Positions 1 through 64,000 of a DNA stretch of 64,000 nucleotides are shown piece after piece. Position 1 is the stretch's first letter. Each line of letters begins with the position of its first letter. The notes beneath the pieces were generated by a model, which saw nothing but the letters and a program-made list of their open reading frames with translations, had not been told where the DNA came from and did not search any database. The DNA comes from a bacterium (lineage in GTDB: Bacteria; SAR324; NAC60-12). The DNA is taken from contig CBDBHR010000030.1 of the NCBI GenBank assembly GCA_965205865.1, positions 515,031 through 579,030 on the forward strand, read 5' to 3'. The position numbers and the translations under genes were made by a program.

Positions 1-1335
1 TATCAGCCAGGGAGGCAGAGACCTGACCGCGCAAGCAGGCTTGATTCCGGTTGTCAAATTTTTTCACAAAGAAGGGATTGTTTCAAAGACAGAGCAGACC
101 GTAGATCATCGGCGTGGCGCCACGGGTCTTTATGACGCGGTGGACATGGTCATTTTGTCGGTGGTCGGCATTGTTGGTGGCGCCCGTTCGATTCGTTCGA
201 TTGTGACAGTTTGGAACGACCGTGTTTTGAGTCGTGTGGCCGGTTGGCTGAGGATTCCGGATGAAACCACATTCGGCCGGATACTGCGTACTTTCACACA
301 GAAAAACATCAATGAGATGGAGAGCTTGAACCATCGGATTCGAGCCGGTATCTGGCGTAAGGCGCTTCGAAGTGGGACAAGCATCGTTGGGGTGTTACAC
401 TGTCTTGTGATTGACGTGGACTCCACTGTGAAAACGGCCTACGGCAAGCAGCAAGGAGTGTCTGTCGGATATAATCCCCACAAACGCGGTGCAGCTTCGT
501 ATCATCCTCTGCTGGCATTTTGCGCAGAGACAAAGGAGATTCTTCAGGGTTGGCTTCGTGATGGGAGTGCCTATACCAGCAATGGAGTCGTTGAATTCAT
601 GCGGCAACTTCTCGCTCACCTTCCAAATCGGACTCGCACTCTGTTTCGTGGAGACAGTGGTTTTTTTGTGGGGGATTTGCTGGATTTCCTCGAAGAACGA
701 GGCCATGGCTATCTGATCAAGGTCAAACTCAAGGGGCTTGTCTCGTTGTTGGAAACCCAAAAATGGCAAAAAGTGAAGGGGCAGCCCGCTTGGGAAGGGT
801 GTGAGTTTTCCCACCAATGTGAAACTTGGAGGAGGTCAAGAAAATTCATGGCCGTACGCAGGGAGAAAGAGGAGGAACTCAAAGGGATGGCCACCCTCTT
901 TGAGATGAAGGAGTACGATTATTTTTGTTATGTTCTCACTGACGCGCTCACTCCCTGGCAGGCTCACAAAGAGTATGGCCAAAGGACGGTCGCTGAGACA
1001 TGGATTGAGGAAGCAAAAAATCAAACTGCGCTGGCTCAGATTAAAACCGACGATTTTTGGGCCAACAGTGCCTTGTTCCAATGCGCGATACTCGCTTACA
1101 ACACGCTGAAATTCGCTGGATGGCCCTTTGTAGTGGTAACGCAATACTGCGCCGTTGGGAACCGGCCACCATGCGCACCTATCTTGTCCGAATGGCAGGA
1201 AAATGGACGAGTGGCGCTCGTCAACAAAAACTGAGAGTTCCGGAAAGAACACTTTACAATGCTCAATGGGATGCATGGGTCGCTGTTGGAGAGACCTGGA
1301 TCCTTTGTTTCACTCCAGTGGATACATTTTGCTGA
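1..1335 (+). mobile_element. IS4/IS1380-superfamily DDE transposase gene, 5'-partial at window edge. Apparent frameshift near 1110-1120, with the C-terminus continuing in the +1 frame to 1335; likely pseudogene or defective IS.
   Basis: ORF 41..1234 is open back to nt 2 with no upstream stop. Motif GYNPHKRGAASYHPLLAF with a DDE-type core. C-terminal FWAN..AILAYNTL is followed in the other frame (ORF 1057..1335) by IRW..TMRTYLVRMAGKWTSGARQQKLRVPE, the typical transposase tail. Confidence 0.6.
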
Positions 1336-1918
1336 GATGTAGATTCCCAAATCCAGGGAGAAGTACGTCTTGAATCTTGTGCCCGCGAAAGCGGGTATCA
1401 GATCATCACAAAATATGACGATCTAATGGAGGGCGGAAAAACCTTTATGAGCAAGGACTGATGGAAATTCAACTCTCAAATCCTTTTTTTTAAAAAAACC
1501 TCTCAAAGAGTGGGGGGAAACTCAATCAAAATATTCAATTGCAGGATTTAGGTGTTAAGTAACTGTTACTCGCTGACTGACAAAAGTATCAGTTTTTGTC
1601 AATGAGTGTTCTCCCTTCGGTCGAGCGGTTCGCCGATGCGATGAATAGTAAAATGTGCTCAACGGGGAGTTTTTTGACCCCTGCTGAGGTTAAATAACCT
1701 GAGTTCGAGATAATAATTTAATAAATTCAATATGTTATGGAATCTTCATATCTTAGAGAAACCTTGTAATTATTGAGGGGATTTTATATATTCAACTCTT
1801 GAAAATAATCCTTGTTTGGTTCAGGCTGTGCCGGGTTAGTTGTTAGCCAAAAACGGTAGGTTCCGGTCTGAGTTCGAGCGCATGCGGTGGCGACCCCCCG
1901 CTGCCCCATAAGATGGTT

Positions 1919-2857
1919 TTATAAATGAACCTTCAATTGGGTGAGGGCTTGTTCTATTTCGTGTTGGTAAGCCGTGGAGGGGGCTGTGCCGTATCGAGTG
2001 ACGGAAATACCAGCCGCAGTATTGGCATAGCGAATAGCCTCCATCAATTCCATTCCCTGACTCAAAGCGGTCACGAAGCTGCCGTTGAAAGCGTCACCGG
2101 CCCCGGTGGTGTCGATCACCGGATCCTGCAAAATGATGGCGGGTACATGTTTGAACAAGGATGCGTTTTTGAGGACGACACCATGTTCTCCAAAAGTGAT
2201 GATCACATTTTTAACTCCTCGCTCCAAAAAGAAATCCGCTGCTTTTTCAGCATCTGCGACGGTTTTTACGGAAATCCCCGACAGCGACGAAGCTTCTACT
2301 TCATTGGGCGTGAGAAAATCACAAAGTGGATAAATCGAATCCGGCAACTCGTGGGCGGGGGCGGGATTGAGAATGACCGGGACCTGATGCTCACTGGCGA
2401 GTTCCAATGCTTTGAAAGTAGCGTCCAAAGGCATTTCCAATTGTGTCATGAAATAAGCTGAATTCCGGATGTGTAATTCGACCTGCATGATTTCCTCCAC
2501 GGTAAACGTTGAAGCAGCAGCCGGGCAGACGACAATCGCGTTACGACCCGTACTTTCCTCCAGCATGATGGACGCTATCCCGGTAGGTTGGTTTTCATCG
2601 CGAATGATCAAATCCGTATGGACGCCCTCATTCTTATAATGCTCCAACGCCATATCCCCATAGAGGTCCGCCCCGATTTTGGCGATGAAGTTCACCCTGC
2701 CTCCTGCCCGGCTGGCTGCAATGGCCTGGTTGGAACCCTTGCCACCCGGACCCATGGAAAAGTGCCCCATCAAGGTTTCTCCCGCAATCGGAATTCTTTC
2801 GGAACGAAAGTTCATATCCACTACGTATATGCCAAATATCGTAATTGCTTTGCTCAT
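1919..2857 (-). CDS. rbsK: Ribokinase (PfkB-family carbohydrate kinase).
   Basis: MSKAITIFGIYVVDMNF..GGKGSNQAIAASRAG..DTTGAGDAFNG motifs. GGAG RBS 9 nt upstream of the ATG at 2857. The longer ORF to 3151 is an unsupported N-terminal extension. Confidence 0.8.
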   Translation of the reverse strand: MSKAITIFGIYVVDMNFRSERIPIAGETLMGHFSMGPGGKGSNQAIAASRAGGRVNFIAKIGADLYGDMALEHYKNEGVHTDLIIRDENQPTGIASIMLEESTGRNAIVVCPAAASTFTVEEIMQVELHIRNSAYFMTQLEMPLDATFKALELASEHQVPVILNPAPAHELPDSIYPLCDFLTPNEVEASSLSGISVKTVADAEKAADFFLERGVKNVIITFGEHGVVLKNASLFKHVPAIILQDPVIDTTGAGDAFNGSFVTALSQGMELMEAIRYANTAAGISVTRYGTAPSTAYQHEIEQALTQLKVHL

Positions 2858-3384
2858 ATTCAGGTCTCCATGCAATCTCTCGTTGATGTTGTCTGACCTC
2901 GAGAACGGTTTTAACTCGTTTTCATTCCGGGAATTGTTCATTCCTATCAAAAATTCGTTTGCATTACCATCTTTTTGGATCGTCATGCAATTCATGTTTT
3001 TCGTTGCCGTATTTTGGGAAATCCTTTCCTGAATTGTTCTTGACGACCGCTGAGAAAACGACAATTCTTTTGAAATGGACAATCCTCCCACAAAGCCTCG
3101 GCATTTCATCAGGGAAACCTCGTGTCCTAACAGCATTCCTCTTCTCCCCAATCATCGAAATATCATCATTCTTGCTCCGTATCTCTCAGTATTTCAGAAT
3201 TGCTTTATTTGAATAAAATTATTGGAACTTGACGAGATTCTCTAATCCTAATATGGTTTGATGATCATGTATTAGTGAGAAGAGACCAAGCAATGTAATC
3301 GCGGAGAATATATGGTAAAAACAAGCGCACACTCCGCTATGCGCTTTAGTTACCCCCGGTTTGCTGATACCCCGGAGAATCATA

Positions 3385-4905
3385 ATGCCCAAAACCCGAG
3401 GATTGATCGCTGCCGGCCATATGGCCACTGCAGAAGCTGCCGCTTCCATTTTGCGAGAAGGTGGCAACGCCTTTGACGCAGCCGTCGCCGCATTCCTCAC
3501 CAGTTTTATTTCAGAACCATGCATGAACTCGGCGGGAGGTGGCGCATTCATGGTGGCCTGTGACAAAAATGGAACTGCCTCGGTTTACGATTTTTTCGTG
3601 CAAACTCCCCAACACAAACGTCCTCGGGAGGAAATTCAGTTTTTTCCCATAGAAATCGACTATGGCGCCACCAGGGAAATATTCCATGTAGGGATGGGTT
3701 CTGCCGGCGTGCCGGGTTCCATTGCGGGAATTTTCCAAATGCATGCGGATCGGTGCAGTCTTCCCATCAGAGTCCTGGTAGAACCGGCAATCCAGCTGGC
3801 GCGCAGTGGAGTGGAAGTGGACAGTTTCCAATACCATTCATTTCGCCTTCTCGAACCCATCCTTGCCTTGAATAAAAAAGTCTCCCAGGTCTTTTGGCGG
3901 AATGGACGGCTCATCCCGGAAGGGGAGTTGATGTTTATGCCTGAATTGGCGGACAGTCTTGATTACATGGCTCGCGAAGGAGCCGATGCATTCTATAAAG
4001 GAGAAATTGCCAGAAAACTGATCCTGCTCAATGAGGGAAGAGGCGGCCATCTCACTGCGAAAGATTTGGAAGATTACCAGGTCCGCATCCATCCACCATT
4101 GCAATTTCGCTACCGGGACCGGAAAGTGATCACCAATCCCCTCCCCAGTTTGGGCGGGAGCCTGATGGCTCTGATGTTGGCAATGCTGGAAGCGAAAGGT
4201 CCTGTCGATTATCCTCCACTGAGCCGAAACCACGTGGAACGGTTGATGGAAGTCTGTTACGATACCAGTCGGATTCCCAGAACACCGCAAAGACTTGTCG
4301 AATACCTGACACAGTGGTATCCCGGACAACGCTTTACGGCGTCCCATCACAGTGTCAAAATTGGAGGAACCAGCCACCTGAGTATCCTGGATGAAGATGG
4401 CAATGCCGTTGCCATGTCGGTCTCGAATGGAGAAAGCTGCGGTCATTTTATCCCCAAAACCGGAATCCTGATGAACAACATGCTGGGAGAATCCGCCCTC
4501 TTACCCAATGGTCTTCACTCCTGGGAGGAAGACGTGCGTCTCGGCTCCATGATGTCACCAACCATCGTGCTGGATAAAGAAAACAATGCGGAATTGGTGC
4601 TGGGAAGTGGAGGGGCCGGCCGTATTCCCTTCATGATTGCGCAGGTGATCCATTACGTTGTCGATCATGGAATGGAGATCGAAGAGGCCATCAACGCCCC
4701 ACGGCTTCATTGCTATGACGGGCTCTGCAACCTGGAACCCGGTTTGCCCAGCGATATCCAAATGCCCTCCTTTCTGCGCGAATTTGTTTTCTGGGAGGAA
4801 CAGTCTCTTTTTTTTGGCGGCGTGCACGGGATCCGCTGCCGGAACGGCAGGATGCGGGCAGAAGGAGATCAACGCCGCAGCGGGGTCATGCTTCGGGTTT
4901 ATTGA
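3385..4905 (+). CDS. ggt: Gamma-glutamyltranspeptidase family protein.
   Basis: GGT-like sequence throughout (GHMATAEAAASILREGGNAFDAAVAA; T..GGT.HLSILDEDGNAVAMSVSNG). GGAG RBS before ATG 3385. Confidence 0.75.
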   Translation: MPKTRGLIAAGHMATAEAAASILREGGNAFDAAVAAFLTSFISEPCMNSAGGGAFMVACDKNGTASVYDFFVQTPQHKRPREEIQFFPIEIDYGATREIFHVGMGSAGVPGSIAGIFQMHADRCSLPIRVLVEPAIQLARSGVEVDSFQYHSFRLLEPILALNKKVSQVFWRNGRLIPEGELMFMPELADSLDYMAREGADAFYKGEIARKLILLNEGRGGHLTAKDLEDYQVRIHPPLQFRYRDRKVITNPLPSLGGSLMALMLAMLEAKGPVDYPPLSRNHVERLMEVCYDTSRIPRTPQRLVEYLTQWYPGQRFTASHHSVKIGGTSHLSILDEDGNAVAMSVSNGESCGHFIPKTGILMNNMLGESALLPNGLHSWEEDVRLGSMMSPTIVLDKENNAELVLGSGGAGRIPFMIAQVIHYVVDHGMEIEEAINAPRLHCYDGLCNLEPGLPSDIQMPSFLREFVFWEEQSLFFGGVHGIRCRNGRMRAEGDQRRSGVMLRVY

Positions 4906-5272
4906 CCTCACTCTTCTATCAACCTTGTATTGTCTTGCAATGGTTCTGACATTTTTTTTAATTCTTAATAAATTGAAAATAAATCATTTCAAATACTTAG
5001 AAAAAGTATCTGAATTATTTACAACTTTGAGTCAGTTTCTCAGTTTGAAATAATTCAAGCAATCCCGATGACCGTGTCATGCATGACTTGATCAGGCATC
5101 CAGGAGTTCTTTGGCAGGCCCCCTGGATTCCTGGGCAAGCCAGGAATGACATTGATTCTGTGTACAGAACAAAGAATACTTCATAGGTATTTCAAAACTG
5201 TTAGAAGTATTGGTCTTGGAGATTTGTTAAAAAAGAAAAATTCAATCATCATATACCAATTTTTCATTCTGA

Positions 5273-6400
<1,128 letters not shown>

Positions 6401-6460
6401 AAAGCGTAGGAGATGACTTTGCTCCCCGTCCCCGTTTTTTTGCAATAACACGATGGGCTA

Positions 6461-6497
6461 CCCCCCTCCCCTAGCCCCTCCCTCCAGGGGAGGGGGA
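6461..6497. repeat. G/C-rich palindromic dispersed element (REP-like), family CCCCTCCCC...GGGGAGGGG.
   Basis: cccccctcccctagcccctccctccaggggaggggga. Nested inverted repeats; related copies at 16473, 33581, 40544, 41391 and 48383-48694. Confidence 0.8.
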
Positions 6498-6530
6498 TTC
6501 TCTTGAAGCGGTATTTGGTATCAGCTCTGA

Positions 6531-9500
6531 TTAAGGTGAGACAAACAATTTTTCAAAGCGTTGCAGGCCGTCCAGAATATGATTCATTGAATTGGGGATG
6601 TTGTTCAGAATCAGAGTGTTTTCGGGAACAAAACGGAGTGGGGTTTGTGGCTGTTGCAGCCATTCAATCAGTTTTTCAGTATTCAGCTTATCGGTTTTCA
6701 GGATTTGTACTTGCAACTGATTGTTGCGATGTTCGATGGTTTTAAAAGCGAAACGCTGCCCTAACAGACGGGCTTGGGTGCTTTTGAACAAATCGATCAA
6801 CGGGTCGGGCAAATGCCCGAAACGATTTTCCGTCTCATCCCTTAAGTTTCGGAGCGCCTCTTCATCGCGCACCGCCGCCAGTTTTTTATAGAGGCCCAAT
6901 CGTTGACCGGAGTTGCGGACGTAGGTTTCGGGGATATGACATTGCGCATCAAAACTGATTTTGATTGCTTCAAGTGGAAACGATTCTTTTTGTTTTTTCA
7001 GTTTTTTCACGGCATCGTCTATCATTTGAGTATAGAGTTCCATTCCCACACTGGCAATATGTCCGGATTGCGCGGCTCCCAACAAATTCCCGGCACCCCG
7101 CAATTCCAAATCCCGGGAGGCAATTTTGAATCCGCTTCCCAATTCGTTGAGTTCCTGCAGAATTTTTAAGCGCTCTTCAGCAACTTGGCTCAGGATGCCG
7201 TCCGCAGGAACCAGCAAATACGCATAGGCTTGCAGGTTGCTGCGTCCTACTCTACCGCGGAGTTGGTACAGTTGAGACAAACCGAATTGATGGGCATTGT
7301 TGACGATGATGGTGTTGGCGCGGGGAATATCCAGTCCCGATTCGATAATGGTCGTGGAAACCAAGACCTCATACTCTCCTTCAATAAAACGCATCATGAT
7401 CTTTTCCAACTCATTCTCGCTCAGCTGCCCGTGAGCAATGGCAATTCCCACGTCCGGTAAGATTTGCTTGAGATATGAAGCATATTCATAAATAGTCTCC
7501 ACGCGATTGTGCACGATAAAAACCTGTCCATTCCGTCGAATTTCCCGGCTGACGGCTTCTTGAATGATGTGGGCATTGGATTTGACAAAACGGGTTCGTA
7601 TCGACAGACGGTCCGGCGGTGGTGAGTGAATCAAGCTCAGGTCCCGTATTCCGAGCATGGACATGTACAAGGTTCGTGGAATGGGAGTGGCGGAGAGAGT
7701 GAGGACATCGATCTCGGCGCGGAACTTTTTGATCTTTTCTTTATGGCGCACTCCGAAACGCTGTTCCTCATCGACAACGAGCAGTCCTAAATCCTTGAAT
7801 TCAATATCGGCAGATAACATGCGATGGGTGCCAATCAGAACGTCCACTGTTCCGCAGGCAAGTCGTTTGATAATCTGACGCTGTTCCGCAGGCGTACGAA
7901 AGCGGCTGAGCACTTCAATGGTTACGGGCATGCCGTCCATGCGGTTGCGGAACGAGACAAAGTGCTGTTGCGCTAAAATCGTTGTTGGTACCAAGACACC
8001 CACCTGCTTACTATCGGCAACGGCTTTAAAGGCCGCACGGATGGCAATTTCCGTCTTGCCGAAGCCCACATCTCCACAAACGAGGCGATCCATTGGATAG
8101 GCGCTTTCCATATCCGCTTTGACTTCCCGGATAACGATCGACTGGTCCTCTGTTTCTTCAAAAGGGAAAGCCAATTCGAATTCTGTCATCAGGTGATTAT
8201 CGGGAGCATAACAAAAGCCCTGTTTTGCATTGCGGGCAGCATAAATCTCCACTAAATCATGGGACATTTCTGCTACTGCCTTCGCGACTTTGCTCTTCGC
8301 CTTCGTCCAGGCTTTTTCTCCCAACTTGTTCAAGCGAGGTGGGGAGCCGTCGGCATTGATATACTTTTGTACCAGATGGAATCGGTCTACCGGAATATAG
8401 ACCTTTTCCTCCCTGGCATAAGTGAGCACCATGAAGTCGGAACTTTGCCCCGTGACATTGATTTTTTCCAAACCCCGGTAACGCCCGACGCCATAATCCA
8501 GGTGAACCACGTGATCCCCTTCCTCCAAGTCCTCCAAATTTCCCATCACTTGTTGGATATTGCTTTGATTCAATCGTCGTTTTCGGAATTTTTCTCCAAA
8601 GATTTCTTCCTCCGTGAGCAATGCGAACTCAATCTTTCCCCGGTCATTGGCCATGCGAAATCCGCAAGACAGAGGACCCGTCAAAATCGGGCTCTCTGCG
8701 CAATCCCGGGGGAGTCTGAATCCGTTTTTCAACCAATCTTCCCAACCAGGCTTTTCGTTTTTCAAAGCCTGGCCATTCCCCTCTACTCTGAAATCAGCCA
8801 GCAGTTCTTTCAAATGATCCGCATGGGTTTGATTTCTGGCGGTGAACAGGACGGTTGCTCCATCCTGCTGCCAACTTTTAATTTTCCGGATTGCATGGGC
8901 TACCGATGAATGGGGATCTTGATGGGCTTTTCGTCCATCAGTCCGCAGGGAATGATTGTCCAGGAACGAGCAATCATAAAAAGGATGAACATGATTCAGC
9001 GACTTGGACGATTCAAAGAGATTCAGGGTCAAGAACTTCTTGAAAGCGAGTTCAACATCCTGGTGACTGAGATACGACTGCTCCGGTTTCAAGGCATAGT
9101 GCTTTTGTTGACGACTCAGTTCATATTCCATAAAAATTTCATCATAGACCGCCCGTGATTTCTCCTTGATCTTCCAGGGTTCATCCAAGACGAGCAAACT
9201 GCGGGGGTCCCAATAGTCAAAAAGAGAGGAAGGGTTTTGATAGAACAACCCGAGCAAAGATTCGATTCCGGAAAAATATTGTTTCTGCTGCAACAAAGCG
9301 CATGTTTGCTCCAGTACTGCGGACGGATTTTGTCGCTGCGCTTGCTCCAGCATTTCCTGCGCATGACTATGGATATCCGCGCTGAAGAGTATTTCCTGAG
9401 CTGGTAAAATGGCAATGCTTTCCAGAGGTTGTCCTGCGGAAAGCTGGGTTTGTACATCAAAGACTTTGATGCTCGAGAGCGATTCGTGTTCCCATTCCAG

Positions 9501-10070
9501 GCGCAAGGGGGTTTGATGGTTGAGCGGGAAAAGATCCACTATTTCCTCCCGTACGCTGTATTCTCCTCGTTCTTCCACCACATCCACCAGGATGTAACCC
9601 GCCTCTCCGATCCGCCTCAGTAGAAAAGGACGAGGAATGCTTTTTCCGCATTGCAATTCGAAGCAATTTCGCAAAAAAAGTGATTGGGGAATCATGCGCT
9701 GCATGAGGGCCATAGGGGTGGTGATCAACAACTGAACCTGTTTGTCATGCAAAGCTTTCAGCGCTTGAAAGCGACGGGAAACAATATCCCTGTGTGGCGA
9801 AAAATTGTCGTAAGGTAAGGTGTCCCAATGCGGAAAAAAATAAAGCCCTTCCCCTCCGGAGAAAAAATGAAGGTCTTCCTGAAGTTGTTCCGCCCTTTCA
9901 AACGAATCTGCAACCACAATGACCGGGCGACCATTGAAACGCGGCAACTGCGAAACGAGCAAGGATTTACTCGAACCTCGCAAACCTCCAAGATAGAGAT
10001 TTTGGCTCTGATTCGGGAGGTTGCTCAAAAACTTTTTGAGTGCGTCGTTCATACCTGAATCAAGAAACAA
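6531..10070 (-). CDS. mfd: Transcription-repair coupling factor.
   Basis: 1179 aa. UvrB-homology N-terminus, CarD/TRCF domain (LEEGDHVVHLDYGVGRY) and DEAD/DEAH helicase motifs (VCGDVGFGKTEIA, DEEQRFG). Confidence 0.9.
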   Translation of the reverse strand: MFLDSGMNDALKKFLSNLPNQSQNLYLGGLRGSSKSLLVSQLPRFNGRPVIVVADSFERAEQLQEDLHFFSGGEGLYFFPHWDTLPYDNFSPHRDIVSRRFQALKALHDKQVQLLITTPMALMQRMIPQSLFLRNCFELQCGKSIPRPFLLRRIGEAGYILVDVVEERGEYSVREEIVDLFPLNHQTPLRLEWEHESLSSIKVFDVQTQLSAGQPLESIAILPAQEILFSADIHSHAQEMLEQAQRQNPSAVLEQTCALLQQKQYFSGIESLLGLFYQNPSSLFDYWDPRSLLVLDEPWKIKEKSRAVYDEIFMEYELSRQQKHYALKPEQSYLSHQDVELAFKKFLTLNLFESSKSLNHVHPFYDCSFLDNHSLRTDGRKAHQDPHSSVAHAIRKIKSWQQDGATVLFTARNQTHADHLKELLADFRVEGNGQALKNEKPGWEDWLKNGFRLPRDCAESPILTGPLSCGFRMANDRGKIEFALLTEEEIFGEKFRKRRLNQSNIQQVMGNLEDLEEGDHVVHLDYGVGRYRGLEKINVTGQSSDFMVLTYAREEKVYIPVDRFHLVQKYINADGSPPRLNKLGEKAWTKAKSKVAKAVAEMSHDLVEIYAARNAKQGFCYAPDNHLMTEFELAFPFEETEDQSIVIREVKADMESAYPMDRLVCGDVGFGKTEIAIRAAFKAVADSKQVGVLVPTTILAQQHFVSFRNRMDGMPVTIEVLSRFRTPAEQRQIIKRLACGTVDVLIGTHRMLSADIEFKDLGLLVVDEEQRFGVRHKEKIKKFRAEIDVLTLSATPIPRTLYMSMLGIRDLSLIHSPPPDRLSIRTRFVKSNAHIIQEAVSREIRRNGQVFIVHNRVETIYEYASYLKQILPDVGIAIAHGQLSENELEKIMMRFIEGEYEVLVSTTIIESGLDIPRANTIIVNNAHQFGLSQLYQLRGRVGRSNLQAYAYLLVPADGILSQVAEERLKILQELNELGSGFKIASRDLELRGAGNLLGAAQSGHIASVGMELYTQMIDDAVKKLKKQKESFPLEAIKISFDAQCHIPETYVRNSGQRLGLYKKLAAVRDEEALRNLRDETENRFGHLPDPLIDLFKSTQARLLGQRFAFKTIEHRNNQLQVQILKTDKLNTEKLIEWLQQPQTPLRFVPENTLILNNIPNSMNHILDGLQRFEKLFVSP

Positions 10071-10548
10071 ACCGTTATTTCAGTGAGTGGAGTTCTGATG
10101 GAATAAAATGCGTAATGCCAATGATCTGATTCGAAGAGGAGGGCAGTTGTTTGCTTTGAAAGCGTAACATATTTCGCGAGGATGACATATAAATCAGGAT
10201 GCTCATATTATTGAAGATTTATGTCGAACTCAGATTAACATAAGATATATCCTGTTCCAATTAAAAAAACAATTCCTAATCCCACATCGTCCCTGCACCG
10301 ACAATTCGAGTGATCGACGCATGCCACTCTCCTCGTATTTTCTTCACGATTCTCCGGCATACTTGACAGAAGAGGCCACAAGGATTACTCTGAAAAGGAT
10401 CTTCGCATCCACCGATACAACAACATTGTAATCCCCGGATTCCCGCTTTCACGGGGATGATATTTTTGTTGTGAACTCGTTTGAGTAAACACAACGTTTT
10501 AAATGCAACTTCGTATAGAGTGCCATTACAAGCAGTAGATAGGACAAA

Positions 10549-12780
10549 ATGAGTTCTGAGCCACAAGCAGGTACATCCGCAGAGATTTCCTTCAAAAAGG
10601 GAAGTCTCCCAAAGGCGCAATCCAAAGTGGGAAAAAAGCTGAAAGATCCACTTTCCCGGCCTAAGACGATTCCGCTCCCATCCGATTGGAGCAAATGCGA
10701 CCCCGGTGAGCTCACGCACCCTTCGTTATATATCAACCGGGAATTGAGCTGGTGCCAATTCAATATGAGGGTATTGGATCAGGCATTCGACGCCAAACAT
10801 CCATTACTGGAGAGAGTTAAATTTTTTGCCATCGTCGCTTCCAACCTCGATGAATTTTTTATGATCCGCATTGCCACCTTGCTGCGCATCATCCGCTCCG
10901 ATCTGGAAAATATTACGCCCGACGGGTTGAGCACTACCGAAGCGTTTTGGGCTATTCATGAAGAAGTCGATAAAATGATGGCCAAACAGCGGGAATGCTG
11001 GAATTCTGTTTTGCGTCCTCTGTTGGCTGAAGAATCCATTGAAATCCTTGAGCCCTCGGAATACACGCCCGGAGTCCGCCAATACCTGGCAAATTACTTC
11101 AAAACGGAAATATTTCCGATTCTCACTCCGCTCGCCTTTGATCCCTCCCATCCCTTTCCGCACATTTCCAATCTCAGTCTAAATTTTGCAGTGGAAGTGC
11201 GTCATAACGAGCAAGTCAAATTCGCTCGGGTCAAGATCCCCCCCATCTTTCCCCGTTTTATTGCCCTTCCTGAGGAATTGAGTCGTAAATCAAAACGAGG
11301 AGCAGTTGGCAATCGCTTTGTCTTTGTGGAAGACGTGATAAAAATCAACATGAGTGCCTTGTTCCCCGAAACCCAAGTGGAAGCCATTTACCTTTTCCGG
11401 GTGATTCGAGACACGGACATCGAAATCCGGGAAGATGAAGCCTCGGATTTGCTGGAATCGGTGAGCGAAGGATTGAAACAGATTCGTTATGGCGAGATAT
11501 CCCGACTGGAAATCGAAGAAAAGATGCCACAGCGGATTTTGGAGATCCTCATCGAAAATTTTCATGTTCCTGAGAGCGCGATTACGGGGACCCAAGACCG
11601 TATGGGCTATGCGGATTGGATGACGTTGATGAAGATCAATCGTCCCCGTCTGAAAGATTCATTGCTGAAGCCCTTTGTCCTCTTTGATTCTATTGAAAGT
11701 CCTGATGCGATTTTTGAAAAAATCAAATATGAAGATTATTTTCTGCACCACCCTTATGATTCTTTCAGCGCGCTGGAAACTTTTTTGAAAGCGGCAGTGG
11801 ACGATCCCCAGGTGATTGCCATCAAGATGACCCTCTATCGCGTGGACGCCGATTCTCCCATCGTGGAATTGTTGACAAAAGCCCGTGAAATTGGAAAACA
11901 GGTAGCCGTTTTGGTAGAGTTGAAAGCGCGTTTTGATGAAGAAAGCAATATTTTGTGGGCGCAACGGATGGAGGCGGCCGGCGTGCACATGGTCTATGGG
12001 GTTTTGCGTCTCAAAACCCATTGCAAACTCTGCTTGATTGTTCGCAAGGAAGCCGAAGGCATCCGACGCTACGTCCACATCGGCACGGGAAATTACAATC
12101 AAGTCACCTCTCGAATCTACACGGATTTGGGGATATTTACTGCGCACCGGGGGATTGTGGAAGACGTCTCCCAGATCTTCAATTACCTGACAGGCTATTC
12201 AAACCAGAAGTCATTCAGAAATTTGCTGGTCTCTCCTGTCAGTTTTCGTTCCGGTATCATCGACCTCATCGAAAAGGAAACGGAGCGCGCCAAAGCGGGT
12301 CACTCGGCGCATCTCATTTTCAAAATCAATCAAATCACCGATCCCCCTGTCATCCAAACGCTCTACAAAGCCTCGCAGGCAGGCGTGAAGGTGGATTTGA
12401 TCGTCCGTGGAATTTGCTGTTTACGCCCCGCTATTGCCGGCATCAGCGACAACATTCGCGTCATATCCATCATCGGCCGGTTTTTAGAGCATTCGCGGAT
12501 TTTTTATTTCCACAACAAGGGGCAGGAAGAAATTTACATTGGCAGTGCCGATCTGATGGAACGCAACTTGGACAGACGGGTGGAAGTGGTCACTCCCATT
12601 TACAGCAGAAAAATCAAAAATTACTTGAAAACCCACGTCCTCGATATCATGCTGAAGGACAATCAACAGGCCAGTGAACTGCAGATCAACGGGGAATACA
12701 TCGATGTATCTCCTTCCAAGGCCACTCCCATCAGTACCCAAAAATATTTACTGGACTGGCACGGTTCCCGTCTCAATTGA
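10549..12780 (+). CDS. ppk: Polyphosphate kinase 1. The annotated start may be too far upstream (about 58-aa N-terminal extension relative to typical PPK1).
   Basis: PPK1 N-terminal signature YINRELSWCQFNMRVLDQA..NLDEFFMIRIA; PLD-like C-terminal domains. Confidence 0.85.
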   Translation: MSSEPQAGTSAEISFKKGSLPKAQSKVGKKLKDPLSRPKTIPLPSDWSKCDPGELTHPSLYINRELSWCQFNMRVLDQAFDAKHPLLERVKFFAIVASNLDEFFMIRIATLLRIIRSDLENITPDGLSTTEAFWAIHEEVDKMMAKQRECWNSVLRPLLAEESIEILEPSEYTPGVRQYLANYFKTEIFPILTPLAFDPSHPFPHISNLSLNFAVEVRHNEQVKFARVKIPPIFPRFIALPEELSRKSKRGAVGNRFVFVEDVIKINMSALFPETQVEAIYLFRVIRDTDIEIREDEASDLLESVSEGLKQIRYGEISRLEIEEKMPQRILEILIENFHVPESAITGTQDRMGYADWMTLMKINRPRLKDSLLKPFVLFDSIESPDAIFEKIKYEDYFLHHPYDSFSALETFLKAAVDDPQVIAIKMTLYRVDADSPIVELLTKAREIGKQVAVLVELKARFDEESNILWAQRMEAAGVHMVYGVLRLKTHCKLCLIVRKEAEGIRRYVHIGTGNYNQVTSRIYTDLGIFTAHRGIVEDVSQIFNYLTGYSNQKSFRNLLVSPVSFRSGIIDLIEKETERAKAGHSAHLIFKINQITDPPVIQTLYKASQAGVKVDLIVRGICCLRPAIAGISDNIRVISIIGRFLEHSRIFYFHNKGQEEIYIGSADLMERNLDRRVEVVTPIYSRKIKNYLKTHVLDIMLKDNQQASELQINGEYIDVSPSKATPISTQKYLLDWHGSRLN

Positions 12781-12834
12781 TAATTGACGACCTGCTTGTT
12801 TTTCAGCAAAACTGCTTGAGCAGCGCCTCAGAAT

Positions 12835-13182
12835 CTAGACATTCCAAAGGATCACTGCGCAAACCAAAGTCCCAACAATCGCAACTCCATAGCTTAAAAT
12901 CGCAATGGGCGCATTCCAGTATTTCAATTGCAACCCGTCAATGAGGAGGGAGCGAAAACGGTGAGCCCAATGAAAAAGGGAAAGCGAAATTAGTCCAAAG
13001 AGAAATAATCGTGTCAGCGGGTGTTTCAGCAGAGTGAATAACTCGGGATATTGGGGCGCTTCAATCCACCCCAGGGGAAACACCAGACCATTCAGGAGCA
13101 GCAAAATGGGAAGAAAGAATGCGGAAAGTACCCCGCCTGCACTGAACATTGTCCACCAAAAAGGATCGCTATTTTTTCTCAT
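12835..13182 (-). CDS. frdD: Fumarate reductase membrane anchor subunit D.
   Basis: 115-aa polytopic membrane protein directly downstream of frdC in the frdABCD order. Confidence 0.7.
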   Translation of the reverse strand: MRKNSDPFWWTMFSAGGVLSAFFLPILLLLNGLVFPLGWIEAPQYPELFTLLKHPLTRLFLFGLISLSLFHWAHRFRSLLIDGLQLKYWNAPIAILSYGVAIVGTLVCAVILWNV

Positions 13183-13197
13183 CTCCGTTTTTCCCCG

Positions 13198-13614
13198 CTA
13201 AATAATGATGAGGATTGAAGCAATGATTGCGGAAATGACAATCCAGGCAAGGTAATGCGATGCCGTGATTGCCGCACCGGGAATGGTTTTATTGCCAAGA
13301 CGGAGGACCAGCGCTTTTTGAGCAAGATGGAACCAGCTGATACTGTGAAAGAGTAAAAACAAAAAAGCAATGAGATGTAAAATCAGAGAACCCGGCGTTT
13401 GCAGCCACTGCGAGAAAGTTGCGTAGACCTCCTCCCCCTGCGATAATGCGCGAATATGAATCAACAGCATTATTGCATAGAAGGCGACGAACACGCAGGT
13501 AAATTCTCGCAAAATGAATTTGGCATGCGCCCATTTATGGGTCCACCAGAGAATGGGGATGCGCTTGCGATACGACTTGGGATGATATTTCGTATAACTC
13601 GGATTGTCATTCAT
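13198..13614 (-). CDS. frdC: Fumarate reductase membrane anchor subunit C.
   Basis: About 139-aa membrane protein between frdB and frdD. Start chosen at MNDNPSYTKY. Confidence 0.7.
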   Translation of the reverse strand: MNDNPSYTKYHPKSYRKRIPILWWTHKWAHAKFILREFTCVFVAFYAIMLLIHIRALSQGEEVYATFSQWLQTPGSLILHLIAFLFLLFHSISWFHLAQKALVLRLGNKTIPGAAITASHYLAWIVISAIIASILIII

Positions 13615-13670
13615 CGTGATCTTTCCTCCCAATGGCCAGGACGAGGTTTCAGGGATAAAATCTTGAATTG

Positions 13671-14414
13671 CTATTCACCGGCCCCGGGCATCAATAAAGA
13701 TTTCCACCAGTCCGCAGTGCCGGTTAATTTGTAGCGCTGAATGGCACCTGCCGGATCAACGTCTTTGGGACATACTACGGAGCACTCTCCAACCAAGGTG
13801 CATTCAAAGATACCATCGTCTTCCGCAAGCACGGCGAGCCTCTCTTTGTTACCCTCATCCCGGTTGTCAAAATTGTAACGTTGGGCCAGCGCAATTGCCG
13901 CGGGACCAATAAAATCCGGTTCCAGACCATAAATCGGACATGCCGCGTAGCAAAGCGTGCAGTTGATACACATACTGTATTGCTTGAACTCGGCAAGTTC
14001 GGCGGGAGTCTGTAAATATTCCCCATCCGACAGCGGCTTTTCTTCTTTGCGAATAATCCACGGCTTTACTCGTTGCAATTTCTCCATGAAGTCGCTCATT
14101 TCAACGACAAGATCCCGAACAACGGGAAAATTATCCATGGGAGCGACTCGGATGGGACCGGGTTGGTAGGCCTGCAAGAAAGTCGCGCACGTCAAAACAG
14201 GGGTGTTGTTGACCATCATTCCACAACTGCCACAAACCCCCATACGACAAGACCAGCGGTAAGACAAAGTGCCATCCAGATGGTCCTTGATGTAATTCAG
14301 GGCATCCAAAATGACCCAGTCTTTGTGAAGAGGAACTTCATAGCTCTGGTAGACCGGTTCTGATTCATTTTCCGGACGATAACGTAAGACTTCAAGGGTG
14401 ATGTTGGTTGACAT
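13671..14414 (-). CDS. frdB: Fumarate reductase iron-sulfur subunit.
   Basis: [21 protein letters not shown] ([2Fe-2S]); [12 protein letters not shown] and [13 protein letters not shown] cluster cysteines. Confidence 0.85.
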
Positions 14415-14477
14415 AGAACCTCTTCAACTGCTTGAGACCCTTCATTTTGGACAAAGGGCTTTTTGAAAAATAATCAT

Positions 14478-16229
14478 TTAATTTCCGTAAACGCGTTCTC
14501 CCGGGGGCCAACGCGTAATCGTCACCGGCAGGTATTCCACGCGCGGCGCTCCGTCGTCGCTATGGTAGGCCAAGCTGTGAGCCAGAAAATTTTCATCGTC
14601 ACGCTGCGGGAAATCCGTACGCTGATGCGAGCCTCGGGACTCTGTCCTTTGCAACGCGGATTGCGTAACGGCCTCCGCCACGTCCAACATATAACCAAGC
14701 TCCAACGCATTGACCAGTTCCGTATTGAAGGTGAGGCTGTGATCATCGAGGGAGAGGTTCAAAAATCGTTCCTGAAGTTGTCCGATGATTTGCTGAGATT
14801 TCTTCAGAGACCCTTGATCCCGGTAAATGCCAGCACCCTCTTCCATCGCCTGATGCATCTCTTTTCTCAATTGAGCGATACGCTCTTTTCCGCCTTTCTT
14901 TCTGAGAAACTGCTGTTCCAGTCGTTTGGCTTCATCGGACACCAGTGTCTGCAAGTGGGAGCCCGGTTGTTTCTGATCCAAGGCGAAGCGGGCCGCCGCC
15001 GTTCCCACTCTTGCGCCAAAAACCAACAATTCCGTCAGGGAATTGGAACCAAGTCGATTGGCCCCGTTGATACTGACGCAGGCTGCTTCGCCGGCGGCAT
15101 AAAGGCCTTCCAAAGGGGTTTCCCCATGAATATTGGTGTGGATCCCTCCCATCATGTAATGCACCACCGGCCTCACGGGGATCATTTCTTTTACCGGATC
15201 GATATTTTCGTACTTCATACAAAGTTCGCGGACAAAAGGCAATTTGGTATTGATCACCTCCTCACCCAAACGACGGAGATCAAGATGGACATAGTGTCCG
15301 TATTCACCGGCGAAAGTTCGTCCCTTTTCCATCTCCTTGACAAAAGCTTGAGAGAGCCGGTCGCGAGGTCCGAGTTCCATGGAACGCAGAACGGGTTCCG
15401 CTTGCGGAGCGCCCAAATTGTAATCTTGCAGGTAGCGATAGCCATCTTTGTTGAGTAACCACCCTCCTTCGGCGCGAGAGGCTTCAGTGATGAGAATTCC
15501 GGTAAAAGGAAGTCCGGTAGGATGATACTGCACAAACTCCATATCTTTAAGGGGAACACCCGCTCGGTAGGCCAGCGACATACCATCACCGTTTTTGATA
15601 TTGGCATTGGTGGTAAATGGAAACACTTTGCCACATCCCCCCGTGCAAACTATGACGGCTTTGGCCATGATGGCGTGAATTCTTCCGGTTGCCAGTTCAA
15701 TCGCCACTACCCCTTGACAACGACCTTCATTCACCAGCAATTTGGTGACGAAATATTCGTCATATCGTTGTACGGGGTGATATTTGAGACTGGTTTGGAA
15801 CAGGGTGTGAAGCATGTGAAAGCCTGTTTTATCAGCAGCATACCAGGTTCGTTTGATCTTCATTCCACCAAATGGACGCACGGCAACAGTGCCATCCGTT
15901 TCCCTGCTCCAGGGACACCCCCAATGCTCGAGTTGCAGCATCTCACGGGGCGCTTCATGGACAAAGGCTTCTACGGCATCTTGATCACAAAGCCAGTCTG
16001 CGCCGGAGATCGTATCGTAGGCGTGAGCATCCGGACTGTCATTCGACTTGATGACGGCTGCCGCGCCTCCTTCCGCGGATACGGTATGGCTGCGCATGGG
16101 ATAAACTTTCGAGACGACGGCGATGCTCAAATCCGCATTCGTCTCTGCAACTGCAATTGCTGCCCGAAGACCTGCTCCACCTCCGCCCACGATGAGGACG
16201 TCGTGCGCGCGTGTTTCATATGCGACCAT
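14478..16229 (-). CDS. frdA: Fumarate reductase flavoprotein subunit.
   Basis: [19 protein letters not shown] fold. [16 protein letters not shown] is an FrdA-type covalent-FAD His region. Succinate DH/fumarate reductase catalytic motifs. Confidence 0.9.
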
Positions 16230-16472
16230 TCACTCTCCTGAGGAATCCAAGATCTCTCGCGTTGCTCGAGACGACAGGGTATTTTCGGTTGAAAAATCTA
16301 TTGACGATATGAGTTCCGCATGTGCGCCGGCTCATTAATAAAACGAGATGGATTTTATAGCAATCGGTTAATTGCGCAAGATAAAAACATCGCTTGAATA
16401 CGCGCCCTCAGAAACGATATTCGTAAAGGATCGACCGGTAATGAGGAATGTCTTTCTTCGTACGCTAGAATA

Positions 16473-16505
16473 CCCCTCCCCTTGAGGGAGGGGCTAGGGG
16501 AGGGG
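16473..16505. repeat. REP-like G/C palindromic element.
   Basis: cccctccccttgagggaggggctaggggagggg in the frdA-rlmH intergenic region. Confidence 0.8.
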
Positions 16506-16674
16506 TAAACCGATTTCAAAGTCTGCCCGAAATCCATTTTGCTCATCGAATTCAGGGCGAAATGGAAGAGTGGGGCCATCCCTGGTATGATAAACAATCA
16601 GACGCAAGAAACCTGAAGGCGCCCTGCTTTTTTTCTGCTGAATCACTCATACTGAACAAGCGGACTGCTGAAAA

Positions 16675-17142
16675 ATGTACAAAATACGCTTCATCTGGGT
16701 GGGCAAAACTCAAGATGCCTACCTGAAAACGGGGATCGATCAATATCTGTCGAAATTACAACATTACTCGTCCATCTCATGTTTGGAAACCAGGGCGGGC
16801 AACTACGCGCATGGAAACCAGAGACTCTGGCGCATTAAAGACACCGAAGCCATCCTGAAAAAACTCCATGCATCTGATACGACGATTGTCCTCGATGAAC
16901 GAGGGCAGCAAAAATCTTCACGACAATTGGCTCGATTACTGGAACAACAGAAAACGATTCAGCGCCGCCAGCTGAATTTTGTCATAGGAGGCCCATACGG
17001 TCTGGAATTGTCACTTTTTGAAAATCCCACCCTCTTGAGCCTTTCTCCCATGACTTTTCCGCACCAGATGGTAAGATTGATCCTCATGGAACAAATTTAC
17101 CGGGCATTTAAAATCATCAACGATGAGCCATATCATCATTAA
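16675..17142 (+). CDS. rlmH: 23S rRNA (pseudouridine1915-N3)-methyltransferase.
   Basis: 155-aa SPOUT methyltransferase with typical RlmH N-terminus and FVIGGPYG motif. Confidence 0.85.
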   Translation: MYKIRFIWVGKTQDAYLKTGIDQYLSKLQHYSSISCLETRAGNYAHGNQRLWRIKDTEAILKKLHASDTTIVLDERGQQKSSRQLARLLEQQKTIQRRQLNFVIGGPYGLELSLFENPTLLSLSPMTFPHQMVRLILMEQIYRAFKIINDEPYHH

Positions 17143-17162
17143 TCTTCAATCAAGCATCATTC

Positions 17163-18473
17163 ATGAGACGACTCGTCATATTGGCTGCAATTTTGATCTT
17201 TCTCTGCATTGCCGGTTATTTCATTTACATGAATAACCACAAAGTTCCTCTTGTACTGATGGGTTCTTATACACTTCATTTATCCTTGTGGCTCATCTTA
17301 TTCGCAGTGTTTCTTTTCGGCTGGTTACTGGCTTGGATCCATCAAGTTCTTTTTCATCCGGATCGCCTGTTTCAACGAATCAAAAACCGCCTGGCGCGTT
17401 TTCAAGACACCAAACGGGAGAAAAAGCGCCAGACCTATTTTGACGCTTCTCTACGCTATGATTTGAAAGCAATGCGAGCTACTTTCCGCAGTATGCGGCG
17501 TTCGGACAGGCTCCCTTTGCATATCAGAGCGCATTATTTGAAACAACAACGTTACCAACAATCCAGTGCTTCCTTGATGGAGGCTTTTCACCAACTCAAA
17601 CAACAATACACCGGCAATTTGCAGGTCCTGCTTCCCTATCAAAAACTGGCGCTGGAATTACAGGAATGGGGACTTGCGGAATTGCTCAGCCAGGAAATTC
17701 TGGATTTGGAAAAAGACCATCCCCGTGGCCTGGAAGGATTGCGGCAGATCCATCAACACCGGCAGGAGTGGGAAAAATGCGCGCAGCAGGAAGTCAAACT
17801 CCTCACCCGTTTCCCCCAAAGCATGGTTGCCGAGCTCTTGCTTTTCCAACATGAAATCCACTTGCTCAAAGGATACGAACAAAATCCCCGCTTGATTTCG
17901 CAAAAAAACTTGAACCATTTTCCGGGCAAAGCCTCCGCGTTCAAAGAATTTCATCAAGTCACGCTGGCGCTGGCGGAAGCGGAGCGAATGTGCCGCAGCC
18001 AACAATACGAACAAGCTGCCAGATTGCTCAAACGCAGCTATGAGAAAACTGCCGCCCCCGTCTTGTTGGATCGCTTGGAGTCCATATTTTACCAAACAGG
18101 GCAGAGTGAGAAAGTCTCGAGTATTTTGCGTGATCTCCAACTGTCTTCTTCAGCAACCCTCTACGTGGACTTGGTCCGGGCTCGCATTCATTATCGTTTG
18201 AATCAGTTCGACCAGGCCCGTTCCATATTGAGCAGATTGGCCACCCGGCACCCCAAGCCACCTGTCTTGTATCGCACTCTGGATTATCTGCTCGCGAAGC
18301 AAGAAAGTAATCAAGAGCAACTTATCGAAGCGGCGCAGTCGTTGATTCCGGCAGAAACCCTGCTGGCAAACCTCTATTCCTGCAAACAGTGCGGAGCAGT
18401 CGGTGATTGGCAATCCGTCTGTCAGCGTTGCAACCACGTATACAGCTACGTTCACCGTGATCACTTGACCTGA
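17163..18473 (+). CDS. lapB: LPS assembly protein LapB (YciM)-like TPR protein with a LapA-like two-TM N-terminus (apparent LapA-LapB fusion).
   Basis: Two N-terminal TM helices plus the WLLAWI..RIKNRLARFQ LapA-like region. TPR-like repeats. C-terminal rubredoxin-like CxxC..CxxC (CKQCGAVGDWQSVCQRCNH). Confidence 0.6.
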   Translation: MRRLVILAAILIFLCIAGYFIYMNNHKVPLVLMGSYTLHLSLWLILFAVFLFGWLLAWIHQVLFHPDRLFQRIKNRLARFQDTKREKKRQTYFDASLRYDLKAMRATFRSMRRSDRLPLHIRAHYLKQQRYQQSSASLMEAFHQLKQQYTGNLQVLLPYQKLALELQEWGLAELLSQEILDLEKDHPRGLEGLRQIHQHRQEWEKCAQQEVKLLTRFPQSMVAELLLFQHEIHLLKGYEQNPRLISQKNLNHFPGKASAFKEFHQVTLALAEAERMCRSQQYEQAARLLKRSYEKTAAPVLLDRLESIFYQTGQSEKVSSILRDLQLSSSATLYVDLVRARIHYRLNQFDQARSILSRLATRHPKPPVLYRTLDYLLAKQESNQEQLIEAAQSLIPAETLLANLYSCKQCGAVGDWQSVCQRCNHVYSYVHRDHLT

Positions 18474-18494
18474 GTACAAGGGACCGGAAGATTT

Positions 18495-20918
18495 TTAGCC
18501 GGCAAATGATTGCGCTCCCACTTCGGAGACAAGGCTCTCCTTTTCAAAGGCTTTGGAGTCTTTTTCATACAATTTGGGGAAATATTCCAATCCGAAATGT
18601 AACGCTTCCTCCACGTTGACGACTGCCTGGATTTTCAATCCTTTTTTGATTTCATCCGGAATTTCAACCAGGTCTTTGGCATTGTCTCGAGGGATGAGAA
18701 CGGTGTCCAGGTTTCCACGTTTTGCAGCCAGTAATTTTTCTTTCAATCCTCCGATTTCCGTGACATGACCACGAAGGGTGATTTCGCCGGTCATGGCGAC
18801 CTCGTGGCGGACCGGTATCTTGGTAAAGGCGCTGACGATGGAAGTGATCAAAGGCAGTCCCGCAGACGGTCCGTCTTTGGGAATGGCGCCTTCGGGAAGA
18901 TGGATGTGTAAATCCGTCTTGCCGAAAATCGAGTCATCCAATCCTAAAAGCGCGACATTGGACTGGACATACGAATAAGCGGCCTGCGCGGATTCCTGCA
19001 TGACGTCTCCCAACTTCCCGGTCAGGGACAATGCGCCACTGCCGTCCATCAAACTCGCTTCCACCAGCAGCAGTTCTCCTCCCATCGCCGTCACCCCCAG
19101 TCCCATGCTGATCCCCACTTTGCTGGATTCTTCCTTCATATCGTGCTGGAAGAGCGGAACTCCGAGCAGCTTGTGGACCATTCCGGGAGTGACAATGAGG
19201 TTTTTTTCAGATTTCGCGCGCACCAGTTTCGTCACGATTTTCCGGCAAATTTTTCCGATTTCACGTTCCAGGTTACGGACCCCGGCTTCCCGGGTGTAGT
19301 GTTGTATGATTTCGGTAACGGCCATACTGCGGAAAGTGATTTGATCCGCTTCCACTCCGTGAAGGGCGCATTGCTTGGGCACCAGGAATCTTGTGGCAAT
19401 ATGATGCTTTTCCAATTCAGTGTACCCTGACAGATCGATGACTTCCATGCGGTCCAGCAGCGGTGGTTGGATGTATTCCGTGGAATTGGCGGTACAGATG
19501 AATAAAACCTCGGAAAGGTTGTATTCCACTTCCAGATAATGATCCATGAAGGTGTGATTCTGCTCGGGATCCAACACTTCGAGCAGGGCTGCCGCCGGGT
19601 CGCTCAACGGACTTTGGTAGACTTTATCGATTTCATCGATCAACAAGACCGGATTGTTGGTCTTGCTTTTACGGATCGACTGAATGATTTTGCCAGGCAA
19701 AGCGCCAATATACGTACGCCGGTGCCCTCGGATTTCCGCTTCATCCCGGATGCCTCCTAAACTCATTCTGACGAATTGCCGGTCCAAGGCTCGCGCTACG
19801 GATTTGGCCAGGGAGGTTTTCCCCACGCCCGGAGGACCGACCAGGCATAAAATCGGTCCTTTCAGCGTCCCTTTCAAATGAGCGACAGCAATATACTCGA
19901 TGATGCGCTGTTTTACTTTTTCCAATCCATAGTGATCTTCATCCAGCCGTTTTTGGGCAATATCCAGATCAAAATTGTCCTTTGTTTTATTCTGCCAGGG
20001 CATGCTGACCAACCATTCCAGGTAATTGCGTACAACGTTCGATTCTGCCGACATGGGAGACATCAGTTTCAGTTTTTTCAACTCCTTGAGCGCCAATTCA
20101 TCGGCCTCTTTCGACATTTTTGCTTCTTTGATACGTTGGGAAAGTTCTTCGATTTCAGTGCGAAATTCATCGATCTGTCCCAGTTCTTTCTGGATGGAGT
20201 GGAGTTGGTCTTGCAGATAATCTTCTTTCTGCGAACCCCGGATTTGTTCTTTGGCCTGAGTTTTCAAATGGCTTTCCAGTTTGTTCACTTCGAATTCTTC
20301 TTGCAAGATCCGGCAGATGTATTCGAGGCGTTCATGAACGTCCGCACATTCCAGCAAGTCTCGTTTTTGTTCTTGACGGGTCTCGAGCAACGGGGCGATG
20401 CTATCGGCTAAGAGGAGTGAGTCGACGGACAGCAAGGATTCAAATTTATTTTCCGGAATTTTCTGCTTGCTGAATTCTTGATATTTTTCCAGGGCTTGTC
20501 GGGTTTTCCGCACGATTTCTTCAAAGCGCTCATTATCGGAAATTTGATCGACAATGGTCTCCACGCGCGCCAGATACATGCCTTCTTCCAGCTGAGTTTC
20601 CAGAATACGAGCGCGTTGTTTGGCTTCGAACAATACCTTGACGGTCCCGTTGGGCAGCCGCATGATTTGCAAGACTTTTCCGATCGTCCCGATAAGGAAG
20701 AGATCATCTTCCCGCGGAGTCTCCGTGGAGGAATTCTTCTGAGTGATCACGAATATCTCCCGGTCCGTGGCAAGTGCTTTGTCAAGGGCTTCCATGGAAA
20801 GTTTACGTCCCACGAAGAAAGGAAGGGTCGTTGCCGGAAAAACCACTTCTTCCCGGAGAGGCAACATGGGTAGGATCTTGGGTCGCAGCACATAAAATTC
20901 AGACATATATTCTCTCAA
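18495..20918 (-). CDS. lon: ATP-dependent Lon protease.
   Basis: LON N-domain, AAA+ Walker A (GPPGVGKTS), and proteolytic domain with catalytic-Ser context (DGPSAG). Confidence 0.9.
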   Translation of the reverse strand: MREYMSEFYVLRPKILPMLPLREEVVFPATTLPFFVGRKLSMEALDKALATDREIFVITQKNSSTETPREDDLFLIGTIGKVLQIMRLPNGTVKVLFEAKQRARILETQLEEGMYLARVETIVDQISDNERFEEIVRKTRQALEKYQEFSKQKIPENKFESLLSVDSLLLADSIAPLLETRQEQKRDLLECADVHERLEYICRILQEEFEVNKLESHLKTQAKEQIRGSQKEDYLQDQLHSIQKELGQIDEFRTEIEELSQRIKEAKMSKEADELALKELKKLKLMSPMSAESNVVRNYLEWLVSMPWQNKTKDNFDLDIAQKRLDEDHYGLEKVKQRIIEYIAVAHLKGTLKGPILCLVGPPGVGKTSLAKSVARALDRQFVRMSLGGIRDEAEIRGHRRTYIGALPGKIIQSIRKSKTNNPVLLIDEIDKVYQSPLSDPAAALLEVLDPEQNHTFMDHYLEVEYNLSEVLFICTANSTEYIQPPLLDRMEVIDLSGYTELEKHHIATRFLVPKQCALHGVEADQITFRSMAVTEIIQHYTREAGVRNLEREIGKICRKIVTKLVRAKSEKNLIVTPGMVHKLLGVPLFQHDMKEESSKVGISMGLGVTAMGGELLLVEASLMDGSGALSLTGKLGDVMQESAQAAYSYVQSNVALLGLDDSIFGKTDLHIHLPEGAIPKDGPSAGLPLITSIVSAFTKIPVRHEVAMTGEITLRGHVTEIGGLKEKLLAAKRGNLDTVLIPRDNAKDLVEIPDEIKKGLKIQAVVNVEEALHFGLEYFPKLYEKDSKAFEKESLVSEVGAQSFAG

Positions 20919-21013
20919 TTGACGGGTTGTGTCATACCAACTTCTTGCAACTCTGGTTTTTTGAATTTAGGTCAATTTTGCGAAAAAGGCACGAAAAATA
21001 AAGAGGAGCGTTT

Positions 21014-21538
21014 TTATTCTCCCGAAAAGCTGATGAGCGAGAAGACGGGATAGCGGGACAATTGCGCCTTCCCCTCGAGATCGGGCAACTCGATGACGAA
21101 GACGCATTCCACAACGCGTGCTCCTGCTTTTTCGACAAGGCGGCAAGCGGCGTTCATTGTTCCACCGGTGGCCAGCAGGTCGTCCACTACAAGAACCTTT
21201 TGCTGTGCCGCAATGGAATCCACGTGCATTTCCAGACGGTCTTTTCCATATTCCAGCTCATATTCCACTCCAATCGTCTCAGCAGGCAATTTGTCCGGTT
21301 TTCGAATCAAAACCAATCCTTTGCGCAAGCGATCCGCTAGTGCCGCTCCGATAATGAAACCTCGGGCTTCGATCCCGGCAATTACGTCGATCTGATAGTC
21401 TCGATAGCGGTTTTCCAGGATATCGAGAGTCTCGCGCAACCCTGTCGCATCCGACAACAGGGTGGTGATGTCCCGGAATTGGATACCCGGTTTGGGAAAA
21501 TCCGCAATCGTGCGAACCCTGGCTTTCAATGATTCCAT
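21014..21538 (-). CDS. apt: Adenine phosphoribosyltransferase.
   Basis: IRTIADFPKPGIQFRDIT; PRPP-binding VLVVDDLLATGGT. Confidence 0.9.
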   Translation of the reverse strand: MESLKARVRTIADFPKPGIQFRDITTLLSDATGLRETLDILENRYRDYQIDVIAGIEARGFIIGAALADRLRKGLVLIRKPDKLPAETIGVEYELEYGKDRLEMHVDSIAAQQKVLVVDDLLATGGTMNAACRLVEKAGARVVECVFVIELPDLEGKAQLSRYPVFSLISFSGE

Positions 21539-21732
21539 AAAACGTCTTCTATTTCAGGTGATGAAGTTGCTGAGGAGGAGTTTTCGTTATATTTATTTCC
21601 GCTCGTCGCAGGAAGCGATCGTAGGATCGTATCACGTATAGTCGCTTCACTCAACCAACCATTCGGTCCCGGTAGGAGTGATGTTTCCCGGATTCTCTTT
21701 CTTATTGTCTTTCGCGCCTTCTTGATTTACTC

Positions 21733-22839
21733 TTGCCACAGACTTCTGAATTTCATTGTAAAATCAACCCCTATCAAAAAAGAGGAACCCTGAAGGAAGG
21801 TCCCATCAATCTTTACAGCGACACGCAAACCCGGCCCAGCGCGGGGATGCGTCAGGCGATGGCAACTGCGGAAGTCGGGGATGAGCAGCATGGGGGTGAC
21901 CCGACCGTCAACCGGCTCTGCGAGCAAGTCGCGCAGATGCTTGGTAAGGAAGCTGCTGTTTTCCTGCCCTCCGGTACGATGTGCAATGAGATTGCCATAC
22001 TCGTACACTGCCGGCCTGGTGATGAAATATACGCCGACCGTACGGCGCATATCATAAACTCGGAAGCGGGAGGACCCGCAGCGTTTGCCGGCGCCCATCT
22101 GTTTGCGTTGCCCGGGGAAAATGGCATATACGCGGCAGAGATGCTCGAAAGCTCGATTCGCCATGAAAACCGTCACAGTCCCCGACCACGGATGGTGGAA
22201 ATCGAGCAAACTTCAAACCTGGGAGGAGGAACAATCTGGCCTTTGCATGAAATTCGAGCAGTGGCGGAAGTTGCTGATCATCGCAAACTGGCGCTGCACA
22301 TGGATGGGGCGCGACTGTTCAATGCCGTGGTGGAATCAGGGGTGTCCGCCTCCGCATATTCCGTCTTTTTCGACAGTGTCTGGATTGACCTGAGCAAAGG
22401 ATTGGGATGTCCGGTGGGGGCTGTATTGGCGGGAAGCCAGGCCTTCATTGAAGAGGCGTGGCGCTGGAAACAGCGAATGGGGGGAGCCATGCGCCAGGCA
22501 GGGATACTTGCCGCAGCCGGCCTTTATGCCTTGGAACATCACATTGAGCGGCTGGCGGAGGACCATCGAAATGCGCGCCGTTTGGCCGAGATCGTGACAG
22601 AGCGTGAGGGCGTCCGGCTGGCTTGCGAGGTAATAGAAACCAATATCGTCTTTATCGATGTATCCACCAGCGGGGTTTCCGCCGACCTGCTCAGCAAACG
22701 CCTCGAAGACGAGGGAATAAACATTGGATCTTTCAGCGAGACGATGTTGCGGGCCGTCACCCACCTGGACGTGAACCGGGAGCAAGTGGAAACGGCAGGA
22801 GAAGCATTCCTCGCAACCGTCGAAATGCTCTCGAATTGA
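21733..22839 (+). CDS. ltaE: Low-specificity L-threonine aldolase. The true start is possibly a non-ATG codon nearer INLYSDTQTRPS.
   Basis: INLYSDTQTRPS..GDEQHGGDPTVN..FLPSGTMCNEIA matches the LtaE N-terminal region. Conserved PLP-lysine context. Confidence 0.75.
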   Translation: MPQTSEFHCKINPYQKRGTLKEGPINLYSDTQTRPSAGMRQAMATAEVGDEQHGGDPTVNRLCEQVAQMLGKEAAVFLPSGTMCNEIAILVHCRPGDEIYADRTAHIINSEAGGPAAFAGAHLFALPGENGIYAAEMLESSIRHENRHSPRPRMVEIEQTSNLGGGTIWPLHEIRAVAEVADHRKLALHMDGARLFNAVVESGVSASAYSVFFDSVWIDLSKGLGCPVGAVLAGSQAFIEEAWRWKQRMGGAMRQAGILAAAGLYALEHHIERLAEDHRNARRLAEIVTEREGVRLACEVIETNIVFIDVSTSGVSADLLSKRLEDEGINIGSFSETMLRAVTHLDVNREQVETAGEAFLATVEMLSN

Positions 22840-22959
22840 AGTCTTCTCCAGCAAGAATCGCAACAACCGTCCAACCTCCAAGCATTGCCGGTGATCGAAT
22901 TCCCGCCGGTGCGGAATTCTTTGAAACGTTCCGCAGGTCCTCTCTCCGGGTTTTGAGAT

Positions 22960-23370
22960 TCAATGGGCAACTTCTTTGACCATATTGCGATTCCAACCTG
23001 GAATTTCAACCACCACGTCTTCACTGCCATCAGGGATGCACTGGCAAGCCAGGCGGGATTCGGCTGTCAGGCCGGGAGCCAATTCCAGCATATCGTCCTC
23101 ATCCTCACTCGCTTCATTGCAACTTTCGGCTCCTTCTCGCACAATGACGTGGCAGGTAGAGCAAGCGCACACGCCACCACAGGAATGATCGATTTCCAAA
23201 CCATTTTTCGTCGCAATATCCAGGATTGATCCCAATTGCCCTTCGGAAGCTTCCTCGAGTTGGCCGGGGTCGACTTCCACGATTAAATTTTCGGGAAGGA
23301 AACGTATTCTATAGACGTTTTGAGGAAGACGCGCCTCGATTTCTTCAAGATAAGGATTGATGCCGGACAT
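22960..23370 (-). CDS. fdx: [2Fe-2S] ferredoxin (ISC-type Fdx).
   Basis: Cys ligands in CGGVCACSTCHV and LACQC; about 110-aa core of adrenodoxin-type Fdx. Confidence 0.8.
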   Translation of the reverse strand: MSGINPYLEEIEARLPQNVYRIRFLPENLIVEVDPGQLEEASEGQLGSILDIATKNGLEIDHSCGGVCACSTCHVIVREGAESCNEASEDEDDMLELAPGLTAESRLACQCIPDGSEDVVVEIPGWNRNMVKEVAH

Positions 23371-23441
23371 GGAGCGATTCTCTTGGAATTAAAAAAATGA
23401 TTGATTTCTATTTGGGGAAAAAATTCTGCGGTTTTCCCATC

Positions 23442-23762
23442 TCAAAATTGTACGGATTTCCGGATGCGCTCTTCTATCAATTGCGCGAGGCGGTTATAAA
23501 ATTCTTCTTGCTCTGCCCGGGCAATCCATTTTTGCGCTTCTTCCTCCCATTTGAAATGCCAGGCTCGAGCGCCTCCCGCCATCCAAATTTCATGGATGGC
23601 GCGCTGCGTGTTGATCACGAGGGGACTGCTACCATTTTCAAATTGGATCTCTATCTTTCCATCTGTCTTATCATAGTCGACGTCTTCTTCGAATTCTTCC
23701 AGTTTGTCTTCCACGATTCGGAAAAGCTCATCGGCCTTATTGAGGTATTCTGCCATTTCCAT
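23442..23762 (-). CDS. cyaY: Iron-sulfur cluster assembly protein CyaY (frataxin homolog).
   Basis: 106 aa from MEMAEYLNKADELF..; DGKIEIQFENGS..INTQRAIHEIW motifs. The longer ORF to 23906 is unsupported. Confidence 0.75.
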   Translation of the reverse strand: MEMAEYLNKADELFRIVEDKLEEFEEDVDYDKTDGKIEIQFENGSSPLVINTQRAIHEIWMAGGARAWHFKWEEEAQKWIARAEQEEFYNRLAQLIEERIRKSVQF

Positions 23763-23978
23763 GGACGCTCCTTTGTTTACAATTGGCGGGGGTTCAAATA
23801 GTACTTGATTGGTGCTATTTAAAAACAAAAAGCGCCGAATGTCAATAGTCGCCCTTGCGGGAAGCAGTCTTCCAACTGAAAATCTTTGTCCCCGAATGCC
23901 TGTCATTGCCTGTTTTTGTCATTTCCGGCTTGACCGGCATAAAAAATTCACGCGGAGCTGCAAAAATCGAAGATGCTC

Positions 23979-24006
23979 TTGACATTCCCGCATTTTGAAT
24001 TAATTT
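23979..24006 (+). promoter_or_regulatory. Candidate sigma70 promoter upstream of lpxA.
   Basis: TTGACA, 16-nt spacer, TAATTT. Confidence 0.25.
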
Positions 24007-24119
24007 GAGAAAGCGCCCGGCAAGACGCTGCGATGAGCAAGTTCGTACGAAATCGATGCTCTGGCTCTTCGAGATCGGGACATACCGTTATTTTCCAATA
24101 TCCTGGCAATTCAACCATT

Positions 24120-24896
24120 ATGAACAAAATAAACCCCACTGCCATTGTTGAAAAAGGAGCGGAATTGGGGAACGACGTTGAAGTGGGCCCTTATTGTCGC
24201 ATTGGTCCCCAAGTGACTCTCGATGAAGGGTGCTTCTTGCGTTCCCATGTCGTGATTGAGGGAAACACGAGGATTGGCAAGAGAAATTTATTCTTTCAGT
24301 TCTCCACCATCGGTTCCGATCCTCAAGATCTCAAATACGACCAGGAAGACACCCGTCTGACCATTGGAAACGACAACACGTTCCGGGAAGGGGTTTCCGT
24401 TCACAAAGGCACCGAAGCCGGTCCGCGGGAAACGGTGATAGGCGATAACAATCTGCTGATGGGCTATGTCCACGTGGCCCATGATTGTCGAATCGGCAAT
24501 CATAACATCCTCACCAACTACACGGGTCTCAGTGGTCACGTGATTCTGGATAATTACGTGACGCTGGGAGGCCAGAATGGAGTCACCCAATTCGTCAGGA
24601 TTGGGGCCCACAGTTATTTTGGCGCAGGCACGATGATCGACAAGCATATCGCTCCTTACACCACCGGTTACGGTAACCGCGTGCGGGTCAAAGGCGTGAA
24701 CATCGTGGGATTGAAGCGACGGGGATTCTCCCGGGAGGCAATCAATAATATTCTGGACGTGCACCGCTTGTTTTTCCGTTCGGAATTGAATGAAAAAGAT
24801 GCCCTGCGCACAATCGAGGAACAGTATGGGCATTTGGAAGAAATACGGGTATTTATCGATTTTGTCCGCTCCGTGGAAGGGGGAGTGCGAAAATAA
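24120..24896 (+). CDS. lpxA: UDP-N-acetylglucosamine O-acyltransferase.
   Basis: Left-handed beta-helix hexapeptide repeats. N-terminus MNKINPTAIVEKGAELG; ends with LpxA C-terminal helical domain. Confidence 0.85.
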   Translation: MNKINPTAIVEKGAELGNDVEVGPYCRIGPQVTLDEGCFLRSHVVIEGNTRIGKRNLFFQFSTIGSDPQDLKYDQEDTRLTIGNDNTFREGVSVHKGTEAGPRETVIGDNNLLMGYVHVAHDCRIGNHNILTNYTGLSGHVILDNYVTLGGQNGVTQFVRIGAHSYFGAGTMIDKHIAPYTTGYGNRVRVKGVNIVGLKRRGFSREAINNILDVHRLFFRSELNEKDALRTIEEQYGHLEEIRVFIDFVRSVEGGVRK

Positions 24897-24978
24897 CCCC
24901 CCGGCTTGGAAAAATTGAAGGATATGGACCAGTTCCCTGTCCCTGACATGATTCATTTCTCAGGAAAAGAAACTAAAA

Positions 24979-25998
24979 ATGCAAGATCAACTCAATGCCC
25001 TCAAGGAAAAAGGGCTTCAAGAATTGAAACGACTCTCAGAAAGCGAACAACTCCCCCAATGGCACCGTCAGTACCTTTCCAAGAAAGGCGAGCTGACTCG
25101 ATTTTTCAAGATGCTGGCCGGGGTGTCTCCCGGGGAAAGGCCCGTGCTCGGCAAATCGCTCAATCAAGTCAAACAAATTCTCACCGAGCAATTTGAATAT
25201 CACCAGGAGCAATTGCGGGAAGAGAAACTCAACCGCTCCTTAAGCGACGCGATCGACGTCACCCTGCCAGGCCGTCCTTACTCGCGGGGCCATCTGCACA
25301 TCAGCACTCGAACTCTGCGAAGGATCAGTACTATTTTTGGTGAAATGGGATTTCAGATTTATGAATCACCGGAAGTGGAAACGGACGAGTACAATTTTCA
25401 ACTGCTGAACATCCCCCCCTACCATCCTGCCCGGGACATGTGGGACACGTTTTGGATCAATGACCAGGTGGTTTTGCGCACTCACACCTCTCCGGGACAA
25501 ATCCGGGCCATGCGTGAATTTTATCCCGAACCCATTCGCATCATACTGCCAGGCAAAGTATACCGCTATGAACAAATCACCCCGCGTTCCGAACACCAAT
25601 TCTACCAGATTGAAGGACTGGCTATCGGGCACAAAATAAAAATGACCGACTTGATTGGGGTGATGACCGAATTTGCCCGTAAAATGCATGGTTCGGAACG
25701 GAAAATTCGCATCCGGGGCAGCTACTTCCCTTTCACCGAACCGAGCATCGAGATCGACATGGACTGCATTTTATGCGACGGCAAAGGATGCCGGGTTTGT
25801 AAATACACCAATTGGCTGGAAGTGGCCGGAGCCGGAATGGTGCATCCGGTCGTCTTGAAAAATGGGGGCTATGATCCTGAAAAATGGAATGGATTTGCCT
25901 TTGGCCTGGGCTTGGAACGTCCGGTGATGCTGCAGCATGGCATCAACGACATTCGATATTTTTATGGCAACGATCTCAATTTTCTGCAACAATTTTAG
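24979..25998 (+). CDS. pheS: Phenylalanine--tRNA ligase alpha subunit.
   Basis: Class II aaRS motifs (FRxE context, GLGLERPVML). 339 aa. Confidence 0.9.
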   Translation: MQDQLNALKEKGLQELKRLSESEQLPQWHRQYLSKKGELTRFFKMLAGVSPGERPVLGKSLNQVKQILTEQFEYHQEQLREEKLNRSLSDAIDVTLPGRPYSRGHLHISTRTLRRISTIFGEMGFQIYESPEVETDEYNFQLLNIPPYHPARDMWDTFWINDQVVLRTHTSPGQIRAMREFYPEPIRIILPGKVYRYEQITPRSEHQFYQIEGLAIGHKIKMTDLIGVMTEFARKMHGSERKIRIRGSYFPFTEPSIEIDMDCILCDGKGCRVCKYTNWLEVAGAGMVHPVVLKNGGYDPEKWNGFAFGLGLERPVMLQHGINDIRYFYGNDLNFLQQF

Positions 25999-26010
25999 TC
26001 ACTTCCCGCC

Positions 26011-26427
26011 ATGGCGTTGACTGTTCATCTCCATAGCTTCGGCTACCTCTTATCAGGAATCCCCCAAGATCCCGCAGGAAATGGAGGAGGATTCGTTTTC
26101 GACTGCCGTGGTTTGCCCAATCCGGGAAAAGAGGAACAATACCGCTTCTTAAGCGGACTGGAGCGTCCCGTTCAGCAATATTTTCAACAAATTCCTGCCG
26201 TTGCGCAATTTGCCGAAGCCTGCGCGCTCCTCGTCGAACAAACCATGCGCAGCTATCGAACATTGGAATTCACGGACCTGATGGTCTCGTTTGGATGCAC
26301 GGGAGGACAGCACCGCTCCGTCTACCAGGCGGAATGGTTGGGACAGCGACTCGCCGGACAAGATGGCGTGGTGGTGGTCGTCACTCACCAGGAAAAGCCG
26401 CACTGGTTGTCGCCATCTTCATTTTAA
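26011..26427 (+). CDS. Stand-alone RapZ C-terminal-domain protein (RNase adaptor RapZ-like, lacking the N-terminal P-loop domain).
   Basis: FDCRGLPNP and GCTGGQHRSV motifs of the RapZ C-terminal domain; only 138 aa. Confidence 0.55.
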   Translation: MALTVHLHSFGYLLSGIPQDPAGNGGGFVFDCRGLPNPGKEEQYRFLSGLERPVQQYFQQIPAVAQFAEACALLVEQTMRSYRTLEFTDLMVSFGCTGGQHRSVYQAEWLGQRLAGQDGVVVVVTHQEKPHWLSPSSF

Positions 26428-26491
26428 ATTTGATTTTTGAAGAAATTTTTTGTAAAAGGTATGTTTGTCTTTTTTGCAGACTCCTCAACAT

Positions 26492-26578
26492 GCCGAAGTG
26501 GCGGAATTGGTAGACGCGCTAGATTCAGGTTCTAGTGTCCGCGAGGACGTGGGTGTTCGAGTCACCTCTTCGGCACCA
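26492..26578 (+). tRNA. tRNA-Leu (anticodon CAG), long variable arm.
   Basis: GCCGAAGTGGCGGAATTGGTAGAC...CTAGATTCAGGTTCTAG anticodon loop (CAG). Variable arm GTCCGCGAGGACG. T-arm GGGTGTTCGAGTCACC. Ends CGGCACCA. Confidence 0.85.
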
Positions 26579-26607
26579 TTTCCCTCTGCGGACGCTTTTT
26601 TCTTAAC

Positions 26608-26680
26608 GGCCAGATAGCTCAGACGGTAGAGCAGAGGACTGAAAATCCTCGTGTCCCTGGTTCGATTCCTGGTCTGGCCA
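26608..26680 (+). tRNA. tRNA-Phe (anticodon GAA).
   Basis: GGCCAGATAGCTCAGACGGTAGAGCAGAGGACTGAAAATCCTC...GGTTCGATTCCTGGTCTGGCCA. Near-identical architecture to canonical bacterial tRNA-Phe. Confidence 0.85.
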
Positions 26681-26702
26681 CCTTCTCCCTCGAGACGGAT
26701 TC

Positions 26703-28064
26703 TCATGCTGCCTTCTTTTGCGGTTCCGACTGCCGCATTTGCTCCTGGCTATACATGCAAAGACCCAACACGAGCAAGACGGCAATTTGCACTTCTCCAT
26801 CCAGAAAATTATTCTCAAAAATCCCGGCCACTAAAAACCCCAAAATACCTGCGCTTCCTCCCAACAAGAGGCAGGGGTAAAAAGTCCATCTCCGGCTTTT
26901 CCGCAAAGCAGTCCAATTCTGCTGAAAAAGCAGAATCCAAATCAACGAATAGCTGAGCAAACTCATCAAACCTCCACTGACCCAGATCTCCAGGTAAATA
27001 TTATGTACGCCCGACTTCAGCCCCGTCAAAAAACGATAGCCGCTGCGTTGACTGACGAGTTCGCGGTAGCGAGGCATCACCTCCACTCTATTGCGCGCGC
27101 CGATCCCCCACCACGGGTGATCCCGGATGACATGCCATCCTGCTTGCCACAACATCAACCGCTCTTGATTGGCAACCGGCATGAAGGCGCTGCTGAAGCG
27201 TTGCCAGAGCAGTCCTGCATGGGAGTCGGCTCGTTGCGCTTTTCTTCCGGTGAATGTATAGCTGAACAGCATCAATACGACGACCAGGCTGCCTGCCAGT
27301 CCCAAAATGAGAGGAATCCTGCGGCCAAAACGAAAACTCAAAACAAAGCCGGCAAACGCGCTGCCCAGCCAGATACTGCGTGACATGGAGAAAACGACGG
27401 CCGCCAACATGATCAAGACCACCAGGCCATACCATTTTCTCACTCTTGCCGGCAAATCCGGACAAAGAGCAAGGGCCGCCATCAAAGGGGCCATCAGCAG
27501 TAAATATCCTCCATAGGTCAAAGCGTGAGTGAAATTCCCTCGGGCGCGAAAGACAGTCTCTTCGCCAATTTTGTAGGAACCTAATTGCTGGTCGGGAGGA
27601 CGCAGCCAATCCGCTCCGCTGAAAAACTGGATGACGCCATAAAGGGCGATGAGGCATAAAAATACGGAAAAAAAATGAAACCAGCGGGGAAGATTCAGCT
27701 GAGCAAAACTCAAATAGAGCGCGAATGGCAAAAACAATCGCCAGTTTTCCAAAAGAGCGCTTCCGCCCCCGCGCGTATAGGGGGAAAGCAATCCGGAAAT
27801 CCAGACGCAAACGATAAAAAGCAGGATCGCCCGCCACAAACCGGCAGGCGCCTGCCAATAGTGACGGTTCAGCGTCACGTTCAATAAACAGATCAGATAA
27901 AGACCGAGAATGGTCGCTTCGCTACCGGAAATAGAGAAAGTGCTGAACAGCGCAAAGCAATACAGCAGCACACGGTTGCAGGCAGGTGATTTGGCGATGA
28001 TCAGCTGCCGGAAACGAAGTCCTGAGGAAGTATTTATTGGCTGATTCGTATTTTCGCTTTGCAT
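26703..28064 (-). CDS. O-antigen ligase/polymerase family membrane protein (WaaL/Wzy_C-like).
   Basis: 453-aa polytopic membrane protein with the large periplasmic-loop pattern of the O-antigen ligase family. Convergent with tRNA-Phe. Confidence 0.6.
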   Translation of the reverse strand: MQSENTNQPINTSSGLRFRQLIIAKSPACNRVLLYCFALFSTFSISGSEATILGLYLICLLNVTLNRHYWQAPAGLWRAILLFIVCVWISGLLSPYTRGGGSALLENWRLFLPFALYLSFAQLNLPRWFHFFSVFLCLIALYGVIQFFSGADWLRPPDQQLGSYKIGEETVFRARGNFTHALTYGGYLLLMAPLMAALALCPDLPARVRKWYGLVVLIMLAAVVFSMSRSIWLGSAFAGFVLSFRFGRRIPLILGLAGSLVVVLMLFSYTFTGRKAQRADSHAGLLWQRFSSAFMPVANQERLMLWQAGWHVIRDHPWWGIGARNRVEVMPRYRELVSQRSGYRFLTGLKSGVHNIYLEIWVSGGLMSLLSYSLIWILLFQQNWTALRKSRRWTFYPCLLLGGSAGILGFLVAGIFENNFLDGEVQIAVLLVLGLCMYSQEQMRQSEPQKKAA

Positions 28065-28080
28065 CCTTTATTCATTCTTC

Positions 28081-28584
28081 TCAGCGCCATGTGCAATCCT
28101 GTTTAAATCCCTTTGGACATTCCTCCAAGACCTCCCACCGATTTCCATCGTCGGAAGCCGTGTGCAAACACTTCAATAATACGAATTTGGTCTGATTCGC
28201 CGTCTTCCTCGTCCCTTCGGCATAAGCGAAAGGCACGGATATAACAGCAGCCACGGCAGCCCCCAGCAAAGCGCCTTCCGCGGAACTCTTGTCCAGATCG
28301 GGAGCTACGACCGTGCCAAGAACGGCTCCGACCGTGGCGGCTTCCGTAACATTCGTAATGGTTTCCAGTTCCCCCTCCTGAGACGCCGTGTTTTGACGAT
28401 TCGCGGCAGCTTGCCGGCATACCGCCAATGCCTGTGAATAATACGCTTCGTTGCCTTCAAAAACCAAAACGGCAGGCGTATATTGACCTGCGCCCAAGCC
28501 AGTCACGTTGACCGTACCCGACTGCTGAGCGCCACATCCCGTCAGAACGACGGATATGATAACGATCCATAGATAATTTCTCAT
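28081..28584 (-). CDS. Putative lipoprotein (signal peptide with LTGC lipobox).
   Basis: MRNYLWIVIISVVLTGCGAQ. Gly/Ala-rich mature protein with C-terminal Cys pairs. Confidence 0.5.
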   Translation of the reverse strand: MRNYLWIVIISVVLTGCGAQQSGTVNVTGLGAGQYTPAVLVFEGNEAYYSQALAVCRQAAANRQNTASQEGELETITNVTEAATVGAVLGTVVAPDLDKSSAEGALLGAAVAAVISVPFAYAEGTRKTANQTKFVLLKCLHTASDDGNRWEVLEECPKGFKQDCTWR

Positions 28585-28836
28585 GATTTCTCCTTTATTA
28601 TTCGTACGCGAAGATACGTGGATGATTATTACACTATTTACCGGATTGAGAGCATCAATCCATCTTACTACCTCAGGCAAGCAGCGACGGCCCTTATGCC
28701 AGACTGCAGGAAAAGGAATTTCGCAAAAAATGAACTCGACCGCCGGCAGCTTTCAAAGACTATCATGCAACAACAAGCTTGCAAACATGAAAGATTCATC
28801 CCGGTAAATTCGTATTATCGAGAATCCTTCTTTGTT

Positions 28837-28884
28837 TTACCTCGCGCCGGTCGATACCGGCCATATTTCTGAAAGAGCAAACAT
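28837..28884 (-). pseudogene. 15-codon remnant of a wecA-like gene start (MFALSEIWPVSTGAR*).
   Basis: Near-identical to the first 13 codons of the intact wecA-like gene at 54697 (MFALSELWPLSSG). Part of the duplicated block 28851-29060 vs 54667-54860. Confidence 0.5.
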
Positions 28885-28932
28885 TTGCGAACAATTCGTG
28901 GTTCCCGTTTCAAAAGCGCTCCGAGTCCTGAT

Positions 28933-31125
28933 TCAGGACGCGTCTTTCGCTTTTTTTTCGGCACGTTCCTCAATGACTTTTTCCTGCAGGAAAGAAGGCA
29001 TTGCGACGTATTTTTCAAATTCCATCGTAAAGGTGGCTTTTCCGGCACTGATGGAGCGAAGTTCGGTGGCATATCCGAACATTTCCAAGAGAGGCACTCC
29101 CGCACGGACCACCGTGCTTTCTTCGCCGACCTCCGAACCATAAATCACCCCCCGTCTGGAACTCAGATCTCCAATCACCGTCCCCTGGTATTCGGCTGGA
29201 GTTTCCACTTCGACTTTCATGACCGGTTCCAGAAGAATCGGTCGGGATTTGGCGATGGCTTGTTTCATCGCCTCCCGGCAGGCAAGGCGGTAGGCCAGAT
29301 CACTGGAATCGACGTCATGGTATTTGCCATCAATCAGGGTAACCTTGATCCCGGTCACGGGAAACCCCGCCAGCGGGCCTTTTTCCATGACGTCCTGAAA
29401 TCCTTTTTCGCATGAAGGAATATGAGCGCTGGGAATAGAGCCGCCAAAAATATCGTTGATGAATTCAAAACCGTTTTCGTGTTCTGCCGGCAAGGGCTCG
29501 ATAGTGCCACTGACTCCGGCAAACTGACCTGCTCCGCCCGTTTGTTTCTTGTGTAAATGAACAAATTTCGCGGCTTGGGTGATCGCTTCCCGGTAGTTGA
29601 CTCGAGGTGCGCCAACCAAGACGTCGACTTTATATTCACGCTGGATCCGTTCCAGGTATATTTCCAGGTGCAACTCTCCCATCCCTGAAATATGGGTTTC
29701 TCCCGACTCCTTGTCCACCTTGACCTTGAAGGTGGGATCTTCACGCATGAACCGTCCCAGGGCCTTGCTCATCCTGACCTGCGATTCATTGTTTTTGGTA
29801 TCCACCGCCAGTGAAATCACCGGTTCGGAGACGTGCATGGATTCACACGCCAGCTGAATCCCGGAGCCGCAAAATGTATCCCCGGAGGCGCACTCGACGC
29901 CAATCATAGCCACGATATCCCCTGCTTGCGCCTTGTCTATATTCTGCCTGTCATTGGCATGCATGCGTACCATTCGACCCACGCGAATCTTCTTGCCGGT
30001 GCGAATGTTGACGATTTGATCCCCTTTGCGCATGGAACCCTGGTAGATCCTCGTATAGGTCAGTTGCCCGAATTGCTCTTCTGTCAGCTTGAATGCCATT
30101 GCAACCAGCGGTAACTGTGGGTCCGGCAGCAATTCGACGCTTTGATTTTCGTCTGCAGGATTCTTTGCCAAAGCCGGTTCCGCTTCCAGCGGGGAAGGCA
30201 GGTAGTGGCAAACCGCGTCCAAAAGCGGTTGCACCCCCTTGTTGCGGAACGCCGAACCCAAATAGACCGGACAGAGTTGCAACGACTGCACCCCTTTTCT
30301 GACAGCCACGTGGATCGCTTCTGCGGAAACTTCCTTTTCCTCCAGCAAATCCTCCATCAGTTGGTCATCGAACATGGAAACCGCTTCCAGCATCTCCCTG
30401 CGCCTCTCCTCGGCCGCCTCAATCGAGTCGGCAGGAATACCTTCCACGCGCAATTTCTCTCCTCGCGTCCCCTCGAAATAAATGGCCTTCATGCTGACCA
30501 GATCCACCACCCCTCGATGCTCCTCTTCCAGACCAATCGGAATCTGCATGGCGACCGCATTCAATTCCAGGATCTCGCAAAGGTCTTCGACCACTCGTGC
30601 GGGATCCGCCCCCCGGCGGTCCAGTTTGTTGATAAAAGCCAGCCGGGGCACCCGGTAGCGTTTCATCTGACGATCCACCGTGATCGATTGCGACTGTACC
30701 CCGGCAACTCCGCAAAGGACCATGATCGCGCCATCCAACACTCGCAAGGAACGCTCCACTTCAACCGTGAAGTCCACATGCCCCGGGGTGTCGATGATGT
30801 TGATCGTCTCTCCCTTCCAAAAAACGGTGGTGGCGGCGGAAGTAATGGTGATCCCCTTCTCTTTTTCCAAATCCATATGATCCATCGTCGCCCCCGCTCC
30901 CCCGCCATGCACTTCCCCGATCTTGTGAATCTTTCCCGCGTAATACAAAATGCGCTCGCTCAAAGTGGTTTTGCCACTGTCGATGTGGGCTGATATACCG
31001 ATGTTTTTCATACGTCCAATGCTTCTTTGCAGGATATCGTCGCACGACAATTCCCGACTTTCCGACAGGTCACTGCCGTATTTATACGAAGGTTCAGAAA
31101 CGATTACCTCTCCTTGATTTTCCAT
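28933..31125 (-). CDS. fusA: Elongation factor G paralog (EF-G2-like translational GTPase), not in an str operon context. Alternative start at 31011 (MKNIGISAH).
   Basis: G1-G4 GTPase motifs ([21 protein letters not shown]) and EF-G domains II-V. 730 aa. Confidence 0.85.
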
Positions 31126-31283
31126 GAATTTCTACTGCTTTCTAATTAGGGTTTGCCCATCTGCGTAATAAAAGTTAAGCTGCATTTTTTATATCATCTA
31201 TCAAAGGATCGCAAGTTTTTTTCATATCATGATGCGCTCCTCATTGCTATCCCTCCGTTGCAGTGAAGCAAGAGGACGCGAAT

Positions 31284-31650
31284 AAGGAGCCCGAAACATA
31301 GTCGCCGGTGATCGAATCACGGGAGGAAAGTCCGGGCAACGCAGGGCAGGATGCTGGCTAACAGCCAGGCAGCGCGAGCTGACGGAAAGTGCAACAGAAA
31401 ATAAACCGCCGATGGCTTTTTTGAGCACAGGCAAGGGTGAAAAGGCAGGGTAAGAGCCTACCGCGGCTCTGGTGACAGAGTCGGCAGTGTAAACCCCATC
31501 CGTTGCAAGTCCAAATAGAACCGCGTCGAAAGATGGCCCGTCCAGCGGTTGGGTAGGACGCTCGAGGTTCCTGGCAACAGGGATCCCAGATAAATGACTA
31601 TGGTCTGCCGCAAGGCAGGAACAGAACCCGGCTTATTGCGGGCTCCGCTC
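31284..31650 (+). ncRNA. rnpB: RNase P RNA (bacterial type A).
   Basis: P4 GGGAGGAAAGTCCGGGC; ACAGAAAATAAACCGCC; GGTAAGAGCCTACC; GCAAGTCCAAATAG; 3' ACAGAACCCGGCTTA. P1 pairing ggagcccg (31286-93) with cgggctcc (31639-46). Confidence 0.75.
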
Positions 31651-31668
31651 GACAGGCATGATAGAATT

Positions 31669-33249
31669 TCAAGGCCGCGGCAGCGCTTTGAGACAGAGCA
31701 GTGAGGTGGTCGAGGTGTTCTTCACGGTATAGTCTTGCAAGGCTACGGGAAGAAATAATCCATTCGCCGGTTGCAGGAAAGCGGGTTTCTGCGACCGGCG
31801 TTCCTGCGGCGCGGGGACCGGCCCGCCTTTTTTGTCGAGGGAGAAATGAAGCGTTCCTTCTCCCTTTACGCCGTACCACAGGTGGTAATCATCGCCCGTC
31901 TTATCCGAGTATTCACCCCCGGGGCGGACGATGATGCGCTCGACTGAAAAATCCGGGAAATCCACCACGCGTTCTTTTTGCCACTCTTCCGTTTTTCCCA
32001 ATTCCTGCGGCGGAGAGCTGCGGTACGCTTCGGGTTTCAGCAGGGAGAGAGCTTTTGCCGTGTCCCGGTAATCCTGGGTGAGCACCTTTTGCCCGGACAT
32101 GAGAATCAGTCTTTCGTAATGCGGCGTTTGGAATTCAACGACCCGAATGCCATGCTGCAGGCTATGCAGGTGACAGGGGGGAAAGGTAATGACGTCCCCC
32201 ACCCCGACCTGGTGATTTCCCACAAAATCGTAAAGTTGCTCCCGGCGCCGTTTTTCTTCATTTTGCAAGACGAGCGGGATTTTTTTCAGGAGTTGTAAAG
32301 CGGTCTCCGGGGGGAGAGTGGCATGAGGGTCGATATGTTCACGTATTTTCATCTCATCCAGCAAACTGTCGATCCGGAGGCGGGTGTCCGCATAGGCGGC
32401 AAGGGAGCTTTCAAAATTCCGCAGGTAGGGGGCGAGCCAGTCCTCTCCACGGCAATCCCGGTAAGCTTTCACTTTGCCGGGATGCAATCCTGCCTTGATG
32501 ATGCCCACCCCTGAAGGCCAGGCTGTGGGATCGATCTCCGTGACCAGATAAACTTCCCATTTTTTTTCATGCATTTCCAGGTAGAGGTCTCCCAAGACTT
32601 TCTGGGGCGCCGGATTCAAGGTTTTCAACAAAATCGGGCACTCCGCGTGGTTCTTCAAATAGCACTGGCGAAAGAGGGACAACGCATAGGGCAATTCCGT
32701 GGATCCTTCGGCAGTCCGTACGCGAGCCACTCCTCTTTTTTCAACCCCGGTGTACCATTCTTCATACCCCCATGGCTTGGGAACGAGGACCGTTTGCAAG
32801 GACAGGGGTTGCCCGGAAGACAGCAGGGCCGCCCGCTGCTGAGCGGCGATCGTTTCCAGCGGCGCCTGCCGGTTCAGTTGCAGCATTCGTTCGATTTCAG
32901 AGGCAGGTCGAAATGAGCCCTTCCAGACGCAACCCCGCATCGCAGCCGAGTCGGATTGGAAACACAAAAGCTCCTGAAAATCCTGGCGGAGTGCCGGTTG
33001 TCGCCAGGATTCTTCCCGCCGTCTATCGAGAAGCAGGAAAAATCGCGTGATCGCATGGTTTCGCATCCACTCGTGAATGAAGGGAGCCAACAAGGCGCCC
33101 TCGAATTTTCCCAGGTCGCTTCTTCCCCGCAGATCCACTGCCAGGAAGGCGCGTCGCCTGGAATTGCGAGGTGGCGAGATGATCCGAACCTGATGCCGGT
33201 GGGCGTCCCAAAGCGCGGATAGGATGGAGACGGACATGGTCATGATCAA
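31669..33249 (-). CDS. Cupin-fold protein with weak similarity to type I phosphomannose isomerase; function uncertain.
   Basis: KPWGYEEWY and PILLKTLNP resemble PMI-I N-terminal motifs. GDVITFPPCHLHSLQHG..VEFQTP is cupin-like metal-site spacing. 526 aa. Confidence 0.4.
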   Translation of the reverse strand: MIMTMSVSILSALWDAHRHQVRIISPPRNSRRRAFLAVDLRGRSDLGKFEGALLAPFIHEWMRNHAITRFFLLLDRRREESWRQPALRQDFQELLCFQSDSAAMRGCVWKGSFRPASEIERMLQLNRQAPLETIAAQQRAALLSSGQPLSLQTVLVPKPWGYEEWYTGVEKRGVARVRTAEGSTELPYALSLFRQCYLKNHAECPILLKTLNPAPQKVLGDLYLEMHEKKWEVYLVTEIDPTAWPSGVGIIKAGLHPGKVKAYRDCRGEDWLAPYLRNFESSLAAYADTRLRIDSLLDEMKIREHIDPHATLPPETALQLLKKIPLVLQNEEKRRREQLYDFVGNHQVGVGDVITFPPCHLHSLQHGIRVVEFQTPHYERLILMSGQKVLTQDYRDTAKALSLLKPEAYRSSPPQELGKTEEWQKERVVDFPDFSVERIIVRPGGEYSDKTGDDYHLWYGVKGEGTLHFSLDKKGGPVPAPQERRSQKPAFLQPANGLFLPVALQDYTVKNTSTTSLLCLKALPRP

Positions 33250-33408
33250 AATATGGGAATAAAAAACATCTCCGCGGTCAACTGCGAGCTATCAAGACCT
33301 CGACCGCTTCGCGCTCTCCGGAGAGGCAAAGCGCCGGAACGGTCGGTCACGCGGCAAGCTACGGGGAAGCGCACGCGGAAAATCGAAGACGAGCGCCAAG
33401 AAAACGGG

Positions 33409-34398
33409 TCAAAACAAATCGGGTTTGAGCGTATGGTTTTGCAATGCATGCATGGTACTCGAAGAAATCTCAGACAAAAAGCGAGACACGGTGGCCACTT
33501 CGTTGGCAGGAAGCGCATATCGGGATATGAATTCAACGGAAAAATTGCCGGCAAGCGGAGCATGCTCTTCGGATGAAAGAATCCCCCTCCCCTTGAGGGA
33601 GGGGTCGGGGGTGAGGTGTCGCGGGGAGGGGTAATACGGCATTTGGGCCATGATTTGTCGGCAAGCCGCTTCATTGGGATCGAGTATCACCGCCTGGCGT
33701 CCCAACTCTTGAAAGGCTTTTTCAAATAATTTTGCCTGGTATCCATAATGGGTACATCCCAAAAAAGCATAAAGGGGTTTGAAAGGTCGGGACGTTTGCG
33801 CCAGGGCAATTTTGATGAAGTTCGTGATGCTCTGATAGACCTGTTTTCCTTCAGGGTCATTGGAGATCATGGTGGCCACTCCCGGAAGGGCTCGGGAAAT
33901 CATGCGATCGCCGGCAATGCCGGCTGCTGACAGCTTTGTGGCGTAAATCGATTCCGCAATGGTGGTCTCGGCAGCAAAAATGAATACGCCGGATGCGGGA
34001 TTGGCGGAGAGGTGGCGGACAATCTGGCAGACGCCGGCGGAAATCATACCTGCCGGCGAAAGGGCAAAGCGACGGCTTTGCTTGTCCTGGAAAAAAGCCG
34101 TCTCCGAGAGCAAGGCGGACAGAGTATGGCAGGCGATAAAAATGAAATCAGGCTGGTACCAGCGCTCGATCCCCGCCAGGACTTTGTCGAAGAAAAAAAT
34201 TTTCTGCAACCGCGATTCCATTTGATTGAATCCCCAATCATTTTCGGGAACGGCATTCACGTATTTGAATTCGACGGAAGCGGAGCGCCACCTGTTTGGG
34301 CGCTTGGCGGAACCAGACGCTCCGCCGACGCGGCGAGGGGTCAGTAAGGCGCAGATGGACAGGCCACCCAGTCCGGAATCGACAATCGCAATTTTCAT
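33409..34398 (-). CDS. murI: Glutamate racemase. The ORF runs about 60 codons past the expected MurI C-terminus, through a REP-like element.
   Basis: MKIAIVDSGLGGLS N-terminus. The conserved CTHYP-type motif (LGCTHYGY) is present. The C-terminal tail (PSPRHLTPDPSLKGRGIL...) is encoded by repeat DNA. Confidence 0.8.
   Translation of the reverse strand: MKIAIVDSGLGGLSICALLTPRRVGGASGSAKRPNRWRSASVEFKYVNAVPENDWGFNQMESRLQKIFFFDKVLAGIERWYQPDFIFIACHTLSALLSETAFFQDKQSRRFALSPAGMISAGVCQIVRHLSANPASGVFIFAAETTIAESIYATKLSAAGIAGDRMISRALPGVATMISNDPEGKQVYQSITNFIKIALAQTSRPFKPLYAFLGCTHYGYQAKLFEKAFQELGRQAVILDPNEAACRQIMAQMPYYPSPRHLTPDPSLKGRGILSSEEHAPLAGNFSVEFISRYALPANEVATVSRFLSEISSSTMHALQNHTLKPDLF
33581..33631. 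repeat. REP-like G/C palindromic element (degenerate, compound), lying in-frame inside the murI 3' extension.
   Basis: tccccctccccttgagggaggggtcgggggtgaggtgtcgcggggagggg. Confidence 0.75.
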
Positions 34399-34446
34399 TG
34401 AAACGCCTGAAATGCTTTTCAATTTCAATAAAGGAAAAAGGCCGCT

Positions 34447-37400
34447 TCAGTTTGCCATACCAGCCGCCTCTTGAAATTCGACCGAAACCATTTTGGAAAC
34501 TCCCGGCTCTTCCATGGTCACCCCATACAAACGGTGCCCTATTTCCATGGTCCTCTTGTTGTGCGTGATGATGATGAATTGTGAATCCTTCATCATCTGT
34601 TGGATCATCACATTGAAACGCCTCACGTTCACGTCGTCCAAAGGCGCGTCTACTTCATCGAGTAAACAAAAAGGACAGGGTTTGATCAAAAAGATCGCAA
34701 AAATGAGCGAGATGGCCGTCAGGGCTTTCTCACCTCCTGAAAGCAAATTCATGTTTTGTAGTTTTTTCCCGGGAGGCTGAGCAATGATCTGAATACCGGC
34801 TTCCAGGACGTCTTCGTCATCCGTCAGAACCATGCGGGCCTCTCCCCCTTCGAACAAGGTGGTAAAGGTCTCTTTGAAATACTGATTGACCTGTTCGAAG
34901 GTTTTCTGAAACCGCTGGCGTGATTCCACGTTGATTGCTCGAATGGATTGTCTCAAATCATTCATGGCCTTTTGCAAATCCGAAGATTGCTGCTCCAGAA
35001 AAAGGACTCTTTCCGCGAGGGCCGCGTGTTCCTGCGGAGCGCTCTGGTTGACGTGGGACATTTCGTTCAACCGCGCGCGCAATTTTTTCAATTGTCCCGC
35101 CAGCTGACTTTCATCGAGATTCTCGAGATCCAATTGCTCCGTCATTTCCTGAGGAGCAAGGCTGTATGAATTGGATATTTCCTCTTCGATTTGTTCACGC
35201 TGAATGCGTTGTTCGGTTGCCTGCAGGCTTGCTTCATGTATTTTCGTCAACAACCGCTCCAACTCCTCCGTCAGCTCCTGCAAATCTGTAGAGGATTGGG
35301 ATCGTTTTTCCATCATTTGCTCGTGAATCTCCGTTTCCTGGTTCAAACGGGTCTTCAAGGCATCCCTTGCTTGCAGAAAGTCGTCGAAACGGGAATCGAT
35401 TTCTGCGATGATCTGCCGGCTTTTTTTGATTTTTTCCCCGACTTCTTTTTGAGAATTCTGCAAAACCCCCATGCGTTTCCGACAATCCATCGACTCGTGG
35501 GATAGTCGTTGTACCCGCTCCTCAGCGGTTTTGAGTTGTTGATGGACTTCCGTCAGCTTCACCCGGGTGGTGAGCAAGGTTTCCAATATTTTTTCCACGG
35601 TCTCCCGTTGGGCCCGCATCGATTGCTGGTGTCCTTCCATTTCCCCTTCCAGGCGTTTGCGGTCTTTTTCGAGGTGGACCAGTTTCGTATCGATTTCCTG
35701 CCGGTCTTTTTCATATTTTTCGATTTCCTGCCGCTGCTGTTGCCGGTCTGCTTTGAGTTGTTCCTTGAGTTGCGCGGTCCGTCGGTGTTCGAGTTGGTCG
35801 AATTCCAGTTCTTTGTGGAGGCGGGACAATTCCACATCCGATTCATGCTGCCGGCTTTTTTCCCGGTCAATGGTTTCACTCCGTTGCGAGTATTGATCTT
35901 CGAGGGCCGTTTTTTCTTTCTGCAAGAGGGCCATTTCTTTCTGCGAATGCGATGCTTTTTGGGTCAGCATTTCAATTTGGTTTTTACGTTTGAGGAAGCC
36001 AAAGGACGATTGGCGAGGCTGACCGATTCTGACGATTCCCTGCCGCGCGTAATAACTCCCTTGAGGAGAAATCCATTCAATGGCTGTTTCGTCCACCGGT
36101 CGGGTTTGCCATGCCTGCTGGTTTTCCACCAGGTAAATCCGGCTGAAGAATCCCCGCGCCAACGAAGTAACGGCAGTATCCGGCAGGGGGGCGACGAATC
36201 GAAGCAGATCCGACAAAGGAATACCGGGCAGTTGGCCGGGAGGGGGAAAATGGTCTGCCTGGTCCAGGGGGATGAAACCCAGGCGCCCCATTTCCTGCTG
36301 CTGGCAAAACCTTTCGATCTCGGGGAGAAATGCCGCTTTTTCCACCAGCAACAAATCCAGGTAATCCACCAGGGCGGGAGCGACTTTGGCAAAGTGGGAA
36401 GCTTCGACGTTGAGGAATTCAGCCACCACTCCTATAATTCCCAGGCGTTTTTTTTCCGCAGGGGATTCTTTCAGCAACATTAAAAAAGATTTCACGCTTT
36501 CATCGAGATCTTCATATTGATCCTGAATGCTCCTCAGGGATTCGAGGTGGGAGGTAGTCGTCTGAAAGCGATATTGTCTTTCCTGCAGTCGCCTCTCATG
36601 GTCCGCCATTTTTCTTTGATGATCCGCATGCGCCGCTTCCAATTCTTGCAGGGATTGCAAAGCCTGCTCTTGCTCCGTCTGCAAACGATTGACGTTTTCC
36701 CCGGTTCGCGTCGCTTTCTCATGAGTCTCGCGCAAATAGGCCTCGTTGCTCCGTCTCTGTTCCTCGAGGCGGATGCCTCGTTCCGAAGTACTTTCAAGAC
36801 GGTCTTGCAAAAATCCTTTTTGATTCGAGTGATTGGTCAAGCGCGTATGAATGGCAAGCAACTGTGTTTGTAAGGCTTGCGTGGCTTCGTTCAAGGTATT
36901 CAGGACGTTCCCCTCCTGTTGACGAGACTGCTCGACCTGCTCGACGTCCTCCTCGATTTGCACGAATTGTTTTTCCAGCAAGGCTGTTTCCTCTTGCGCG
37001 CAAGCCTGCTGCTCCCGCAAGATGGCGTCCTTGCCTTGCAATTCTTCCAACTCGCGGGCGTGTTGTTGGATCCACTCCTCGTAGTTTTGTATGTTTTGCC
37101 GTTCCAGTATACGTTTGTTGTCACTTTCCTGGATTTCCCGTTCTTTCTGAAACGCCTCTTCGCGAAGGGTTTCCAGGTGGGTGTTGTGCCGGGTCGATTC
37201 CGAAGAAAGTTGTTCCAGTCGATTTTCCCGGACGGCGCGCTTTTCCTGCAAGACCGTCTGCTGTTTTTGGTGGCGGTTTTTGATGGTTTGCGATTCTTTT
37301 TCCTGCCGCTGCGTCCTTTGCCATTTCAAGGCCAGCAGTTGTTGATCGATTTGCCGCGTTTTATTTTTCAGATCGAGATAACGGATCGCTTTGTCCATTT

Positions 37401-38034
37401 GTTCGCGGAGGCCTTTTTCCTGGCGGCGCAACTCCTGCAGCAGATCGTCGACGCGCAACAGATTTTGCTGCGTGCTTTCCAAGCGTCTTTCCGCAGTTTG
37501 ACGTTTCGTTTTGAATTTGACGATACCCGCCGCTTCCTCGATCAGATAACGGCGGTCGAGGGGTTTGGCGCTAATTATTTCTCCCACTCTTCCCTGCTCG
37601 ATGATAGCATAGGATTTGCTGCCGATCCCGGTGTCCATGATCAACTCCCGCACGTCCATCAAGCGTACCGGTGATTTATTGATCATATAGACGCTCTCGC
37701 CGGAACGGTACAATTTACGGGAAACCGAAATTTCCGCAAAGTCCCGGTATCGAGGCAACACGGGACCGGCCTGATTATCGAAGGTCAGCATCACCTCGGC
37801 CAGGCCGACCGGTTTTTGGAAGTCACTGCCTGCGAAAATCACGTCTTCCATCCCGCCTCCACGTAAGTGCTTGGCACTTTGCTCTCCCAGCACCCAGAGG
37901 ATGGCATCGGCGACGTTGCTCTTGCCACACCCATTGGGGCCGACCACCATGGTGATGCCATTTTGGATGAACTCGAATTTGACGGAATGACAAAAAGACT
38001 TGAATCCTGTGATTTGCAGACTTTTGATGCGCAT
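34447..38034 (-). CDS. smc: Chromosome partition protein Smc.
   Basis: 1195 aa. Walker A (GPNGCGKSN); long coiled coils with hinge; C-terminal ABC signature (LSGGEKALTAISLIFAIF) and Walker B (LDEVDAPLD). Confidence 0.9.
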   Translation of the reverse strand: MRIKSLQITGFKSFCHSVKFEFIQNGITMVVGPNGCGKSNVADAILWVLGEQSAKHLRGGGMEDVIFAGSDFQKPVGLAEVMLTFDNQAGPVLPRYRDFAEISVSRKLYRSGESVYMINKSPVRLMDVRELIMDTGIGSKSYAIIEQGRVGEIISAKPLDRRYLIEEAAGIVKFKTKRQTAERRLESTQQNLLRVDDLLQELRRQEKGLREQMDKAIRYLDLKNKTRQIDQQLLALKWQRTQRQEKESQTIKNRHQKQQTVLQEKRAVRENRLEQLSSESTRHNTHLETLREEAFQKEREIQESDNKRILERQNIQNYEEWIQQHARELEELQGKDAILREQQACAQEETALLEKQFVQIEEDVEQVEQSRQQEGNVLNTLNEATQALQTQLLAIHTRLTNHSNQKGFLQDRLESTSERGIRLEEQRRSNEAYLRETHEKATRTGENVNRLQTEQEQALQSLQELEAAHADHQRKMADHERRLQERQYRFQTTTSHLESLRSIQDQYEDLDESVKSFLMLLKESPAEKKRLGIIGVVAEFLNVEASHFAKVAPALVDYLDLLLVEKAAFLPEIERFCQQQEMGRLGFIPLDQADHFPPPGQLPGIPLSDLLRFVAPLPDTAVTSLARGFFSRIYLVENQQAWQTRPVDETAIEWISPQGSYYARQGIVRIGQPRQSSFGFLKRKNQIEMLTQKASHSQKEMALLQKEKTALEDQYSQRSETIDREKSRQHESDVELSRLHKELEFDQLEHRRTAQLKEQLKADRQQQRQEIEKYEKDRQEIDTKLVHLEKDRKRLEGEMEGHQQSMRAQRETVEKILETLLTTRVKLTEVHQQLKTAEERVQRLSHESMDCRKRMGVLQNSQKEVGEKIKKSRQIIAEIDSRFDDFLQARDALKTRLNQETEIHEQMMEKRSQSSTDLQELTEELERLLTKIHEASLQATEQRIQREQIEEEISNSYSLAPQEMTEQLDLENLDESQLAGQLKKLRARLNEMSHVNQSAPQEHAALAERVLFLEQQSSDLQKAMNDLRQSIRAINVESRQRFQKTFEQVNQYFKETFTTLFEGGEARMVLTDDEDVLEAGIQIIAQPPGKKLQNMNLLSGGEKALTAISLIFAIFLIKPCPFCLLDEVDAPLDDVNVRRFNVMIQQMMKDSQFIIITHNKRTMEIGHRLYGVTMEEPGVSKMVSVEFQEAAGMAN

Positions 38035-38279
38035 GTGGCAAGTCTTTGAAAATGGCGGAGCGGACTGTTATTTTTCTATGACGTCATCAGAATCTATGCC
38101 ATAGTGCGGGGATAAAGAAAAGTTTTCCCGTAAATGACGCGGATTCCACGGCGAGTATCATGGACAGCAACAAACGATGCGGAAAAATCTGTTGATTTCA
38201 ATTACGGGACTGTGATACCTTGCCGGGAAGCTCCATTGAGTAAACGTCATTGCTCTACCATTCTGCGAAAGTTTTTACC

Positions 38280-38513
38280 ATGTCGGAACACGCTTTTGAA
38301 ACTGCATTGAAACATCTCGAGGAAGCTGTCAACCAACTGGAGACCGGTTCGTTGCCTCTGGAAGATGCCTTGAAATCCTTTGAAAACGGCATTCGCTGGA
38401 GCAGGGAATGCCACCGGTTTCTGGAAAAAGCCGAAAAACGCATCGAAGTGATTTTGAAAAATGAGCAGGGAGAACACGCCCGGAGCTTATTCGATGCGGA
38501 GCAGCGGGATTGA
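38280..38513 (+). CDS. xseB: Exodeoxyribonuclease VII small subunit.
   Basis: 77 aa; MSEHAFETALKHLEEAVNQLETGSLPLEDALKSFENGI is a typical XseB helix-hairpin sequence. Confidence 0.75.
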   Translation: MSEHAFETALKHLEEAVNQLETGSLPLEDALKSFENGIRWSRECHRFLEKAEKRIEVILKNEQGEHARSLFDAEQRD

Positions 38514-38633
38514 CTATCCACATTCATATAATGCAAAATCACTGCTTGGAACCTCACTTTTCCACTTTCCTTCTGAAAACAATCAAACCATCTCCTCTCC
38601 GGAGTCTCTTACCTTTTCGATAAAGGAATTTTA

Positions 38634-41075
38634 ATGATAAAAGAAAATAAAAAAATGCTCGTCAACGTCGATGATGACGAAACGCGTATTGCCGCGGTCA
38701 CCGGGAATACCCTGGACAATCTCCACGTCGAACAGACGGGAACCAATCGAATGATTGGCAACATCTATCGTGGCAAGGTGGTCAAAGTGCAGAGTTCCTT
38801 CCAGGCCGCTTTTGTGGAATACGGGGCGGAGCGTCACGGGTTTCTGGCGTTTTCGGACGTCAACTTTCAGGTCATCAAAGCTGCCGATAATCCGCTTAGT
38901 AAATCTGCCATTGAAAAATTTCTCAAGCCCGGACAATGGGTCATGGTACAAGTGACCCGCAATCAAATAGGACGCAAAGGGGCGAGTCTGACGACCCATA
39001 TCAGCCTGCCGGGACGTTTTCTGGTCTTCATGCCCAACAGCAACAAGGGAGGCGTTTCCAAGAAAATCGAGGATTTGGAAACCCGGGCGCGCTTGAAGCA
39101 TTTGCTCGAGGGACTGTGTGGCGAGAAAGATTCGGCAATCATCCGCACTGCCGGAGTGAACCGGGGCGCATCCGAACTGAAGCGGGATTTCATGGCCCTG
39201 CGCCGCAAATGGAACGAAATCCTGAGAAATTATGAAAGCGCCGCCGGACCCGGACTTTTGTATGAGGAAGAGGACGTGGTGGTGCGCACCTTGAGAGACT
39301 ATTTTATCGACGACATTGCTGAAATCTGGATTGATCACCCGGAAACCTTTCAACGAGCCCGGGAGTTTTTCAAGGCCAATATTCCCAACCGCCAGAAGCG
39401 CCTGCAATTTTATTTGGGAGAACGTTCCCTGTTTTCGGATTATGGCATTGAAAACCAAATCGAACAGCTCAGCAGTAACCATGTGCCACTTCCTTCAGGA
39501 GGGAGCCTGGTGATCGATCCCACCGAGGCCTTGGTGGCGATCGACGTCAATTCAGGACGTTACAACCAGAGCCATGATATCGAAGAGACGGCACTGCGCA
39601 CCAATCAGGAGGCGGCCGAGGAAGTCGCCCGTCAGCTTCGTTTGCGGAATCTGGGGGGCTTGATCGTGATTGATTTCGTCGATATGACTGGCGAGGAAAA
39701 CCGCAATGCCGTTGTCAGAACGATGGAAGAGCGCTTGCAGGACGACAAAGCCAAGTGGACCCTGGGGAGTATTTCACAATTCGGTTTGCTCGAAATGAGC
39801 CGGCAGCGCATCGCCAATGCGCTTTCCCAGGAAATGAAAACCACCTGTCCCACTTGTGGCGGGATGGGGGAAGTTCTTTCGGTTTCCTCCCTGGCCAACG
39901 CGGTTTTGCGGAAAATCCGGGATCTGGCTGCAACTGCGGTGCGCGGGAGTGGCGAGATCATTGAAATCCATAGCCTCGTTCCGGTGGAATTATCCAATCA
40001 TTTGTTCAATAAGAAACGGCAACAGTTGGATGAACTCGAAGTTGAATTCGGCATCAAGATAGTGCTGACGGCGGATCTTTCCGCAGATCCCGGAAAATTG
40101 CCGGATTTCGAGGTGCTCAACAGAACGGCCGGTACCTCGGAAACGGTCGGTGGAAGCGGGAAAAAATCATTGCGGGAAGAAGAGAAGACTCCCAAGGACA
40201 AGGAAGAGAAAGAAAAATCAGGAAAAAACCGGCGTAAAAAGGAAAAACCGGCGGCTCTTTCACAGCCATCCGAAAGCATGGAAGAAGCAAAAACCGCAGT
40301 CGACCCGGCGGAAGAACCGGTGGATTCCAATAAGGATTTACCTGGCGAAGTGGAAAAGCCACCAAAACCCGTCCCCTTGTATAGCAGCGCCCACCAGCCT
40401 GGGCCCGCAGAGCAGGCAGGCGTCGCGCCACCGGCGCTTCCCTCCGCAAAAGCGAATCCCCCTGATGAGAATGGCAAAGACGTTCCTCCGTCCACCGTGC
40501 TTTTCAGCAGTTCCCATCGTGATTCACGGCAAAACCGGATCAGTCCCCCTCCCCCGGCCCCTCCCTCCAGGGGAGGGGAATTGATCGATCGCGCTCCGGA
40601 GGTTGCGGAACCGGTGGATCATATCAGCGCGGCCGGGGTTGCCGTTTCCGAGCCGGTGAACGAGCCCGCCGCCGTGGAGGTTCCGCCACCAGTTCCCGTC
40701 GCCGGGGAAAAGGCGCCGGCCAAGCCACGCGGCTCCACGAGGCGAAAGCCGACTCAAAAAAAAGAAACAGCCGAGCCGGCCACGCGGAGTGAAAAAAAAC
40801 CGAAGCCAAAACCCCGCAATGCTCCCAAAAAAGCGGAAGATACTGCGGAAAAGAAGGACGAAAGCGCAGCCGTGACTGCAAAGGCGGGCAAGAAAACTGC
40901 TGCAGAAACCGTGAAGAGCAAATCGAAAAAAACGACGACTCCTTCAAAAGCAGAACCCACTGCCACTGAAAAGGCGGCCAAAAAAGCTCAGCCGACCACC
41001 GCTAAAAAGGCAGCCGGGACGAAAACCGCAAAGTCGGGCAAAGCAGTCCGCCAAAGCGGGAAAACAACGGAGTGA
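38634..41075 (+). CDS. rne: Ribonuclease E (RNase E/G family) with a Lys/Ala/Pro/Glu-rich disordered C-terminal scaffold region.
   Basis: S1 domain (GNIYRGKVVKVQSSFQAAFVEYGAERHGFL); DNase I-like catalytic region; Zn-link CPTCGGMG; low-complexity C-terminus. Contains an in-frame REP-like insert at 40544-40579. Confidence 0.85.
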   Translation: MIKENKKMLVNVDDDETRIAAVTGNTLDNLHVEQTGTNRMIGNIYRGKVVKVQSSFQAAFVEYGAERHGFLAFSDVNFQVIKAADNPLSKSAIEKFLKPGQWVMVQVTRNQIGRKGASLTTHISLPGRFLVFMPNSNKGGVSKKIEDLETRARLKHLLEGLCGEKDSAIIRTAGVNRGASELKRDFMALRRKWNEILRNYESAAGPGLLYEEEDVVVRTLRDYFIDDIAEIWIDHPETFQRAREFFKANIPNRQKRLQFYLGERSLFSDYGIENQIEQLSSNHVPLPSGGSLVIDPTEALVAIDVNSGRYNQSHDIEETALRTNQEAAEEVARQLRLRNLGGLIVIDFVDMTGEENRNAVVRTMEERLQDDKAKWTLGSISQFGLLEMSRQRIANALSQEMKTTCPTCGGMGEVLSVSSLANAVLRKIRDLAATAVRGSGEIIEIHSLVPVELSNHLFNKKRQQLDELEVEFGIKIVLTADLSADPGKLPDFEVLNRTAGTSETVGGSGKKSLREEEKTPKDKEEKEKSGKNRRKKEKPAALSQPSESMEEAKTAVDPAEEPVDSNKDLPGEVEKPPKPVPLYSSAHQPGPAEQAGVAPPALPSAKANPPDENGKDVPPSTVLFSSSHRDSRQNRISPPPPAPPSRGGELIDRAPEVAEPVDHISAAGVAVSEPVNEPAAVEVPPPVPVAGEKAPAKPRGSTRRKPTQKKETAEPATRSEKKPKPKPRNAPKKAEDTAEKKDESAAVTAKAGKKTAAETVKSKSKKTTTPSKAEPTATEKAAKKAQPTTAKKAAGTKTAKSGKAVRQSGKTTE
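40544..40579. repeat. REP-like G/C palindromic element inside the rne coding sequence (in-frame).
   Basis: tccccctcccccggcccctccctccaggggagggga, translated SPPPPAPPSRGGE. Confidence 0.8.
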
Positions 41076-41157
41076 TCCACTCGAGCGCTGAGCTGAATTG
41101 GCGTTTCGACCTTGCGGTCAGCTGGAGTGGTGTTCCACGAAAGGCGTGATAAAGGCT

Positions 41158-42699
41158 ATGTCGACCCGCAAAACATCCGCACCGCAACAGCAAAGTAAGG
41201 GGGAAACCCGGGCGGGGGTCCGCTCTTCCAATCCCCTCGAGGCGCGTTCCGCGCTTTATGGTCTGTTGCCTTCGATCAGGGAAGTCGATCATTATCTGAA
41301 AGCGCGCGATCTGCACTTTGGTAAACCGGTGCGCGCCCATGTCAACGGGGTTCTGGACGGATTGCGGGAAGAAATTTCAGCTTCAATCAATCCCCCTCCC
41401 CTGGAGGGAGGGGCCAGGGGAGGGGGATTGGCGGAGGGTGGAGAGCCGGCGGTCCCCCCTTTGCCGTTTTCCAGCAAAGAGCAAATCCTGGAGCATCTGG
41501 CTGCGATCGTCAGGCAGCGGGGTCAGATCAGTATTCGTCGCGTGATCAATGCGACCGGCGTGGTCATTCATACCAATCTGGGCCGCGCTCCTATTTCGCG
41601 GAAATTGATCGATTCGATTCTGCCGCTGCTCTCTTCTTATGCCACCGTCGAGTACGATTTGGAATCCGGCAAACGCGGCACCCGTGGCGAGGGAGTGAGG
41701 AATCACCTGCGCTTTCTATCGGGAGCGGAGGACGCGCTGGTGGTCAACAACAATGCCGCGGCGCTTTATTTGATGCTGGTGGCCCTGGCTTACGGAAAGG
41801 AAGTGATTGTTTCCCGCGGGGAACTCATGGAAATAGGTGGATCCTTCCGCGTTCCGGACATCATGCGGGCTGCCGGCGTTCGACTGGTGGAAGTGGGAAC
41901 GACCAACCGCACGCGTCTTTCCGATTATGAAAAAGCCATCAACGGCAATACGGCCGCCTTGCTGAAAGTTCATCCTTCCAATTACGAGATGCGGGGATTT
42001 GTCGAGGAGACGCCGGTTGCCCAAATTTCCCGGTTGGCGCGCGAGCATGAACTGTTCGCGTTCCATGATCTGGGAAGCGGCAATTTCTATCAATTCGAAC
42101 AGCCGGCCTTGCGGGGTATCTCCACGGTGCAGTGGGAAGTACGCAGTGGAGTCGACCTGCTGACCTTCAGTGGAGATAAATTACTGGGCAGTACCCAGGC
42201 AGGCATCGTGGTTGGTCGTAAAAATCTGATCCGCCGACTTGCCCGCCATCCCCTGTTCCGCGTGCTGCGTTTGGACAAGATCACCATGGCTTTGCTGGAA
42301 GTCCATCTGGCAGCCTATTTTCAAATGGAGACACTGGCCAGCGCCATCCCCACCATCGGACTATTGGAACAATCGAGCGACGCCATCCGGCAAAAGGCGG
42401 AGACCGTGCTGCGCTCCCTCAGCATTCCTCCTCGATGCGGCTGGTCCTGCAAGTTGGCAGCGGCAGCTTCCCTGAGCGGAGGTGGGGCTTTGCCGGAAAT
42501 TTATCTCGATTCCTATTGCCTGGTGCTGGAACACGTCACTTTGCCTGCTGAAAAAATCCAGCAGTTTTTCCGACAACAGGAGATACCGGTCATTGCAAGA
42601 GTGCGGAACAACCAGGTCTGGCTGGATTTCCGCACGGTTTTTCCCGAGGAATTTCCCCTGATCACTCGCGTTCTTCATCAACTGTTCGCTGCTCAATGA
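41158..42699 (+). CDS. selA: L-seryl-tRNA(Sec) selenium transferase.
   Basis: SelA motifs INATGVVIHTNLGRAP, VVNNNAAAL, VSRGELMEIGGSFR, FSGDKLLG. Contains an in-frame REP-like insert (NPPPLEGGARGGGLAEGG) in the N-terminal linker. Confidence 0.85.
   Translation: MSTRKTSAPQQQSKGETRAGVRSSNPLEARSALYGLLPSIREVDHYLKARDLHFGKPVRAHVNGVLDGLREEISASINPPPLEGGARGGGLAEGGEPAVPPLPFSSKEQILEHLAAIVRQRGQISIRRVINATGVVIHTNLGRAPISRKLIDSILPLLSSYATVEYDLESGKRGTRGEGVRNHLRFLSGAEDALVVNNNAAALYLMLVALAYGKEVIVSRGELMEIGGSFRVPDIMRAAGVRLVEVGTTNRTRLSDYEKAINGNTAALLKVHPSNYEMRGFVEETPVAQISRLAREHELFAFHDLGSGNFYQFEQPALRGISTVQWEVRSGVDLLTFSGDKLLGSTQAGIVVGRKNLIRRLARHPLFRVLRLDKITMALLEVHLAAYFQMETLASAIPTIGLLEQSSDAIRQKAETVLRSLSIPPRCGWSCKLAAAASLSGGGALPEIYLDSYCLVLEHVTLPAEKIQQFFRQQEIPVIARVRNNQVWLDFRTVFPEEFPLITRVLHQLFAAQ
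41391..41427. repeat. REP-like G/C palindromic element inside the selA coding sequence (in-frame).
   Basis: tccccctcccctggagggaggggccaggggaggggga; identical to the core unit of the 48.4-kb tandem array. Confidence 0.85.
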
Positions 42700-42817
42700 A
42701 ACGTGGCATCCGAAAGTCCGGCGCAAAACGGTCTTGAACCTATCAGCAATATGATTCATAACAGCTTAAATTTTTTATTCTCTTTCAATGGCTCCATCCC
42801 CTCCTCGACAGAGGCTT

Positions 42818-44146
42818 ATGACAGACACGTTGACTGAACAAGCGCAAATTGCCCGGCGCGCTTCCCTCGAGTTGGCTAATTTGCAAACAAGCCGGAAAAA
42901 TCGGGTACTGCAAGCGATTGCGGAAAACTTGCGTCTGAACCGGCAGAAAATCCTGCAAGCCAACGCCTTGGATCAAGTGCAGGCCAAAGCGATCATGGAA
43001 GCGGGAAAGCTTTCTGCTTCCGCCTTCGCGCGGGTTTCATTGAATGAAAAAAAAATCGAGCAGATGGCGCTCAATATGGAAAGCGTGGCTCGCTTGCCGG
43101 ACCCCGTCGGAAAAATCGAAAGGGGCACGCGGCTGGCGGATGGTCTGGAACTTTACCGGGTGTCCTGTCCACTGGGGGTCATTCTGGCGATTTTTGAATC
43201 ACGGCCCGAGGTGCTTGCGCAGATTTCCGCCTTGGCGATCAAGTCGGGCAACGCGGTGATTCTCAAAGGAGGCAGCGAGGCGCAACACTCCAATCAAGCG
43301 CTGGCCCGGTTGATAGGGGAAACGCTGGCCCGGTTCGATTTCATGCCGCAGGGAACGACGTCGCTGCTCAATACCCGTGCGCAAGTGTCCCGCATTCTGC
43401 AAGCCGCTGACTGCATCGATTTGATCGTCCCACGCGGAAGCAATTCCCTGGTGCGCTACGTCCAGGCCCATTCCCGAGTGCCCGTGCTGGCCCATGCGGA
43501 TGGCATTTGCCACGTTTATCTCGATTGCCGGGCCGACCTGGGCAAGAGTGAGGAAATCGTACTCGATGCCAAGCTGCAATATCCGGCGGTCTGCAACGCT
43601 ATGGAAACGATGCTGGTTCATCGAGCATTCCCTCGATCTTCCCTGGTGGATATCCTGAAAAAGCTGCAAGACGCCGAGGTGGATTTGCGTGTTTGTGAGA
43701 CGACCCGACAGCGTCTGCAGGGAGTCGATTCATTGCGTCTGAAAGAAGCATTGCCGGAAGACTGGGTGACGGAATACGGCGATTTGATCCTTTCCGTAAA
43801 AACGGTCTCTTCTCTGCAGGAGGCTGTGGCCCACATCAATGCTTTCGGTTCCAAACACACGGACGCGATCGTCACCGAAAACAAGGAAAAGGCGGAATGG
43901 TTCATGAATCAAGTGGACGCGGCCAATGTCTTTTGGAACGCTTCCACCCGATTTTCCGATGGCTTTCGCTACGGATTCGGCGCCGAAGTGGGAATCAGCA
44001 CCAGTAAAACCCATGCCCGTGGTCCGGTGGGATTGGAAGGGCTGGTGATTTACAAATACAAATTGTACGGGCAGGGACAAAGCGTGGGGCGTTTCGAGGG
44101 ATCAGGCGCTGATTACCTGCATGAAGCGATCCCACCCGTTCAATAG
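42818..44146 (+). CDS. proA: Gamma-glutamyl phosphate reductase.
   Basis: Aldehyde-dehydrogenase fold with ProA-specific sequence (VILKGGSEA; catalytic Cys in NASTRFSDG region). Confidence 0.9.
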   Translation: MTDTLTEQAQIARRASLELANLQTSRKNRVLQAIAENLRLNRQKILQANALDQVQAKAIMEAGKLSASAFARVSLNEKKIEQMALNMESVARLPDPVGKIERGTRLADGLELYRVSCPLGVILAIFESRPEVLAQISALAIKSGNAVILKGGSEAQHSNQALARLIGETLARFDFMPQGTTSLLNTRAQVSRILQAADCIDLIVPRGSNSLVRYVQAHSRVPVLAHADGICHVYLDCRADLGKSEEIVLDAKLQYPAVCNAMETMLVHRAFPRSSLVDILKKLQDAEVDLRVCETTRQRLQGVDSLRLKEALPEDWVTEYGDLILSVKTVSSLQEAVAHINAFGSKHTDAIVTENKEKAEWFMNQVDAANVFWNASTRFSDGFRYGFGAEVGISTSKTHARGPVGLEGLVIYKYKLYGQGQSVGRFEGSGADYLHEAIPPVQ

Positions 44147-44156
44147 ATGAAAAGAG

Positions 44157-44819
44157 ATGCGATTGATTTTTTTAGGCGCCCCGGGGTCGGGTAAAGGAAC
44201 ACAGGCGCAAAAGTTCGTGAAGGATTTTGGTATCGTGCAACTTTCCACGGGCGATATGCTCCGCAAGGCGGTGGCTGGCGGGATGGAAATCGGACTGAGA
44301 GCCGCGGCGGTGATGGAGTCGGGCCAACTGGTAGCCGACGAAATCATGATCGGCATTATCCGGGAACGGCTTGCGGCGCCGGACTGCGCCAATGGCTATC
44401 TCCTCGACGGCTTCCCACGCACGGTGGCGCAAGCCGAAAAACTGGATGAGTTGCTCGCGGAAAGAAAGGAAAGGATCGATGCCGCTATTTATTTGATGGT
44501 GGCAGACGATTTGTTGCTCAGGCGAATCATGGGACGGCGCGTGCATCTGCCCAGCGGTCGCGTTTATCACGTCGAATTCAATCCACCCCGAATCCCCGGC
44601 AAAGATGACGTCAGCGGCGAAGTCCTCACGCATCGAAAAGATGACACCGAGGACACGGTCAGGGAACGCCTGGCCGCATATCTCGAACAAACCGAACCCT
44701 TGACCGGCTACTATGCGAAGGCCGGGATGCTCGCAAAGGTGGACGGGGTCGGAGAAATCGAAGAAATATATTCCCGTATCAAAAGCGCTGTTTCCCGTTG
44801 TGGCGAGGAGAACCTTTGA
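44157..44819 (+). CDS. adk: Adenylate kinase.
   Basis: MRLIFLGAPGSGKGTQA P-loop; LID domain. Confidence 0.9.
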   Translation: MRLIFLGAPGSGKGTQAQKFVKDFGIVQLSTGDMLRKAVAGGMEIGLRAAAVMESGQLVADEIMIGIIRERLAAPDCANGYLLDGFPRTVAQAEKLDELLAERKERIDAAIYLMVADDLLLRRIMGRRVHLPSGRVYHVEFNPPRIPGKDDVSGEVLTHRKDDTEDTVRERLAAYLEQTEPLTGYYAKAGMLAKVDGVGEIEEIYSRIKSAVSRCGEENL

Positions 44820-44841
44820 AACCATCACGACAACCGTGAGC

Positions 44842-45297
44842 ATGGATTTAACAAAAGAACTGGAACAACGCCTGCACCGGGATATCGCCATGACACGACA
44901 CATGGGACTGCGCGTCGAAGAGTATGGTGGCAAAGGCTTGGTGCTCAGCGCTCCCCTGGCAAAAAATCTCAACCACAAACAAACCGCTTTCGGAGGCAGT
45001 TTGAACAGCCTGGTGACTTTGGCGGGATGGGGTATGGTTTATCTCCTCTTGAAGGAAATGGGACGGGAAGCCCATATCATCATTCAGGAAAGTGAGATTT
45101 CGTATCTCAAACCGGTGAAGGATGATTTTCAGGCAATTTGCCCTCTTCCCGAAGAGCAAGTGCTCTTCAAATTCCAAAGGATGATCCGCAAAAAGAAAAT
45201 AGGGCGGATTTCGTTGCCTTCTTTCATATACCGGAAAAAGGAATTGGCTGTCTCATTCCAGGGAAGCTACGTGGCCACCGTCTTTTCTGAAAGATGA
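44842..45297 (+). CDS. Hotdog-fold thioesterase-like protein (YiiD C-terminal-domain-like).
   Basis: About 151 aa from MDLTKELEQRL; pattern resembles thioesterase/DUF4442 hotdog proteins. Weak assignment. Confidence 0.4.
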   Translation: MDLTKELEQRLHRDIAMTRHMGLRVEEYGGKGLVLSAPLAKNLNHKQTAFGGSLNSLVTLAGWGMVYLLLKEMGREAHIIIQESEISYLKPVKDDFQAICPLPEEQVLFKFQRMIRKKKIGRISLPSFIYRKKELAVSFQGSYVATVFSER

Positions 45298-45344
45298 TAA
45301 AGCGTCCTTCGTTCAAGTTATCCAAGTTATCGGGAGTCACCTAG

Positions 45345-47144
45345 TTGCAGCAACAGTACATACGAAATTTTTGCATCATCGCTCACGTCGATCATGGCAA
45401 ATCCACTTTGGCGGACCGTTTGATGGAACGCACCGGTGCCGTCAGTGCCCGGGAATCCCGCGATCAGCTGCTCGATTCCATGGATATCGAGCGGGAACGG
45501 GGCATCACCATCAAATCTCAGACGGCCAGCCTGCGATACGAAGCCGGGGATGGCCACACTTATTTGTTGAATCTGATCGACACTCCCGGACACGTTGATT
45601 TCAGCTATGAAGTGTCACGCTCCCTGGCTGCCTGTGAAGGGGCCCTCTTGGTCGTGGACGCGGCACAGGGTGTAGAGGCCCAGACGCTGGCCAACGTTTA
45701 CCTGGCATTGGACAATGACCTGGAGATTCTGCCGGTGCTGAACAAGATCGACCTGCCCACCGCTCGCGCAGATCAGGTTTGCCGGGAAATCGAAGACCTG
45801 ATCGGTCTGGATACCAGCATGGCCGTCCGTGCCAGCGCCAAGCAAAACACGGGCATTGCCGAAATCCTGGAGCAAATCGTGGCTTTGATCCCTCCTCCCC
45901 GCGGGGTGGTGAAAGCGCCGTTGCGAGCCTTGATTTTCGATTCCTGGTTCGACGCCTATCTGGGCATCGTCGTCATGGTGCGGGTGGTGGACGGCAAGGT
46001 CCGGCTAGGGGATAAAATCCGTTTCATGGCAACCGGGAGGGAATATGAAGTCCTGCAATTGGGAAATTTCAATCCCTTTCAGCAAGAAAAAAAAGTATTG
46101 CTGAGCGGAGAGGTGGGATTTATCAGCGCCTCCATCAAAACCATCGGCCACACTAAAATCGGGGACACGGTAACCTTGCGCGATCACCCGGCGCGAGAGC
46201 CCCTGCCGGGATACGCTGAAGCGAAACCGGTGGTTTTCAGCGGAATCTATCCCCTGGAAAGCGAGGCTTATGAAGAACTGAAGGACGCTCTGCGCAAACT
46301 GACCCTCAACGACGTCTCCATCACCTATCAGCCCGAAAGCTCGGCAGCCCTCGGTTTCGGGTTTCGTTGCGGGTTTTTAGGGTTGCTCCACATGGAAATC
46401 GCTCAGGAACGCCTGGAACGTGAATTCGAGTTGCAACTGATCGCCACTGCGCCGACGGTTATTTACCGGGTTCACTTGAAGAATGGGGAGGTCTTGCAAA
46501 TCGACAATCCTGCGCGACTGCCCCCTGCCATGGAGATCGATCGCATCGAGGAACCTTTCGTCCGTGGAAAAATAATGAGCCCCCCGGAATTTCTCGGCAA
46601 TCTCTTGTCGTTGTGCCAGGAAAATCGCGGAATTCAGCTCGGCATCGAATACCCGACGCCCGACCGCACCCTGCTCATCTATGATTTTCCCCTCAACGAG
46701 ATCATGATGAATTTTTATGATCGCTTGAAATCGATTTCGAGAGGTTATGCTTCCTTTGATTATGAACTGCTCGATTACCGGAAAGGCGACCTGGTCAAAC
46801 TGGATTTAGCGCTCAACGGCAACCCGGTGGATGCTCTCTCGCTGATCGTGGCCAGGGTGAACGCCTATTACCGGGGGCGGGAACTGGCGTCCAAAATCAA
46901 GAGTCTCATTCCGCGACAGATGTATGAAGTGGCCATTCAGGCAGCTATCGGTACTAAAGTGATTGCCCGGGAAACCCTGGGCGCCCTGCGCAAAAACGTG
47001 ACGGCCAAATGTTACGGAGGAGATATCACCCGCAAACGCAAGTTGCTGGAAAAACAAAAAGAAGGGAAAAAACGAATGAAACGTCTGGGAACCGTGGAGG
47101 TGCCTCAGGAAGCATTCATGGCAGTCTTGAAACTGGACAAATGA
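45345..47144 (+). CDS. lepA: Elongation factor 4.
   Basis: [30 protein letters not shown]; LepA C-terminal domain. 599 aa. Confidence 0.9.
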
Positions 47145-47180
47145 AACAATGGATTGATCTTCGGGGAAAAAAGCAGTGGG

Positions 47181-47237
47181 GGCGCCCGCGAGGGGTGCTT
47201 CAATCATCTCCGTAGGGGCGCCCTCGCGGGTGCCCTT
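47181..47237. terminator. Candidate bidirectional stem-loop terminator between the convergent lepA and sprT-like genes.
   Basis: gggcgcccgcgaggggtgc ... gtaggggcgccctcgcgggtgccc can form a GC-rich stem of about 10 bp. Confidence 0.35.
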
Positions 47238-47628
47238 AGGATTGATCATTGAAGGCATAAATCACTTTCGCCCTGCAATAGCGGCAGACCAGATTTTTCC
47301 GTTTGCGGTGCACTTCCCGTTTCCAGCAGTGGTTTGAGCATTGCTGAATATATTTCGCTTCAACGAATTTCAGGGAGTGACAGCGCTGGGCTTTGCAACC
47401 GATCGCCAAGGCGACCTGTCGCCAGACCCGGTCATGTCCGCGCATGGGAGTGAGCGCGTGAGCGATTTCATGCAAGATGGTATCAGTGATTTCGGCATGA
47501 AGAGCATGGACGGTGAAATGTCTTGAAAGGGAGATTAATTTTTTATCGTAGCGACACTGGCCCGCTCTCGACCGGGCGTGATCGAATTGAAATTGCCATC
47601 CCTTTTGGATCAATCCATGCTTGCGCAT
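47236..47628 (-). CDS. SprT-like zinc metallopeptidase-domain protein. The ORF is open further upstream to 47745.
   Basis: HEIAHAL zincin motif followed by Cys-rich zinc-ribbon-like C-terminus (CSNHC..CRYCRAK). Confidence 0.6.
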   Translation of the reverse strand: MRKHGLIQKGWQFQFDHARSRAGQCRYDKKLISLSRHFTVHALHAEITDTILHEIAHALTPMRGHDRVWRQVALAIGCKAQRCHSLKFVEAKYIQQCSNHCWKREVHRKRKNLVCRYCRAKVIYAFNDQS

Positions 47629-47730
47629 CAAACAGTGGGCTTCCCGATTCACCTCTTCCTGCCGGGCTGTTTGCTCCTGTTTACCGGGAATATCCTGCTC
47701 CCGGTTGCAATTCCGGCGCTCATTCTTTTG

Positions 47731-47847
47731 TTGATTCCGCATCATTCATCCTTGCCTGGTAGGGGGAACCACATTGTTACGATGCCGGTGCCTGTTCATT
47801 TCTTGATTCCGCATCATTCATCCTTCCCTGGTAGGGGGGAACCACAT
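47731..47847. repeat. Two direct copies of a 44-45-bp repeat (47731-47774 and 47803-47847) separated by 28 bp.
   Basis: ttgattccgcatcattcatccttgcctggtagggggaaccacat and ttgattccgcatcattcatccttccctggtaggggggaaccacat. Confidence 0.85.
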
Positions 47848-47993
47848 TTTTGTTTGCAACTATTCAGGTGCGAGTTTGCTGGGTTTGCGGGTATTTTCCT
47901 TAGAAAAAGCGCACTAAATCATCCACTTTTGAGGTATTTTGACGCAATTTAGAGGTTCTGTCGACCTCTATCCCAGTGTTTTCGCACCTCAAT

Positions 47994-48209
47994 AGTTAGT
48001 GCTTGGCCGAAAAATACTCAAATTGCTGGTATTAAATGACATTTCTTCAATTTCACAGGATGAAGATTTGTTTGATACAGTGTTCAGATGGCCAGAATCA
48101 GCAAAAAATGGGATTTTTGATAAGTTTTCCCAAAATCTTCGTTTCTTGAAAATAGGTGAATACCATTAAATATCATGTAGTTATCTAATTTTCAGCCAAG
48201 CACTAATTA
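47994..48209. repeat. About 15-bp imperfect inverted repeats bracketing roughly 185 bp of AT-rich non-coding DNA (MITE-like or att-like structure).
   Basis: tagttagtgcttggc (47994-48008) and gccaagcactaatta (48195-48209). Additional palindrome tagaggttctgtcgacctcta at 47950-47970. Confidence 0.3.
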
Positions 48210-48382
48210 CTTTTGTTTTAATAGAGGTAATGGTATTTGGGGTCATATTGCTCGGTGTCTTCTCGACCGCAGAGAGAGATCTTCAAGGGTCCTCCGGAAA
48301 CCGGGATTTCAATGTTTCTCTCTCCTCAGGTTTCGCTGGCTTGGACCAAATAGTCAATTCATACGAAGTTGCGCATATAAAG

Positions 48383-48694
48383 AATCCCCCTCCCTTGGAG
48401 GGAGGGGCCAGCACGGGAAAATCCCCCTCCCCTGGAGGGAGGGGCCAGGGGAGGGGGACAGCAGCCCAAAGAATCCCCCTCCACGCCAAGAATCCCCCTC
48501 CACGCCAAGAATCCCCCTCCACGCCAAGAATCCCCCTCCCTTGAAGGGAGGGGCCAGCACGGGAAAATCCCCCTCCCCTGGAGGGAGGGGCCAGGGGAGG
48601 GGGACAGCAGCCCAAAGAATCCCCCTCCACGCCAAGAATCCCCCTCCACGCCAAGAATCCCCCTCCCCTGGAGGGAGGGGCCAGGGGAGGGGGC
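48383..48694. repeat. Nested tandem array of REP-like palindromic elements.
   Basis: Higher-order unit: two palindromic cores (89 bp in total) plus 3 copies of aatccccctccacgccaag, then the same 89 bp plus 2 such copies, then one terminal palindrome. The two 89-bp blocks differ by a single substitution. Confidence 0.9.
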
Positions 48695-48823
48695 GCGAAG
48701 CTGGAAGATCCCCCCCGACGTCAAAAAATTCACTACTCGTCGGGTTGTCTTGATTATCCTAAAGATTTCAGTATTACTCATTGAATCACAACTATTTTTT
48801 ATTATTTTCCCTATTCCGGAGCC

Positions 48824-50872
48824 ATGAGATTTCAACTGTATTTTCGTCTTGTACTGCTGCTTTTTTGTTATTTTCTGGGAGCATGTTTCGTCTTTTTTCT
48901 TTTTCGTCTCAACTTTTTGATTCGTTTTGGAGATTTACATGAAATTTCAGTTCATTATAAATGGGACCTGTTCGAGTCTTTTTGGATGGGCGCCCGTTTC
49001 GACGCCAAGGTGCTGGCCATCTCACTGGCGCCTCTCTTTGTTTTATGCGCCTTGAGTCTGCCTTTTCCCAAGGTGAGTCGGAATCTCATATTCTTTTGCT
49101 GGCCCTGGCTTGTTTTACAGTCTTTGCTGCTTTATTTCTTGCTTTTTATAGACCAGCTTTATTACGGTTATTTTCAAAACCATATCGATATTCGCATTTT
49201 TGGTTTTATGGAAGACGATACCCGGGCCTTGCTGGACACTTTCTGGCAGGAATACCCTGTATTGCCTGTTCTTTCCCTTTTGTTATTGCTGTCTGTTCTG
49301 ACGGGCTGGCTGCTTTGGAAATTGCATGCGCGCCTGCGAAACAGAAAAGCGCCCGCCTGTTTTTCGGGGTCGGCAGCCCGCATCTCTTTTGTGATTTTTA
49401 CTTTGCTTTTCGTCAGTTTGGCGGCGCGCGGTTCGCTTGGCGTCTTTCCGCTCGCAAACCAGGAACGTGGCATCTCGGATCACCAGTTTCTGAATTTATT
49501 GGCGTATAACGGCATTTTTAGTTTTTATGATGCCTTCCAGCACCGGATAGAGAATCGATTTTCCACGGACATGGCACCTGTTTTAGCCAGGTATGAACAC
49601 AAAGACCTCCGGGAAGCGCTGCGCAACTATTACCAGCTTGCCAGCCCTCAGGCTCCTTTTCGAAGGTATATGTTCCGCAAGTCGGAGACCGCCTTCAGTG
49701 CTCCGGATAGGAAGTACCACGTCATTCTGATCATCATGGAAAGCTGGAGCGGATATTATTTTCGTTGGCATAACCCGAGCTTTCACCTGTTGGGTCGTCT
49801 GGAGAAGCATTGGGATTCGTTGCTCCATTTCCCATACTTTTTTTCTGCGGAAAATGGCACTATTCTCGGTCTCGAAAGCCTTCTCATAAGAAATTCGGGG
49901 TCAATTTTATCACAGACAAAGTATGCTTCGCACAGCTTCGACACTGCCATCACGCGTCCATTCCTGAAGGCCGGTTATGAAACGCACTTTATCAGCAGTG
50001 GTAAACTGGCATGGCGTAATCTCGATTTATTTTTGCCAATGCAAGGTTTTGAGAAGCTCAGTGGCCAGGTAAAATTAGAATCCTTGCGCAAGGATGAGAA
50101 TGCGCAAAATAACGTCTGGGGTGTTTTTGACGGGTATATGTTTGATTTTATGCTGGAAACCCTGCGCCAGGCTGAGAAACCTCAATTTATGGTAGCCCTG
50201 AGCATTACTCACCATCCGCCTTATAGAACGCCGGACGAGTACCAGGCTTCAGCGCTGCAAATCCCTCCCGCCCTGAGCGCAAAGCTCAAGACTGATAAGG
50301 ACACGGCTCGACGCGCCTTCCTTTCCTTTCAATACGCCAATGACGCTTTGGGTTATTTCCTGGAGCAGATCGAGCAAAGCAACTTGGCGAAAGAGACGCT
50401 GGTCGTCATGACGGGCGACCACAATACCTGGGGTCTGTTGGATTACGATCAGGAGAATCTGCATTGGAAATATGCGGTCCCCCTTCTTTTTTACCTTCCT
50501 CCGGAATTAAAAGAGAAGGTCTCTTTTGCGGACCACCAGCGCTTTGGTTCCCACGACGATATCTTTCCCACTCTGATGGCTCTGCTCTTTCCCGAAGAGG
50601 AATTTCTGCAAACAGGTTACAATCTTCTTGCTCCCCAAAGGCCGCCAAGTTTTGCAGTGAATGCCGCCGGATGGGCTCTGGACCCGCAAGGAGCCGTTTC
50701 CCTGACGGGTCAGCCTTTGTTTTATAAATGGAGCAGTCCCCAACGCCAGAAGCTGGTCAAAAGCGCTCCCCGGCCTGAACTCATGGAATTGAGAAAGAGG
50801 GCGCAGGCTCGTAAGGTAATTATGAATTATGCGTTGCGCGCCGATATTTCAGGAGAACAGGCAGGAAAATAA
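48824..50872 (+). CDS. LTA-synthase/sulfatase-family membrane protein (phosphoglycerol- or phosphoethanolamine-transferase-like; alkaline-phosphatase superfamily).
   Basis: Five N-terminal TM helices followed by a sulfatase domain (VILIIMESWSG..; TGDHN). 682 aa. Confidence 0.7.
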   Translation: MRFQLYFRLVLLLFCYFLGACFVFFLFRLNFLIRFGDLHEISVHYKWDLFESFWMGARFDAKVLAISLAPLFVLCALSLPFPKVSRNLIFFCWPWLVLQSLLLYFLLFIDQLYYGYFQNHIDIRIFGFMEDDTRALLDTFWQEYPVLPVLSLLLLLSVLTGWLLWKLHARLRNRKAPACFSGSAARISFVIFTLLFVSLAARGSLGVFPLANQERGISDHQFLNLLAYNGIFSFYDAFQHRIENRFSTDMAPVLARYEHKDLREALRNYYQLASPQAPFRRYMFRKSETAFSAPDRKYHVILIIMESWSGYYFRWHNPSFHLLGRLEKHWDSLLHFPYFFSAENGTILGLESLLIRNSGSILSQTKYASHSFDTAITRPFLKAGYETHFISSGKLAWRNLDLFLPMQGFEKLSGQVKLESLRKDENAQNNVWGVFDGYMFDFMLETLRQAEKPQFMVALSITHHPPYRTPDEYQASALQIPPALSAKLKTDKDTARRAFLSFQYANDALGYFLEQIEQSNLAKETLVVMTGDHNTWGLLDYDQENLHWKYAVPLLFYLPPELKEKVSFADHQRFGSHDDIFPTLMALLFPEEEFLQTGYNLLAPQRPPSFAVNAAGWALDPQGAVSLTGQPLFYKWSSPQRQKLVKSAPRPELMELRKRAQARKVIMNYALRADISGEQAGK

Positions 50873-50961
50873 ATGAGGCTGGCACGGAAGGGGTTGAGGT
50901 GAATAAGGTCTCGGAAGGAGACCATGACTCAGTCCTATGTCTTTTCTAACAATTAAATTCA

Positions 50962-50996
50962 AATATGCAAGCCTGACCCCTTTTTTGACCCCTTTT
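50962..50996. repeat. Left inverted repeat (IR-L) bracketing the three-gene cassette.
   Basis: aatatgcaagcctgacccc is a perfect 19-bp reverse complement of 53331-53349. Followed by a duplicated tgacccc(t)ttt motif. Confidence 0.85.
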
Positions 50997-51278
50997 CTCC
51001 AAGAGAAGAAAACTGAAAGATGAAAATATCCCACTTTTACCTTGATTAGTCTTCCAAAATACGAAAAAATCATGAAAAATTGTCCTTTACTCCCAGATTT
51101 CCAGTTGTTATCGTTTTCAGTGATTTTCTTATGTTGATGATTTTCAGATATTGTCTAGATGTCATCATCCTCAATGATTTTTATTTTCCTAAAATGTCAC
51201 CTCTTCCGGGTCTTGTAGTATCCGGAGGTTAGGGAACATACGGAGCTTGAAACACAAGAAATTCGGAGGAAAAACCCC

Positions 51279-52049
51279 ATGCGTCCGCATCGCCGTTACA
51301 AAAACCCACCCATAGAAGAGGCGCTTTGTGAATTTCGCTTCAAACCGGGACGGGACTGGGACCTCTTCATTCCAGGTAAACTCCATTCCAAAATCGATGA
51401 GGAATATGGTGGTAAGCCACGGGAACAAAAAGTTGTCGAGTTGGGATTGGAAGCCCAGGGAGGCAAGCCTCCCAATCTGAGATATGGTGAAGCGTTGTCA
51501 ATTATCCAACTGGTCACGAAGGATGGCAAAAGGATAGTTGGGGTTGGACCCGACATACTCAACGTTCACATGCTGCGTCCCTATCAAAATCCTCTTGATC
51601 CTGAACGCAGTGGATGGGACGAGTTCAAACCCCGGATTTCAGAAGCGCTCGATGCATACTGGAAGGTGGCTAAGCCAATTGGTGTATGTAGGATTGGTAT
51701 TCGGTACATAAACAAAATCCTCATACCACAGAAAACGGTAGAGGTCGAGGAATATCTCAAGTGTGCTTTGCCGGTTGTAAGAGGATTGCCAGATCGCCGG
51801 AAGCACTTTGTGAGCCGTGTTGATTATGACTATGGAGACGGTATGCGTCTGGGTTTGTCTCAGCGATCGATCAAGGCCCCTCCGGATCACATGGGTTTTC
51901 TGCTTGATCTTGACGTCATTTGGGAGAACTCCAAATCGCTTGCGCAGGACAAAGCATTGGAAAAAGTAGGTGACTTGCGCACTCGTGAAAGAGAAGCATT
52001 CGAAACTGTCATCACGGATAAAGCCAGGGAACTCTTCGATGCCGATTGA
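51279..52049 (+). CDS. Uncharacterized protein, TIGR04255-family-like, first gene of the three-gene operon.
   Basis: 256 aa; GGAGG RBS 8 nt upstream. N-terminal Y..PPIEEALCEFRF pattern recalled as typical of TIGR04255 proteins (from memory, not searched). Confidence 0.55.
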   Translation: MRPHRRYKNPPIEEALCEFRFKPGRDWDLFIPGKLHSKIDEEYGGKPREQKVVELGLEAQGGKPPNLRYGEALSIIQLVTKDGKRIVGVGPDILNVHMLRPYQNPLDPERSGWDEFKPRISEALDAYWKVAKPIGVCRIGIRYINKILIPQKTVEVEEYLKCALPVVRGLPDRRKHFVSRVDYDYGDGMRLGLSQRSIKAPPDHMGFLLDLDVIWENSKSLAQDKALEKVGDLRTREREAFETVITDKARELFDAD

Positions 52050-52761
52050 AAAATACGTACCTGCGCGTTCCAGAACCTCGACCTTTGATTCGGACACATT
52101 CTTTAAGATGGACGAATCGGGAGTGGCCTATGCCTCCCCGCATTGGCTCACCGAGGGAAAGGAATCGTTTGCGGCTTCTTTAGACGCCGAGACACCGCAA
52201 AAAGCGATGGCGGATCTGTTCGAACTATTCCCTGAGCAAACGACAGTGGTCCCGGATAGTACTTTATGGGTTGCGCTTATTTTTCCTGTACTCGTGGATG
52301 CAGCCTGCTTCGAACCGGCAGTCTCGCAACAGGCGCCTGTTGAAGGTCGAGAACAAAAACTGCTTGCGGCCAAACTGTGGACGTCCTTTGAAGCCGACAC
52401 CCTTGAAGACGGAATGGAACATCCAGCCGAGCAGATTATTGGAAAGGCGTTGCGATCCGAGGAAGAACTGCGCGTTCTTGAATGGTTCAGGGCTTTTGCT
52501 TTGGATGCTGAACGGCCGAGCTTTGCGGCATCGGTTCTGCGTTGCCTGGGACGTCAAATGCATCCGGGGACGGATTCATGGCGTGTTGAACTCGTGCGTG
52601 ACGCGCTGGCCATGGATGATGTGGAGATCAGGGACGCAGCCGCACAAGCAGCTGAATCGTGGGGTGGCCGGGATCTGATCGAGGTTCTAACGTCTCATCG
52701 TGAGCCGGAACCTTGGCTTCGAGACTACATTCGGGACATCATTGATGACCTGAGGGAGTAG
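52039..52761 (+). CDS. Uncharacterized acidic protein (possible helical-repeat fold), second gene of the three-gene operon.
   Basis: ATG overlaps the upstream stop by 11 nt (translational coupling). 240 aa; no recognizable catalytic motif. Confidence 0.5.
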   Translation: MPIEKYVPARSRTSTFDSDTFFKMDESGVAYASPHWLTEGKESFAASLDAETPQKAMADLFELFPEQTTVVPDSTLWVALIFPVLVDAACFEPAVSQQAPVEGREQKLLAAKLWTSFEADTLEDGMEHPAEQIIGKALRSEEELRVLEWFRAFALDAERPSFAASVLRCLGRQMHPGTDSWRVELVRDALAMDDVEIRDAAAQAAESWGGRDLIEVLTSHREPEPWLRDYIRDIIDDLRE

Positions 52762-52764
52762 GGG

Positions 52765-53280
52765 ATGTTCCTGGCACGCAAGATTACACGCGCCAAGTGG
52801 CGCCCCAAGGAGGAATTGTCGGTGGAAGAAATTCCGGCCGATGCGGTGACTGTTGATCTGAGGACACAGGAAAACTCGTTGTCTTTCTGGCAGTGTAGCA
52901 TCGGGGAAGAGGCCGAAGTCGAAGAGGTGGCGCTGGCGATAGCCGCCGCAGGTGAACGTATCGATAAGCTCGACATCGTTTGGTTTTCCGATGACGAGCT
53001 GCGGGCTGACAGCCAACAGTGGAAAAAAACCGACGGACGAACACCCGTTGCAGAGTTGGTCAGGCGACATGTCGATGTGTATCGTCTCGACTACGTGCGC
53101 CTCGGAAAAGTCGCTTCTCGTATCGCTACTGCAATAAAAGAGAGCCGATTCCGGCGGCTATCGAAGAAGCGTGTTACAGATCTCCTTGCGACAGCAGTCG
53201 AACAAGAACGTGTCAAACTGGACGACCTTGATAGTCGTGTCCATACAGAGGTGCGTGAGTCGCTCGGGGTAGAGAGATGA
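52765..53280 (+). CDS. Uncharacterized protein, third gene of the three-gene operon.
   Basis: ATG 4 nt after the upstream stop, with a GGGAG RBS. 171 aa; no recognizable motif. Confidence 0.5.
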   Translation: MFLARKITRAKWRPKEELSVEEIPADAVTVDLRTQENSLSFWQCSIGEEAEVEEVALAIAAAGERIDKLDIVWFSDDELRADSQQWKKTDGRTPVAELVRRHVDVYRLDYVRLGKVASRIATAIKESRFRRLSKKRVTDLLATAVEQERVKLDDLDSRVHTEVRESLGVER

Positions 53281-53308
53281 TCCATGCACTGCTAATGGTT
53301 GTACGAAT

Positions 53309-53350
53309 TGAAATGGGGTCAGGCTGAAATGGGGTCAGGCTTGCATATTG
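53309..53350. repeat. Right inverted repeat (IR-R) of the cassette, with internal tandem duplication of gaaatggggtcaggct.
   Basis: ggggtcaggcttgcatatt (53331-53349) is a perfect reverse complement of IR-L. The 16-mer is duplicated at 53309-53324 and 53325-53340. Confidence 0.85.
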
Positions 53351-53532
53351 GTATTTGGGAATTGTCTCGAGTGCAGGAGTTCTTCAGCCAACCTTGGATC
53401 GACTCTCGTCTGGGTTTCCAAGGCAATGCGTTGTCGGCTCAACGAGGAAAGGTCTCTTTGATAATACTGAGCCTCCTCCTCTAAGAGCCCGCCCTTTTCC
53501 GTATAAAAGAGCGTCATCCTTCCTCATATATA

Positions 53533-53556
53533 AATATGCAAGCATGACCACATTTT
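53533..53556. repeat. Third, diverged copy of the IR sequence in IR-L orientation, just downstream of the wecA-like gene.
   Basis: aatatgcaagcatgaccacatttt vs IR-L aatatgcaagcctgacccctttt. Confidence 0.6.
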
Positions 53557-53572
53557 CGTCCGGGGTTTTTTT

Positions 53573-54697
53573 CTAATGTTGACGTCCCCGGAATCTTCTC
53601 GCCAGTCTTTTGGGGATTCGCAGAATAGGATGGCGACGCAGCAATGCCACTCGTCGGTAAACCATGAAGTATAGAATGAACTGCAACACGAATGCCAGCA
53701 TTGCCCATTCCCGGGTGTGTGGAATAAATACGGCGAAAACCAGACTGCTCATTGTTCCTCCCCAGAGCAGCACGCTGGTGATGGCATTGGCGAGCTTTTC
53801 GTTTTTCAGCGATTTTGCAATCTTGCGGGCATAGGTCCGGTAGACCAACATATGCAGGTGTACTTTATCCGGTCTGGTGGGTCGATGGCGCTTACGGATC
53901 GTTTTTCGAATAATCGAATGAACGATTTCCAGCAGCGGATATGCCAGGATCATGATGCTGACCCATTCCGATATTTCCGGATTTCGTACGGGAAGCATGA
54001 CCGCCAGGGCGCCAAGCAGGAAACCCGCGAAATAGGCTCCTCCATCTCCCAGAAAAATGTATCCCCAGGGAAAATTCACCAAGAGGAACCCCAACAGAAC
54101 TGCGACGATAATGGCCGCCAACAAGACCAATTCGTAATCATCCACCATATAGGCCACAACTCCGAACGCCGAAGCCATGATGATCACGGCTCCCGCGGCC
54201 AGGCCGTTAAAACCATCGATGACGTTGATGGCGTTAGTCAGACCGCTTATTGCGAGAGCGGTGAATACGAGTGAGACGAAATGCCGCTCGATGAGATCGT
54301 CGACCAGATAGACTTCCGTTTGGGTCACCGAGTATCCGGTCATCACGCAGAAAAGCAGACCCGAAATTATCGTTGCCAGCAGGCGCAAGACGACCGGCGC
54401 TCTTTTGGTCAAATCTTCCATCAGACCCGCAAGGAAAGCCGGGCTGCCACTCATGCCAAGCACGATCAACAGACTTTGCGTTGGTTGGGAAGTCGCCATC
54501 ACGACCATCCAGAATCCGACGAACAGGGTCAGCCCGCCGATCCTCGGTGTCGGCTTATCGTGAAACTTCTGGGGTCCCGTGAAGGTATCGAAGGTAAGAG
54601 AACCATGCCAGCGCTTGCTGAGCACGATCAGAACGCTGCCGAGTAAGGAGACAAAAAAACCGCTCGATAGCGGCCATAATTCTGAAAGAGCAAACAT
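53573..54697 (-). CDS. wecA: Undecaprenyl-phosphate N-acetylhexosamine-1-phosphate transferase (WecA/WbpL/MraY family, GT4 polyprenyl-phosphate transferase).
   Basis: Polytopic membrane protein with NAINVIDGFNGLAAG and other MraY/WecA motifs. 374 aa. Confidence 0.8.
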   Translation of the reverse strand: MFALSELWPLSSGFFVSLLGSVLIVLSKRWHGSLTFDTFTGPQKFHDKPTPRIGGLTLFVGFWMVVMATSQPTQSLLIVLGMSGSPAFLAGLMEDLTKRAPVVLRLLATIISGLLFCVMTGYSVTQTEVYLVDDLIERHFVSLVFTALAISGLTNAINVIDGFNGLAAGAVIIMASAFGVVAYMVDDYELVLLAAIIVAVLLGFLLVNFPWGYIFLGDGGAYFAGFLLGALAVMLPVRNPEISEWVSIMILAYPLLEIVHSIIRKTIRKRHRPTRPDKVHLHMLVYRTYARKIAKSLKNEKLANAITSVLLWGGTMSSLVFAVFIPHTREWAMLAFVLQFILYFMVYRRVALLRRHPILRIPKRLARRFRGRQH

Positions 54698-54745
54698 TTG
54701 CGAACAATTCCTGGTTTCCGTCTCAAAGCCTGTCCGAATCCTGCT

Positions 54746-54860
54746 TCAGGACTGTTCTTTGGCTTTTCCGGCACATTCCGTGATGGCTTTTTCCTGCAGG
54801 AAAGAAGGCATTGCGGCGTATTTTTCAAAATTCATCGTATAGGTGGCTTTTCCTACAATG
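54746..54860 (-). pseudogene. Remnant of the 3' end of an EF-G (fusA2-like) gene.
   Basis: Reverse strand translates to [36 protein letters not shown], against the fusA2 C-terminus [40 protein letters not shown] identity about 80% to 28933-29060. Confidence 0.7.
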
Positions 54861-55065
54861 AAACTTCTATACCAGGTATTAAGGGATCACAAGCTTTTAT
54901 CAAATCATAATGCGCGTCCTCATTGCGCCCCGGCCAAAACACAGTCGCTGGTGATGATCGACTTTTTGGTCCGTCACGGTCACCTTGACCCGCATGATCC
55001 CCATTTTTTGGAAATCGTCCATGGATTACGGTGGCTTCGTTGAGGATTATATGGGCAAATTTCCC

Positions 55066-55094
55066 TTGCCAGAGGTTGCAACTTGTATTATAAA
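55066..55094 (+). promoter_or_regulatory. Candidate sigma70 promoter for the rfaH-like / polysaccharide operon.
   Basis: TTGCCA, 17-nt spacer, TATAAA. Confidence 0.3.
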
Positions 55095-55238
55095 ATTATC
55101 CCTGAAAGAGACTCTACGAATGACCACAATTAATTTCATTTTTGTAGTAGCGTCTTATTGGGTACATTTCTCCGGATTCACGCTTTGTGACCATCGAAAT
55201 CATCCGGATTTGGAGTCGCTGATTTCTGAACGCCCTGA

Positions 55239-55796
55239 ATGTCTGAAGTCGAAATGCAGTACAGCAGCACAGAAAACTGGTACGCGCTCCGTATCCGTTC
55301 CAGGTTCGACCAATTGTCGGAAAGGGCGCTGAAGAACAAACGATTCGAGGTTTTCAATCCAACCTACCACGAATGGAGTCGACGCAAGGATCGTAAAAAA
55401 CTATTGAGAAAATCCATATTCAAGGAATACATGTTTTTACGAACCACCCTGACTGCGGAGATTCACCTGGAAGTATTGAAAACCTATGGAGTAATGCTAC
55501 TCTTGCAAAACCGTACCGGTCCGGTCCCGATCCCCGACAGTCAAATCGCCAACATACGCCTGCTCGAGCAGCACGTGGGACGCTGTTTCCACGCTCCGGA
55601 ATATGCGCAGGGGGATTGGGTCCGTATCCGTGATGGGGTTATGGAAGGTTTGGTTGGTCAAATTGATTGGATGAAAAAAAATCTATTACGCATCACAGTC
55701 AACGGCATTGCCGGATCGGTTGCCATCGAAGTCAATCCGCATCAGGTGGAACTGCTGGAAAAGGACCCGGTCTACAAGGCAGTGGTCAGTCACTAG
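55239..55796 (+). CDS. rfaH: NusG-paralog transcription antiterminator (RfaH/UpxY-like), leading the polysaccharide gene cluster.
   Basis: NusG N-terminal-domain signature (WYALRIRSRFDQ) and C-terminal KOW-like region (GDWVRIRDGVMEGLVGQI). Confidence 0.6.
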   Translation: MSEVEMQYSSTENWYALRIRSRFDQLSERALKNKRFEVFNPTYHEWSRRKDRKKLLRKSIFKEYMFLRTTLTAEIHLEVLKTYGVMLLLQNRTGPVPIPDSQIANIRLLEQHVGRCFHAPEYAQGDWVRIRDGVMEGLVGQIDWMKKNLLRITVNGIAGSVAIEVNPHQVELLEKDPVYKAVVSH

Positions 55797-55913
55797 TCCT
55801 TTTTTTCTGCGCCGCATTTTGTCCGGTGCATTCCCGGGTCATGTAACGCAGATGGCGAAGCTTGCTCAAAAATAAAAGAATCAATTGAACCTACTCAAAA
55901 GGAGAAACGCATA

Positions 55914-57211
55914 ATGTCGGATCAACCAATTTCGCCGGTCGAAGATTCCGAAATCGATTTGCTCCACGTCTTCGCCGTCATCTGGCGCAGGAAATGGTTG
56001 ATCGCCGGCGGTACGCTCATCGTTCTCGTTGCCGCCTGGTTTGCCTGCGCCAATCTTCCCAAGGCGTACCAGGTTACCGTCAAGATCTGGCCGGTCCACA
56101 CCCCGGCGATTGGCGGAGAACTGACGTCGGGCGGAACCAATAGAGTGGACATGGAGGCCATCGTCAAACCGATCGTGGCATTTTTTCAAAACTATTCCCT
56201 GGCCGAGAGCGCCATTCGAGAGTTCGAACTGGACAAATCTCCATTCGACCTGACGGCGAGCGCTTTCCTCGAAGGAAACGTAGACGTGCAACTGGACCGG
56301 AAAACCAATTTGATCAATTTCAGTCGTGGAACTGACAGACGCCGCTTTGGCATGGGAGGTTGTGAATTACATGGCCCGTGAAGGGATCGAGAGGTACTCT
56401 CAGCTTGTCCAGAAAAAATTTACGCAGGAATGCGGATTACCTGGTGAGCCAACTGGATGAGAGCAGGATGCAATTGAAAAAGGAGGGGGAAGCGCTGACC
56501 GCCTTCCAACAGAAGGCCAACACGACCAGCCTGACTGGTCGCAAGTATTTTTTGCAGAGCCAGAGCGATGAACTTGCCGGCAAGATCGTCGAGGCGGAAA
56601 TCGAACTGGCGGCAAAAGGCGCGGAAATTCTCGTGCTGGAGGATGCGGTCAAGGGAAACAACCAGAGCACGGGGGCGAATGCATCTCCCAGTGGAGCAAA
56701 AATAAGCAGGGAGGAAACCAGTTCTTCAAATGATGGCCTTGATTCCATGCGGCTGCTTACCGAAGGACTGAAAAATTTTTTCGAAAATAACGAGGCGAGA
56801 TTGATTCGAAACAAGGCAGAGTATGCATCGTTGCAGGCGGGCAAGGAAAAGATGGAGCAAACTAAACGTGAGACCGAGGCGGAGCTCGCCTTGATCGAAG
56901 AACAGCTCGCCACGGTGAGCGTCGAAGAAGAAAAGTTGCGTCGTAAACTGGAGTTGACGAACAAGATGAATGAACTCACCGAGTTGGAATTGGTGAAAAG
57001 CAGGAATGCCTCGGAGTTGCTGGTTCAACAAATCGCAATCGTGGATACCGGGGGCATACCCCAGAAACCGGTTCGTCCTCGAGTGCTTTTCATTACCGCC
57101 CTGTCCGGTGCCGTGGCTTTCTCATTTTTCACCTTCCTTGCGTTTCTAATGGAGGAAGCCGTCAGGCGTCGTGAGATCCGTACATTGGAAAGACCTGCTT
57201 CGCTGTCCTGA
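55914..57211 (+). pseudogene. wzz: Polysaccharide chain-length determinant (Wzz/PCP family) gene interrupted by frameshift(s) around 56313-56415.
   Basis: N-terminal Wzz domain with TM helix in frame 0 (ORF 55914..56381). The expected continuation ELTDAALAWEVVNYMAREGIERYSQLVQKK is in frame +1. The remainder (LRRNADYLVSQLDES..coiled coil..C-terminal TM) is in frame +2 (ORF 56378..57211). An A6 homopolymer lies at 56406-56411. Confidence 0.6.
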
Positions 57212-58604
57212 CGGATACAGCAATGAATGCAACTATTGGGTTAACCAAATGAGAGCGCTATTCTGGCTGCTAGCTGTAATTGTTCTGCTGAACCTGAATA
57301 GCGCAACTCATATGTTTACCGGCGTGCCGAGCGCGTTTAAACCGGTACTTGTTCTTTGCTCTCTGCTCCTGATTTTGATTGGTTTGCTCAAGGTTCCGCC
57401 GGGGCGTGCCCTTGGAGTACCTGGCCTGCTGATCATTGCCGCCTTGGGGTCGTACCTGGTCATTGCCTCGACAGTGTCCCTCACCACCGGCTTCGGCCCG
57501 GTTTGGGATGCCTGGGAACATTTTGAGGATTACGCCAGCTCCATTATTTTGATTCTGGCCGCGGCTCTCGGTGGATACTCGGTGATGCGAATTATGGGCA
57601 GCGAAACGCTCCTGAAAGTACTACTCGTGCTCTTGACCGTGGATTGCATTGCCATATTGGCCACGCCCTTATTATCTGAATTTTACGTCATCAGTGGTCT
57701 ATCGCCATATCGCTTCCTTGGAAACTTTAAGAACCCCAATGTCGCTGGTCTGATTGGATGTCTGACGGCAGTGTTGGCCCTGTCTTTTCTTCAAGTCCGC
57801 CGGCATCGATGGTTCGCTTACCTGGCGTTGACCCTGGCCGTGGGAGCCACTGTCGGGACGTTTTCGAGAGCCGCTTTCCTGATTTTGATCTTCGTCCTGA
57901 TGGTTTTCTTTTTATTCAACTATCGCGGGAAAGCATTTGTTGTCAAGTGGTTGTCTCTCGTGGTTCCGATCGGCGTCATTTTCCTGATGATCGTGGATTT
58001 GGACCTCTTTGTCTTGGAACAACGATGGCAACGGTTATGGGAAATAGCTACGTTGCTTCCCGGTTACGAGGTTACCGATTCATCAATAAGTGAAAGACAG
58101 GAATTGTTAGTCCTGGCTCTGGATGAGACAGCAAAATCTCCTCTCTTTGGTAATGGTCTCGGCACGATTCATTCACTGGATCATGCCCCATACAGCTCGC
58201 AAGGCGTACCTCAGGGTGCTCACAATCTATACCTGATTTTAATAGGAGAAGCTGGCATTTTTCCGCTGGTGTTTTTTTTATTGTTTCTCGGTTCCTTACT
58301 GCGATTGCGCTTGACGACATCGAAATCCGTTGCCAGGGATGCCGTTGTCGGTTGGGCGATTGTCATTGGCATGGCTTGCATGGCCTCCCATAATATACTG
58401 GCTATGAGAACAGTCGACTTCCTTATCGGTTTGAGTTGCGCAATGGTGGCCGGCTATCGGAGAATCCCAAACGCGCCGGGTAGCGAATCCCAGTCTTCTT
58501 TTTCAGCAATCAGTCAAGGCTGTAATCAAGTCGTGTTTGGCCAAACCGGTAGAGGAGGTCCATCGCAGAGAGAAAAGGGAAATGACTGTGTGTCTCCGAT
58601 CTGA
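57171..58604 (+). CDS. wzy: O-antigen polymerase/ligase family membrane protein (Wzy_C domain). Alternative start 57249 (MRALFWLLAV).
   Basis: About 10 TM helices and a large loop with GAHNLYLILIGEAGIFPL, typical of Wzy/WaaL proteins. Confidence 0.65.
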   Translation: MRSVHWKDLLRCPDGYSNECNYWVNQMRALFWLLAVIVLLNLNSATHMFTGVPSAFKPVLVLCSLLLILIGLLKVPPGRALGVPGLLIIAALGSYLVIASTVSLTTGFGPVWDAWEHFEDYASSIILILAAALGGYSVMRIMGSETLLKVLLVLLTVDCIAILATPLLSEFYVISGLSPYRFLGNFKNPNVAGLIGCLTAVLALSFLQVRRHRWFAYLALTLAVGATVGTFSRAAFLILIFVLMVFFLFNYRGKAFVVKWLSLVVPIGVIFLMIVDLDLFVLEQRWQRLWEIATLLPGYEVTDSSISERQELLVLALDETAKSPLFGNGLGTIHSLDHAPYSSQGVPQGAHNLYLILIGEAGIFPLVFFLLFLGSLLRLRLTTSKSVARDAVVGWAIVIGMACMASHNILAMRTVDFLIGLSCAMVAGYRRIPNAPGSESQSSFSAISQGCNQVVFGQTGRGGPSQREKGNDCVSPI

Positions 58605-58673
58605 CGTCTCGATGTTGCCTCATCCAAATCCTGCAAACCGCTGATAAGTCTACCAACGACCCGTAAGGCGCTG

Positions 58674-60026
58674 ATGACGACGGATTCCTCACAAGATCTG
58701 ATGACGACGGGCGGACAGGAGGTTGTCATGGTTTTGGCGACCAAGGCCGGGCTCTTTATAACCGGTCTTTTGATCCAGAGCCTGCTCGCCTACGCGCTCC
58801 TTCCGGAAGGCCGCGGGGAATATGCCGTATGCATCATGTTTGGAGGGCTGCTCGGAGTATTGTTTACGCCTGGGGCCGACCGGGGCTCGCAGTATTTCGT
58901 CATGGCGAAACAGATCAGCGTTTCTCAGGGCGTATCCGTTGCCCTGACCATCTGTCTGACGGGTACCGCATTGGCCCTAGTGCTGGTGGTTCCACTGATC
59001 CAAAGCGATATTGCCTTCTTTCGCAAGGCAAAACCCCACTCTTTGTACCTGGCACTCGCATTGGTCTTTCTCATGTCCTTCTCCACTTCACTTCAATTAC
59101 AACTCGCCGGGCTCAGGCGTTTCGCTCGACTCGCATTATTTACATTATCTCAGGCTATGTTTCACGTGCTGGCAATAATTTCTCTTGTTTGGGGCCTTGG
59201 TCTTGGAGTTGATGGCGCCATCGTATCGCTCACCCTCGGCCATCTCGTGATGATCATCGCTTGCCTCCTAGATCTCCGAAAGAATTGCCGTCTGGTGTTG
59301 GAAATGCCGTCTCGTTCCGGGCTGACTCGTGTTTTTAGTTACGGTCTGAAATACTACGTCGCGCGTGTCGGAGCTGAGGTCGGTTCGAAAGTTGGAGTCC
59401 TTTTCCTCGGATTGGTAGCGAGCCGTTCTGAAATTGGCTTCTTTGCTCTGGGAAGCTCACTCATGTTACAGGTATTCATGCTCTCGAATGCGGTCTCTGC
59501 CTCCTTGCTACCTCGCGTCTCAAGCGATGAGAAAGGACGGCCTGAACTTGTTGCATTCTGCGCACGCAGTTCGTGCTGGGCCACCGGTGTGGCTCTTGTC
59601 GCACTGCTCGCAGTCAGTACGCCGCTGATTCGAATCCTGTTTTCGGATGCTTTCCTTCCAGTGATTCCGCTTATCTGGATCATCGCACCCGGAATTTTCG
59701 TATACTCAGGTAGCAGTATTTTTAGAATATATTTTCTTGGTGTAAACCGTCCGGAAGTATGCTCCTGGGCCATATGGACTGGACTGAGCGCAAATCTCGT
59801 CGTGCTCGTTTGGCTCTACTCACAACTGGGTGTTGAAGCTGTTGCTTGGGCAATGACCACTGGTATGCTCTGTAATAGCGCATTTCTCTGGATCGCATAT
59901 CGGCGGACTACTCGTATGAGCTTTTTCTCGACATGGGTGCCAAAGCGTAGCGACATCAAATTACTATTGACCTCGGGTCGGTTATTATTCAGCCGTGTCT
60001 TCAGGGTGAGGTCCGGTGATGCTTGA
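58674..60026 (+). CDS. wzx: Polysaccharide flippase (MOP superfamily, Wzx-like).
   Basis: 450-aa membrane protein with about 12-14 TM helices, between wzy and the modification genes. Confidence 0.7.
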   Translation: MTTDSSQDLMTTGGQEVVMVLATKAGLFITGLLIQSLLAYALLPEGRGEYAVCIMFGGLLGVLFTPGADRGSQYFVMAKQISVSQGVSVALTICLTGTALALVLVVPLIQSDIAFFRKAKPHSLYLALALVFLMSFSTSLQLQLAGLRRFARLALFTLSQAMFHVLAIISLVWGLGLGVDGAIVSLTLGHLVMIIACLLDLRKNCRLVLEMPSRSGLTRVFSYGLKYYVARVGAEVGSKVGVLFLGLVASRSEIGFFALGSSLMLQVFMLSNAVSASLLPRVSSDEKGRPELVAFCARSSCWATGVALVALLAVSTPLIRILFSDAFLPVIPLIWIIAPGIFVYSGSSIFRIYFLGVNRPEVCSWAIWTGLSANLVVLVWLYSQLGVEAVAWAMTTGMLCNSAFLWIAYRRTTRMSFFSTWVPKRSDIKLLLTSGRLLFSRVFRVRSGDA

Positions 60027-60768
60027 TGCTCGGATTCAGGAATTAAGAGTACGCCGGACGACCGTGGAAATCGACGGCGACCGAGTCATAAAGAGACAGT
60101 CACCAGATCGTTCGCGTTTCGAGCGCGAACGCACTCAATTTGGAGCTTGCATCGCTTCCGAATGTGGCTTGTTCCATGTCCCCGAAATTCTTTCGTTCGA
60201 CGATTCTGCAGGGGAGAATATCGTACGTTTCATACCTGGCGCGGTCCCGCTCAGAAGTTATCTCATTAAGCGATCTGAGCCTGAGCTTTTGGAACGTGCC
60301 GGTCGTGCGCTCGCAGCCATTCATAACGCTGGCTCCGACTTCAGCGAATCCGATGTGTTTTGGCACGGCGACTACAGCTTGGGAAATCTGTTGTACTCAG
60401 AGAGCCACGATCGAATTACCATCGTCGACTGGAACAATGCGGATTGGGCGCTTGAGCCTCCAGAGCGCTCACGAGGATCCGCAGGGTTGGATCTGGGAAT
60501 TGCTCTGCTTTCTCTTTTCCATAGCAGAATCGCGTCTACCAAGCATATCCCCCAACCTGCACAGCTCGGCTCAATATTCCTGGAAGGCTATGCTAGAGAT
60601 CGAAGTTACCTTCAGGTCCAAGGAATCCGACCATTCATTTCGGAACTGTTCCGCCGCTGGAATCGATATTGGCTGGCTCAGTGTGGAATCATGAGAGCCC
60701 AGGCGTATGCTCCTTCTATGATTCGACTCCGTCTCTTTCTATCAAGAACCGAAATTCTGGGTAAGTAA
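60016..60768 (+). CDS. LPS-kinase-family protein (Kdo/WaaP-like protein-kinase fold).
   Basis: HGDYSLGNLL catalytic-loop motif (HGD..N) and downstream DWN metal-binding motif. Start overlaps wzx by 11 nt. Confidence 0.6.
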   Translation: MMLDARIQELRVRRTTVEIDGDRVIKRQSPDRSRFERERTQFGACIASECGLFHVPEILSFDDSAGENIVRFIPGAVPLRSYLIKRSEPELLERAGRALAAIHNAGSDFSESDVFWHGDYSLGNLLYSESHDRITIVDWNNADWALEPPERSRGSAGLDLGIALLSLFHSRIASTKHIPQPAQLGSIFLEGYARDRSYLQVQGIRPFISELFRRWNRYWLAQCGIMRAQAYAPSMIRLRLFLSRTEILGK

Positions 60769-60769
60769 G

Positions 60770-61510
60770 GTGAACGAGAGAAGTTACCGCAACTCCCATT
60801 TGTGCAAGGGCGCGGACTATCACGAAACCTACACATCAATGCCTCACCGGGCAATGCTCTGGAATCTGGAACGCAAACTGCTGCGACGACTCGTTCTGGA
60901 ACTATTCCCGACTTCTCCGCCACGATACCTTGATTTTGCATGCGGTACCGGACGGATTCTTGCGCATCTGACACCATTTACGAAAGATGCCGTCGGCGTA
61001 GATATTTCGTCTTCCATGCTCGCAATCGCAAGTCGTGAACTTCCACACGTCGAATTGATAGAAGCTGATCTCACCCGCGATGATCGATTTGGCAACCGAA
61101 AATTTGACCTTATTACTGCTTTTCGTTTTTTCCCCAACGCTGAACCAGCGCTGCGAATGGATGCGTTCAGAGTTCTGGTTCGACACTTAAGTTTCAAAGG
61201 GGTACTGATTTTCAATAACCACAAGAATAGCGGAAGCCTGGCTCGCCGTATAACAATAGCCCTAGGAAGAATCGACCCGGACAAGCGATCGGATTCCGAC
61301 CGGTTCATGTCTCGTCAAGAGGTTTTCGAACTTGCGGTACGGGCAGGCCTGCGAATTACCAACGAATACCCTTTGGGAGTACTTCCTTTTACGGACCGTC
61401 ACATGTTTAAACCCCCGGTTCTGCTAGAAGGTATTGAGTTGGTACTAAGCCAAGTGGGATTTGTCAAACCATTGGCTCAGAATCTGATCTACCTTTGCCG
61501 GCATGTTTGA
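60770..61510 (+). CDS. Class I SAM-dependent methyltransferase.
   Basis: Motif I LDFACGTGR; post-I acidic residue (VGVDIS); motif II region. Starts 2 nt after the kinase stop. Confidence 0.75.
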   Translation: MNERSYRNSHLCKGADYHETYTSMPHRAMLWNLERKLLRRLVLELFPTSPPRYLDFACGTGRILAHLTPFTKDAVGVDISSSMLAIASRELPHVELIEADLTRDDRFGNRKFDLITAFRFFPNAEPALRMDAFRVLVRHLSFKGVLIFNNHKNSGSLARRITIALGRIDPDKRSDSDRFMSRQEVFELAVRAGLRITNEYPLGVLPFTDRHMFKPPVLLEGIELVLSQVGFVKPLAQNLIYLCRHV

Positions 61511-61870
61511 CCGTGAGTTATTACCGATTTCTCGGGACCTCAACCATCCTTCGGAACTAGACGAATGAAAATGCACAAATTAAAAACCGCAGTTGTCATG
61601 GGACCACGGTTCAAGTTCCGAAAGAACTAGCAGAGCTTTTTGTAAATGCTGACTGATGAGCGAGTCTCTGATGCGCAACGAGCGATTACCGAGATGCTTC
61701 AAGTTCAAGATAACGAGCAACGATGGTCATTGATCATCCCCACAGTTGTACTTCAAGGGAATCTCCTGATTTCTACCAATTTCGGAGCTTTCAGAGTGAT
61801 CGGCTCAAGCCTCTTGCGGGTGGACATGGTTGCAACGAGCCCGTCTTTTCAAAACATGGCCGATCAATAG

Positions 61871-63004
61871 GTGAGGCATAAACACGTTCTCTTTCTGATC
61901 CCTTCCCTTCGTGGTGGCGGAGCCGAACGCGTCATAACGACGCTTCTCCGGCATCTGGATCGATCGAGTTTCAAATTGACACTCGCGCTTGTGGATGCGC
62001 GGGACGCAGTTTTCCTGAATGAAGTCCCCGCAGACGTTGAGTTCATCGACCTGCGTTGCCGAAGAGTGCGTGACGCACTGCCGAAAATAGTTGCAATGAT
62101 CTGGAAGCGGCGCCCAGACGTGGTTTTCTCGACGTTGGGTCATTTGAACTTGGCCCTGGCCCTGCTTCGGCCACTACTGCCGCGACATCCGCGCTATATT
62201 GCGCGGGAAACGAACATCGTCAGTCAGATTTTGGTTGCTCACGGAAACCCCTGGCTTTGGCGATGGATGTACCGGCACTTTTATGGCAATCATGATGCTG
62301 TCGTATGTCAATCGCAGGACATGCTGGATGATCTGGTTGAAAATTATGCGTTTCCCGAGGAGCGGGCTACCTTGATTTATAACCCGGTTGACTTTGAGCG
62401 CATACGGCAGTCGGTTGAGGAAACATGTCCCGACTATTTCTCCACGTTCAAAAGGCATTCGGATATCGTTCAATTGGTTGCGGCTGGTAGATTAGTCGAT
62501 CAAAAAGGATTTGACTTGCTCATTGATGCCATAACACTACTGCATGACGACCGTATTCGGTTGACTATTCTCGGTGTAGGGCCATTATGCACAAGCTTGG
62601 AACGACTTGCGCAAGCCAGGCGCGTAGCAGATCAAGTGCAGTTTGCTGGTTATCAGACAAACCCCTACGCTTGGTTTGCCCGAGCAGACGCCTTCGTCCT
62701 TTCCTCGCGCTATGAGGGCTTTCCTAATGTCGTGCTGGAGGCTTTGGCTTGTGGCACGCCGGTCATTGCCACCCCGGCGCCAGGTGGAACGCGTGAAATA
62801 CTGGATAGCATTCCGCAATGCATAGTGGCGGAAGAGATCAGTTCGAATTCGCTGGCGGATGCTATTAACGAGTGGCTGAAGAGTAGTCGGGACCGGGTTC
62901 CCGAATACGCGGTCGTACCCTATCGACTATCGACCATCATGCCTCGCTATACGCGACTTTTCACGGGAGAGGTAGAGCGTGAAGCTGGCAAGGATCGGAT
63001 ATGA
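61871..63004 (+). CDS. Glycosyltransferase family 4 (GT-B).
   Basis: EGFPNVVLEALACGTPVIAT E-x7-E motif region; N-terminal VLFLIPSLRGGGAERV. GTG start. Confidence 0.8.
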   Translation: MRHKHVLFLIPSLRGGGAERVITTLLRHLDRSSFKLTLALVDARDAVFLNEVPADVEFIDLRCRRVRDALPKIVAMIWKRRPDVVFSTLGHLNLALALLRPLLPRHPRYIARETNIVSQILVAHGNPWLWRWMYRHFYGNHDAVVCQSQDMLDDLVENYAFPEERATLIYNPVDFERIRQSVEETCPDYFSTFKRHSDIVQLVAAGRLVDQKGFDLLIDAITLLHDDRIRLTILGVGPLCTSLERLAQARRVADQVQFAGYQTNPYAWFARADAFVLSSRYEGFPNVVLEALACGTPVIATPAPGGTREILDSIPQCIVAEEISSNSLADAINEWLKSSRDRVPEYAVVPYRLSTIMPRYTRLFTGEVEREAGKDRI

Positions 63005-63132
63005 CCAGTGTCGGAACCAAGGAATGATTTTCGCTAAACTCCGACGACATAGCAAGTTGAATCGATTCAGAGAAATTCCACACCGGAGAGTGTTCAGGTT
63101 CACACACCTGTTAGAAAAGAGGGTTGAACGAA

Positions 63133-64000
63133 ATGGATAACAACACACTCATCAACACACAAGTGGTAATTCGTCATACCGGCACCGTGGCTTATCCTGC
63201 TTTTCCCTATAATCCGCCGCGCCGGTACCCGGAGTTCTCGACATTCGACGTGCAAGTCGACGAGACGAATCATATCTATGAAGCTGTGCGGAACGTACTA
63301 GCCGACCTGCAACTCGATCGGGACAACTTCGACCACCCTTTGTGGAATCCTCTAGGGAGTTTCATCAAGAGCGGTCAACGGGCCTTGATCAAGCCCAACT
63401 GGGTGCTCCATGCGAACAGACTGGACGGGTCGATAGAATCCCTTATAACCCACACCTCGCTGATCCGAACTATGATGGATTATCTTTTACTGGCGCTGAA
63501 TCAGGAGGGTACCATAGAAATCGCAGATGCGCCATTACAGGGTTGCGACTTCGCCGAACTCCTGCGTCGCAATCTGGTCATGGAACTGCTTGAGGAGTAC
63601 ATAACACGGTTTCCCGCGGTAACGTTTACCGTCCTAGATCTGCGCAAGACAATCATGAGCGGAAAGGAAAAATGGTTCGGAGGGTTTGAAAAACAGACGG
63701 CACAAAGTGGTGACCCACGTGGTTATGCGCTGGTCGATCTCGGACAAGCGAGCTTTCTCGCGGAGATACAGGACAAATTCCAGCGATTTCGTGTTACTGA
63801 GTACGATTATCGCCTAATGCTTGAGCATCATAACGAAGAGAAGCACGAATATCTGGTTGCCAACTCTATTCTTTCGGCCGACTTCATCGTCAACCTGCCG
63901 AAGCTGAAGTGTCACATGAAGGCGGGCATAACCGGCGCGCTGAAAAATCTCGTAGGAATCAATGGGCATAAGGAATATCTACCTCACCACACCAACGGCT
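63133..64000 (+). CDS. DUF362-domain protein, 3'-partial (runs off the window end).
   Basis: Open frame from ATG 63133 to the window end. ALIKPNW..HTSLIRTMMDYLL..GTIEIADAP..LPKLKCHMKAGITGALKNLVGI resembles DUF362 signatures. Not in the supplied ORF track, presumably because no stop lies within the window. Confidence 0.5.
   Translation, partial: MDNNTLINTQVVIRHTGTVAYPAFPYNPPRRYPEFSTFDVQVDETNHIYEAVRNVLADLQLDRDNFDHPLWNPLGSFIKSGQRALIKPNWVLHANRLDGSIESLITHTSLIRTMMDYLLLALNQEGTIEIADAPLQGCDFAELLRRNLVMELLEEYITRFPAVTFTVLDLRKTIMSGKEKWFGGFEKQTAQSGDPRGYALVDLGQASFLAEIQDKFQRFRVTEYDYRLMLEHHNEEKHEYLVANSILSADFIVNLPKLKCHMKAGITGALKNLVGINGHKEYLPHHTNG

Follow-up and report, generated by a model that had tools for sequence, protein, structure and literature searches.

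Two loci in a SAR324-related bacterium, 26 kb apart and here called A and B, are probably the scars of a duplication followed by reciprocal loss that moved a wecA-like gene (wecA) to a new chromosomal neighborhood. Both lie within the window, the stretch of 64,000 nucleotides that was analyzed. Retention is complementary: locus A has an intact EF-G gene, an intact rnpB gene, and a 13-codon wecA stub, and locus B has an intact wecA along with 38 codons of EF-G and about 30 nt of rnpB. The alignments support descent of the A and B copies from one contiguous rnpB(5')-EF-G-wecA block, each now without the reciprocal gene. The homologies, the junctions, the pseudogene decay, the fixation in all close relatives sampled, and the gene arrangements of the outgroups can be read directly from the DNA; how and in what order the events took place we infer.

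When the repeat was aligned against the window, positions 28847-29051 at A matched 54660-54861 at B with 84.4% identity over 205 columns (29 mismatches, one 3-nt gap, E 4e-61). On the minus strand, the A repeat reads through the last 39 codons and stop of EF-G (28933-29051), 48 nt, and wecA codons 1 to 13 (28847-28884). The original prediction had described a direct repeat of about 200 bp (28851-29060 and 54667-54860) at roughly 80% identity, covering about 13 wecA codons and about 37 EF-G codons, and this description holds with slightly higher identity and adjusted ends. A second piece pairs B 54865-54926 with A 31187-31247 (62 nt, 80.6%, E 7e-11). For the B segment, the A segment was the top match in the whole window, with a score of 62 against a shuffle maximum of 32. 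In addition, B 54934-54955 and rnpB 31291-31312 are identical at 19/22 positions, and none of 2,000 shuffles attained that score. The match between 54900-54960 and the rnpB 5' flank and start (31226-31320), also proposed earlier, is thus real, but its coordinates have to be replaced by those of these two pairs. In total, five collinear A/B segments are 81 to 92% identical (245/288 positions, 85%), and copy B corresponds to copy A without the 2,135 nt that form the body of EF-G and without 38 nt upstream of rnpB. A search of the 64-kb window past the ends of the repeat unit, which covered a possible wecA 3' remnant at A and possible matches elsewhere to the right flank of B, found no further homology.

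Profile matches agreed with the alignment that A holds intact EF-G and rnpB with a short wecA stub (15 codons in the original prediction) and that B holds intact wecA with fragments of the other two. The EF-G gene at A (28933-31125, minus strand; 730 aa) scored 962 bits with TIGR00484 (cutoff, 659) and has all five EF-G domains, and its score with the EF-G2 model NF009377 was 424 bits (cutoff, 890). The label fusA2 in the original prediction is tentative. About 35 aa at the N terminus of the protein form a conserved extension, its synteny is shared with the relatives L001, L085, L086, and L107 to L109, and its clade is located outside the str operons in L002, L006, and L008. The last 119 nt of the gene (28933-29051) are the part duplicated at B. 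An EF-G protein identical to that of the window is present in the sequence collection as P0244. The bacterial class A RNase P RNA gene rnpB (31286-31650, plus strand) is intact and full length (Rfam RF00010, 319 bits), with roughly its first 30 nt duplicated at B. Between the two genes lies the EF-G upstream block that was duplicated at B (31187-31247, minus strand) and is partly conserved in L001. It is followed by 38 nt directly before rnpB +1 (31248-31285, plus strand), which are present in A and missing from every B copy in a seven-copy alignment and would be the expected site of the rnpB promoter.

On the other side of EF-G, the leader, or 5' untranslated region, of wecA is present as a copy (28885-28932, minus strand) that meets EF-G no more than about 7 nt from the stop codon (junction J1). 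This part of the repeat had been described as an intergenic stretch; instead, its 41 to 48 nt represent wecA's own leader, as the roughly 41 nt preceding the wecA ATG share homology with the native leader of wecA in the relative L087, where the upstream gene encodes a permease and not EF-G. The stub that follows (28837-28884, minus strand; reading frame MFALSEIWPVSTGAR closed by a stop) consists of 13 wecA-homologous codons (28847-28884), two unrelated codons, and the stop codon, with wecA homology ending at 28846/28847 (J2). The stub is truly wecA derived, because the N-terminal motif M..LSE..WP...GF is kept in wecA orthologs down to 55% identity.

At locus B, the intact wecA (53573-54697, minus strand) encodes a 374-aa polyprenyl-phosphate sugar-phosphate transferase of the GT4 or MraY-WecA family, as indicated by PF00953 and by its orthologs, and its first 38 nt are within the repeat. 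The protein scored 99.8 bits with PF00953 (Glycos_transf_4), above the cutoff, and 82.8 bits with TIGR02380 (ECA_wecA), far under the cutoff of 326. It is thus a family member with only a putative specificity for GlcNAc-1-P, and wecA-like is the safe name. Upstream of the gene are its functional leader (54698-54744, minus strand), identified from the alignment of the copies and from homology to the L087 leader; the EF-G 3' pseudogene remnant of 38 codons plus stop (54745-54861, minus strand; 117 nt); and the copy of the EF-G upstream block, which faces wecA (54865-54926, minus strand). A TGnTATAGA motif in this copy is followed after about 5 nt by the internal deletion junction (J3, about 54861-54865). 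The rnpB 5' fragment (54929-54958, plus strand) comprises roughly RNA positions 1 to 30, that is, only the 5' strands of P1, P2, and P3, without the 38 nt that precede rnpB at A. At about 54948-54955 (J4), it is fused within a GGTGAT microhomology of 6 to 8 nt to a fourth scar, absent from the original prediction: the last 31 codons of a DUF4743 plus NUDIX gene, here termed X (54945-55037, plus strand; tblastn, 77% over 31 aa; blastn, 79% over 90 nt). In L087, X is intact and lies upstream of upxY.

Both loci adjoin surface-polysaccharide genes, as had been noted earlier. Near A, a Wzy_C/ligase-like gene was identified by profile match (26703-28064), and from 55239 onward B is followed by UpxY, Wzz, Wzy_C, Wzx, and GT genes. 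The head of this operon is a UpxY/RfaH-like NusG paralog (55239-55796, plus strand; PF02357; NF033644, 82 bits, below the cutoff), and the operon, which holds wzz, Wzy_C, wzx, and GTs, is divergent from the relocated wecA. The window's wzz has two single-base insertions.

The two-locus structure was confirmed as genuine and is not an assembly artifact. The A and B scars recur with the same junctions in eight or nine long-read contigs that are independent of one another and represent at least five samples. Both scars are fixed in all sampled close relatives: the B scar is 92 to 96% identical in L081 to L084 and L089, and the A stub is 97 to 98% identical in L085 and L107 to L109. One contig (ERZ25067264 ctg836152; 1.14 Mb, 19x) carries both loci, with wecA at 229833 and EF-G at 254897, about 25 kb apart and spaced as in the window. 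The long-read contigs of relatives do contain indel noise, for example, a degraded second wecA in L089, and the window's own wzz has insertions, so that a misjoin or collapsed repeat in one copy, or an insignificant similarity, had to be weighed. Such an explanation is extremely improbable given the matching junctions across samples, the presence of both scars on a single well-covered contig, and a 15% divergence between copies that is unlike that of a misassembled duplicate. The similarity, which the original prediction had allowed might disappear upon proper alignment, persisted with the E values given above. The second wecA of L089 was also considered as a third copy of the unit and rejected; it is a 70%-identity, indel-ridden tandem repeat on a 3x contig and is most likely an artifact.

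Gene order in relatives bears on which locus is older. In the closest outgroup lineage, represented by L001 and L086, the order is SMC-...-rnpB-EF-G-199aa-ligase-tRNAs, with neither wecA nor a stub; in common with locus A, both have SMC, genes for 339 and 526 aa, rnpB, EF-G, the 199-aa gene, the ligase gene, and the tRNAs. Judging by this synteny, EF-G and rnpB have their conserved location at locus A. In L087, wecA is located inside an operon with the order X-upxY-orf69-permease-wecA-wzz. Gene X is intact there and reduced to the 31-codon remnant in the window and in L081 to L084, and B is apparently the derived state. With rnpB and EF-G lacking wecA in L001 and L086, and with wecA in the UpxY operon of L087, the contiguity of rnpB, EF-G, and wecA would therefore be derived and transient and belong to the stem lineage of the strain group that includes the window; the outgroups amount to effectively one lineage, which leaves the polarity of wecA's position uncertain. 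The proposal of an ancestral rnpB-fusA2-wecA locus that was duplicated and reciprocally eroded thus stands with respect to descent from a single block and reciprocal loss but not as a deep ancestral arrangement. A contiguous rnpB-fusA2-wecA order, the check suggested for it, was found in none of the sampled genomes, in which L001/L086 and L087 have different arrangements. Likewise, neither an intact wecA directly after EF-G nor a second intact EF-G was present in any sampled relative. Sampling is sparse, and the missing intermediate therefore weakens the reconstruction of event order, not the homology. A 17/24 match (MAFFT) between the post-EF-G spacer of L001 and the stub was treated as unproven chance similarity.

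The lack of any wecA trace at A in the outgroup lineage, together with the shortness (86 nt) and abrupt end of the patch at A, would also fit a reverse order of events. In that case, wecA was never at A; a copy of rnpB5'-EF-G was inserted just upstream of the wecA leader at the polysaccharide locus, where the junction of the EF-G stop with the leader would have arisen. The leader and 13 codons would later have been copied to A by an exchange resembling homology-facilitated illegitimate recombination, with homology at one end only, in the 3' end of EF-G, and an illegitimate other end. Integration that is homologous at one end and illegitimate at the other is an established mechanism (PMC3240628). 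We nevertheless consider this order unlikely: extra steps are needed to invert the rnpB'-EF-G'-wecA block and move it upstream of upxY, into X, whereas duplication and reciprocal loss explains B directly from a single block with the three pieces in the observed order and orientation. A former wecA site would in addition make functional sense at A, where EF-G, the wecA stub, the 199-aa gene, and the Wzy_C gene are codirectional.

The EF-G 3' piece differs by 14 to 19% between A and B and by 19% between A and the outgroup, and the split is therefore old and not the product of a recent duplication; recombination between the two loci, the alternative raised in the original prediction, is not needed. 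Differences between the A and B pieces fall on codon positions 1, 2, and 3 in the ratio 2/8/6, with no third-position bias. The remnant has an in-frame stop in L081, and its among-strain identity is 0.910, compared with 0.912 at wecA third codon positions. By these measures, the EF-G remnant at B is nonfunctional and evolves at about the neutral rate. Branch lengths for the EF-G piece, from only 119 sites, were about 0.08 for the B remnant and about 0.06 for the selected A copy. A B branch not much longer than that of A could reflect a time when B was a functional second EF-G, an origin in a donor genome, or sampling noise.

An origin in a donor genome would mean that copy B came from a related strain or species with wecA after EF-G, integrated illegitimately into X, and replaced the resident initiating transferase. 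The 15% divergence between A and B, far above the 2 to 8% among sampled strains, and the outgroup-like states retained in the B remnant (ATCACGGAA, no AAA insertion) would agree with this, as would the location of B in a polysaccharide locus, a classic target of lateral replacement (PMC3715488, PMC7685785). However, an old duplication within the genome would be equally expected to leave such ancestral states in place, and GC content is uniform, at 51 to 53% throughout. wecA has diverged from L087 about as far as its neighbors upxY and wzz have, the three genes being at a similar level (74 to 84% aa). No donor-like arrangement was present in any collection searched. The best match to the window's EF-G in genome contigs was 83% aa, with no conspecific; metagenome contigs yielded relatives of wecA at 44% identity or less only; and exact-protein lookups of the window's EF-G and wecA returned no record. 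The stub at A independently requires a former wecA at A in the bacterium's own lineage and would need a separate explanation. We therefore regard horizontal origin as improbable and prefer duplication within the genome.

Under duplication and reciprocal loss, wecA with its own leader would have stood directly after the EF-G stop codon in the stem lineage, in the gene string EF-G, wecA, 199-aa gene, and Wzy_C/ligase-like gene, with rnpB divergent upstream. The duplicated segment would have extended from in or beyond wecA through EF-G and rnpB. The simplest route would be tandem duplication of a block of roughly 26 kb (wecA-EF-G-rnpB-core genes); a duplicative insertion of 3.5 kb into the NUDIX gene X is the alternative, and the scars are explained equally well by either. 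In the left copy, the wecA body would then have been deleted, with 13 codons remaining. In the right copy, one deletion of 2,135 nt would have taken out the EF-G body, another would have joined rnpB position 30 or so to X codon 262 via the GGTGAT microhomology, and a third would have removed 38 nt just upstream of rnpB. The outcome would be the present one, with wecA divergent beside the UpxY-led wzz/wzy/wzx operon and EF-G and rnpB still at their conserved position. The 22 kb between the copies consists of core genes such as SMC, XseB, RNase E/G, SelA, and LepA, and no integrase, mobile element, or sign of foreign DNA was found in this segment or in its GC content. An integrated island with att repeats was rejected, as the interval holds core genes without an integrase and, in the outgroups L001 and L086, continues without a break into locus A. 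The left breakpoint has a hairpin (GCCGGTATCGACCGGC) in which the changes from A to B look compensatory; it was considered as a functional or recombinogenic element and discarded, because the pairing does not hold across L081 to L085.

Tandem duplication with random loss is a classic cause of gene-order change in animal mitochondrial genomes. The present case resembles it in that a block would have been duplicated and complementary copies lost, short pseudogene remnants lie in the predicted order and orientation, and gene order would have been altered, with wecA shifted across a 22-kb block. It differs in its setting in a bacterial chromosome, in the postulated block of about 26 kb of core genes, and in a tandem intermediate that was not observed. 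In O-antigen and capsule clusters, gene remnants are known as rearrangement fossils, such as wzy in Salmonella groups B1 and D1 (PMC3715488; for Escherichia coli, see the review PMC7685785). Here, too, junction fragments at a polysaccharide locus record its rebuilding, with function taken over elsewhere, but the pieces are from housekeeping genes (EF-G, RNase P RNA, and NUDIX) rather than polysaccharide genes or IS elements, and neither an IS nor an H-repeat is involved. The rnpB/X joint in 6 to 8 nt of GGTGAT, and scar ends that are all abrupt and without repeats or recombinase sites, are similar to those of microhomology-mediated or homology-facilitated illegitimate recombination (PMC3240628); in contrast to the latter, no incoming foreign DNA was found, and the mechanism is deduced from junction sequence only. 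Direct repeats that carry a gene end and an RNA-gene fragment and flank a 25.8-kb segment also recall att-site integrative elements. However, the interval is core genome, syntenic in the outgroup and without an integrase; divergence between the repeats is 15%; the RNA gene is represented by its 5' end; and the unit has an internal 2.1-kb deletion.

The scars are thus a real and clean example of ordinary genome rearrangement and represent no new mechanism or system. Their value is as a clean, datable record of a bacterial gene changing its chromosomal neighborhood without a mobile element, in which four illegitimate junctions and three housekeeping-gene remnants let the probable steps be reconstructed. 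Within an uncultured lineage related to SAR324, the gene for the initiating transferase of a polysaccharide pathway would have moved between two loci that are both polysaccharide related. In annotation, the wecA stub (28.8 kb) and the EF-G, rnpB, and NUDIX fragments (54.7-55.0 kb) are best marked as pseudogene remnants rather than entered as small ORFs or partial RNase P matches.

The 62-nt EF-G upstream block raises a separate question of transcription. On the minus strand, 31187-31247 contains TTGCGA ... TGATATAAA, which by eye only resembles a -35 element and an extended -10 element; its general form is TTG(C/T)GA-15 nt-TGnTATA(A/G)A. The block is a candidate EF-G promoter. A sigma-70 consensus scan found no site in either copy (31000-31400 and 54500-55400), and promoter and terminator consensus scans gave nothing usable. 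At B, the block is the most conserved segment of the scar, with an among-strain identity of 0.968, compared with 0.91 to 0.945 for neutral proxies, over only 62 nt. Because it is the best-conserved part of the scar and the deletion junction falls just after the extended -10-like motif, we tentatively suggest that the block may have been kept at B as a promoter from which transcription would cross the 117-nt EF-G remnant into wecA, although this is rather doubtful. Somewhat less likely again is that the deletion was selected to end after the EF-G promoter, which would place wecA on a captured translation-factor promoter with a 5' untranslated region from an EF-G pseudogene fragment. If this were true, polysaccharide initiation, with wecA as the committed step of the adjacent pathway, would be coupled to growth-rate-type regulation.

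The complete rnpB gene (31286-31650, + strand; RF00010, 319 bits) and a full five-domain EF-G gene (28933-31125, - strand; TIGR00484, 962 bits versus a cutoff of 659) lie at locus A, where EF-G is followed 3' on the same strand by a 199-aa gene and a Wzy_C (O-antigen ligase/polymerase-like) gene and then by two tRNAs. Locus B encodes a Glycos_transf_4 (WecA/MraY family) protein (53573-54697, - strand), which we call wecA-like because it scores below the WecA equivalog cutoff; the right flank holds a UpxY/RfaH-like NusG paralog, wzz, a Wzy_C gene, a Wzx-type flippase, and glycosyltransferases. The 22 kb separating the copies encode SMC, XseB, RNase E/G, SelA, LepA, a sulfatase-family protein, and similar genes and contain no integrase. 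The direct repeat claimed in the original prediction was confirmed, with a repeat finder and local alignment placing it at 28847-29051 (copy A) and 54660-54861 (copy B) with 84.4% identity over 205 columns (29 mismatches and one 3-nt gap; BLASTN E = 4e-61). Immediately to its right in B, a block at 54865-54926 aligns with 31187-31247, upstream of EF-G (62 nt, 80.6% identity, E = 7e-11), its top-scoring site window-wide (score of 62 versus a shuffled-query mean of 23.9 and maximum of 32). Positions 31291-31312 of rnpB are matched by 54934-54955 at 19/22 nt, a score reached by 0/2000 shuffles, and the 38-nt stretch between these two matches (31248-31285) was found in A only. Taking 29052-31186 and 31248-31285 out of copy A (28847 to ~31318) thus yields, segment by segment, copy B (~54660-54958). 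The A/B identity was 35/38 for the wecA 5' end, 38/47 for the leader, 99/116 for the EF-G 3' end, 50/61 for the EF-G upstream block, and 23/26 for the rnpB 5' end (245/288, or 85%, for all five segments), and no homology was found past either end of this unit.

The wecA 5' remnant (stub) at A reads MFALSEIWPVSTGAR followed by a stop. Its N-terminal motif, M..LSE..WP...GF, is kept in wecA orthologs down to 55 to 62% identity, which argues that the 13 codons are truly wecA derived and not a chance ORF. The next part of the repeat was originally described only as intergenic, and its identity was missed. About 41 nt before the wecA ATG in the relative L087 (wecA 74% identical) are homologous to it despite a permease gene, not EF-G, lying upstream, so the stretch is wecA's own leader. 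EF-G and this leader are joined no more than ~7 nt from the stop codon of EF-G. Because this joint is common to both copies, a contiguous rnpB(5')-EF-G-wecA block must once have existed; it would have been duplicated, with complementary parts then lost from the two copies.

Relatives of wecA with 91 to 94% identity (81% for P0003 in L089, with a disrupted C-terminus) were found on five contigs from four samples (L081-L084 and L089), with upxY and wecA divergent as in the window and the entire remnant block of B present at 92 to 96% identity. Locus A with the same stub was found in L085 and L107-L109 (EF-G relatives at 97 to 98%). L084 and L108 both come from a single 1.137-Mb, 19x contig (ERZ25067264 ctg836152). 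There, the starts of wecA (229833) and EF-G (254897) share a strand and are ~25 kb apart, as in the window. The two-locus structure is genuine and fixed in this strain group. Artefact or chance similarity is refuted by the significance of the repeats and by the recurrence of the scars in the relatives' contigs, with both loci on one contig.

On the outgroup side, L001 (a complete MAG chromosome; EF-G 83% identical in amino acids to that of the window) and L086 have in common SMC, a 339-aa gene, a 526-aa gene, rnpB, EF-G, the 199-aa gene, the ligase, and tRNAs, a string showing that locus A is where EF-G and rnpB have their conserved position. Neither wecA nor the stub is present at locus A in L001 and L086; in L086, EF-G is only 82 nt from the next gene, and clear homology picks up again where the 199-aa gene has its promoter. 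The distant relatives L002-L013, L088, and L090 showed neither rnpB linkage nor wecA linkage. Given the outgroup data, the rnpB-EF-G-wecA contiguity appears to have been a derived feature of the strain group's stem lineage. The original interpretation is supported in part: duplication with reciprocal erosion is upheld, and an ancestral status of the locus is not. L087 probably belongs to the same sister lineage as L001 and L086, judging from REP-like repeats that the three have in common, and carries on a single strand, in order, X (a DUF4743 plus NUDIX gene), upxY, orf69, a permease gene, wecA, wzz, and wzy. In the window and L081-L084, X is reduced to its final 31 codons (54945-55037, 77% aa identity), a remnant that was overlooked in the original prediction and is fused to the rnpB fragment, and orf69-permease-wecA is absent between upxY and wzz. 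These two features indicate that locus B is the derived arrangement. The rnpB/X joint sits in microhomology (rnpB, ..GTCGCCGGTGATCGAATC; X, ..GCAACCTGGTGATGATCGAC; B, ..GTCGCTGGTGATGATCGAC). Integration of an island is refuted by the core gene content and outgroup synteny.

The age comparison rests on the 119-nt EF-G 3' piece, for which divergence is 0.14 to 0.19 between A and B copies, 0.19 between A and L001, 0.21 to 0.25 between B and L001, and 0.02 among the A copies. Outgroup states kept in B and changed in A are ATCACGGAA, the lack of an AAA insertion, and GCC at one codon. Together, these data place the A/B split at about two-thirds of the distance back to the ancestor shared with L001, long before the sampled strains diversified. 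The A/B differences by codon position 1/2/3 are 2/8/6, the L081 remnant has an in-frame stop, and identity of the remnant among strains (0.910) equals that of wecA third positions (0.912); the EF-G remnant at B is a pseudogene in neutral decay. A horizontal origin of copy B is improbable, as GC content is uniform (51 to 53%), wecA divergence is in step with that of its neighbors, no donor was found, and the stub would still demand a wecA at A. In the reverse order of events, EF-G would first have been copied to wecA and an HFIR-like patch (mechanism in PMC3240628) then copied back to A; this order is unlikely, since more steps would be required to yield the observed locus B.

Under duplication followed by complementary loss, wecA and its leader would have stood in the stem between EF-G, which they directly followed, and the 199-aa and Wzy_C genes, and two routes fit the scars equally well. 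By tandem duplication and random loss, a ~26-kb segment comprising wecA, EF-G, rnpB, and core genes would have been duplicated in tandem, after which three deletions would have removed the wecA body from copy 1, the EF-G body from copy 2, and the sequence from rnpB position 30 across the second core block to X codon 262. Alternatively, a 3.5-kb wecA-EF-G-rnpB' fragment would have been inserted duplicatively into X, followed by two deletions. Either route would leave wecA beside the UpxY operon and divergent from it. Of all scar segments, the 62-nt EF-G upstream block is the most highly conserved among strains (0.968 versus 0.91 to 0.945 for neutral proxies, in a small sample). Its wecA strand contains TTG(C/T)GA-15 nt-TGnTATA(A/G)A, and the 2135-nt deletion starts ~5 nt past TGnTATA(A/G)A; consensus scans called no promoter in the block. 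The conservation and the deletion start fit selection for a retained promoter, and we tentatively consider that selection may have favored deletions sparing a candidate promoter that had previously driven wecA by co-transcription. The 38-nt stretch that B lacks is located where the rnpB promoter would be expected, consistent with a silenced rnpB fragment. Gene order changes by duplication and loss are well known, as are microhomology joints. Gene remnants recording polysaccharide-locus history are likewise well known (PMC3715488, PMC7685785); compared with these, the A/B scars are a tidy new instance, whose only unusual features are that the relics come from EF-G, RNase P RNA, and a NUDIX gene and that mobile elements play no part.

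EF-G (730 aa) has a conserved N-terminal extension of ~35 aa, which homologs with as little as 77% identity also carry. In every relative checked (L002, L006, and L008), its clade is found outside a str operon, preceded instead by IspF, AIR-synthase-like, or menaquinone genes. The 199-aa ORF (28081-28680) probably starts ~30 codons later, around 28593; its homologs in L001, L085, and L086 are 167 to 168 aa long and align from residue 30. It matched no Pfam/NCBIfam family, with only a faint Gly-zipper hit recorded for L086. In L001 (9400-10000), repeat elements totaling ~400 nt are inserted ahead of the EF-G start, after the conserved block close to rnpB; these repeats are also found in L086 and L087 (88 to 93% identity). 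An intergenic G/C-rich palindromic REP-like family (CCCCCTCCCCTGGAGGGAGGGGCCAGGGGAGGGGG) occurs in the window at 6457-6502, 16455-16506, 33566-33622, 40541-40588, 41375-41430, and 48380-48700, the last an array of 19-nt tandem units (AAGAATCCCCCTCCACGCC) with a 146-nt duplication. A tandem 72-nt direct repeat occupies intergenic sequence after the LepA gene (47704-47838; 63 nt aligned, 84% identity), with a variable form in L084 too.

In L089, a second tandem copy of the EF-G remnant end, leader, and wecA directly follows the first wecA (10942-12383). It is degraded (70% identity, many indels) and sits on a long-read contig with 3x coverage; an artefact of reads or assembly is the probable explanation, a real tandem duplication being the alternative. 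Two additional single G residues (56326 and 56424) break the chain-length determinant gene wzz (55914-57211) into ORFs of 155 and 277 aa. Both are absent from L081, L084, L089, and L087, each with one 421- to 431-aa gene; either wzz in the window is a pseudogene through frameshifting or the consensus contains indel errors. Downstream of wecA is a ~2.4-kb cassette (50955-53356) with three ORFs (51279-53280) without a family match. Inverted repeats of 30 nt (AAATATGCAAGCCTGACCCC...) border the cassette, and the repeat occurs a third time at 53525-53555. This spot varies by strain, with a PemK toxin in L083, HipA in L089, and other small ORFs in L084.

Follow-up and report, generated by a model that had tools for sequence, protein, structure and literature searches.

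Repeats of the BoxC/PIT/intrastrand-triplex class are abundant in hundreds of prokaryotic genomes. BoxC and PIT elements were reportedly treated earlier by Bergler in 1992 and by Hoyne and Maher in 2000 and 2002, and, to our knowledge, neither a mode of spread nor a function has been established for the class since the 1990s. REP sequences, which are extragenic by definition, are lineage-specific and co-evolve with their REP-associated tyrosine transposase (RAYT), whose gene they typically flank.

The ITxF definition of an intrastrand triplex motif describes three blocks that follow one another as C-G-G, with stems of 6–15 nt, at most 1 mismatch, and loops of 1–6 nt (Holder et al. 2015, PMC4666352). 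The TMECO pattern, CCCTCNCCC-N3-6-GGGNGAGGG-N3-GGGNGAGGG, was found 3610 times in 262 genomes, with mobility genes absent nearby and raised local variability. In E. coli K-12 it was reported to be always intergenic, and the tests of BoxC/PIT for promoter or terminator activity were negative (PMC4666352). The rPQS oligonucleotides of Methanomicrobiaceae contain GGGGAGGGGG...CCCCCTCCCC (Chashchina et al. 2021, PMC8044849). Hairpin, triplex, and G-quadruplex (G4) forms of rPQS are in equilibrium in vitro, and all copies were reported to be intergenic; the same authors state a 5′ placement of the C tract (C-G-G) for bacteria (PMC8044849). Rickettsia palindromic elements (RPE; Ogata et al. 2000) are ~100–150 bp long, are found only in Rickettsia, and give a conserved peptide in one frame (PMC10969869).

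The DNA examined here was a 64-kb window, meaning the whole stretch that was analyzed (GC content 50.7%), together with ~45 kb of conspecific DNA. An origin in Nitrosomonas, suggested by the GC content, was rejected because homologs of its SelA point to SAR324. The window contains a dispersed repeat of ~46–47 nt per unit, in which a C-rich block, C4-5 T C4, precedes two that are G-rich, G3-4 A G4-5; the complementary arrangement also occurs. The features in the window are listed here by position.

4138–4146, plus strand: isolated single C4TC4 block inside a gamma-glutamyltranspeptidase ORF.
6461–6503, minus strand: intergenic copy flanked by AGAGAAT, its C-G-G order being read from the minus strand.
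16467–16513, plus strand: intergenic copy of the TTGA/CTA subfamily, from the pattern scan and conspecific alignment.
33409–34398, minus strand: divergent glutamate-racemase-like (MurI-like) ORF with a weak match to TIGR00067, host of the 33574–33635 copy.
33574–33635, plus strand: degenerate four-block copy (C-G-G′-G), which includes an additional block of 15 nt, GGGGGTGAGG, and keeps the frame of the MurI-like ORF on the minus strand.
38634–41075, plus strand: rne (RNase E/G family, 813 aa), a profile match as Rne/Rng protein.
40541–40586, plus strand: in-frame rne copy, C-C-G orientation on the sense strand, conceptual translation ISPPPPAPPSRGGELI.
41158–42699, plus strand: selA (L-seryl-tRNA(Sec) selenium transferase), whose 513-aa product matches P0001 exactly; the open frame extends back to TTG 41098.
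41385–41430, plus strand: in-frame selA copy, AATCAAT-C5TC4-TGGA-G3AG4-CCA-G4AG5-ATTG, 46 nt, conceptual translation SINPPPLEGGARGGGL.
48380–48700, plus strand: intergenic array upstream of a sulfatase/LTA-synthase-like gene (48824–50872).

A search of the window with CCCCTCCCCTGG-N9-CCAGGGGAGGGG, allowing up to 3 mismatches, gave 7 matches against 0.00 expected, and the single block GGGGAGGGG gave 17 against 0.59 expected. In total, 7 full and 4 partial copies were counted in the window in both orientations, as singlets and clusters, at a density of roughly one per 6–9 kb. The dispersed family proposed in the preliminary description is real. The pattern proposed there, when rendered with a fixed 2-nt spacer, had 0 matches in the window; in real copies, 3–5 nt separate the C block from the G block that comes next. 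As had been described, two copies, at 6461 and 16473, lie between genes; the former is flanked by convergent genes, one encoding a class III alcohol dehydrogenase (ADH) and the other the transcription-repair coupling factor Mfd. The array at 48380–48700, which was absent from the preliminary description, holds three full copies (48423, 48569, and 48659), two two-block hairpins (48386 and 48532), and 19-nt tandem repeats of AAGAAT plus a C block. This array was different in every conspecific genome examined. The C4TC4 block at 4138–4146 may be a relic or may have arisen by chance, and its membership in the family is uncertain.

Direct reading of positions 41391–41427 gave tccccctcccctggagggaggggccaggggaggggga (37 bp), in which the blocks run C5TC4–TGGA–G3AG4–CCA–G4AG5. 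Genic and intergenic copies in the window have identical 35-nt cores in common. The copies appear to fall into two subfamilies with diagnostic loops and flanks, TGG/CCA and TTGA/CTA. With blocks of 8–10 nt in the order C-G-G, the element is a G/C-rich class II intrastrand triplex motif under the ITxF definition and belongs to the BoxC/PIT/“intrastrand triplex motif” class, an already known type. Like BoxC/PIT/TMECO, it has three C-G-G blocks of ~9 nt each, with a first loop of 3–6 nt and a second of 3 nt; it is ~37 nt long, multicopy, and dispersed in both orientations, and also occurs as palindromic doublets. Its loci likewise vary between close strains. No Y1 transposase was found in the scanned ORFs of the window, and no neighbor gene recurred at 117 loci. 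Unlike TMECO, with its CCCTCNCCC/GGGNGAGGG blocks, the blocks here are C4TC4/G4AG4, and the TGG/CCA loops lengthen the pairing of block 1 with block 3 to 13–17 bp. The exact TMECO pattern had 0 matches in the window, and thus it is the architecture, and not a sequence match to E. coli BoxC, that supports family membership. Three exact TMECO matches were found in cross-phylum loci, ~35–100 nt from a C4TC4-type copy (L087 and L105).

Literature searches with the raw sequence of the element returned nothing relevant, and the family was recognized through the G-quadruplex paper on rPQS. The blocks GGGGAGGGGG and CCCCCTCCCC are practically the same in both, both repeats are interspersed and multicopy, and the G-run loops are 1, 3–5, and 1 nt. 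The four G runs and C3TC3 tract that characterize rPQS are present here as GGG-A-GGGG-CCA-GGGG-A-GGGGG after CCCCCTCCCC. However, rPQS hosts are archaea and their C tract is 3′ (G-G-C), whereas that of the element is 5′ (C-G-G).

The preliminary description had instead called the element a REP-like palindrome. Under that reading, short palindromes of the REP/REPIN family would be mobilized in trans by a RAYT, with some copies landing in genes. The element does resemble REP, BIME, and REPIN sequences in being short, palindromic, dispersed in both orientations, hairpin-forming, and present as singlets and clusters. However, its unit has three blocks, unlike a simple imperfect palindrome that bears a conserved head tetranucleotide. 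Neither the scanned window ORFs nor the genes listed for the ~45 kb of conspecific DNA and for neighboring loci included a Y1/RAYT transposase, and the published TMECO family also lacks an associated mobility gene (PMC4666352). The core recurs in at least 10 phyla and is, therefore, not lineage-specific. We consider a REP/REPIN origin quite unlikely.

The free energy of the predicted hairpin is −21.8 kcal/mol for DNA and −38 kcal/mol for RNA. When single-stranded, the element can be predicted to form a strong hairpin, in which block 1 pairs with block 3 or with block 2, and a G4 from blocks 2 and 3, or a triplex. On the G-rich strand, G4 was predicted to be competitive with the hairpin and to be favored on some strands. 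The blocks also include GGAGG, the core of the Shine-Dalgarno (SD) sequence, and its anti-SD counterpart CCTCC. These cores and the very stable predicted hairpins would fit a selected cis-acting DNA or RNA signal (a terminator or attenuator, an SD mask or mimic, a protein-binding site, or a G4 switch), with the genic copies regulating selA and rne. The placement of one copy between convergent genes and of one array upstream of a gene fits as well, as does a core that is conserved across phyla and, in Omnitrophota paralogs, more so than the flanking coding DNA. Such a signal is, however, unlikely, since copies lie in both orientations relative to neighbor genes with no recurrent neighbor family at the 117 loci, the PIT/BoxC promoter and terminator tests were negative (PMC4666352), and Rfam has no family matching the element, either across the window or at 8 cross-phylum loci. 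Near-identical strains also differ in its presence at each of the sites examined, a behavior unlike that of a required signal. An SD/anti-SD switch in particular was dropped because of inconsistent spacing to start codons, the occurrence of both orientations, and the negative published reporter tests.

Among conspecific genomes of ~98% identity, presence or absence of the element differs at five sites. At 16467–16513 the window carries a clean 47-nt insertion relative to two conspecific loci (L123 and L124), with a target loss of 0 and a target duplication of 0. The other sites, by DNA alignment, hold 46 nt in place of 22 nt in selA (net +24), 46 nt in place of 16 nt in rne (net +30), 47 nt in place of 2 nt in the MurI-like ORF (net +45), and 44 nt in place of 14 nt in the rne–selA spacer (net +30). 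Across 4 kb of rne and selA, the window differs from the conspecific locus L119 by 1.7% substitutions, and indels occur only at the two element sites. The flanks of the rne and selA inserts combined have 5 substitutions in 78 nt against this 1.7% background, a sample too small for a claim of hyper-mutation. A relative of 72% identity (L118) has 0 copies in 21 kb of syntenic DNA, and its linkers match the empty alleles in length and content. In these alignments, the empty allele appears to be ancestral and the copies gained. The repeat is recently active or unstable in this SAR324-like lineage, and copies come and go. Such discrete, polarized insertion events set these copies apart from those of BoxC/PIT/TMECO.

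A miniature inverted-repeat element (MITE) moved by the genome’s own DDE transposase family, such as the IS at window positions 41–1234, is another conceivable origin. A DDE transposase ORF is indeed present in the window, and in some other phyla the three-block modules lie within ~150-bp units bearing TTGAGCGATT-type terminal inverted repeats. This origin is very unlikely, given that the 47-nt insertion lacks a target-site duplication, target DNA is lost at the other insertions, a typical MITE is far longer than the element, and there is no block motif in or beside the IS at 41–1234.

The ORF at 41098–42699 (plus strand) is SelA by NCBIfam TIGR00474 (E 2e-151), and the 37-bp element lies in frame inside it at 41391–41427, as was first noted. 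In the conceptual translation of SelA its context is ...INPPPLEGGARGGGLAEGG..., and the predicted peptides that span the element are NPPPLEGGARGGGL in SelA and SPPPPAPPSRGGE in RNase E. The rne copy is of the same family and is also in frame. The catalytic-domain matches of RNase E end by about aa 562 and the element falls at aa 636–651, in the C-terminal non-catalytic region. Both inserts are lineage-specific, as had been expected, and are polymorphic even among conspecific genomes. Members of the SelA cluster that are 94–97% identical include some with the element peptide and some without it. SelA gene calls of 525 and 543 aa are an example of a spurious N-terminal extension and inflated length.

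The third genic copy was less as described. A related copy is indeed in frame, but its host, which had been called murI, is a glutamate-racemase-like ORF with a weak match to TIGR00067 (37 bits, where the cut-off is 147) and no Pfam match. Moreover, the copy does not extend the 3′ tail of this ORF, since it is internal and lies ~58 codons before the stop. The C-terminal segment downstream of it is conserved in the relative of 72% identity. At this site the conspecific locus L120 has an intact 47-nt copy and L119 has none.

The Pro/Gly-rich segments might be ancestral linkers that resemble the repeat by coincidence, or the repeats might be assembly artifacts. In relatives, the scaffold of RNase E and the loop of SelA do vary and are of low complexity, in favor of this reading. 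The earlier view that the copies sit in variable or disordered linkers is likewise supported. However, the empty conspecific alleles and the 35-nt cores shared by genic and intergenic copies refute the ancestral-linker and artifact reading, to which we assign practically no probability. The filled selA allele was also found repeatedly, in several independent assemblies and samples, and all genic indels preserve the reading frame, a constraint that sequencing artifacts would not respect.

All filled alleles seen in coding DNA also lack 2–22 nt of target, so that the net length change is divisible by three. Only this lack of 2, 16, or 22 nt of target keeps the genic copies in frame. The length of the element is not intrinsically compatible with coding, contrary to what had been proposed, since the unit is ~46–47 nt and the intergenic insertion is a clean 47 nt. 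The intrinsic coding-friendly property is instead the absence of stops in six frames. The TGG/CCA subfamily has 0 stop codons across all six frames, and for this reason its copies can be read through genes as a small peptide, predicted to be 8–15 residues long and rich in Pro, Gly, Arg, and Leu. The in-frame copies use two different phases. This behavior resembles that of RPE, palindromic selfish repeats that likewise lie in frame in unrelated, often essential genes, where they add a peptide at structurally tolerant positions. Unlike RPE, the element is ~46 nt long and of unrelated sequence, is found across phyla, and is open in six frames. Identity with RPE was rejected on the grounds of its ~46-nt length, different phylum, and two phases, and only the behavior is RPE-like.

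Taken overall, the best explanation, which we regard as likely, is a recently active repeat of ~46–47 nt and of the triplex-motif class, whose genic copies are tolerated passengers and whose spread is copy-based, probably without a classical transposase. The repeat is probably selfish and recently spreading, with selection filtering copies for frame and location. Genic copies would survive only in variable or disordered linkers, namely the N-terminal variable loop of SelA, the C-terminal scaffold of RNase E, and the C-terminal linker of the MurI-like protein, and would, therefore, be tolerated passengers and not functional protein modules. The preliminary description had also raised preferential insertion into disordered segments. 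We did not retain this idea, since the pattern is accounted for just as well by survivorship after selection. The copy in the rne–selA spacer also shows target loss at a probably non-coding site, and the deletion may, therefore, be part of the mechanism instead of a consequence of frame selection. Spread is probably not by a classical transposase. It would be copy-based, and the most plausible route would be breakage or fork stalling provoked by the structure, followed by templated, imprecise repair.

The three blocks, or a 33-nt core, also occur in at least 10 phyla. A genome scan in which the 9 central positions were set to N yielded 117 loci in many phyla, and ~113 of these carried the third block in the unspecified center. 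In-frame copies were found elsewhere in the SMC hinge of Magnetobacterium (Nitrospirota) and in two large Omnitrophota proteins. The latter are paralogs in which the 33-nt core is near-identical and the flanks are only ~65% identical. Clustering of neighbor genes at the 117 loci revealed no recurrent linked gene, and only ubiquitous families recurred. Viral contigs gave only 4 matches in 2.9 million, so a phage vector is unlikely. The near-identity of the core across phyla and between the Omnitrophota paralogs suggests constraint or homogenization, which a purely “junk” model would not explain. In a broader reading, the C4TC4/G4AG4 repeat would be a transposase-independent, actively spreading element that bacterial and archaeal phyla have in common, that can colonize genes in frame, and that is kept near-identical by homogenization or a sequence-specific host process. 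We view this reading as possible but doubtful.

This locus contributes three aspects to the knowledge of these repeats. The first is dated, polarized gains between near-identical genomes, comprising one clean insertion of 47 nt and others accompanied by small deletions of target. If true, these conspecific filled and empty alleles would be the first polarized insertion events for the BoxC/PIT/triplex-motif class. The second is the predicted in-frame reading of such repeats inside important genes (selA, rne, and the MurI-like ORF), in contrast to the intergenic TMECO of E. coli K-12, with no stops in any frame. The third is the presence of the same core in frame in other phyla. Genic copies can mislead annotation through spurious N-terminal extensions and inflated gene lengths. 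The data set can be used to address the question of repair-dependent versus enzyme-dependent spread, and the element provides a second, much shorter example, beside the RPE of Rickettsia, of selfish repeats that give proteins linker peptides.

In the window, the two-arm pattern of the element was matched seven times against 0.00 expected, and a single block 17 times against 0.59 expected. The family, which the preliminary description had reported as dispersed, is far above chance. The relevant copies and host genes are listed below.

Element copies and host genes in the window
6461 and 16473, intergenic copies, as first described
33409-34398 (minus strand), MurI-like ORF, with a degenerate in-frame copy at 33574-33635
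40541-40586, in-frame copy in rne
41098-42699 (plus strand), selA ORF, with an in-frame copy at 41391-41427
48380-48700, array of three full copies, two two-block hairpins and 19-nt AAGAAT + C-block tandem repeats

Read in one orientation, all copies have the form (A)AGAAT / C4-5TC4 / TGGA or TTGA / G3AG4 / CCA or CTA / G4AG4-5. Since there are one C-rich and two G-rich blocks (C-C-G on the opposite strand), the element is not the simple REP-like palindrome it was first taken for. Blocks 1 and 3, with their pairing extended by the TGG/CCA loops and the AAT/ATT flanks, are predicted to form a 13-17 bp hairpin (selA copy: DNA -21.8 kcal/mol, RNA -38 kcal/mol), and an alternative 8-bp hairpin could form from blocks 1 and 2. 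Four G-runs (G3-A-G4-CCA-G4-A-G5) come from blocks 2 and 3. Once G-quadruplex energies are included, the predicted minimum-energy fold of the G-rich DNA strand is a G-quadruplex for the copies in rne and at 6461 and 16473, and the selA copy retains its predicted hairpin even then. Two subfamilies, each with diagnostic loops and flanks, were found: C5TC4-TGGA-...-CCA-...G5 (selA, rne, array and spacer copies) and A-C4TC4-TTGA-...-CTA-...G4-TAA (16473 and MurI-like copies). By sequence, their existence argues for descent from copies over independent origin.

The claim that the element lies in frame within selA and rne held. The selA ORF matches the SelA profile (TIGR00474, E 2e-151), and its 513-aa product from ATG 41158 shows 100% identity with P0001, a database protein. 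The element, tccccctcccctggagggaggggccaggggaggggga, is translated as ...SINPPPLEGGARGGGLAEGG... at residues 78-91, in a loop of variable length; the alignment to the solved Aquifex SelA structure begins further downstream, at query residue 114. The reading frame stays open 5' of the ATG as far as TTG 41098 (41098-41157) and, thus, some gene callers report SelA as 525 or 543 aa. The extended call in the conspecific genome L122 translates a copy in the rne-selA spacer as GRLPPPLAPPSRGGGF, probably an artefact of annotation. In the 813-aa RNase E/G protein, the element is read as ISPPPPAPPSRGGELI (aa 636-651) in the non-catalytic C-terminal region, the catalytic-domain matches being over by about aa 562. 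The third host had been called murI, with its 3' tail extended by the element. This ORF has no Pfam match and resembles glutamate racemase only weakly (TIGR00067 37 bits, cut-off 147; PDB glutamate racemases at E of about 1e-3). The element is internal: it occupies a variable linker some 58 codons short of the stop, and a conserved C-terminal segment follows it. All three host segments are variable or disordered linkers, in line with what had been proposed. In the window and L122, blocks 2 and 3 of the MurI-like copy are separated by an additional 15-nt G block, GGGGGTGAGG (window 33600-33622), which resembles the TMECO repeat discussed below. L122 has one more 15-nt insert on the left side, and both additions are in frame.

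The array, a dense cluster absent from the preliminary description, lies upstream of a sulfatase/LTA-synthase-like gene, and full three-block elements punctuate its 19-nt repeats. Its counterparts in conspecific genomes (L119 17050-17450; L120 17250-17720; L121 17250-17640; L122 17560-18140) are hypervariable: each genome has its own copy number and repeat variants, even the near-identical L120 and L121. Strain L119 alone has a 96-aa GIY-YIG domain ORF (17873-18163) separating the array from the sulfatase gene; it is not present at the corresponding position in the window. Elsewhere, the window contains a bacterial class A RNase P RNA (31286-31650, 319 bits), two tRNA genes (26492-26680) and, at its edge, an IS element, identified from a DDE transposase ORF (41-1234; Pfam DDE_Tnp_1_4, E 1e-37), with no block motif in or adjoining it.

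Next, alleles with (filled) and without (empty) the element were compared. Of the 12 proteins in the window SelA's 90%-identity cluster, eight have INPPPLEGGARGGGL, one is truncated, and three (P0121, P0122 and P0131; 94-97% identical) have (A/P)(E/D)RPVAE there instead and are eight residues shorter. DNA was compared across four conspecific genomes (L119-L122) and a 72%-identity relative (L118), with four sites comparable.

Filled and empty alleles (W, window)
selA: filled in W, L122; empty in L119, L120; 22 nt to 46 nt, net +24
rne: filled in W, L122; empty in L119, L120; 16 nt to 46 nt, net +30
MurI-like ORF: intact 47-nt copy in L120, further 15-nt internal additions in W, L122; empty in L119; 2 nt to 47 nt, net +45
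rne-selA spacer: filled in L122 only; empty in W, L119, L120; 14 nt to 44 nt, net +30

Across 4 kb of rne and selA, the window and L119 differ by 1.7% substitutions, with no indels other than those at the two element sites. The 16473 site is filled in the window, L125 and L127 and empty in L123 and L124; the difference is a clean insertion (net +47 nt) with neither loss nor duplication of the target. The 21 kb of syntenic DNA from L118 lacks any copy, and the linkers of this relative resemble the empty alleles (SelA of similar length; rne PGNKEE versus PTGEE). The empty state is, therefore, ancestral, rather than the Pro/Gly-rich segments, and the selA and rne inserts are lineage-specific. From these alignments, the polarity points to gain of the element. 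Gene calls also differ between strains for SMC (1215 aa in L122, 3290-6937, versus 1195 aa in other strains, window 34447-38034), lepA (573, 599 or 616 aa) and a YiiD_C protein (151 or 157 aa).

One explanation offered for tolerance in genes was that the element's length suits coding. At 46-47 nt, the unit length is not divisible by three, so this explanation fails, and the genic net changes of 24, 30 and 45 nt arise because target nucleotides are missing. Target DNA was also lost at the spacer copy, whose coding status is uncertain since it is upstream of ATG 41158 yet inside the ORF opening at TTG 41098. This loss suggests that small deletions may belong to the insertion process; selection would then filter the frame in genes, passing only in-frame outcomes. 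Stop codons are absent from all six frames of the TGG/CCA subfamily, and each frame encodes a Pro/Gly/Leu/Arg/Glu/Ala/Ser-rich peptide. Intrinsic coding compatibility is one of composition, not length, and the host positions in SelA, RNase E and the MurI-like ORF are permissive. The other explanation was preferential insertion into disordered segments. Most copies are intergenic although the window is about 88% coding, a pattern that survivorship would account for without targeted insertion.

One genome per prokaryotic species was scanned with the pattern CCCCTCCCC-NNG-N9-CNA-GGGGAGGGG, the middle left free, which gave at least 117 loci. The matches listed include Desulfobacterota, Omnitrophota, Chloroflexota, Planctomycetota, Nitrospirota, Spirochaetota, Armatimonadota, Abditibacteriota, Bacillota, Alphaproteobacteria (many Acetobacteraceae) and others; in about 113 of the 117 listed, the free centre was again a C4TC3 or G3AG4 block. 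No gene family recurred beside these listed loci, no Rfam family matches the element, and among 2.9 million viral contigs it turned up in only 4. The module forms pairs with a second, inverted one (C-C-G ... C-G-G) in several lineages, and in some it lies within ~150-bp units that have terminal inverted repeats of their own. Such units in Thermodesulfovibrionia, Syntrophobacter and other Desulfobacterota (L068 5126, L098 1430, L116 2133, L052 5527) contain both modules and have inverted repeats such as AAATTGAGCGATTTT / AATCGCTCAATTT at their ends, which packages the same core in a MITE-like way.

Related repeats have been described. The blocks are essentially identical to those of archaeal rPQS, repetitive G-quadruplex sequences that are interspersed in Methanomicrobiaceae and have a C3TC3 tract after each copy; test oligonucleotides containing GGGGAGGGGG...CCCCCTCCCC showed a hairpin/triplex/G4 equilibrium (Chashchina et al. 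2021; PMC8044849). TMECO, earlier BoxC or PIT, is a G/C-rich class II intrastrand triplex motif, CCCTCNCCC-N3-6-GGGNGAGGG-N3-GGGNGAGGG, with 3610 occurrences in 262 proteobacterial genomes and raised variability between strains (Holder et al. 2015; PMC4666352). All its copies in E. coli K-12 are reported as intergenic, with no transposase nearby, and tests by Hoyne & Maher detected neither promoter nor terminator activity of BoxC/PIT (PMC4666352). The window element fits this architecture, including the 3-nt second loop, but the exact pattern has no match in the window and three in the cross-phylum loci listed; the element is, therefore, a sequence variant of the known class. By architecture, we place it in the BoxC/PIT/intrastrand-triplex class. 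In genes it behaves like the Rickettsia palindromic elements (PMC10969869).

Three clear in-frame cases were found among the cross-phylum matches listed, so translation within genes is not peculiar to this genome. In Candidatus Magnetobacterium (L003 4054), the element is inserted at about residue 624 of a 1219-aa SMC protein, in the hinge domain (Pfam SMC_hinge, residues 558-682). In the Omnitrophota MAG JADFYF01 (L039 7149 and L061 1021), it occupies a homologous position in two large paralogous ORFs (1005 aa and >2552 aa), with a second hairpin beside the same three-block element. The element DNA of these paralogues is 97-100% identical, versus about 65% for the flanking coding DNA, which hints at homogenisation, or at constraint or selection on the element itself.

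The original observation is, thus, confirmed, and its interpretation is partly right. As to mechanism, we favour structure-provoked breakage or fork stalling, which would be followed by templated, imprecise repair, over a dedicated transposase. For the BoxC/PIT/intrastrand-triplex class, the in-frame genic copies and the strain-level polarised insertion events are new, as is the breadth of the C4TC4 variant found here.

Follow-up and report, generated by a model that had tools for sequence, protein, structure and literature searches.

The 1.1-kb intergenic region considered here separates two divergently oriented genes, one SprT-like and the other encoding a sulfatase-family protein, and contains a nested tandem array of palindromic units that ends 111-130 nt upstream of the ATG of the latter. 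All coordinates refer to the window, that is, the whole 64-kb stretch of DNA that was analysed. The sulfatase-family protein is LTA-synthase/phosphoglycerol-transferase-like, with a match to LtaS in PDB (E = 6e-5) and weak OpgB/LtaS matches, none an equivalog, in NCBIfam; its relationship to OpgB/MdoB and LtaS is only distant. A polysaccharide/O-antigen-type cluster (GT4, a NusG paralogue, Wzz, Wzy_C, a flippase and GT1) adjoins the gene, and a strain-variable accessory island is located on its 3' side, 2 kb from the array and beyond the conserved gene. The host is an uncultured lineage that is tentatively assigned as SAR324-like; the nearest proteins to the SelA encoded in the window come from SAR324-cluster bacteria (52-67% identity). 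Among about 40 ORFs of the 64-kb window searched against Pfam, there is no Y1/RAYT transposase, the transposase present, at 41-1234, being of the DDE type. The array and its surroundings comprise the following features.

48211-48376: conserved left flank, 166 bp, present in every strain that reaches it; further left, the sequence is strain-variable (alignment, BLAST map)
48380-48418 (+): unit 1, a hairpin-only derivative, AAGAATCCCCCTCCC-TTGGA-GGGAGGGG followed by CCAGCACGGGA, with the third G-block missing (parse of the sequence)
48418-48457 (+): unit 2, a full triplex motif (TM), CCCCTCCC-CTGGA-GGGAGGGG-CCA-GGGGAGGG, which is both a perfect 8-triad class II motif and a G-quadruplex (G4) motif
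through 48468 (+): linker GACAGCAGCCCA, closing the unit 2 block
48469-48525 (+): three identical 19-nt satellites, AAGAATCCCCCTCCACGCC, copying the C-rich left arm of the TM
48526-48564 (+): unit 3, hairpin-only, a copy of unit 1 apart from a single substitution (loop TTGAA)
48564-48614 (+): unit 4, full TM and linker, exactly as unit 2
48615-48652 (+): two more identical 19-nt satellites
48653-48693 (+): unit 5, the terminal full TM
48694-48716 (+): array tail CGCGAAGCTGGAAGATCCCCCCC, a degenerate unit start that grades into the conserved right flank
48713-48823 (+): conserved right flank, 111 bp, 92-95% identical across strains (alignment)
48714-48744: hairpin in the right flank, CCCGACG-N17-CGTCGGG
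48782-48787 and 48804-48809: sigma-70-like site in the right flank, TTGAAT and TATTTT separated by 16 nt, with GGAG before the ATG
48824-50872 (+): sulfatase-family gene, encoding a 682-aa membrane protein (Pfam Sulfatase, PF00884, E = 5.6e-31)

Anatomy of the array and of its unit

The array (48380-48694) is a 146-bp higher-order repeat present in two copies that are 99% identical, and consists of five palindromic units and five identical 19-mers. Tandem Repeats Finder detects the period of 146 at 48380-48666 (2.0 copies, 99% matches) and the 19-mer AAGAATCCCCCTCCACGCC at 48469-48539 (3.7 copies) and 48615-48666 (2.7 copies); together with the parse, this yields the nested order of units given in the original prediction, and the near-identity of the 146-bp copies agrees with its claim of recent expansion, the duplication being very recent. 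The second 89-bp block differs from the first by a single substitution, G to A in the first loop. The two palindromic cores that had been described in each 89-bp block are both present but differ in kind: the first is a simple hairpin of 8-9 bp without the third, G-rich block, and the second is a palindrome with a 14-bp stem and the asymmetric 9-nt centre AGGGAGGGG. Where the third block is missing from the first unit of each block, the junction reads …GGGAGGGGCCAG|CACGGGAAAA…, and the linkers of two other strains (L125 and L126), which contain …GGGGAGGGGGCAGCACGGGAAGATCC…, suggest that the hairpin-only unit arose through a 12-nt deletion between CAG repeats. The satellites, which are 17-19 nt long, repeat the C-rich left arm of the unit in tandem (AAGAATCCCCCTCCCC...); the variant most common in the relatives, AAGAATCCCCCTCCCCTCC, matches the initial 19 nt of the unit except at its final two bases. 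The 19-mers have no computed secondary structure of their own. The array does not show the organization of a CRISPR array, with identical repeats and unique spacers of similar length, given that its units abut and spacers are absent.

The full unit can be written as AAGAAT-CCCCCTCCCC-TGG-AGGGAGGGG-CCA-GGGGAGGGGG (as an oligonucleotide, the triplex-motif unit is AATCCCCCTCCCCTGGAGGGAGGGGCCAGGGGAGGGGG), and its outer arms constitute an inverted repeat of 14 bp without mismatches. The fold computed for the full unit as single-stranded DNA has a stem of 14 bp and a loop of 9 nt (-18.2 kcal/mol, z = -3.9), and that of unit 1 has a 9-bp stem (-10.6 kcal/mol). These folds were computed with ViennaRNA and accordingly are hairpins, triplexes being outside its model. 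The 9-nt centre itself copies the G-arm, so that the unit can also be read as a C-block, a 5-nt loop, a complementary G-block, a 3-nt loop and a mirror-image G-block, or CCCCTCCC-N5-GGGAGGGG-N3-GGGGAGGG. This is the layout of a class II purine motif under the ITxF definition (three consecutive blocks on one strand, stems of at least 8 nt and loops of 1-6 nt; Holder et al. 2015). A scan with the corresponding grammar (a pyrimidine block followed by its reverse complement and then by its complement, with 8-nt stems and loops of 1-6 nt) identified seven perfect 8-triad class II motifs in the 64-kb window, with loops of 5 and 3 nt, three of them within the array, compared to none in 200 composition-preserving shuffles of the window. 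Every full unit also contains the G4 motif GGGAGGGGCCAGGGGAGGGGG (four tracts of at least 3 G, loops of 1-7 nt), and these units account for seven of the eight G4 motifs in the 64-kb window. A single-stranded unit can thus be predicted to adopt three folds: the 14-bp hairpin, a shorter hairpin with the third G-block added as a purine-motif triplex, and a four-tract G-quadruplex. The hairpin outcompetes the G4 in the computation when the C-arm is included; beyond this computed hairpin, the structures that the unit actually forms are predictions from its layout.

Turnover of the array between strains

Relatives were collected from the protein cluster of the sulfatase, which added eight syntenic loci, drawn from five or more ENA samples. 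The array is found at the same site in all nine strains, in nine different versions, a repeat-number polymorphism of the kind that characterizes phase-variable loci. Compared to the window, the arrays align at 48-67%, whereas the flanks are 92-97% identical (3-8% divergent) and the gene is 96-98% identical in the six strains aligned. In all eight further loci, the array directly follows the left anchor …GAAGTT[GA]CGC[AT]T[AT][TC]AAAG and stops at the right anchor …AAGATCCCCCCCGACGTC…. Eight arrays are complete, with lengths of 336, 285, 366, 476, 219, 452, 429 and 457 bp (range 219-476 bp, excluding the ninth array, that of L142, which is partial). Each holds between 2 and 4 full units in addition to some 5-16 satellites, 17-19 nt in length, and the arrays differ in the number of units, the sequence of the 19-mers and even the orientation of units. 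Only 11 of the 39 satellite variants are common to more than one strain, the variant AAGAATCCCCCTCCACGCC being private to the window strain. Some of the one-base differences in satellite length (17, 18 or 19 nt) may reflect homopolymer errors in these long-read assemblies of 4-25x coverage; such errors cannot account for the differences in the number and sequence of units.

The higher-order repeat is particular to each strain, a signature of unequal exchange or slippage with homogenization. Between L004 and L141, whose arrays are collinear, the difference is exactly one 19-nt unit in addition to point changes. In L124 and L126, one unit has an inverted centre (C-C-G vs C-G-G), L125 shows a flipped copy that is degenerate, and overlapping matches on both strands occur in L142; these flips may be explained by hairpin-mediated template switching or by recombination between arms. 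In most of the strains compared, the array closes with a terminal TM followed by ...AAGATCCCCCCCGACGTC; the exception is L125, in which the last recognizable unit is the degenerate flipped copy, followed by two satellites. Further indels among the strains are located within 600 bp of the array, and the raised variability between strains that is typical of the surroundings of triplex motifs is seen here as well, at one locus and without a control set of intergenic regions.

The left flank shows a handful of differences between strains, about 4% as judged by eye from the alignment. Special constraint on these 166 bp was considered and rejected, this divergence being at the level of coding sequence. 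The right flank contains the sole conserved sigma-70-like site near the gene, positioned 15-42 nt ahead of the ATG and following the array at a distance of about 88 nt. In the relatives, it reads TTGAAA-16-TATTTT and was flagged in L124 and L001 (9/12); in the window, the same site scores 8/12, below flagging, a weak match to the consensus in an uncultured lineage. The promoter of the sulfatase-family gene most likely lies within the conserved 111 bp downstream of the array. A further sigma-70-like site, at 48052-48081, was rejected as the promoter of the gene because it lies inside a 355-bp segment that is absent from most strains. In L001, a GIY-YIG element of roughly 790 bp separates the array from the sigma-70-like site, and the gene is intact. 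The orthologue in L002, 70% identical, is located 46 bp after gatB, without an array or TM.

Both sides of the gene vary between strains: upstream, there is a 72-bp repeat, the 355-bp indel and MITE-like insertions, and downstream, different TA/defence-type genes. The original prediction, made from the letters alone, identified correctly both the membrane-anchored Pfam Sulfatase/LTA-synthase-family gene and the variable number of the repeats, now apparent from nine strains with only 3-8% flank divergence. Its placement of the array in the promoter region of the gene is not supported, the only sigma-70-like match near the gene being on the far side of the array, and its suggestion of a recombination hotspot at the border of the accessory region survives in part: the neighbourhood is rearrangement-prone, but the island is on the 3' side of the gene, away from the array.

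Searches of Rfam 15 at the gathering threshold detected RNase P and two tRNAs in the whole window and nothing else. Within 47700-48850, no family reached its gathering score, the best being anti-hemB with 32.9 bits vs 49.5 needed, a generic hairpin match; at E <= 5, the array region gave generic sub-threshold hairpins (anti-hemB, miRNAs) and no CsrB/Rsm-type sponge. The possibility that the array encodes a sponge or another structured RNA was dropped on account of these sub-threshold scores, the loop sequences that are unconserved across genomes, and the statement that purine-motif triplexes do not form in RNA (PMC4666352).

Dispersal of the element and relationship to known repeats

The core CCCCTCCC-N5-GGGAGGGG has 10 matches in the 64-kb window, compared to 0.02 expected, so the array is beyond chance. 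Outside the array, the element occurs at least five more times in the window:

6464-6495 (-): solitary TM where an ADH-like gene and mfd converge, between their 3' ends
16473-16504 (+): solitary TM in the interval separating rlmH from a divergent sdhA/frdA-like gene
33580-33632 (+): degenerate TM with an interrupted third block, in the 3' part of a racemase-like minus-strand ORF (putative coding)
40547-40578 (-): solitary TM within the C-terminal tail of the RNase E/G ORF (aa 637-650)
41393-41424 (+): solitary TM in frame within the SelA coding sequence, translated as NPPPLEGGARGGG, in a variable linker (alignment)

As judged by the asymmetric centre, these copies are of mixed orientation. The palindrome, which had been treated as local in the original prediction, is a dispersed element of the intrastrand-triplex/G4 kind and not a locus-specific regulatory device. 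Essential genes accommodate copies in their reading frame (SelA, probably RNase E/G).

The core is also widespread elsewhere. A search for exact matches to CCCCTCCC-N5-GGGAGGGG-N3-GGGGAGGGG (26 specified bases), with each species represented by a single genome, found at least 119 stretches in at least 11 phylum-level groups. The matches listed include Alphaproteobacteria (among them isolates of Novosphingobium, Sphingobium and Inquilinus) and Gammaproteobacteria; Desulfobacterota, Bdellovibrionota, Omnitrophota, Planctomycetota and Cyanobacteria; as well as Bacteroidota (Prevotella jejuni, Neolewinella), Chloroflexota, Nitrospirota, Spirochaetota and Clostridia. In these other genomes, the core is embedded in differing, genome-specific longer repeats or inverted pairs, and the loops vary. 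An identical 26-base core in at least 11 phylum-level groups calls for an explanation, be it structural convergence or a shared host factor. In viruses, the core is rare, with 13 contigs among 2.9 million, and thus shows no sign of being a phage-borne element. A scan of JGI metagenomes with a two-satellite pattern returned one unrelated tandem repeat (L127) and no additional arrays.

The closest known counterparts of the element are the TMECO repeats, formerly BoxC or PIT elements (Hoyne and Maher 2000/2002; Holder et al. 2015, PMC4666352), with which it shares the succession of a pyrimidine stem, a 3-6-nt loop, a complementary purine stem, a 3-nt loop and a mirror purine stem. TMECO are defined by the G/C-rich class II motif 5'-CCCTCNCCC N3-6 GGGNGAGGG N3 GGGNGAGGG, number 23 in E. 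coli K-12 and 3610 in 262 proteobacterial genomes, form triplexes in vitro, and have no strand or gene-class bias (PMC4666352). The element in the window resembles them further in its length of about 35-40 nt, its many near-identical dispersed copies, the absence of strand bias and of a link to a gene class, and the unusual variability of its locus between strains; rearrangement within about 500 nt to 3 kb of TMECO loci is significantly more frequent than around control intergenic sites or plain hairpins (PMC4666352). It differs in the stem, which is CCCCTCCC/GGGAGGGG as opposed to CCCTCNCCC/GGGNGAGGG; in the host, a SAR324-like uncultured lineage rather than Enterobacteria; in the direct tandem array with arm-derived 17-19-nt satellites, the E. 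coli copies being solitary or in inverted pairs; and in the copies in frame in SelA and in the tail of the RNase E/G ORF, whereas TMECO are reported to be always intergenic. Given the shared architecture, the different stem and the lack of any match to the strict TMECO pattern in the 64-kb window, the element represents a new sequence family of a known kind and is not a member of TMECO.

A dispersed equivalent with the blocks in mirrored order (G-G-C) has been described in Methanomicrobiaceae, where hairpin, antiparallel triplex and G4 are in equilibrium in vitro (Chashchina et al. 2021, PMC8044849); the bacterial versions have the C-tract at the 5' end, as in the window (PMC8044849). Common to both are the dispersal, the four G-tracts (loops of 1, 3-5 and 1 nt) and the complementary C3TC3-type tract; unlike the repeat in the window, the archaeal one carries its C-tract at the 3' end, and its copies are reported to be without exception intergenic and solitary. 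The element also shares with REP, BIME and REPIN sequences the character of a short, G/C-rich, palindromic dispersed repeat that is able to cluster into composite arrays. In contrast to BIMEs, which have alternating orientation and defined linkers, the units here are mostly direct with occasional flips, and in contrast to the element described here, REPs are species-specific, tied to RAYT and devoid of a third mirror-repeat block; no RAYT was seen in the window. Identity with the Pseudomonas REP/REPIN sequences, considered in view of the literature on the GGGAGGGG palindrome, was rejected, those REPs being unrelated in sequence. Like bacterial VNTR and contingency loci, the array has a strain-variable number of tandem units beside a cell-envelope gene; unlike contingency loci, with units of 1-9 nt within an ORF or a promoter spacer, it consists of nested 19-146-bp repeats at a distance of over 100 nt from the downstream ATG. 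In Neisseria gonorrhoeae, the pilE G4 consists of one motif, accompanied by an sRNA promoter of its own and by silent donor cassettes. With that system, the locus shares a G4-capable sequence upstream of a surface-structure locus in a recombination-active region; it differs in that no sRNA promoter and no donor or silent cassettes were identified at the array.

The kind of element is therefore already known, and on present evidence no new regulatory mechanism is revealed. What is new is the family of stems, found in a SAR324-like host, the arrangement of units in a direct, nested array together with satellites that derive from an arm, the complete turnover of the array between strains that are 96-98% identical in the adjacent gene, and the tolerance of copies within coding sequences. 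Intrastrand-triplex/G4 repeats of the BoxC/PIT/TMECO type now extend to an uncultured SAR324-like lineage, where they build a nested minisatellite that is hypervariable between strains and whose satellites come from a single arm of the element.

Probable origin and possible roles of the array

Probably, the array is a locally amplified, unstable cluster of a dispersed structure-prone repeat of the BoxC/PIT/TMECO type rather than a dedicated switch of the sulfatase-family gene. A dispersed triplex/G4/hairpin element would have been amplified in tandem along with copies of one of its arms; the array would then gain, lose and rearrange units by slipped-strand mispairing, by unequal recombination between units and by hairpin-mediated template switching, the last of which would also flip units, and the structures would favour all three processes during replication. 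As unstable, structure-prone DNA in a tolerant 1.1-kb divergent intergenic region, the array would owe its hypervariability to these processes as a by-product, and it would have no regulatory role. The same layout and the more frequent rearrangement of TMECO loci between E. coli strains (PMC4666352) argue for such a reading. Retention at the exact site in all nine strains counts against a mere bystander and could mean that the array is selected rather than tolerated. It would be explained, despite the complete turnover of content, if the array were a selected 'diversity generator', in which G4/triplex units provoke replication stalls and recombination, keep the surroundings of the gene, the island and the polysaccharide cluster in flux, and perhaps tune expression by the number of units; we consider this very unlikely.

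An unlikely alternative to the unstable cluster is copy-number-dependent control of the sulfatase-family gene, in the manner of a phase switch or a rheostat, through altered distance or phasing of upstream elements, a block to RNA polymerase, or a structured 5' leader; strains with different arrays would then make different amounts of a cell-envelope-modifying enzyme. The array does vary between strains, is kept 111 nt from the ATG in eight of the nine, and lies near a polysaccharide/O-antigen-type cluster, a typical setting of surface variation. G4 or triplex DNA in a promoter or 5'UTR is reported to be capable of altering expression in E. coli (Holder and Hartig 2014, as cited in PMC4666352), which also favours such control. 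However, the best promoter-like site is downstream of the array, 790 bp intervene between the array and the intact gene in L001, the next orthologue (L002) has no array, and the element occurs also at unrelated loci, some of them within coding regions. In E. coli, PIT/BoxC lacked promoter and terminator activity, according to the account of the work of Hoyne and Maher given in PMC4666352. Furthermore, the changes in the length of the array amount to tens or hundreds of bp and occur over 100 nt ahead of the start codon, which is not the classical phase-variable geometry: with the promoter assigned at the level of consensus, the units alter neither a reading frame nor the -35/-10 spacing. The compared strains differ genome-wide and thus are not phase variants of one clone, and these sequence comparisons neither support nor refute phase variation of the gene by the array.

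A REP/BIME-like housekeeping role, as an insulator of transcription or a terminator that separates the SprT-like gene from the divergent sulfatase gene, an mRNA stabilizer, or a platform for nucleoid proteins or gyrase, possibly spread by RAYT, appears quite improbable. The repeat is indeed short, G/C-rich, palindromic and dispersed, the minus strand of unit 1 scores as terminator-like (hairpin plus ATTCTTTAT), and the core occurs elsewhere in longer genome-specific repeats and inverted pairs, as in REPINs; against this, the units do not alternate as in BIMEs, Y1/RAYT transposases are missing among the scanned ORFs of the 64-kb window, several copies lie within ORFs, which is atypical of REPs, and the identity of the core across at least 11 phylum-level groups is unlike species-specific REP-RAYT pairs. 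Less probable still is a programmed initiator of recombination comparable to the pilE G4, with G4/triplex breaks or stalls diversifying the intergenic region and the accessory island. The variability on both sides of the gene and the rearrangement-prone TM loci of E. coli speak for such an initiator, but the immediate 166-bp and 111-bp flanks are conserved and collinear, the island is 2 kb off on the far side of a conserved gene, neither donor or silent cassettes nor an associated sRNA promoter were identified, and the association may simply reflect a permissive region. Scarcely credible, finally, is an assembly artefact or a coding repeat, spurious or real: gene callers did place Pro/Gly-rich ORFs over the array in L124, L125, L126 and L141, repeats are error-prone in assemblies, and L141 has 4x coverage, but nine independent assemblies from at least five samples agree on the junctions of an array, long reads exceed the 219-476 bp of the arrays, and a conserved reading frame is excluded by the period of 19 nt and by array lengths indivisible by 3, so that the coding hypothesis is rejected.

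The nine arrays form a natural allele series, with gain and loss of units, 12-nt deletions and unit flips, for the study of non-B DNA and repeat instability in bacteria, and the locus would make a high-resolution strain marker for this lineage in metagenomes.

Triplex-motif copies within protein-coding genes

Copies of the triplex-motif element, a dispersed G/C-rich repeat composed of a C-block, a G-block and a mirrored G-block separated by loops, also occur within genes of the window:

41393-41424, in frame within the SelA gene (41158-42699)
40547-40578, within the RNase E/G gene (38634-41075), in the disordered tail
33580-33632, degenerate copy within the 3' portion of a racemase-like ORF

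The SelA copy is translated into the peptide NPPPLEGGARGGG, part of a variable linker that joins the N-terminal domain to the core, and the stretch that it encodes is missing from SelA homologues of 464-478 aa (alignment A1). The in-frame copies in protein-coding genes of the window recall the Rickettsia palindromic elements. In contrast, TMECO, the triplex-motif repeat (BoxC/PIT) of Escherichia coli, is reported to be always intergenic (Holder et al. 2015, PMC4666352), whereas the element in the window is found within coding genes as well.

The triplex-motif core in other genomes

Among the matches listed for the 26-base core in other genomes (at least 119 stretches, one genome per species), the core itself is identical, yet the longer repeats that surround it differ from genome to genome; the stems of the core are constant and the loops variable. 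Examples of such longer repeats are the conserved flanks of the core in Syntrophobacteraceae MFD12011, Desulfococcaceae CA_2019_TPIn_113 and Prevotella jejuni; in Acetobacteraceae SMAG_U5148 the core occurs as inverted pairs whose members lie about 64 bp apart. This pattern may have arisen because different genomes converged on one structure, or it may reflect a host factor that they share.

Variation around the sulfatase gene in related strains

A second variable tandem repeat, with a unit of about 72 bp, spans the start codon of the minus-strand SprT-like gene along with its 5' region. Its copies in the window and in the syntenic loci of related strains (L-numbers, here and below) are as follows:

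window 47704-47855, two copies
L124 2162-2512, about four to five copies
L003 1794-2286, about four to five copies
L001, one copy

Within the SprT-sulfatase intergenic region, only the window and L001 have a 355-bp segment (window 47856-48210), which is missing or replaced in the other strains; it holds the sole sigma-70-like site flagged by the window scan (48052-48081).

In L001, an element of about 790 bp (4165-4957) is inserted upstream of the sulfatase gene, 55 nt from its ATG. The element encodes a 96-aa GIY-YIG protein and has terminal inverted repeats of about 9 bp (ATGTTACGT), with TTACTCA as the apparent target duplication. Its non-coding part resembles a self-complementary, MITE-like repeat of about 265 bp that is dispersed on both sides of the sulfatase gene in other strains:

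L004 1963-2173, 5047-5270 and 7189-7456, element-related repeat copies
window 1696-1771 and 10172-10237, element-related fragments

The interval that separates the sulfatase gene from the GT4 (WecA-like) gene (window 50873-53572) is a strain-specific island, as seen when its contents are compared between the window and L001, L003, L004, L124-L126 and L141:

window, TIGR04255-family protein and two unknown ORFs
L003, BrnT/CopG and AbiEii
L004 and L141, HipA_C
L124 and L142, DUF8196

Other genes and RNAs of the window

A NusG-domain paralogue (55239-55796) is encoded immediately upstream of the Wzz, Wzy_C, flippase and glycosyltransferase genes, and could be a specialised, RfaH-like antiterminator of the polysaccharide operon. 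The remaining features are:

31286-31650, class A RNase P RNA (319 bits)
26492-26682, tRNA-Leu(CAG) and tRNA-Phe(GAA)
41-1234, DDE (IS4-type) transposase, at the left end of the window

What the first reader, a model, noticed from the sequence alone, without database searches (positions are those of the whole stretch)
50962..53350. Three-gene operon of unknown function bracketed by perfect 19-bp inverted repeats
Three tightly coupled ORFs of 256, 240 and 171 aa sit between a perfect 19-bp inverted repeat. The left arm is aatatgcaagcctgacccc (50962-50980) and the right arm is ggggtcaggcttgcatatt (53331-53349). Gene overlaps are -11 nt and +3 nt, and each ORF has a good RBS.

The inner flanks of both arms carry a duplicated tgacccc motif. 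The flanking DNA is AT-rich, and the surrounding neighbourhood has other accessory traits (repeat array, duplicated gene fragments, polysaccharide locus).

The first protein looks like the uncharacterized TIGR04255 family. The other two have no motifs I can recognize.

This architecture (a short co-translated operon of unknowns inside an IR-bounded unit, inserted beside a surface-polysaccharide locus) is typical of mobile defense, toxin-immunity or accessory cassettes. It is the best candidate here for an undescribed system.
Basis: partly seen in the sequence, partly recalled or inferred. Interest (0 to 1): 0.85.

Follow-up and report, generated by a model that had tools for sequence, protein, structure and literature searches.

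The report
Three-gene toxin–antitoxin-like module beside transposon-end repeats
A widespread but unstudied three-gene unit that looks like a poison–antidote (possibly anti-virus) system sits in a strain-variable spot of this genome, and the "inverted repeat" around it is made of leftover ends of a small jumping-gene family, not the unit's own borders.

Summary
In detail: three coupled ORFs (256/240/171 aa) lie between two perfect inverted copies of AATATGCAAGCCTGACCCC, and gene 1 is a TIGR04255 protein.

The 19-mer is not the cassette's own terminus. It is the terminal repeat of a ~1-kb IS200-like (Y1 transposase + DnaA_C HTH) element family and occurs exactly in 58 metagenome contigs. In the window, copy B pairs with a third copy C as a 221-bp miniature element, and A is a solo end. 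The element tips point at the operon, so the operon lies outside these units. In 79 other genomes the same operon has no flanking IR.

The slot between the sulfatase-like and WecA-like genes is a strain-variable hotspot; another strain holds a HipA-like cassette there.

The operon is a mobile module. A gene-2 C-terminal domain (HEAT-like) plus gene 3 occur together in 80/80 loci. The first gene is exchangeable, and some versions sit on plasmids and prophages. TIGR04255 also heads a trio ending in a zeta toxin.

Gene 3 weakly resembles ADP-ribosyltransferase-fold toxins. The best reading is an uncharacterised tripartite toxin–antitoxin or abortive-infection-like system. No experiment supports this yet.

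The parts
50962..50980 (+). Copy A of the 19-mer AATATGCAAGCCTGACCCC. It is a solo end of an IS200-like/REPIN-like element family. Its tip (CCCC) points right, towards the operon, and is followed by a second TGACCCCTTTT unit.
   Evidence: Family identity.
50981..51278 (+). AT-rich (38% GC) leader upstream of gene 1. It is shared with the close relatives L001 and L002. No consensus sigma-70 promoter was found on the + strand and there is no Rfam match.
51279..52049 (+). Gene 1, 256 aa, TIGR04255 family. It is the exchangeable first component of the module. The predicted fold resembles the catalytic domain of phosphagen and protein-arginine kinases.
52039..52305 (+). Gene 2, N-terminal ~90 aa. 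This variable adaptor segment co-occurs with gene 1.
   Evidence: A homologous N-terminus was detected in 36/46 loci with gene 1 and in 1/34 without it.
52306..52761 (+). Gene 2, C-terminal ~150 aa. This conserved alpha-helical HEAT-like domain is the obligate partner of gene 3 and is the putative antitoxin/neutraliser.
   Evidence: HEAT_2, E 0.0015, below the Pfam cut-off. Stronger HEAT_2 hits in homologs. Present next to gene 3 in 80/80 loci. Fused to HTH_17 in L044, L057 and L066.
52765..53280 (+). Gene 3, 171 aa. It belongs to a large family without a Pfam model (phrog_10743) and is the putative toxin/effector with an ADP-ribosyltransferase-like fold. R5, W12, S40, W42 and H102 are invariant.
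53309..53340 (+). Perfect tandem duplication (2 x 16 nt, TGAAATGGGGTCAGGC) spanning the tip of copy B.
   Evidence: The relative L002 has a single copy.
53331..53551 (.). A 221-bp miniature (MITE/REPIN-like) element. Copy B (53331-53349, -) and copy C (53533-53551, +, 2 mismatches) have their GGGG...CCAC tips outward and enclose a 183-bp spacer.
   Evidence: (pair I2, 31 nt at 84%). The orientation is the same as in the complete ~1009-bp elements L100, L114 and L128 and in the doublets in L092, L095, L117, L133 and L139.
48824..50872 (+). Left conserved flank of the hotspot: a membrane sulfatase / LTA-synthase-like protein, 682 aa.
53573..54697 (-). Right conserved flank of the hotspot: a WecA-like glycosyltransferase family 4 protein, 374 aa.

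Best explanation
The three ORFs form one horizontally mobile, tripartite toxin-antitoxin-like module, probably of the abortive-infection/defence type.

Proposed roles:
- Gene 3 (171 aa) is the effector. It is a small enzyme with an ADP-ribosyltransferase-like fold. I predict it uses NAD+ either to modify a cellular or viral target or to destroy NAD+.
- Gene 2 is its cognate neutraliser. Its C-terminal HEAT-like helical domain always travels with gene 3. Its N-terminal ~90 residues are an adaptor specific for whatever gene sits upstream.
- Gene 1 (TIGR04255, fold like a guanidino-kinase catalytic domain) is an exchangeable third component. It is proposed to couple to the gene-2 adaptor and to control, as sensor or regulator, when gene 3 is released. 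This is analogous to the chaperone in toxin-antitoxin-chaperone systems.

Shown:
- gene linkage and tight translational coupling;
- modular exchange of the first gene;
- carriage on plasmids and prophages;
- the zeta-toxin analogue;
- the fold similarities.

Inferred:
- toxicity and neutralisation;
- use of NAD+;
- the g1-g2N contact;
- the trigger.

The 19-bp inverted repeat is a separate matter. Copies A, B and C are ends of an IS200-like Y1-transposase element family that has colonised a strain-variable intergenic hotspot. They mark the borders of the slot but are not the operon's own termini.
For: Module linkage:
- A gene-2 homolog lies immediately upstream of gene 3 in 80/80 genomes from more than 8 phyla. 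Gene 1 lies immediately upstream of that in 46/80.
- The spacer between gene 2 and gene 3 is 3 nt in 52/80 loci. The 11-nt overlap of genes 1 and 2 is conserved.

Variable surroundings:
- Among 116 immediate neighbours there are 101 different Pfam families. The commonest are DNA methylase (7), ResIII and RE_endonuc.
- In L013, L029 and L039 the module sits between type III Mod-like and Res-like genes.
- In L026 it lies next to a PT-DNA restriction endonuclease.

Modularity:
- There are short gene-2 forms of 142-180 aa with no first gene.
- Long gene-2 forms occur with an unrelated first gene, c5.
- Gene 2 is fused to an HTH_17 DNA-binding domain in three Spirochaetia loci, a classic antitoxin layout.

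Distant versions keep the trio:
- Acinetobacter prophage Ab105-1phi and the 7.5-kb mobilisable plasmid pYWS30-1-6.
- A Crinalium plasmid.
- The metagenomic representatives L151 and L152.

TIGR04255 heads trios with other third genes:
- A Zeta_toxin on a Vibrio plasmid.
- A P2-like Ralstonia phage.
- In Thermus pTB1 it lies beside VapBC and CRISPR genes.

Folds and conservation:
- Invariant R5 sits on strand 1, S-x-S40 on strand 2 and H102 on strand 5.
- Gene 2 is the least conserved (mean column identity 40%, against 59-63% for genes 1 and 3), as is usual for antitoxins.

Repeat identity.

Hotspot.
Against: - No experiment bears on this.
- The invariant residues (R, S, H) match neither the R-S-E nor the H-Y-E catalytic pattern.
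- The HEAT_2 hit of the window's own gene 2 is below Pfam's threshold (19.2 against 27.7 bits), and this gene 2 has no DNA-binding domain.
- Most neighbours of the module are housekeeping genes, so enrichment in defence islands is modest and was not tested against a control.
- Genes 1 and 3 are unusually well conserved (60-70% identity across phyla), which could also fit a cellular function.
- No structure could be predicted for gene 2 or for any complex.
Confidence: 0.55

Rival explanations
1. The segment A...B (50962-53349) is itself a non-autonomous mobile cassette (a mobile insertion cassette). Its own terminal inverted repeats are the 19-mers, and a transposase encoded elsewhere moves it.
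For: - The 19-bp IR is perfect and far beyond chance.
- In strain L083 a different cargo (a HipA-like cassette) lies between diverged copies of the same two repeats. Homology to the window ends within about 5 nt of the tips.
- In L084 homology to the window resumes at 53346, 4 nt before the end of copy B farthest from the operon.
- One metagenomic case (L111, identical to L120) has a 5-kb cargo between copies in the same +...- arrangement.
- A Y1 transposase family associated with the 19-mer exists.
Against: - In all three complete transposase-bearing elements and all five miniature doublets the GGGG/CCCC tips face outward. Around the operon they face inward.
- Conservation among repeat families extends on the side away from the tip. 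The element body of copy A therefore lies to its left and that of copy B to its right.
- Copy B has its own partner, copy C, 183 bp away.
- There is no target-site duplication outside A and B.
- No Y1 transposase is present in the window or in related loci.
- 0 of 79 other loci with the operon have an IR above chance.
Confidence: 0.12
2. The trio is not a conflict system. It is a cellular protein- or RNA-modification pathway (kinase-like gene 1, NAD-dependent gene 3, scaffold gene 2) that spreads horizontally because it is useful in a shared habitat.
For: - Genes 1 and 3 are highly conserved across phyla.
- Most neighbours are housekeeping genes.
- There are no PADLOC matches.
- Gene 1 has an enzyme-like fold.
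- Tpt1/KptA RNA 2'-phosphotransferases are among the best structural matches of gene 3.
- Close homologs are concentrated in MAGs of a few co-occurring lineages.
Against: - The distribution is patchy and strain-variable, down to presence or absence among strains more than 95% identical.
- The trio is carried by a 7.5-kb plasmid that otherwise encodes only replication and mobilisation functions, and by prophage accessory ends.
- The first gene is swapped freely.
- TIGR04255 is paired with a zeta toxin.
- Antitoxin-like HTH fusions exist.
- The trio recurs next to type III restriction-modification genes.
Confidence: 0.18
3. The trio is a host-interaction (symbiosis) factor. A HEAT-repeat, eukaryote-like protein and an ADP-ribosylating effector would act on an animal host. 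This would explain the concentration in sponge-symbiont-type lineages.
For: - The closest 80 genomic hits are almost all MAGs of Latescibacterota, Caldilineaceae, Dehalococcoidia, Binatia, Gemmatimonadota (including Candidatus Palauibacter rhopaloidicola), Rhodothermales and Spirochaetia. They share 50-70% identity across phyla.
- ART-fold host-targeting effectors are among the structural matches.
Against: - I saw no signal peptide or secretion-system linkage in the sequences or the neighbourhoods.
- The same architecture occurs in an Acinetobacter prophage, in Acinetobacter plasmids (one from a soil isolate), and in a cyanobacterial plasmid.
- Tight operon coupling with a small partner protein is typical of intracellular toxin-antitoxin pairs.
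- The habitat of the MAGs was inferred from their names only.
Confidence: 0.05

Closest known systems
Toxin-antitoxin-chaperone (TAC) systems, in particular CmdTAC (ADP-ribosyltransferase toxin CmdT, antitoxin CmdA, SecB-like chaperone CmdC; PMC11618068, PMC6377645)
   Same: - Three small co-transcribed genes.
- A putative ART-fold toxin.
- An antitoxin carrying an extra segment that correlates with the presence of the third protein.
- The third protein is dispensable in some relatives.
- Found on mobile elements.
   Different: - Gene 1 is not SecB-like. It is TIGR04255, and its best structural matches are guanidino kinases.
- The extension is N-terminal, not a C-terminal ChAD element.
- The gene order is accessory-antitoxin-toxin.
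- No sequence similarity to any PADLOC model.
Two-gene toxin-antitoxin systems with ART-fold toxins: Xre-RES (ParST, MbcTA, NatRT) and DarTG
   Same: - The antitoxin gene comes first and the toxin second.
- Some gene-2 versions carry an N-terminal HTH, as Xre antitoxins do.
   Different: - No RES or DarT Pfam match.
- The invariant residues R5/S40/H102 are not the RES or DarT motifs.
- The antitoxin is a HEAT-like solenoid, not an Xre or a macrodomain.
- A third gene is usually present.
Omega-epsilon-zeta type three-gene zeta-toxin operons, and the TIGR04255-X-zeta trio on Vibrio parahaemolyticus plasmid CP063527
   Same: - Same three-gene layout with overlapping genes.
- On the Vibrio plasmid the first gene is a TIGR04255 protein.
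   Different: - There the third gene is a P-loop zeta kinase, not a gene-3 homolog.
- The middle genes are unrelated by profile comparison.
REPIN/RAYT systems and IS200/IS605-family elements (PMC3116915, PMC3337134, PMC5581495). This entry concerns the 19-bp repeat, not the operon.
   Same: - A Y1 (HUH) IS200-like transposase gene flanked by inverted copies of a short repeat.
- Non-autonomous inverted doublets with short spacers.
- Solo copies in intergenic DNA.
   Different: - A single 19-mer is not itself a hairpin-forming palindrome (by inspection).
- The same exact 19-mer is shared by 58 contigs from many metagenomes with unrelated flanks, whereas REPs are lineage-specific.
- The transposase carries a DnaA_C-type HTH.
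- Abundance within this genome could not be measured.
Mobile insertion cassettes / cargo-carrying MITEs (my own knowledge of MIC231-type elements)
   Same: Passenger genes without a transposase lie between inverted copies of an IS end.
   Different: - The ends are inverted relative to the autonomous element, with tips inward.
- There is no target-site duplication.
- One arm belongs to a separate miniature element.

Membership tests
TIGR04255 family (gene 1) | Score above NCBIfam's curated cut-off over the full-length model | tested here: met
   123 bits against a cut-off of 30; profile positions 1-251 of 252.
Type II toxin-antitoxin system (generic) | Adjacent, co-directional, translationally coupled small genes that always co-occur | tested here: met
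   Gene 2 and gene 3 are adjacent in 80/80 loci. The spacer is 3 nt in 52/80.
Type II toxin-antitoxin system (generic) | The toxin arrests growth and the antitoxin protein neutralises it by binding | not testable with these tools
   Needs expression and binding experiments. No complex prediction was available.
Type II toxin-antitoxin system (generic) | The antitoxin carries a DNA-binding domain for autoregulation | tested here: inconclusive
   HTH_17 is fused to the gene-2 C-terminal domain in L044, L057 and L066. No such domain is present in the window's gene 2.
Toxin-antitoxin-chaperone (TAC / CmdTAC) | The third component is a SecB-like chaperone | tested here: not met
   [not shown]
Toxin-antitoxin-chaperone (TAC / CmdTAC) | C-terminal chaperone-addiction extension on the antitoxin | tested here: not met
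   The extension that correlates with gene 1 is N-terminal.
ADP-ribosyltransferase superfamily (gene 3) | The ART split beta-sheet fold | tested here: inconclusive
   [not shown]
ADP-ribosyltransferase superfamily (gene 3) | A catalytic triad of the R-S-E or H-Y-E type on strands 1, 2 and 5 | tested here: inconclusive
   R5 (strand 1) and S-x-S40 (strand 2) are invariant. The strand-5 position holds the invariant H102, with D104 only partly conserved, not E.
RES toxin / DarT | Match to the RES or DarT domain models | tested here: not met
   Gene 3 and 46 diverse relatives have no match to a RES, DarT or other ART Pfam model, and no meaningful PADLOC match.
HEAT-repeat proteins (gene 2 C-terminal domain) | Pfam HEAT_2 above the gathering threshold | tested here: inconclusive
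   The window's gene 2 scores 19.2 bits against 27.7. Homologs reach E 4.7e-5. Several carry a precomputed PF13646 hit.
Known anti-phage defence systems (PADLOC-DB v2.0.0) | Any component matches a PADLOC model | tested here: not met
   No hit at E up to 1 for the three proteins. One chance-level hit among 47 gene-3 relatives. Catalogues newer than 2023 were not testable.
IR-bounded transposable cassette (MIC / MITE with cargo) | Terminal inverted repeats oriented as in the autonomous element, with the cargo inside | tested here: not met
   Autonomous copies read GGGGTCAGG...CCTGACCCC with tips outward. Around the operon the tips face inward.
IR-bounded transposable cassette (MIC / MITE with cargo) | Target-site duplication flanking the unit | tested here: not met
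   The flanks ...TTAAATTCA | and | GGTATTTGG... share no direct repeat.
REPIN/RAYT-like repeat (the 19-mer) | A Y1 transposase gene flanked by inverted copies, plus non-autonomous inverted doublets | tested here: met
   Complete elements: L100 131-1139, L114 3816-4823 and L128 489-1497, each with Y1_Tnp + Bac_DnaA_C. Doublets: L092, L095, L117, L133, L139 and the window's B-C pair. No transposase lies within the window.
REPIN/RAYT-like repeat (the 19-mer) | Each repeat unit is itself a palindromic hairpin; many copies occur in the same genome | tested here: inconclusive
   By inspection the 19-mer is not self-complementary. Genome-wide copy number is not measurable: only 64 kb was available, with 3 copies.

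The most novel reading that the evidence does not exclude
TIGR04255 proteins would be a general, exchangeable sensor/controller that plugs into many different toxin-antitoxin pairs through a dedicated N-terminal extension of the antitoxin. The pairs seen here are the ART-like gene-3 family, zeta toxins and others. With its kinase-like fold, TIGR04255 might act enzymatically on the antitoxin. That would make it a new class of third component, functionally parallel to SecB in TAC systems.

In addition, the tips of the Y1-transposase repeat would act as a docking site where whole cassettes are exchanged between strains.
Probability: 0.2. Interest if true: 0.75.

Novelty: new variant of a known kind. 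Interest (0 to 1): 0.5.

Why it matters
If the reading holds, it would have these consequences:
- It gives a first functional context to TIGR04255, a curated but function-less family for which I found no literature at all.
- It does the same for a large protein family without a Pfam model. Gene-3 relatives number 1,455 clusters (at 50% identity) at E up to 1e-10.
- It defines a combinatorial three-part architecture (variable first gene, adaptor + HEAT-like neutraliser, ART-like effector) that can be cloned and tested directly for toxicity and phage defence.
- It shows how a convincing "perfect IR around a cassette" can be produced by ends of an unrelated small transposable element family. This is a useful caution for scans of this kind.
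- It documents a strain-variable hotspot next to a surface-polysaccharide locus.

Tried and rejected
- **Sequence searches against the PDB.** Single sequences and profiles of all three proteins gave nothing.
- **PADLOC.** No match for the three proteins or for diverse gene-3 relatives.
- **Pfam.** No match for gene 1 or gene 3.
- **Literature.** Searches for TIGR04255, IPR026349 and CHP04255 found no paper.
- **Foldseek of the gene-3 model against the PDB.** No significant match. The afdb50 library was unavailable.
- **Is the alternative first gene c5 a hidden TIGR04255?** hhalign says no. The same holds for the Acinetobacter first genes.
- **Integron-like cassette array.** Considered and rejected. 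No integrase gene was recognised in the ORFs I examined near the 19-mer copies. By eye I saw no attC-type GTTRRRY core beside the copies. No systematic search was made for either.
- **Invertible promoter.** I considered whether the B-C pair, next to the UpxY-headed polysaccharide locus, could be an invertible promoter. No promoter-like site lies in the spacer. The segment abuts the 3' ends of both neighbouring genes, and the pair matches a transposable-element family instead.
- **Terminator or ncRNA.** Terminator-like sites are not above background, and there is no Rfam match.
- **Programmed read-through.** I considered read-through of the gene-2 stop codon, because genes 2 and 3 are in frame. 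The spacer codon is not conserved and all three stop codons occur, so ordinary translational coupling is the simpler reading.
- **Source organism.** Cluster look-ups returned no names.


Full report
**1. The observation**

- AATATGCAAGCCTGACCCC lies at 50962-50980 and its exact reverse complement at 53331-53349.
- A search allowing three mismatches finds only three copies in 64 kb, where 0.01 is expected.
It has the same orientation as the left arm.
- Between the arms lie ORFs of 256, 240 and 171 aa. They have an 11-nt overlap and a 3-nt spacer, and Shine-Dalgarno-like sequences precede genes 1 and 3.
- The TGACCCC duplications are real. The one on the right is a perfect 16-nt tandem duplication.
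- Gene 1 is a TIGR04255 protein (123 bits, cut-off 30).
- Gene 2 has only a weak HEAT_2 match in its C-terminal part.
- Gene 3 has no Pfam, NCBIfam or PADLOC match, but it matches phrog_10743, a phage protein family of unknown function.

**2. The operon is a conserved, mobile module**

Gene 3 has hundreds of relatives of about 170 aa.

A scan of one genome per species returned 80 loci. Almost all are metagenome-assembled genomes, from these groups:
- Latescibacterota
- Chloroflexota (Caldilineaceae, Dehalococcoidia)
- Binatia
- Gemmatimonadota
- Rhodothermales
- Spirochaetia
- Thermodesulfobacteriota
- Proteobacteria

The three window proteins were searched against all ORFs of these loci.
- A gene-2 homolog lies immediately upstream of gene 3 in 80/80 loci.
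- Gene 1 lies immediately upstream of that in 46/80.
- The gene-2/gene-3 spacer is 3 nt in 52 loci, and the 11-nt overlap of genes 1 and 2 is also conserved.

Nothing else in the neighbourhood is conserved.
- The 116 nearest neighbours carry 101 different Pfam families.
- The commonest is a DNA methylase (7). Type III restriction helicase and endonuclease domains follow.
- In several genomes the module sits between Mod-like and Res-like genes, or next to a phosphorothioate-dependent restriction enzyme, PIN, NYN or UvrD-like genes.

**3. The module is combinatorial**

Gene 2 has two parts.
- Residues ~90-240 (HEAT-like) are present in every locus.
- The first ~90 residues are detectably homologous in 36/46 loci that have gene 1, and in 1/34 loci that lack it.

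Loci without gene 1 fall into three groups:
- a short gene 2 of 142-180 aa and no partner, making a minimal two-gene module;
- a longer gene 2 preceded by an unrelated 225-280-aa gene, c5, which hhalign finds unrelated to TIGR04255;
- in three Spirochaetia, the conserved domain fused to an HTH_17 DNA-binding domain.

Distant relatives of gene 3 (26-36% identity) keep the three-gene layout:
- in the accessory end of Acinetobacter prophage Ab105-1phi;
- on a 7.5-kb mobilisable Acinetobacter plasmid that otherwise encodes little beyond replication and mobilisation functions (the annotated genes besides the trio are replication and mobilisation proteins and two small hypothetical proteins);
- on a Crinalium plasmid;
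- in two metagenomic representatives.

Conversely, TIGR04255 heads three-gene sets whose third gene is different.
- On a Vibrio plasmid the third gene is a Zeta_toxin.
- In a P2-like Ralstonia phage it is an unrelated 146-aa protein.
- In Thermus, TIGR04255 lies beside VapBC and CRISPR genes.

The gene-3 family is large: 2,386 clusters at 50% identity with E up to 1e-3, and 1,455 with E up to 1e-10. It has no Pfam or PADLOC coverage.

**4. Structures**

Gene 3
- It gives a confident model (pLDDT 92, pTM 0.85).
- Foldseek finds nothing significant.
- Across diverse relatives only R5, W12, S40, W42 and H102 are invariant.
- R5 lies on strand 1, the S-x-S40 motif on strand 2 and H102 on strand 5 of the model. 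This recalls the R-S-E arrangement but does not match it.
- I therefore treat "ART-like, NAD-using enzyme" as likely, not established.

Gene 1
- The model has pLDDT 85.
- Whether it is an enzyme is open.

**5. Most likely function**

The evidence points to a tripartite toxin-antitoxin-like module, probably of the abortive-infection type. The points in favour are:
- an obligate pair made of a fast-evolving upstream protein and a well-conserved downstream small enzyme;
- antitoxin-style HTH fusions;
- plasmid and prophage carriage;
- patchy, strain-level presence;
- recurrent restriction-modification neighbours;
- the zeta-toxin analogue.

In this reading gene 3 is the toxin and the gene-2 C-terminal domain is its neutraliser. 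Gene 1 is an exchangeable third component that docks on the gene-2 N-terminal adaptor.

The closest mechanistic analogue is the toxin-antitoxin-chaperone class and CmdTAC. In CmdTAC a chaperone senses phage capsid protein and its loss frees an ADP-ribosyltransferase toxin (PMC11618068, PMC6377645). Membership in that class fails. Gene 1 is not SecB-like, and the extension is N-terminal rather than C-terminal.

Toxicity, neutralisation, NAD use, the contacts and the trigger are all inferred.

**6. The inverted repeat**

An exact-match scan of JGI metagenomes found the 19-mer in 58 contigs, 73 copies in all, with otherwise unrelated flanks. The viral collection had none.

Aligning the copies shows two things:
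- conservation extends only on the AATATGC side;
- it stops right after ...TGACCCC, so CCCC is the outer tip of a repeated unit.

In 12 of the 58 contigs the adjacent gene is an IS200-like Y1 transposase, or a fragment of one. The two complete copies tested also carry a DnaA_C-type HTH.

Three complete elements of 1,008-1,009 bp read GGGGTCAGGC(T/A)TGCATATT - transposase - AATATGCAAGCCTGACCCC.

Five contigs carry short inverted doublets in the same tips-outward orientation. Others carry solo units or same-orientation arrays.

This is the REPIN/RAYT pattern (PMC3116915, PMC3337134), with two differences. The single unit is not a palindrome, and the same 19-mer is shared across many metagenomes.

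In the window:
- B (-) and C (+) form such a doublet of 221 bp;
- A is a solo end;
- the tips of A and B point at the operon, so the operon lies between element ends rather than inside an element;
- no transposase of this type is in the window or in related contigs.

Among 79 other loci with the operon, the longest upstream/downstream inverted match is 12 nt. Mismatched control pairs reach 16 nt.

**7. The site is a hotspot**

Proteins at least 90% identical to the flanking sulfatase-like and WecA-like proteins occur on about 20 related contigs. The contents of the slot in the contigs examined are as follows.

| Contig | Content between the two flanking genes |
|---|---|
| window, L001 | Three-gene operon; copies A, B and C |
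| L002 | The operon plus a 1.8-kb AT-rich block that replaces copy C |
| L083 | HipA_C-containing three-gene cassette on the other strand, between diverged copies of A and B; copy C present; two copies of a different miniature element |
| L084 | No cassette; only copy C; homology to the window resumes at 53346 |
| L085 | Other cargo |
| L086 | Other cargo; keeps a relic of the 3' end of gene 3 together with copy B |

Two points remain unexplained:
- homology between the window and L083 stops within about 5 nt of the tips of A and B;
- the window/L084 junction lies 4 nt inside copy B, at its end farthest from the operon.

This may mean that the tips are recombination-active, for example through a Y1 transposase acting in trans. 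It keeps a small probability on a cassette-exchange role for the repeat.

**8. Verdict**

The finding is real and its functional guess is reasonable, but its most eye-catching feature, the IR, is explained by an unrelated repeat family.

The operon is an uncharacterised member of a large, modular family of three-gene conflict-type systems. I rate it a new variant of a known kind (tripartite toxin-antitoxin/defence modules) and of moderate interest. The main value lies in the functional context it gives to TIGR04255 and to a large family with no Pfam model, and in a directly testable architecture.

Noticed in passing
window 48380-48666: A tandem repeat array (periods of 19 and 146 nt, 99-100% identical copies) lies in the spacer between the SprT-like gene and the sulfatase-like gene. 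This spacer also differs between related strains: L084 has a GIY-YIG ORF there and L086 a 204-aa ORF.
   Followed up: partly
L083 10052-10270 and 12182-12455; L084 9052-9270; window about 10202-10236: A second, unrelated miniature element (~220-270 bp, ends AACCTGAGTT(C/T)GA...). Two inverted copies flank the hotspot in L083, one copy is in L084, and its terminal 35 nt occur once elsewhere in the window.
   Followed up: partly
L083 10390-11784 (minus strand): A related strain carries a different three-gene cassette (141 aa, 211 aa with HipA_C, 90 aa) in exactly the slot that holds the TIGR04255 operon in the window.
   Followed up: partly
L002 6750-8574; L085 10628-12014; L086 about 10951-12600: An AT-rich ~1.3-1.8-kb block with small ORFs is shared at 97-99% identity by three strains. 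One ORF has DKKFDVI-type tandem repeats. In L002 the block replaces the DNA that contains repeat copy C in the window.
   Followed up: no
L100 131-1139; L114 3816-4823; L128 489-1497: Complete ~1009-bp elements with the 19-mer as terminal inverted repeat and a single gene for a Y1_Tnp + Bac_DnaA_C protein. The exact 19-mer is shared by 58 metagenome contigs with unrelated flanks, which is unusual for REP-like repeats.
   Followed up: partly
L132 about 5880-5977; L143 627-720: Iterated TGACCCCATTG units lie directly outside the 19-mer tip. The window's duplications at both tips (50974-50996 and 53309-53340) look like the same phenomenon on a smaller scale.
   Followed up: no
L111 2246-7299 (same as L120 1919-6972): A 5-kb segment encoding two large repeat-rich proteins of 781 and 736 aa lies between inward-facing copies of the 19-mer. 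Their identities were not checked with any tool. Neighbouring ORFs that I read, by eye only, as Fic-like and AbiEii/AbiEi-like lie just outside. This is the only other cargo-between-tips case found.
   Followed up: no
window 52759-52767 and 80 related loci: Gene 2 and gene 3 are in the same reading frame, separated by a stop codon plus one codon, in 52/80 loci. The stop is TAG in 37 of the 51 loci with a recognised start codon. The spacer codon is not conserved, so I read this as translational coupling, not read-through.
   Followed up: yes
L017 1201-6665: In one Spirochaetia contig, gene 1 and a truncated gene 2 are separated from a short gene 2 plus gene 3 by inserted methylase-like genes. 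This suggests an insertion into the module.
   Followed up: no
loci L003-L082: Close homologs (50-70% identity) of all three genes are spread over more than 8 phyla. Nearly all are in MAGs whose names suggest sponge-associated communities (for example Candidatus Palauibacter rhopaloidicola and the RHO/CAR/PNG bins). This implies recent cross-phylum transfer within one habitat. The habitat itself was not verified.
   Followed up: no
window 55239-55796 and downstream; L083, L084, L085: A UpxY/NusG-like antiterminator heads the polysaccharide locus to the right of the hotspot. The genes after Wzz differ between strains, so the polysaccharide locus is itself variable.
   Followed up: no
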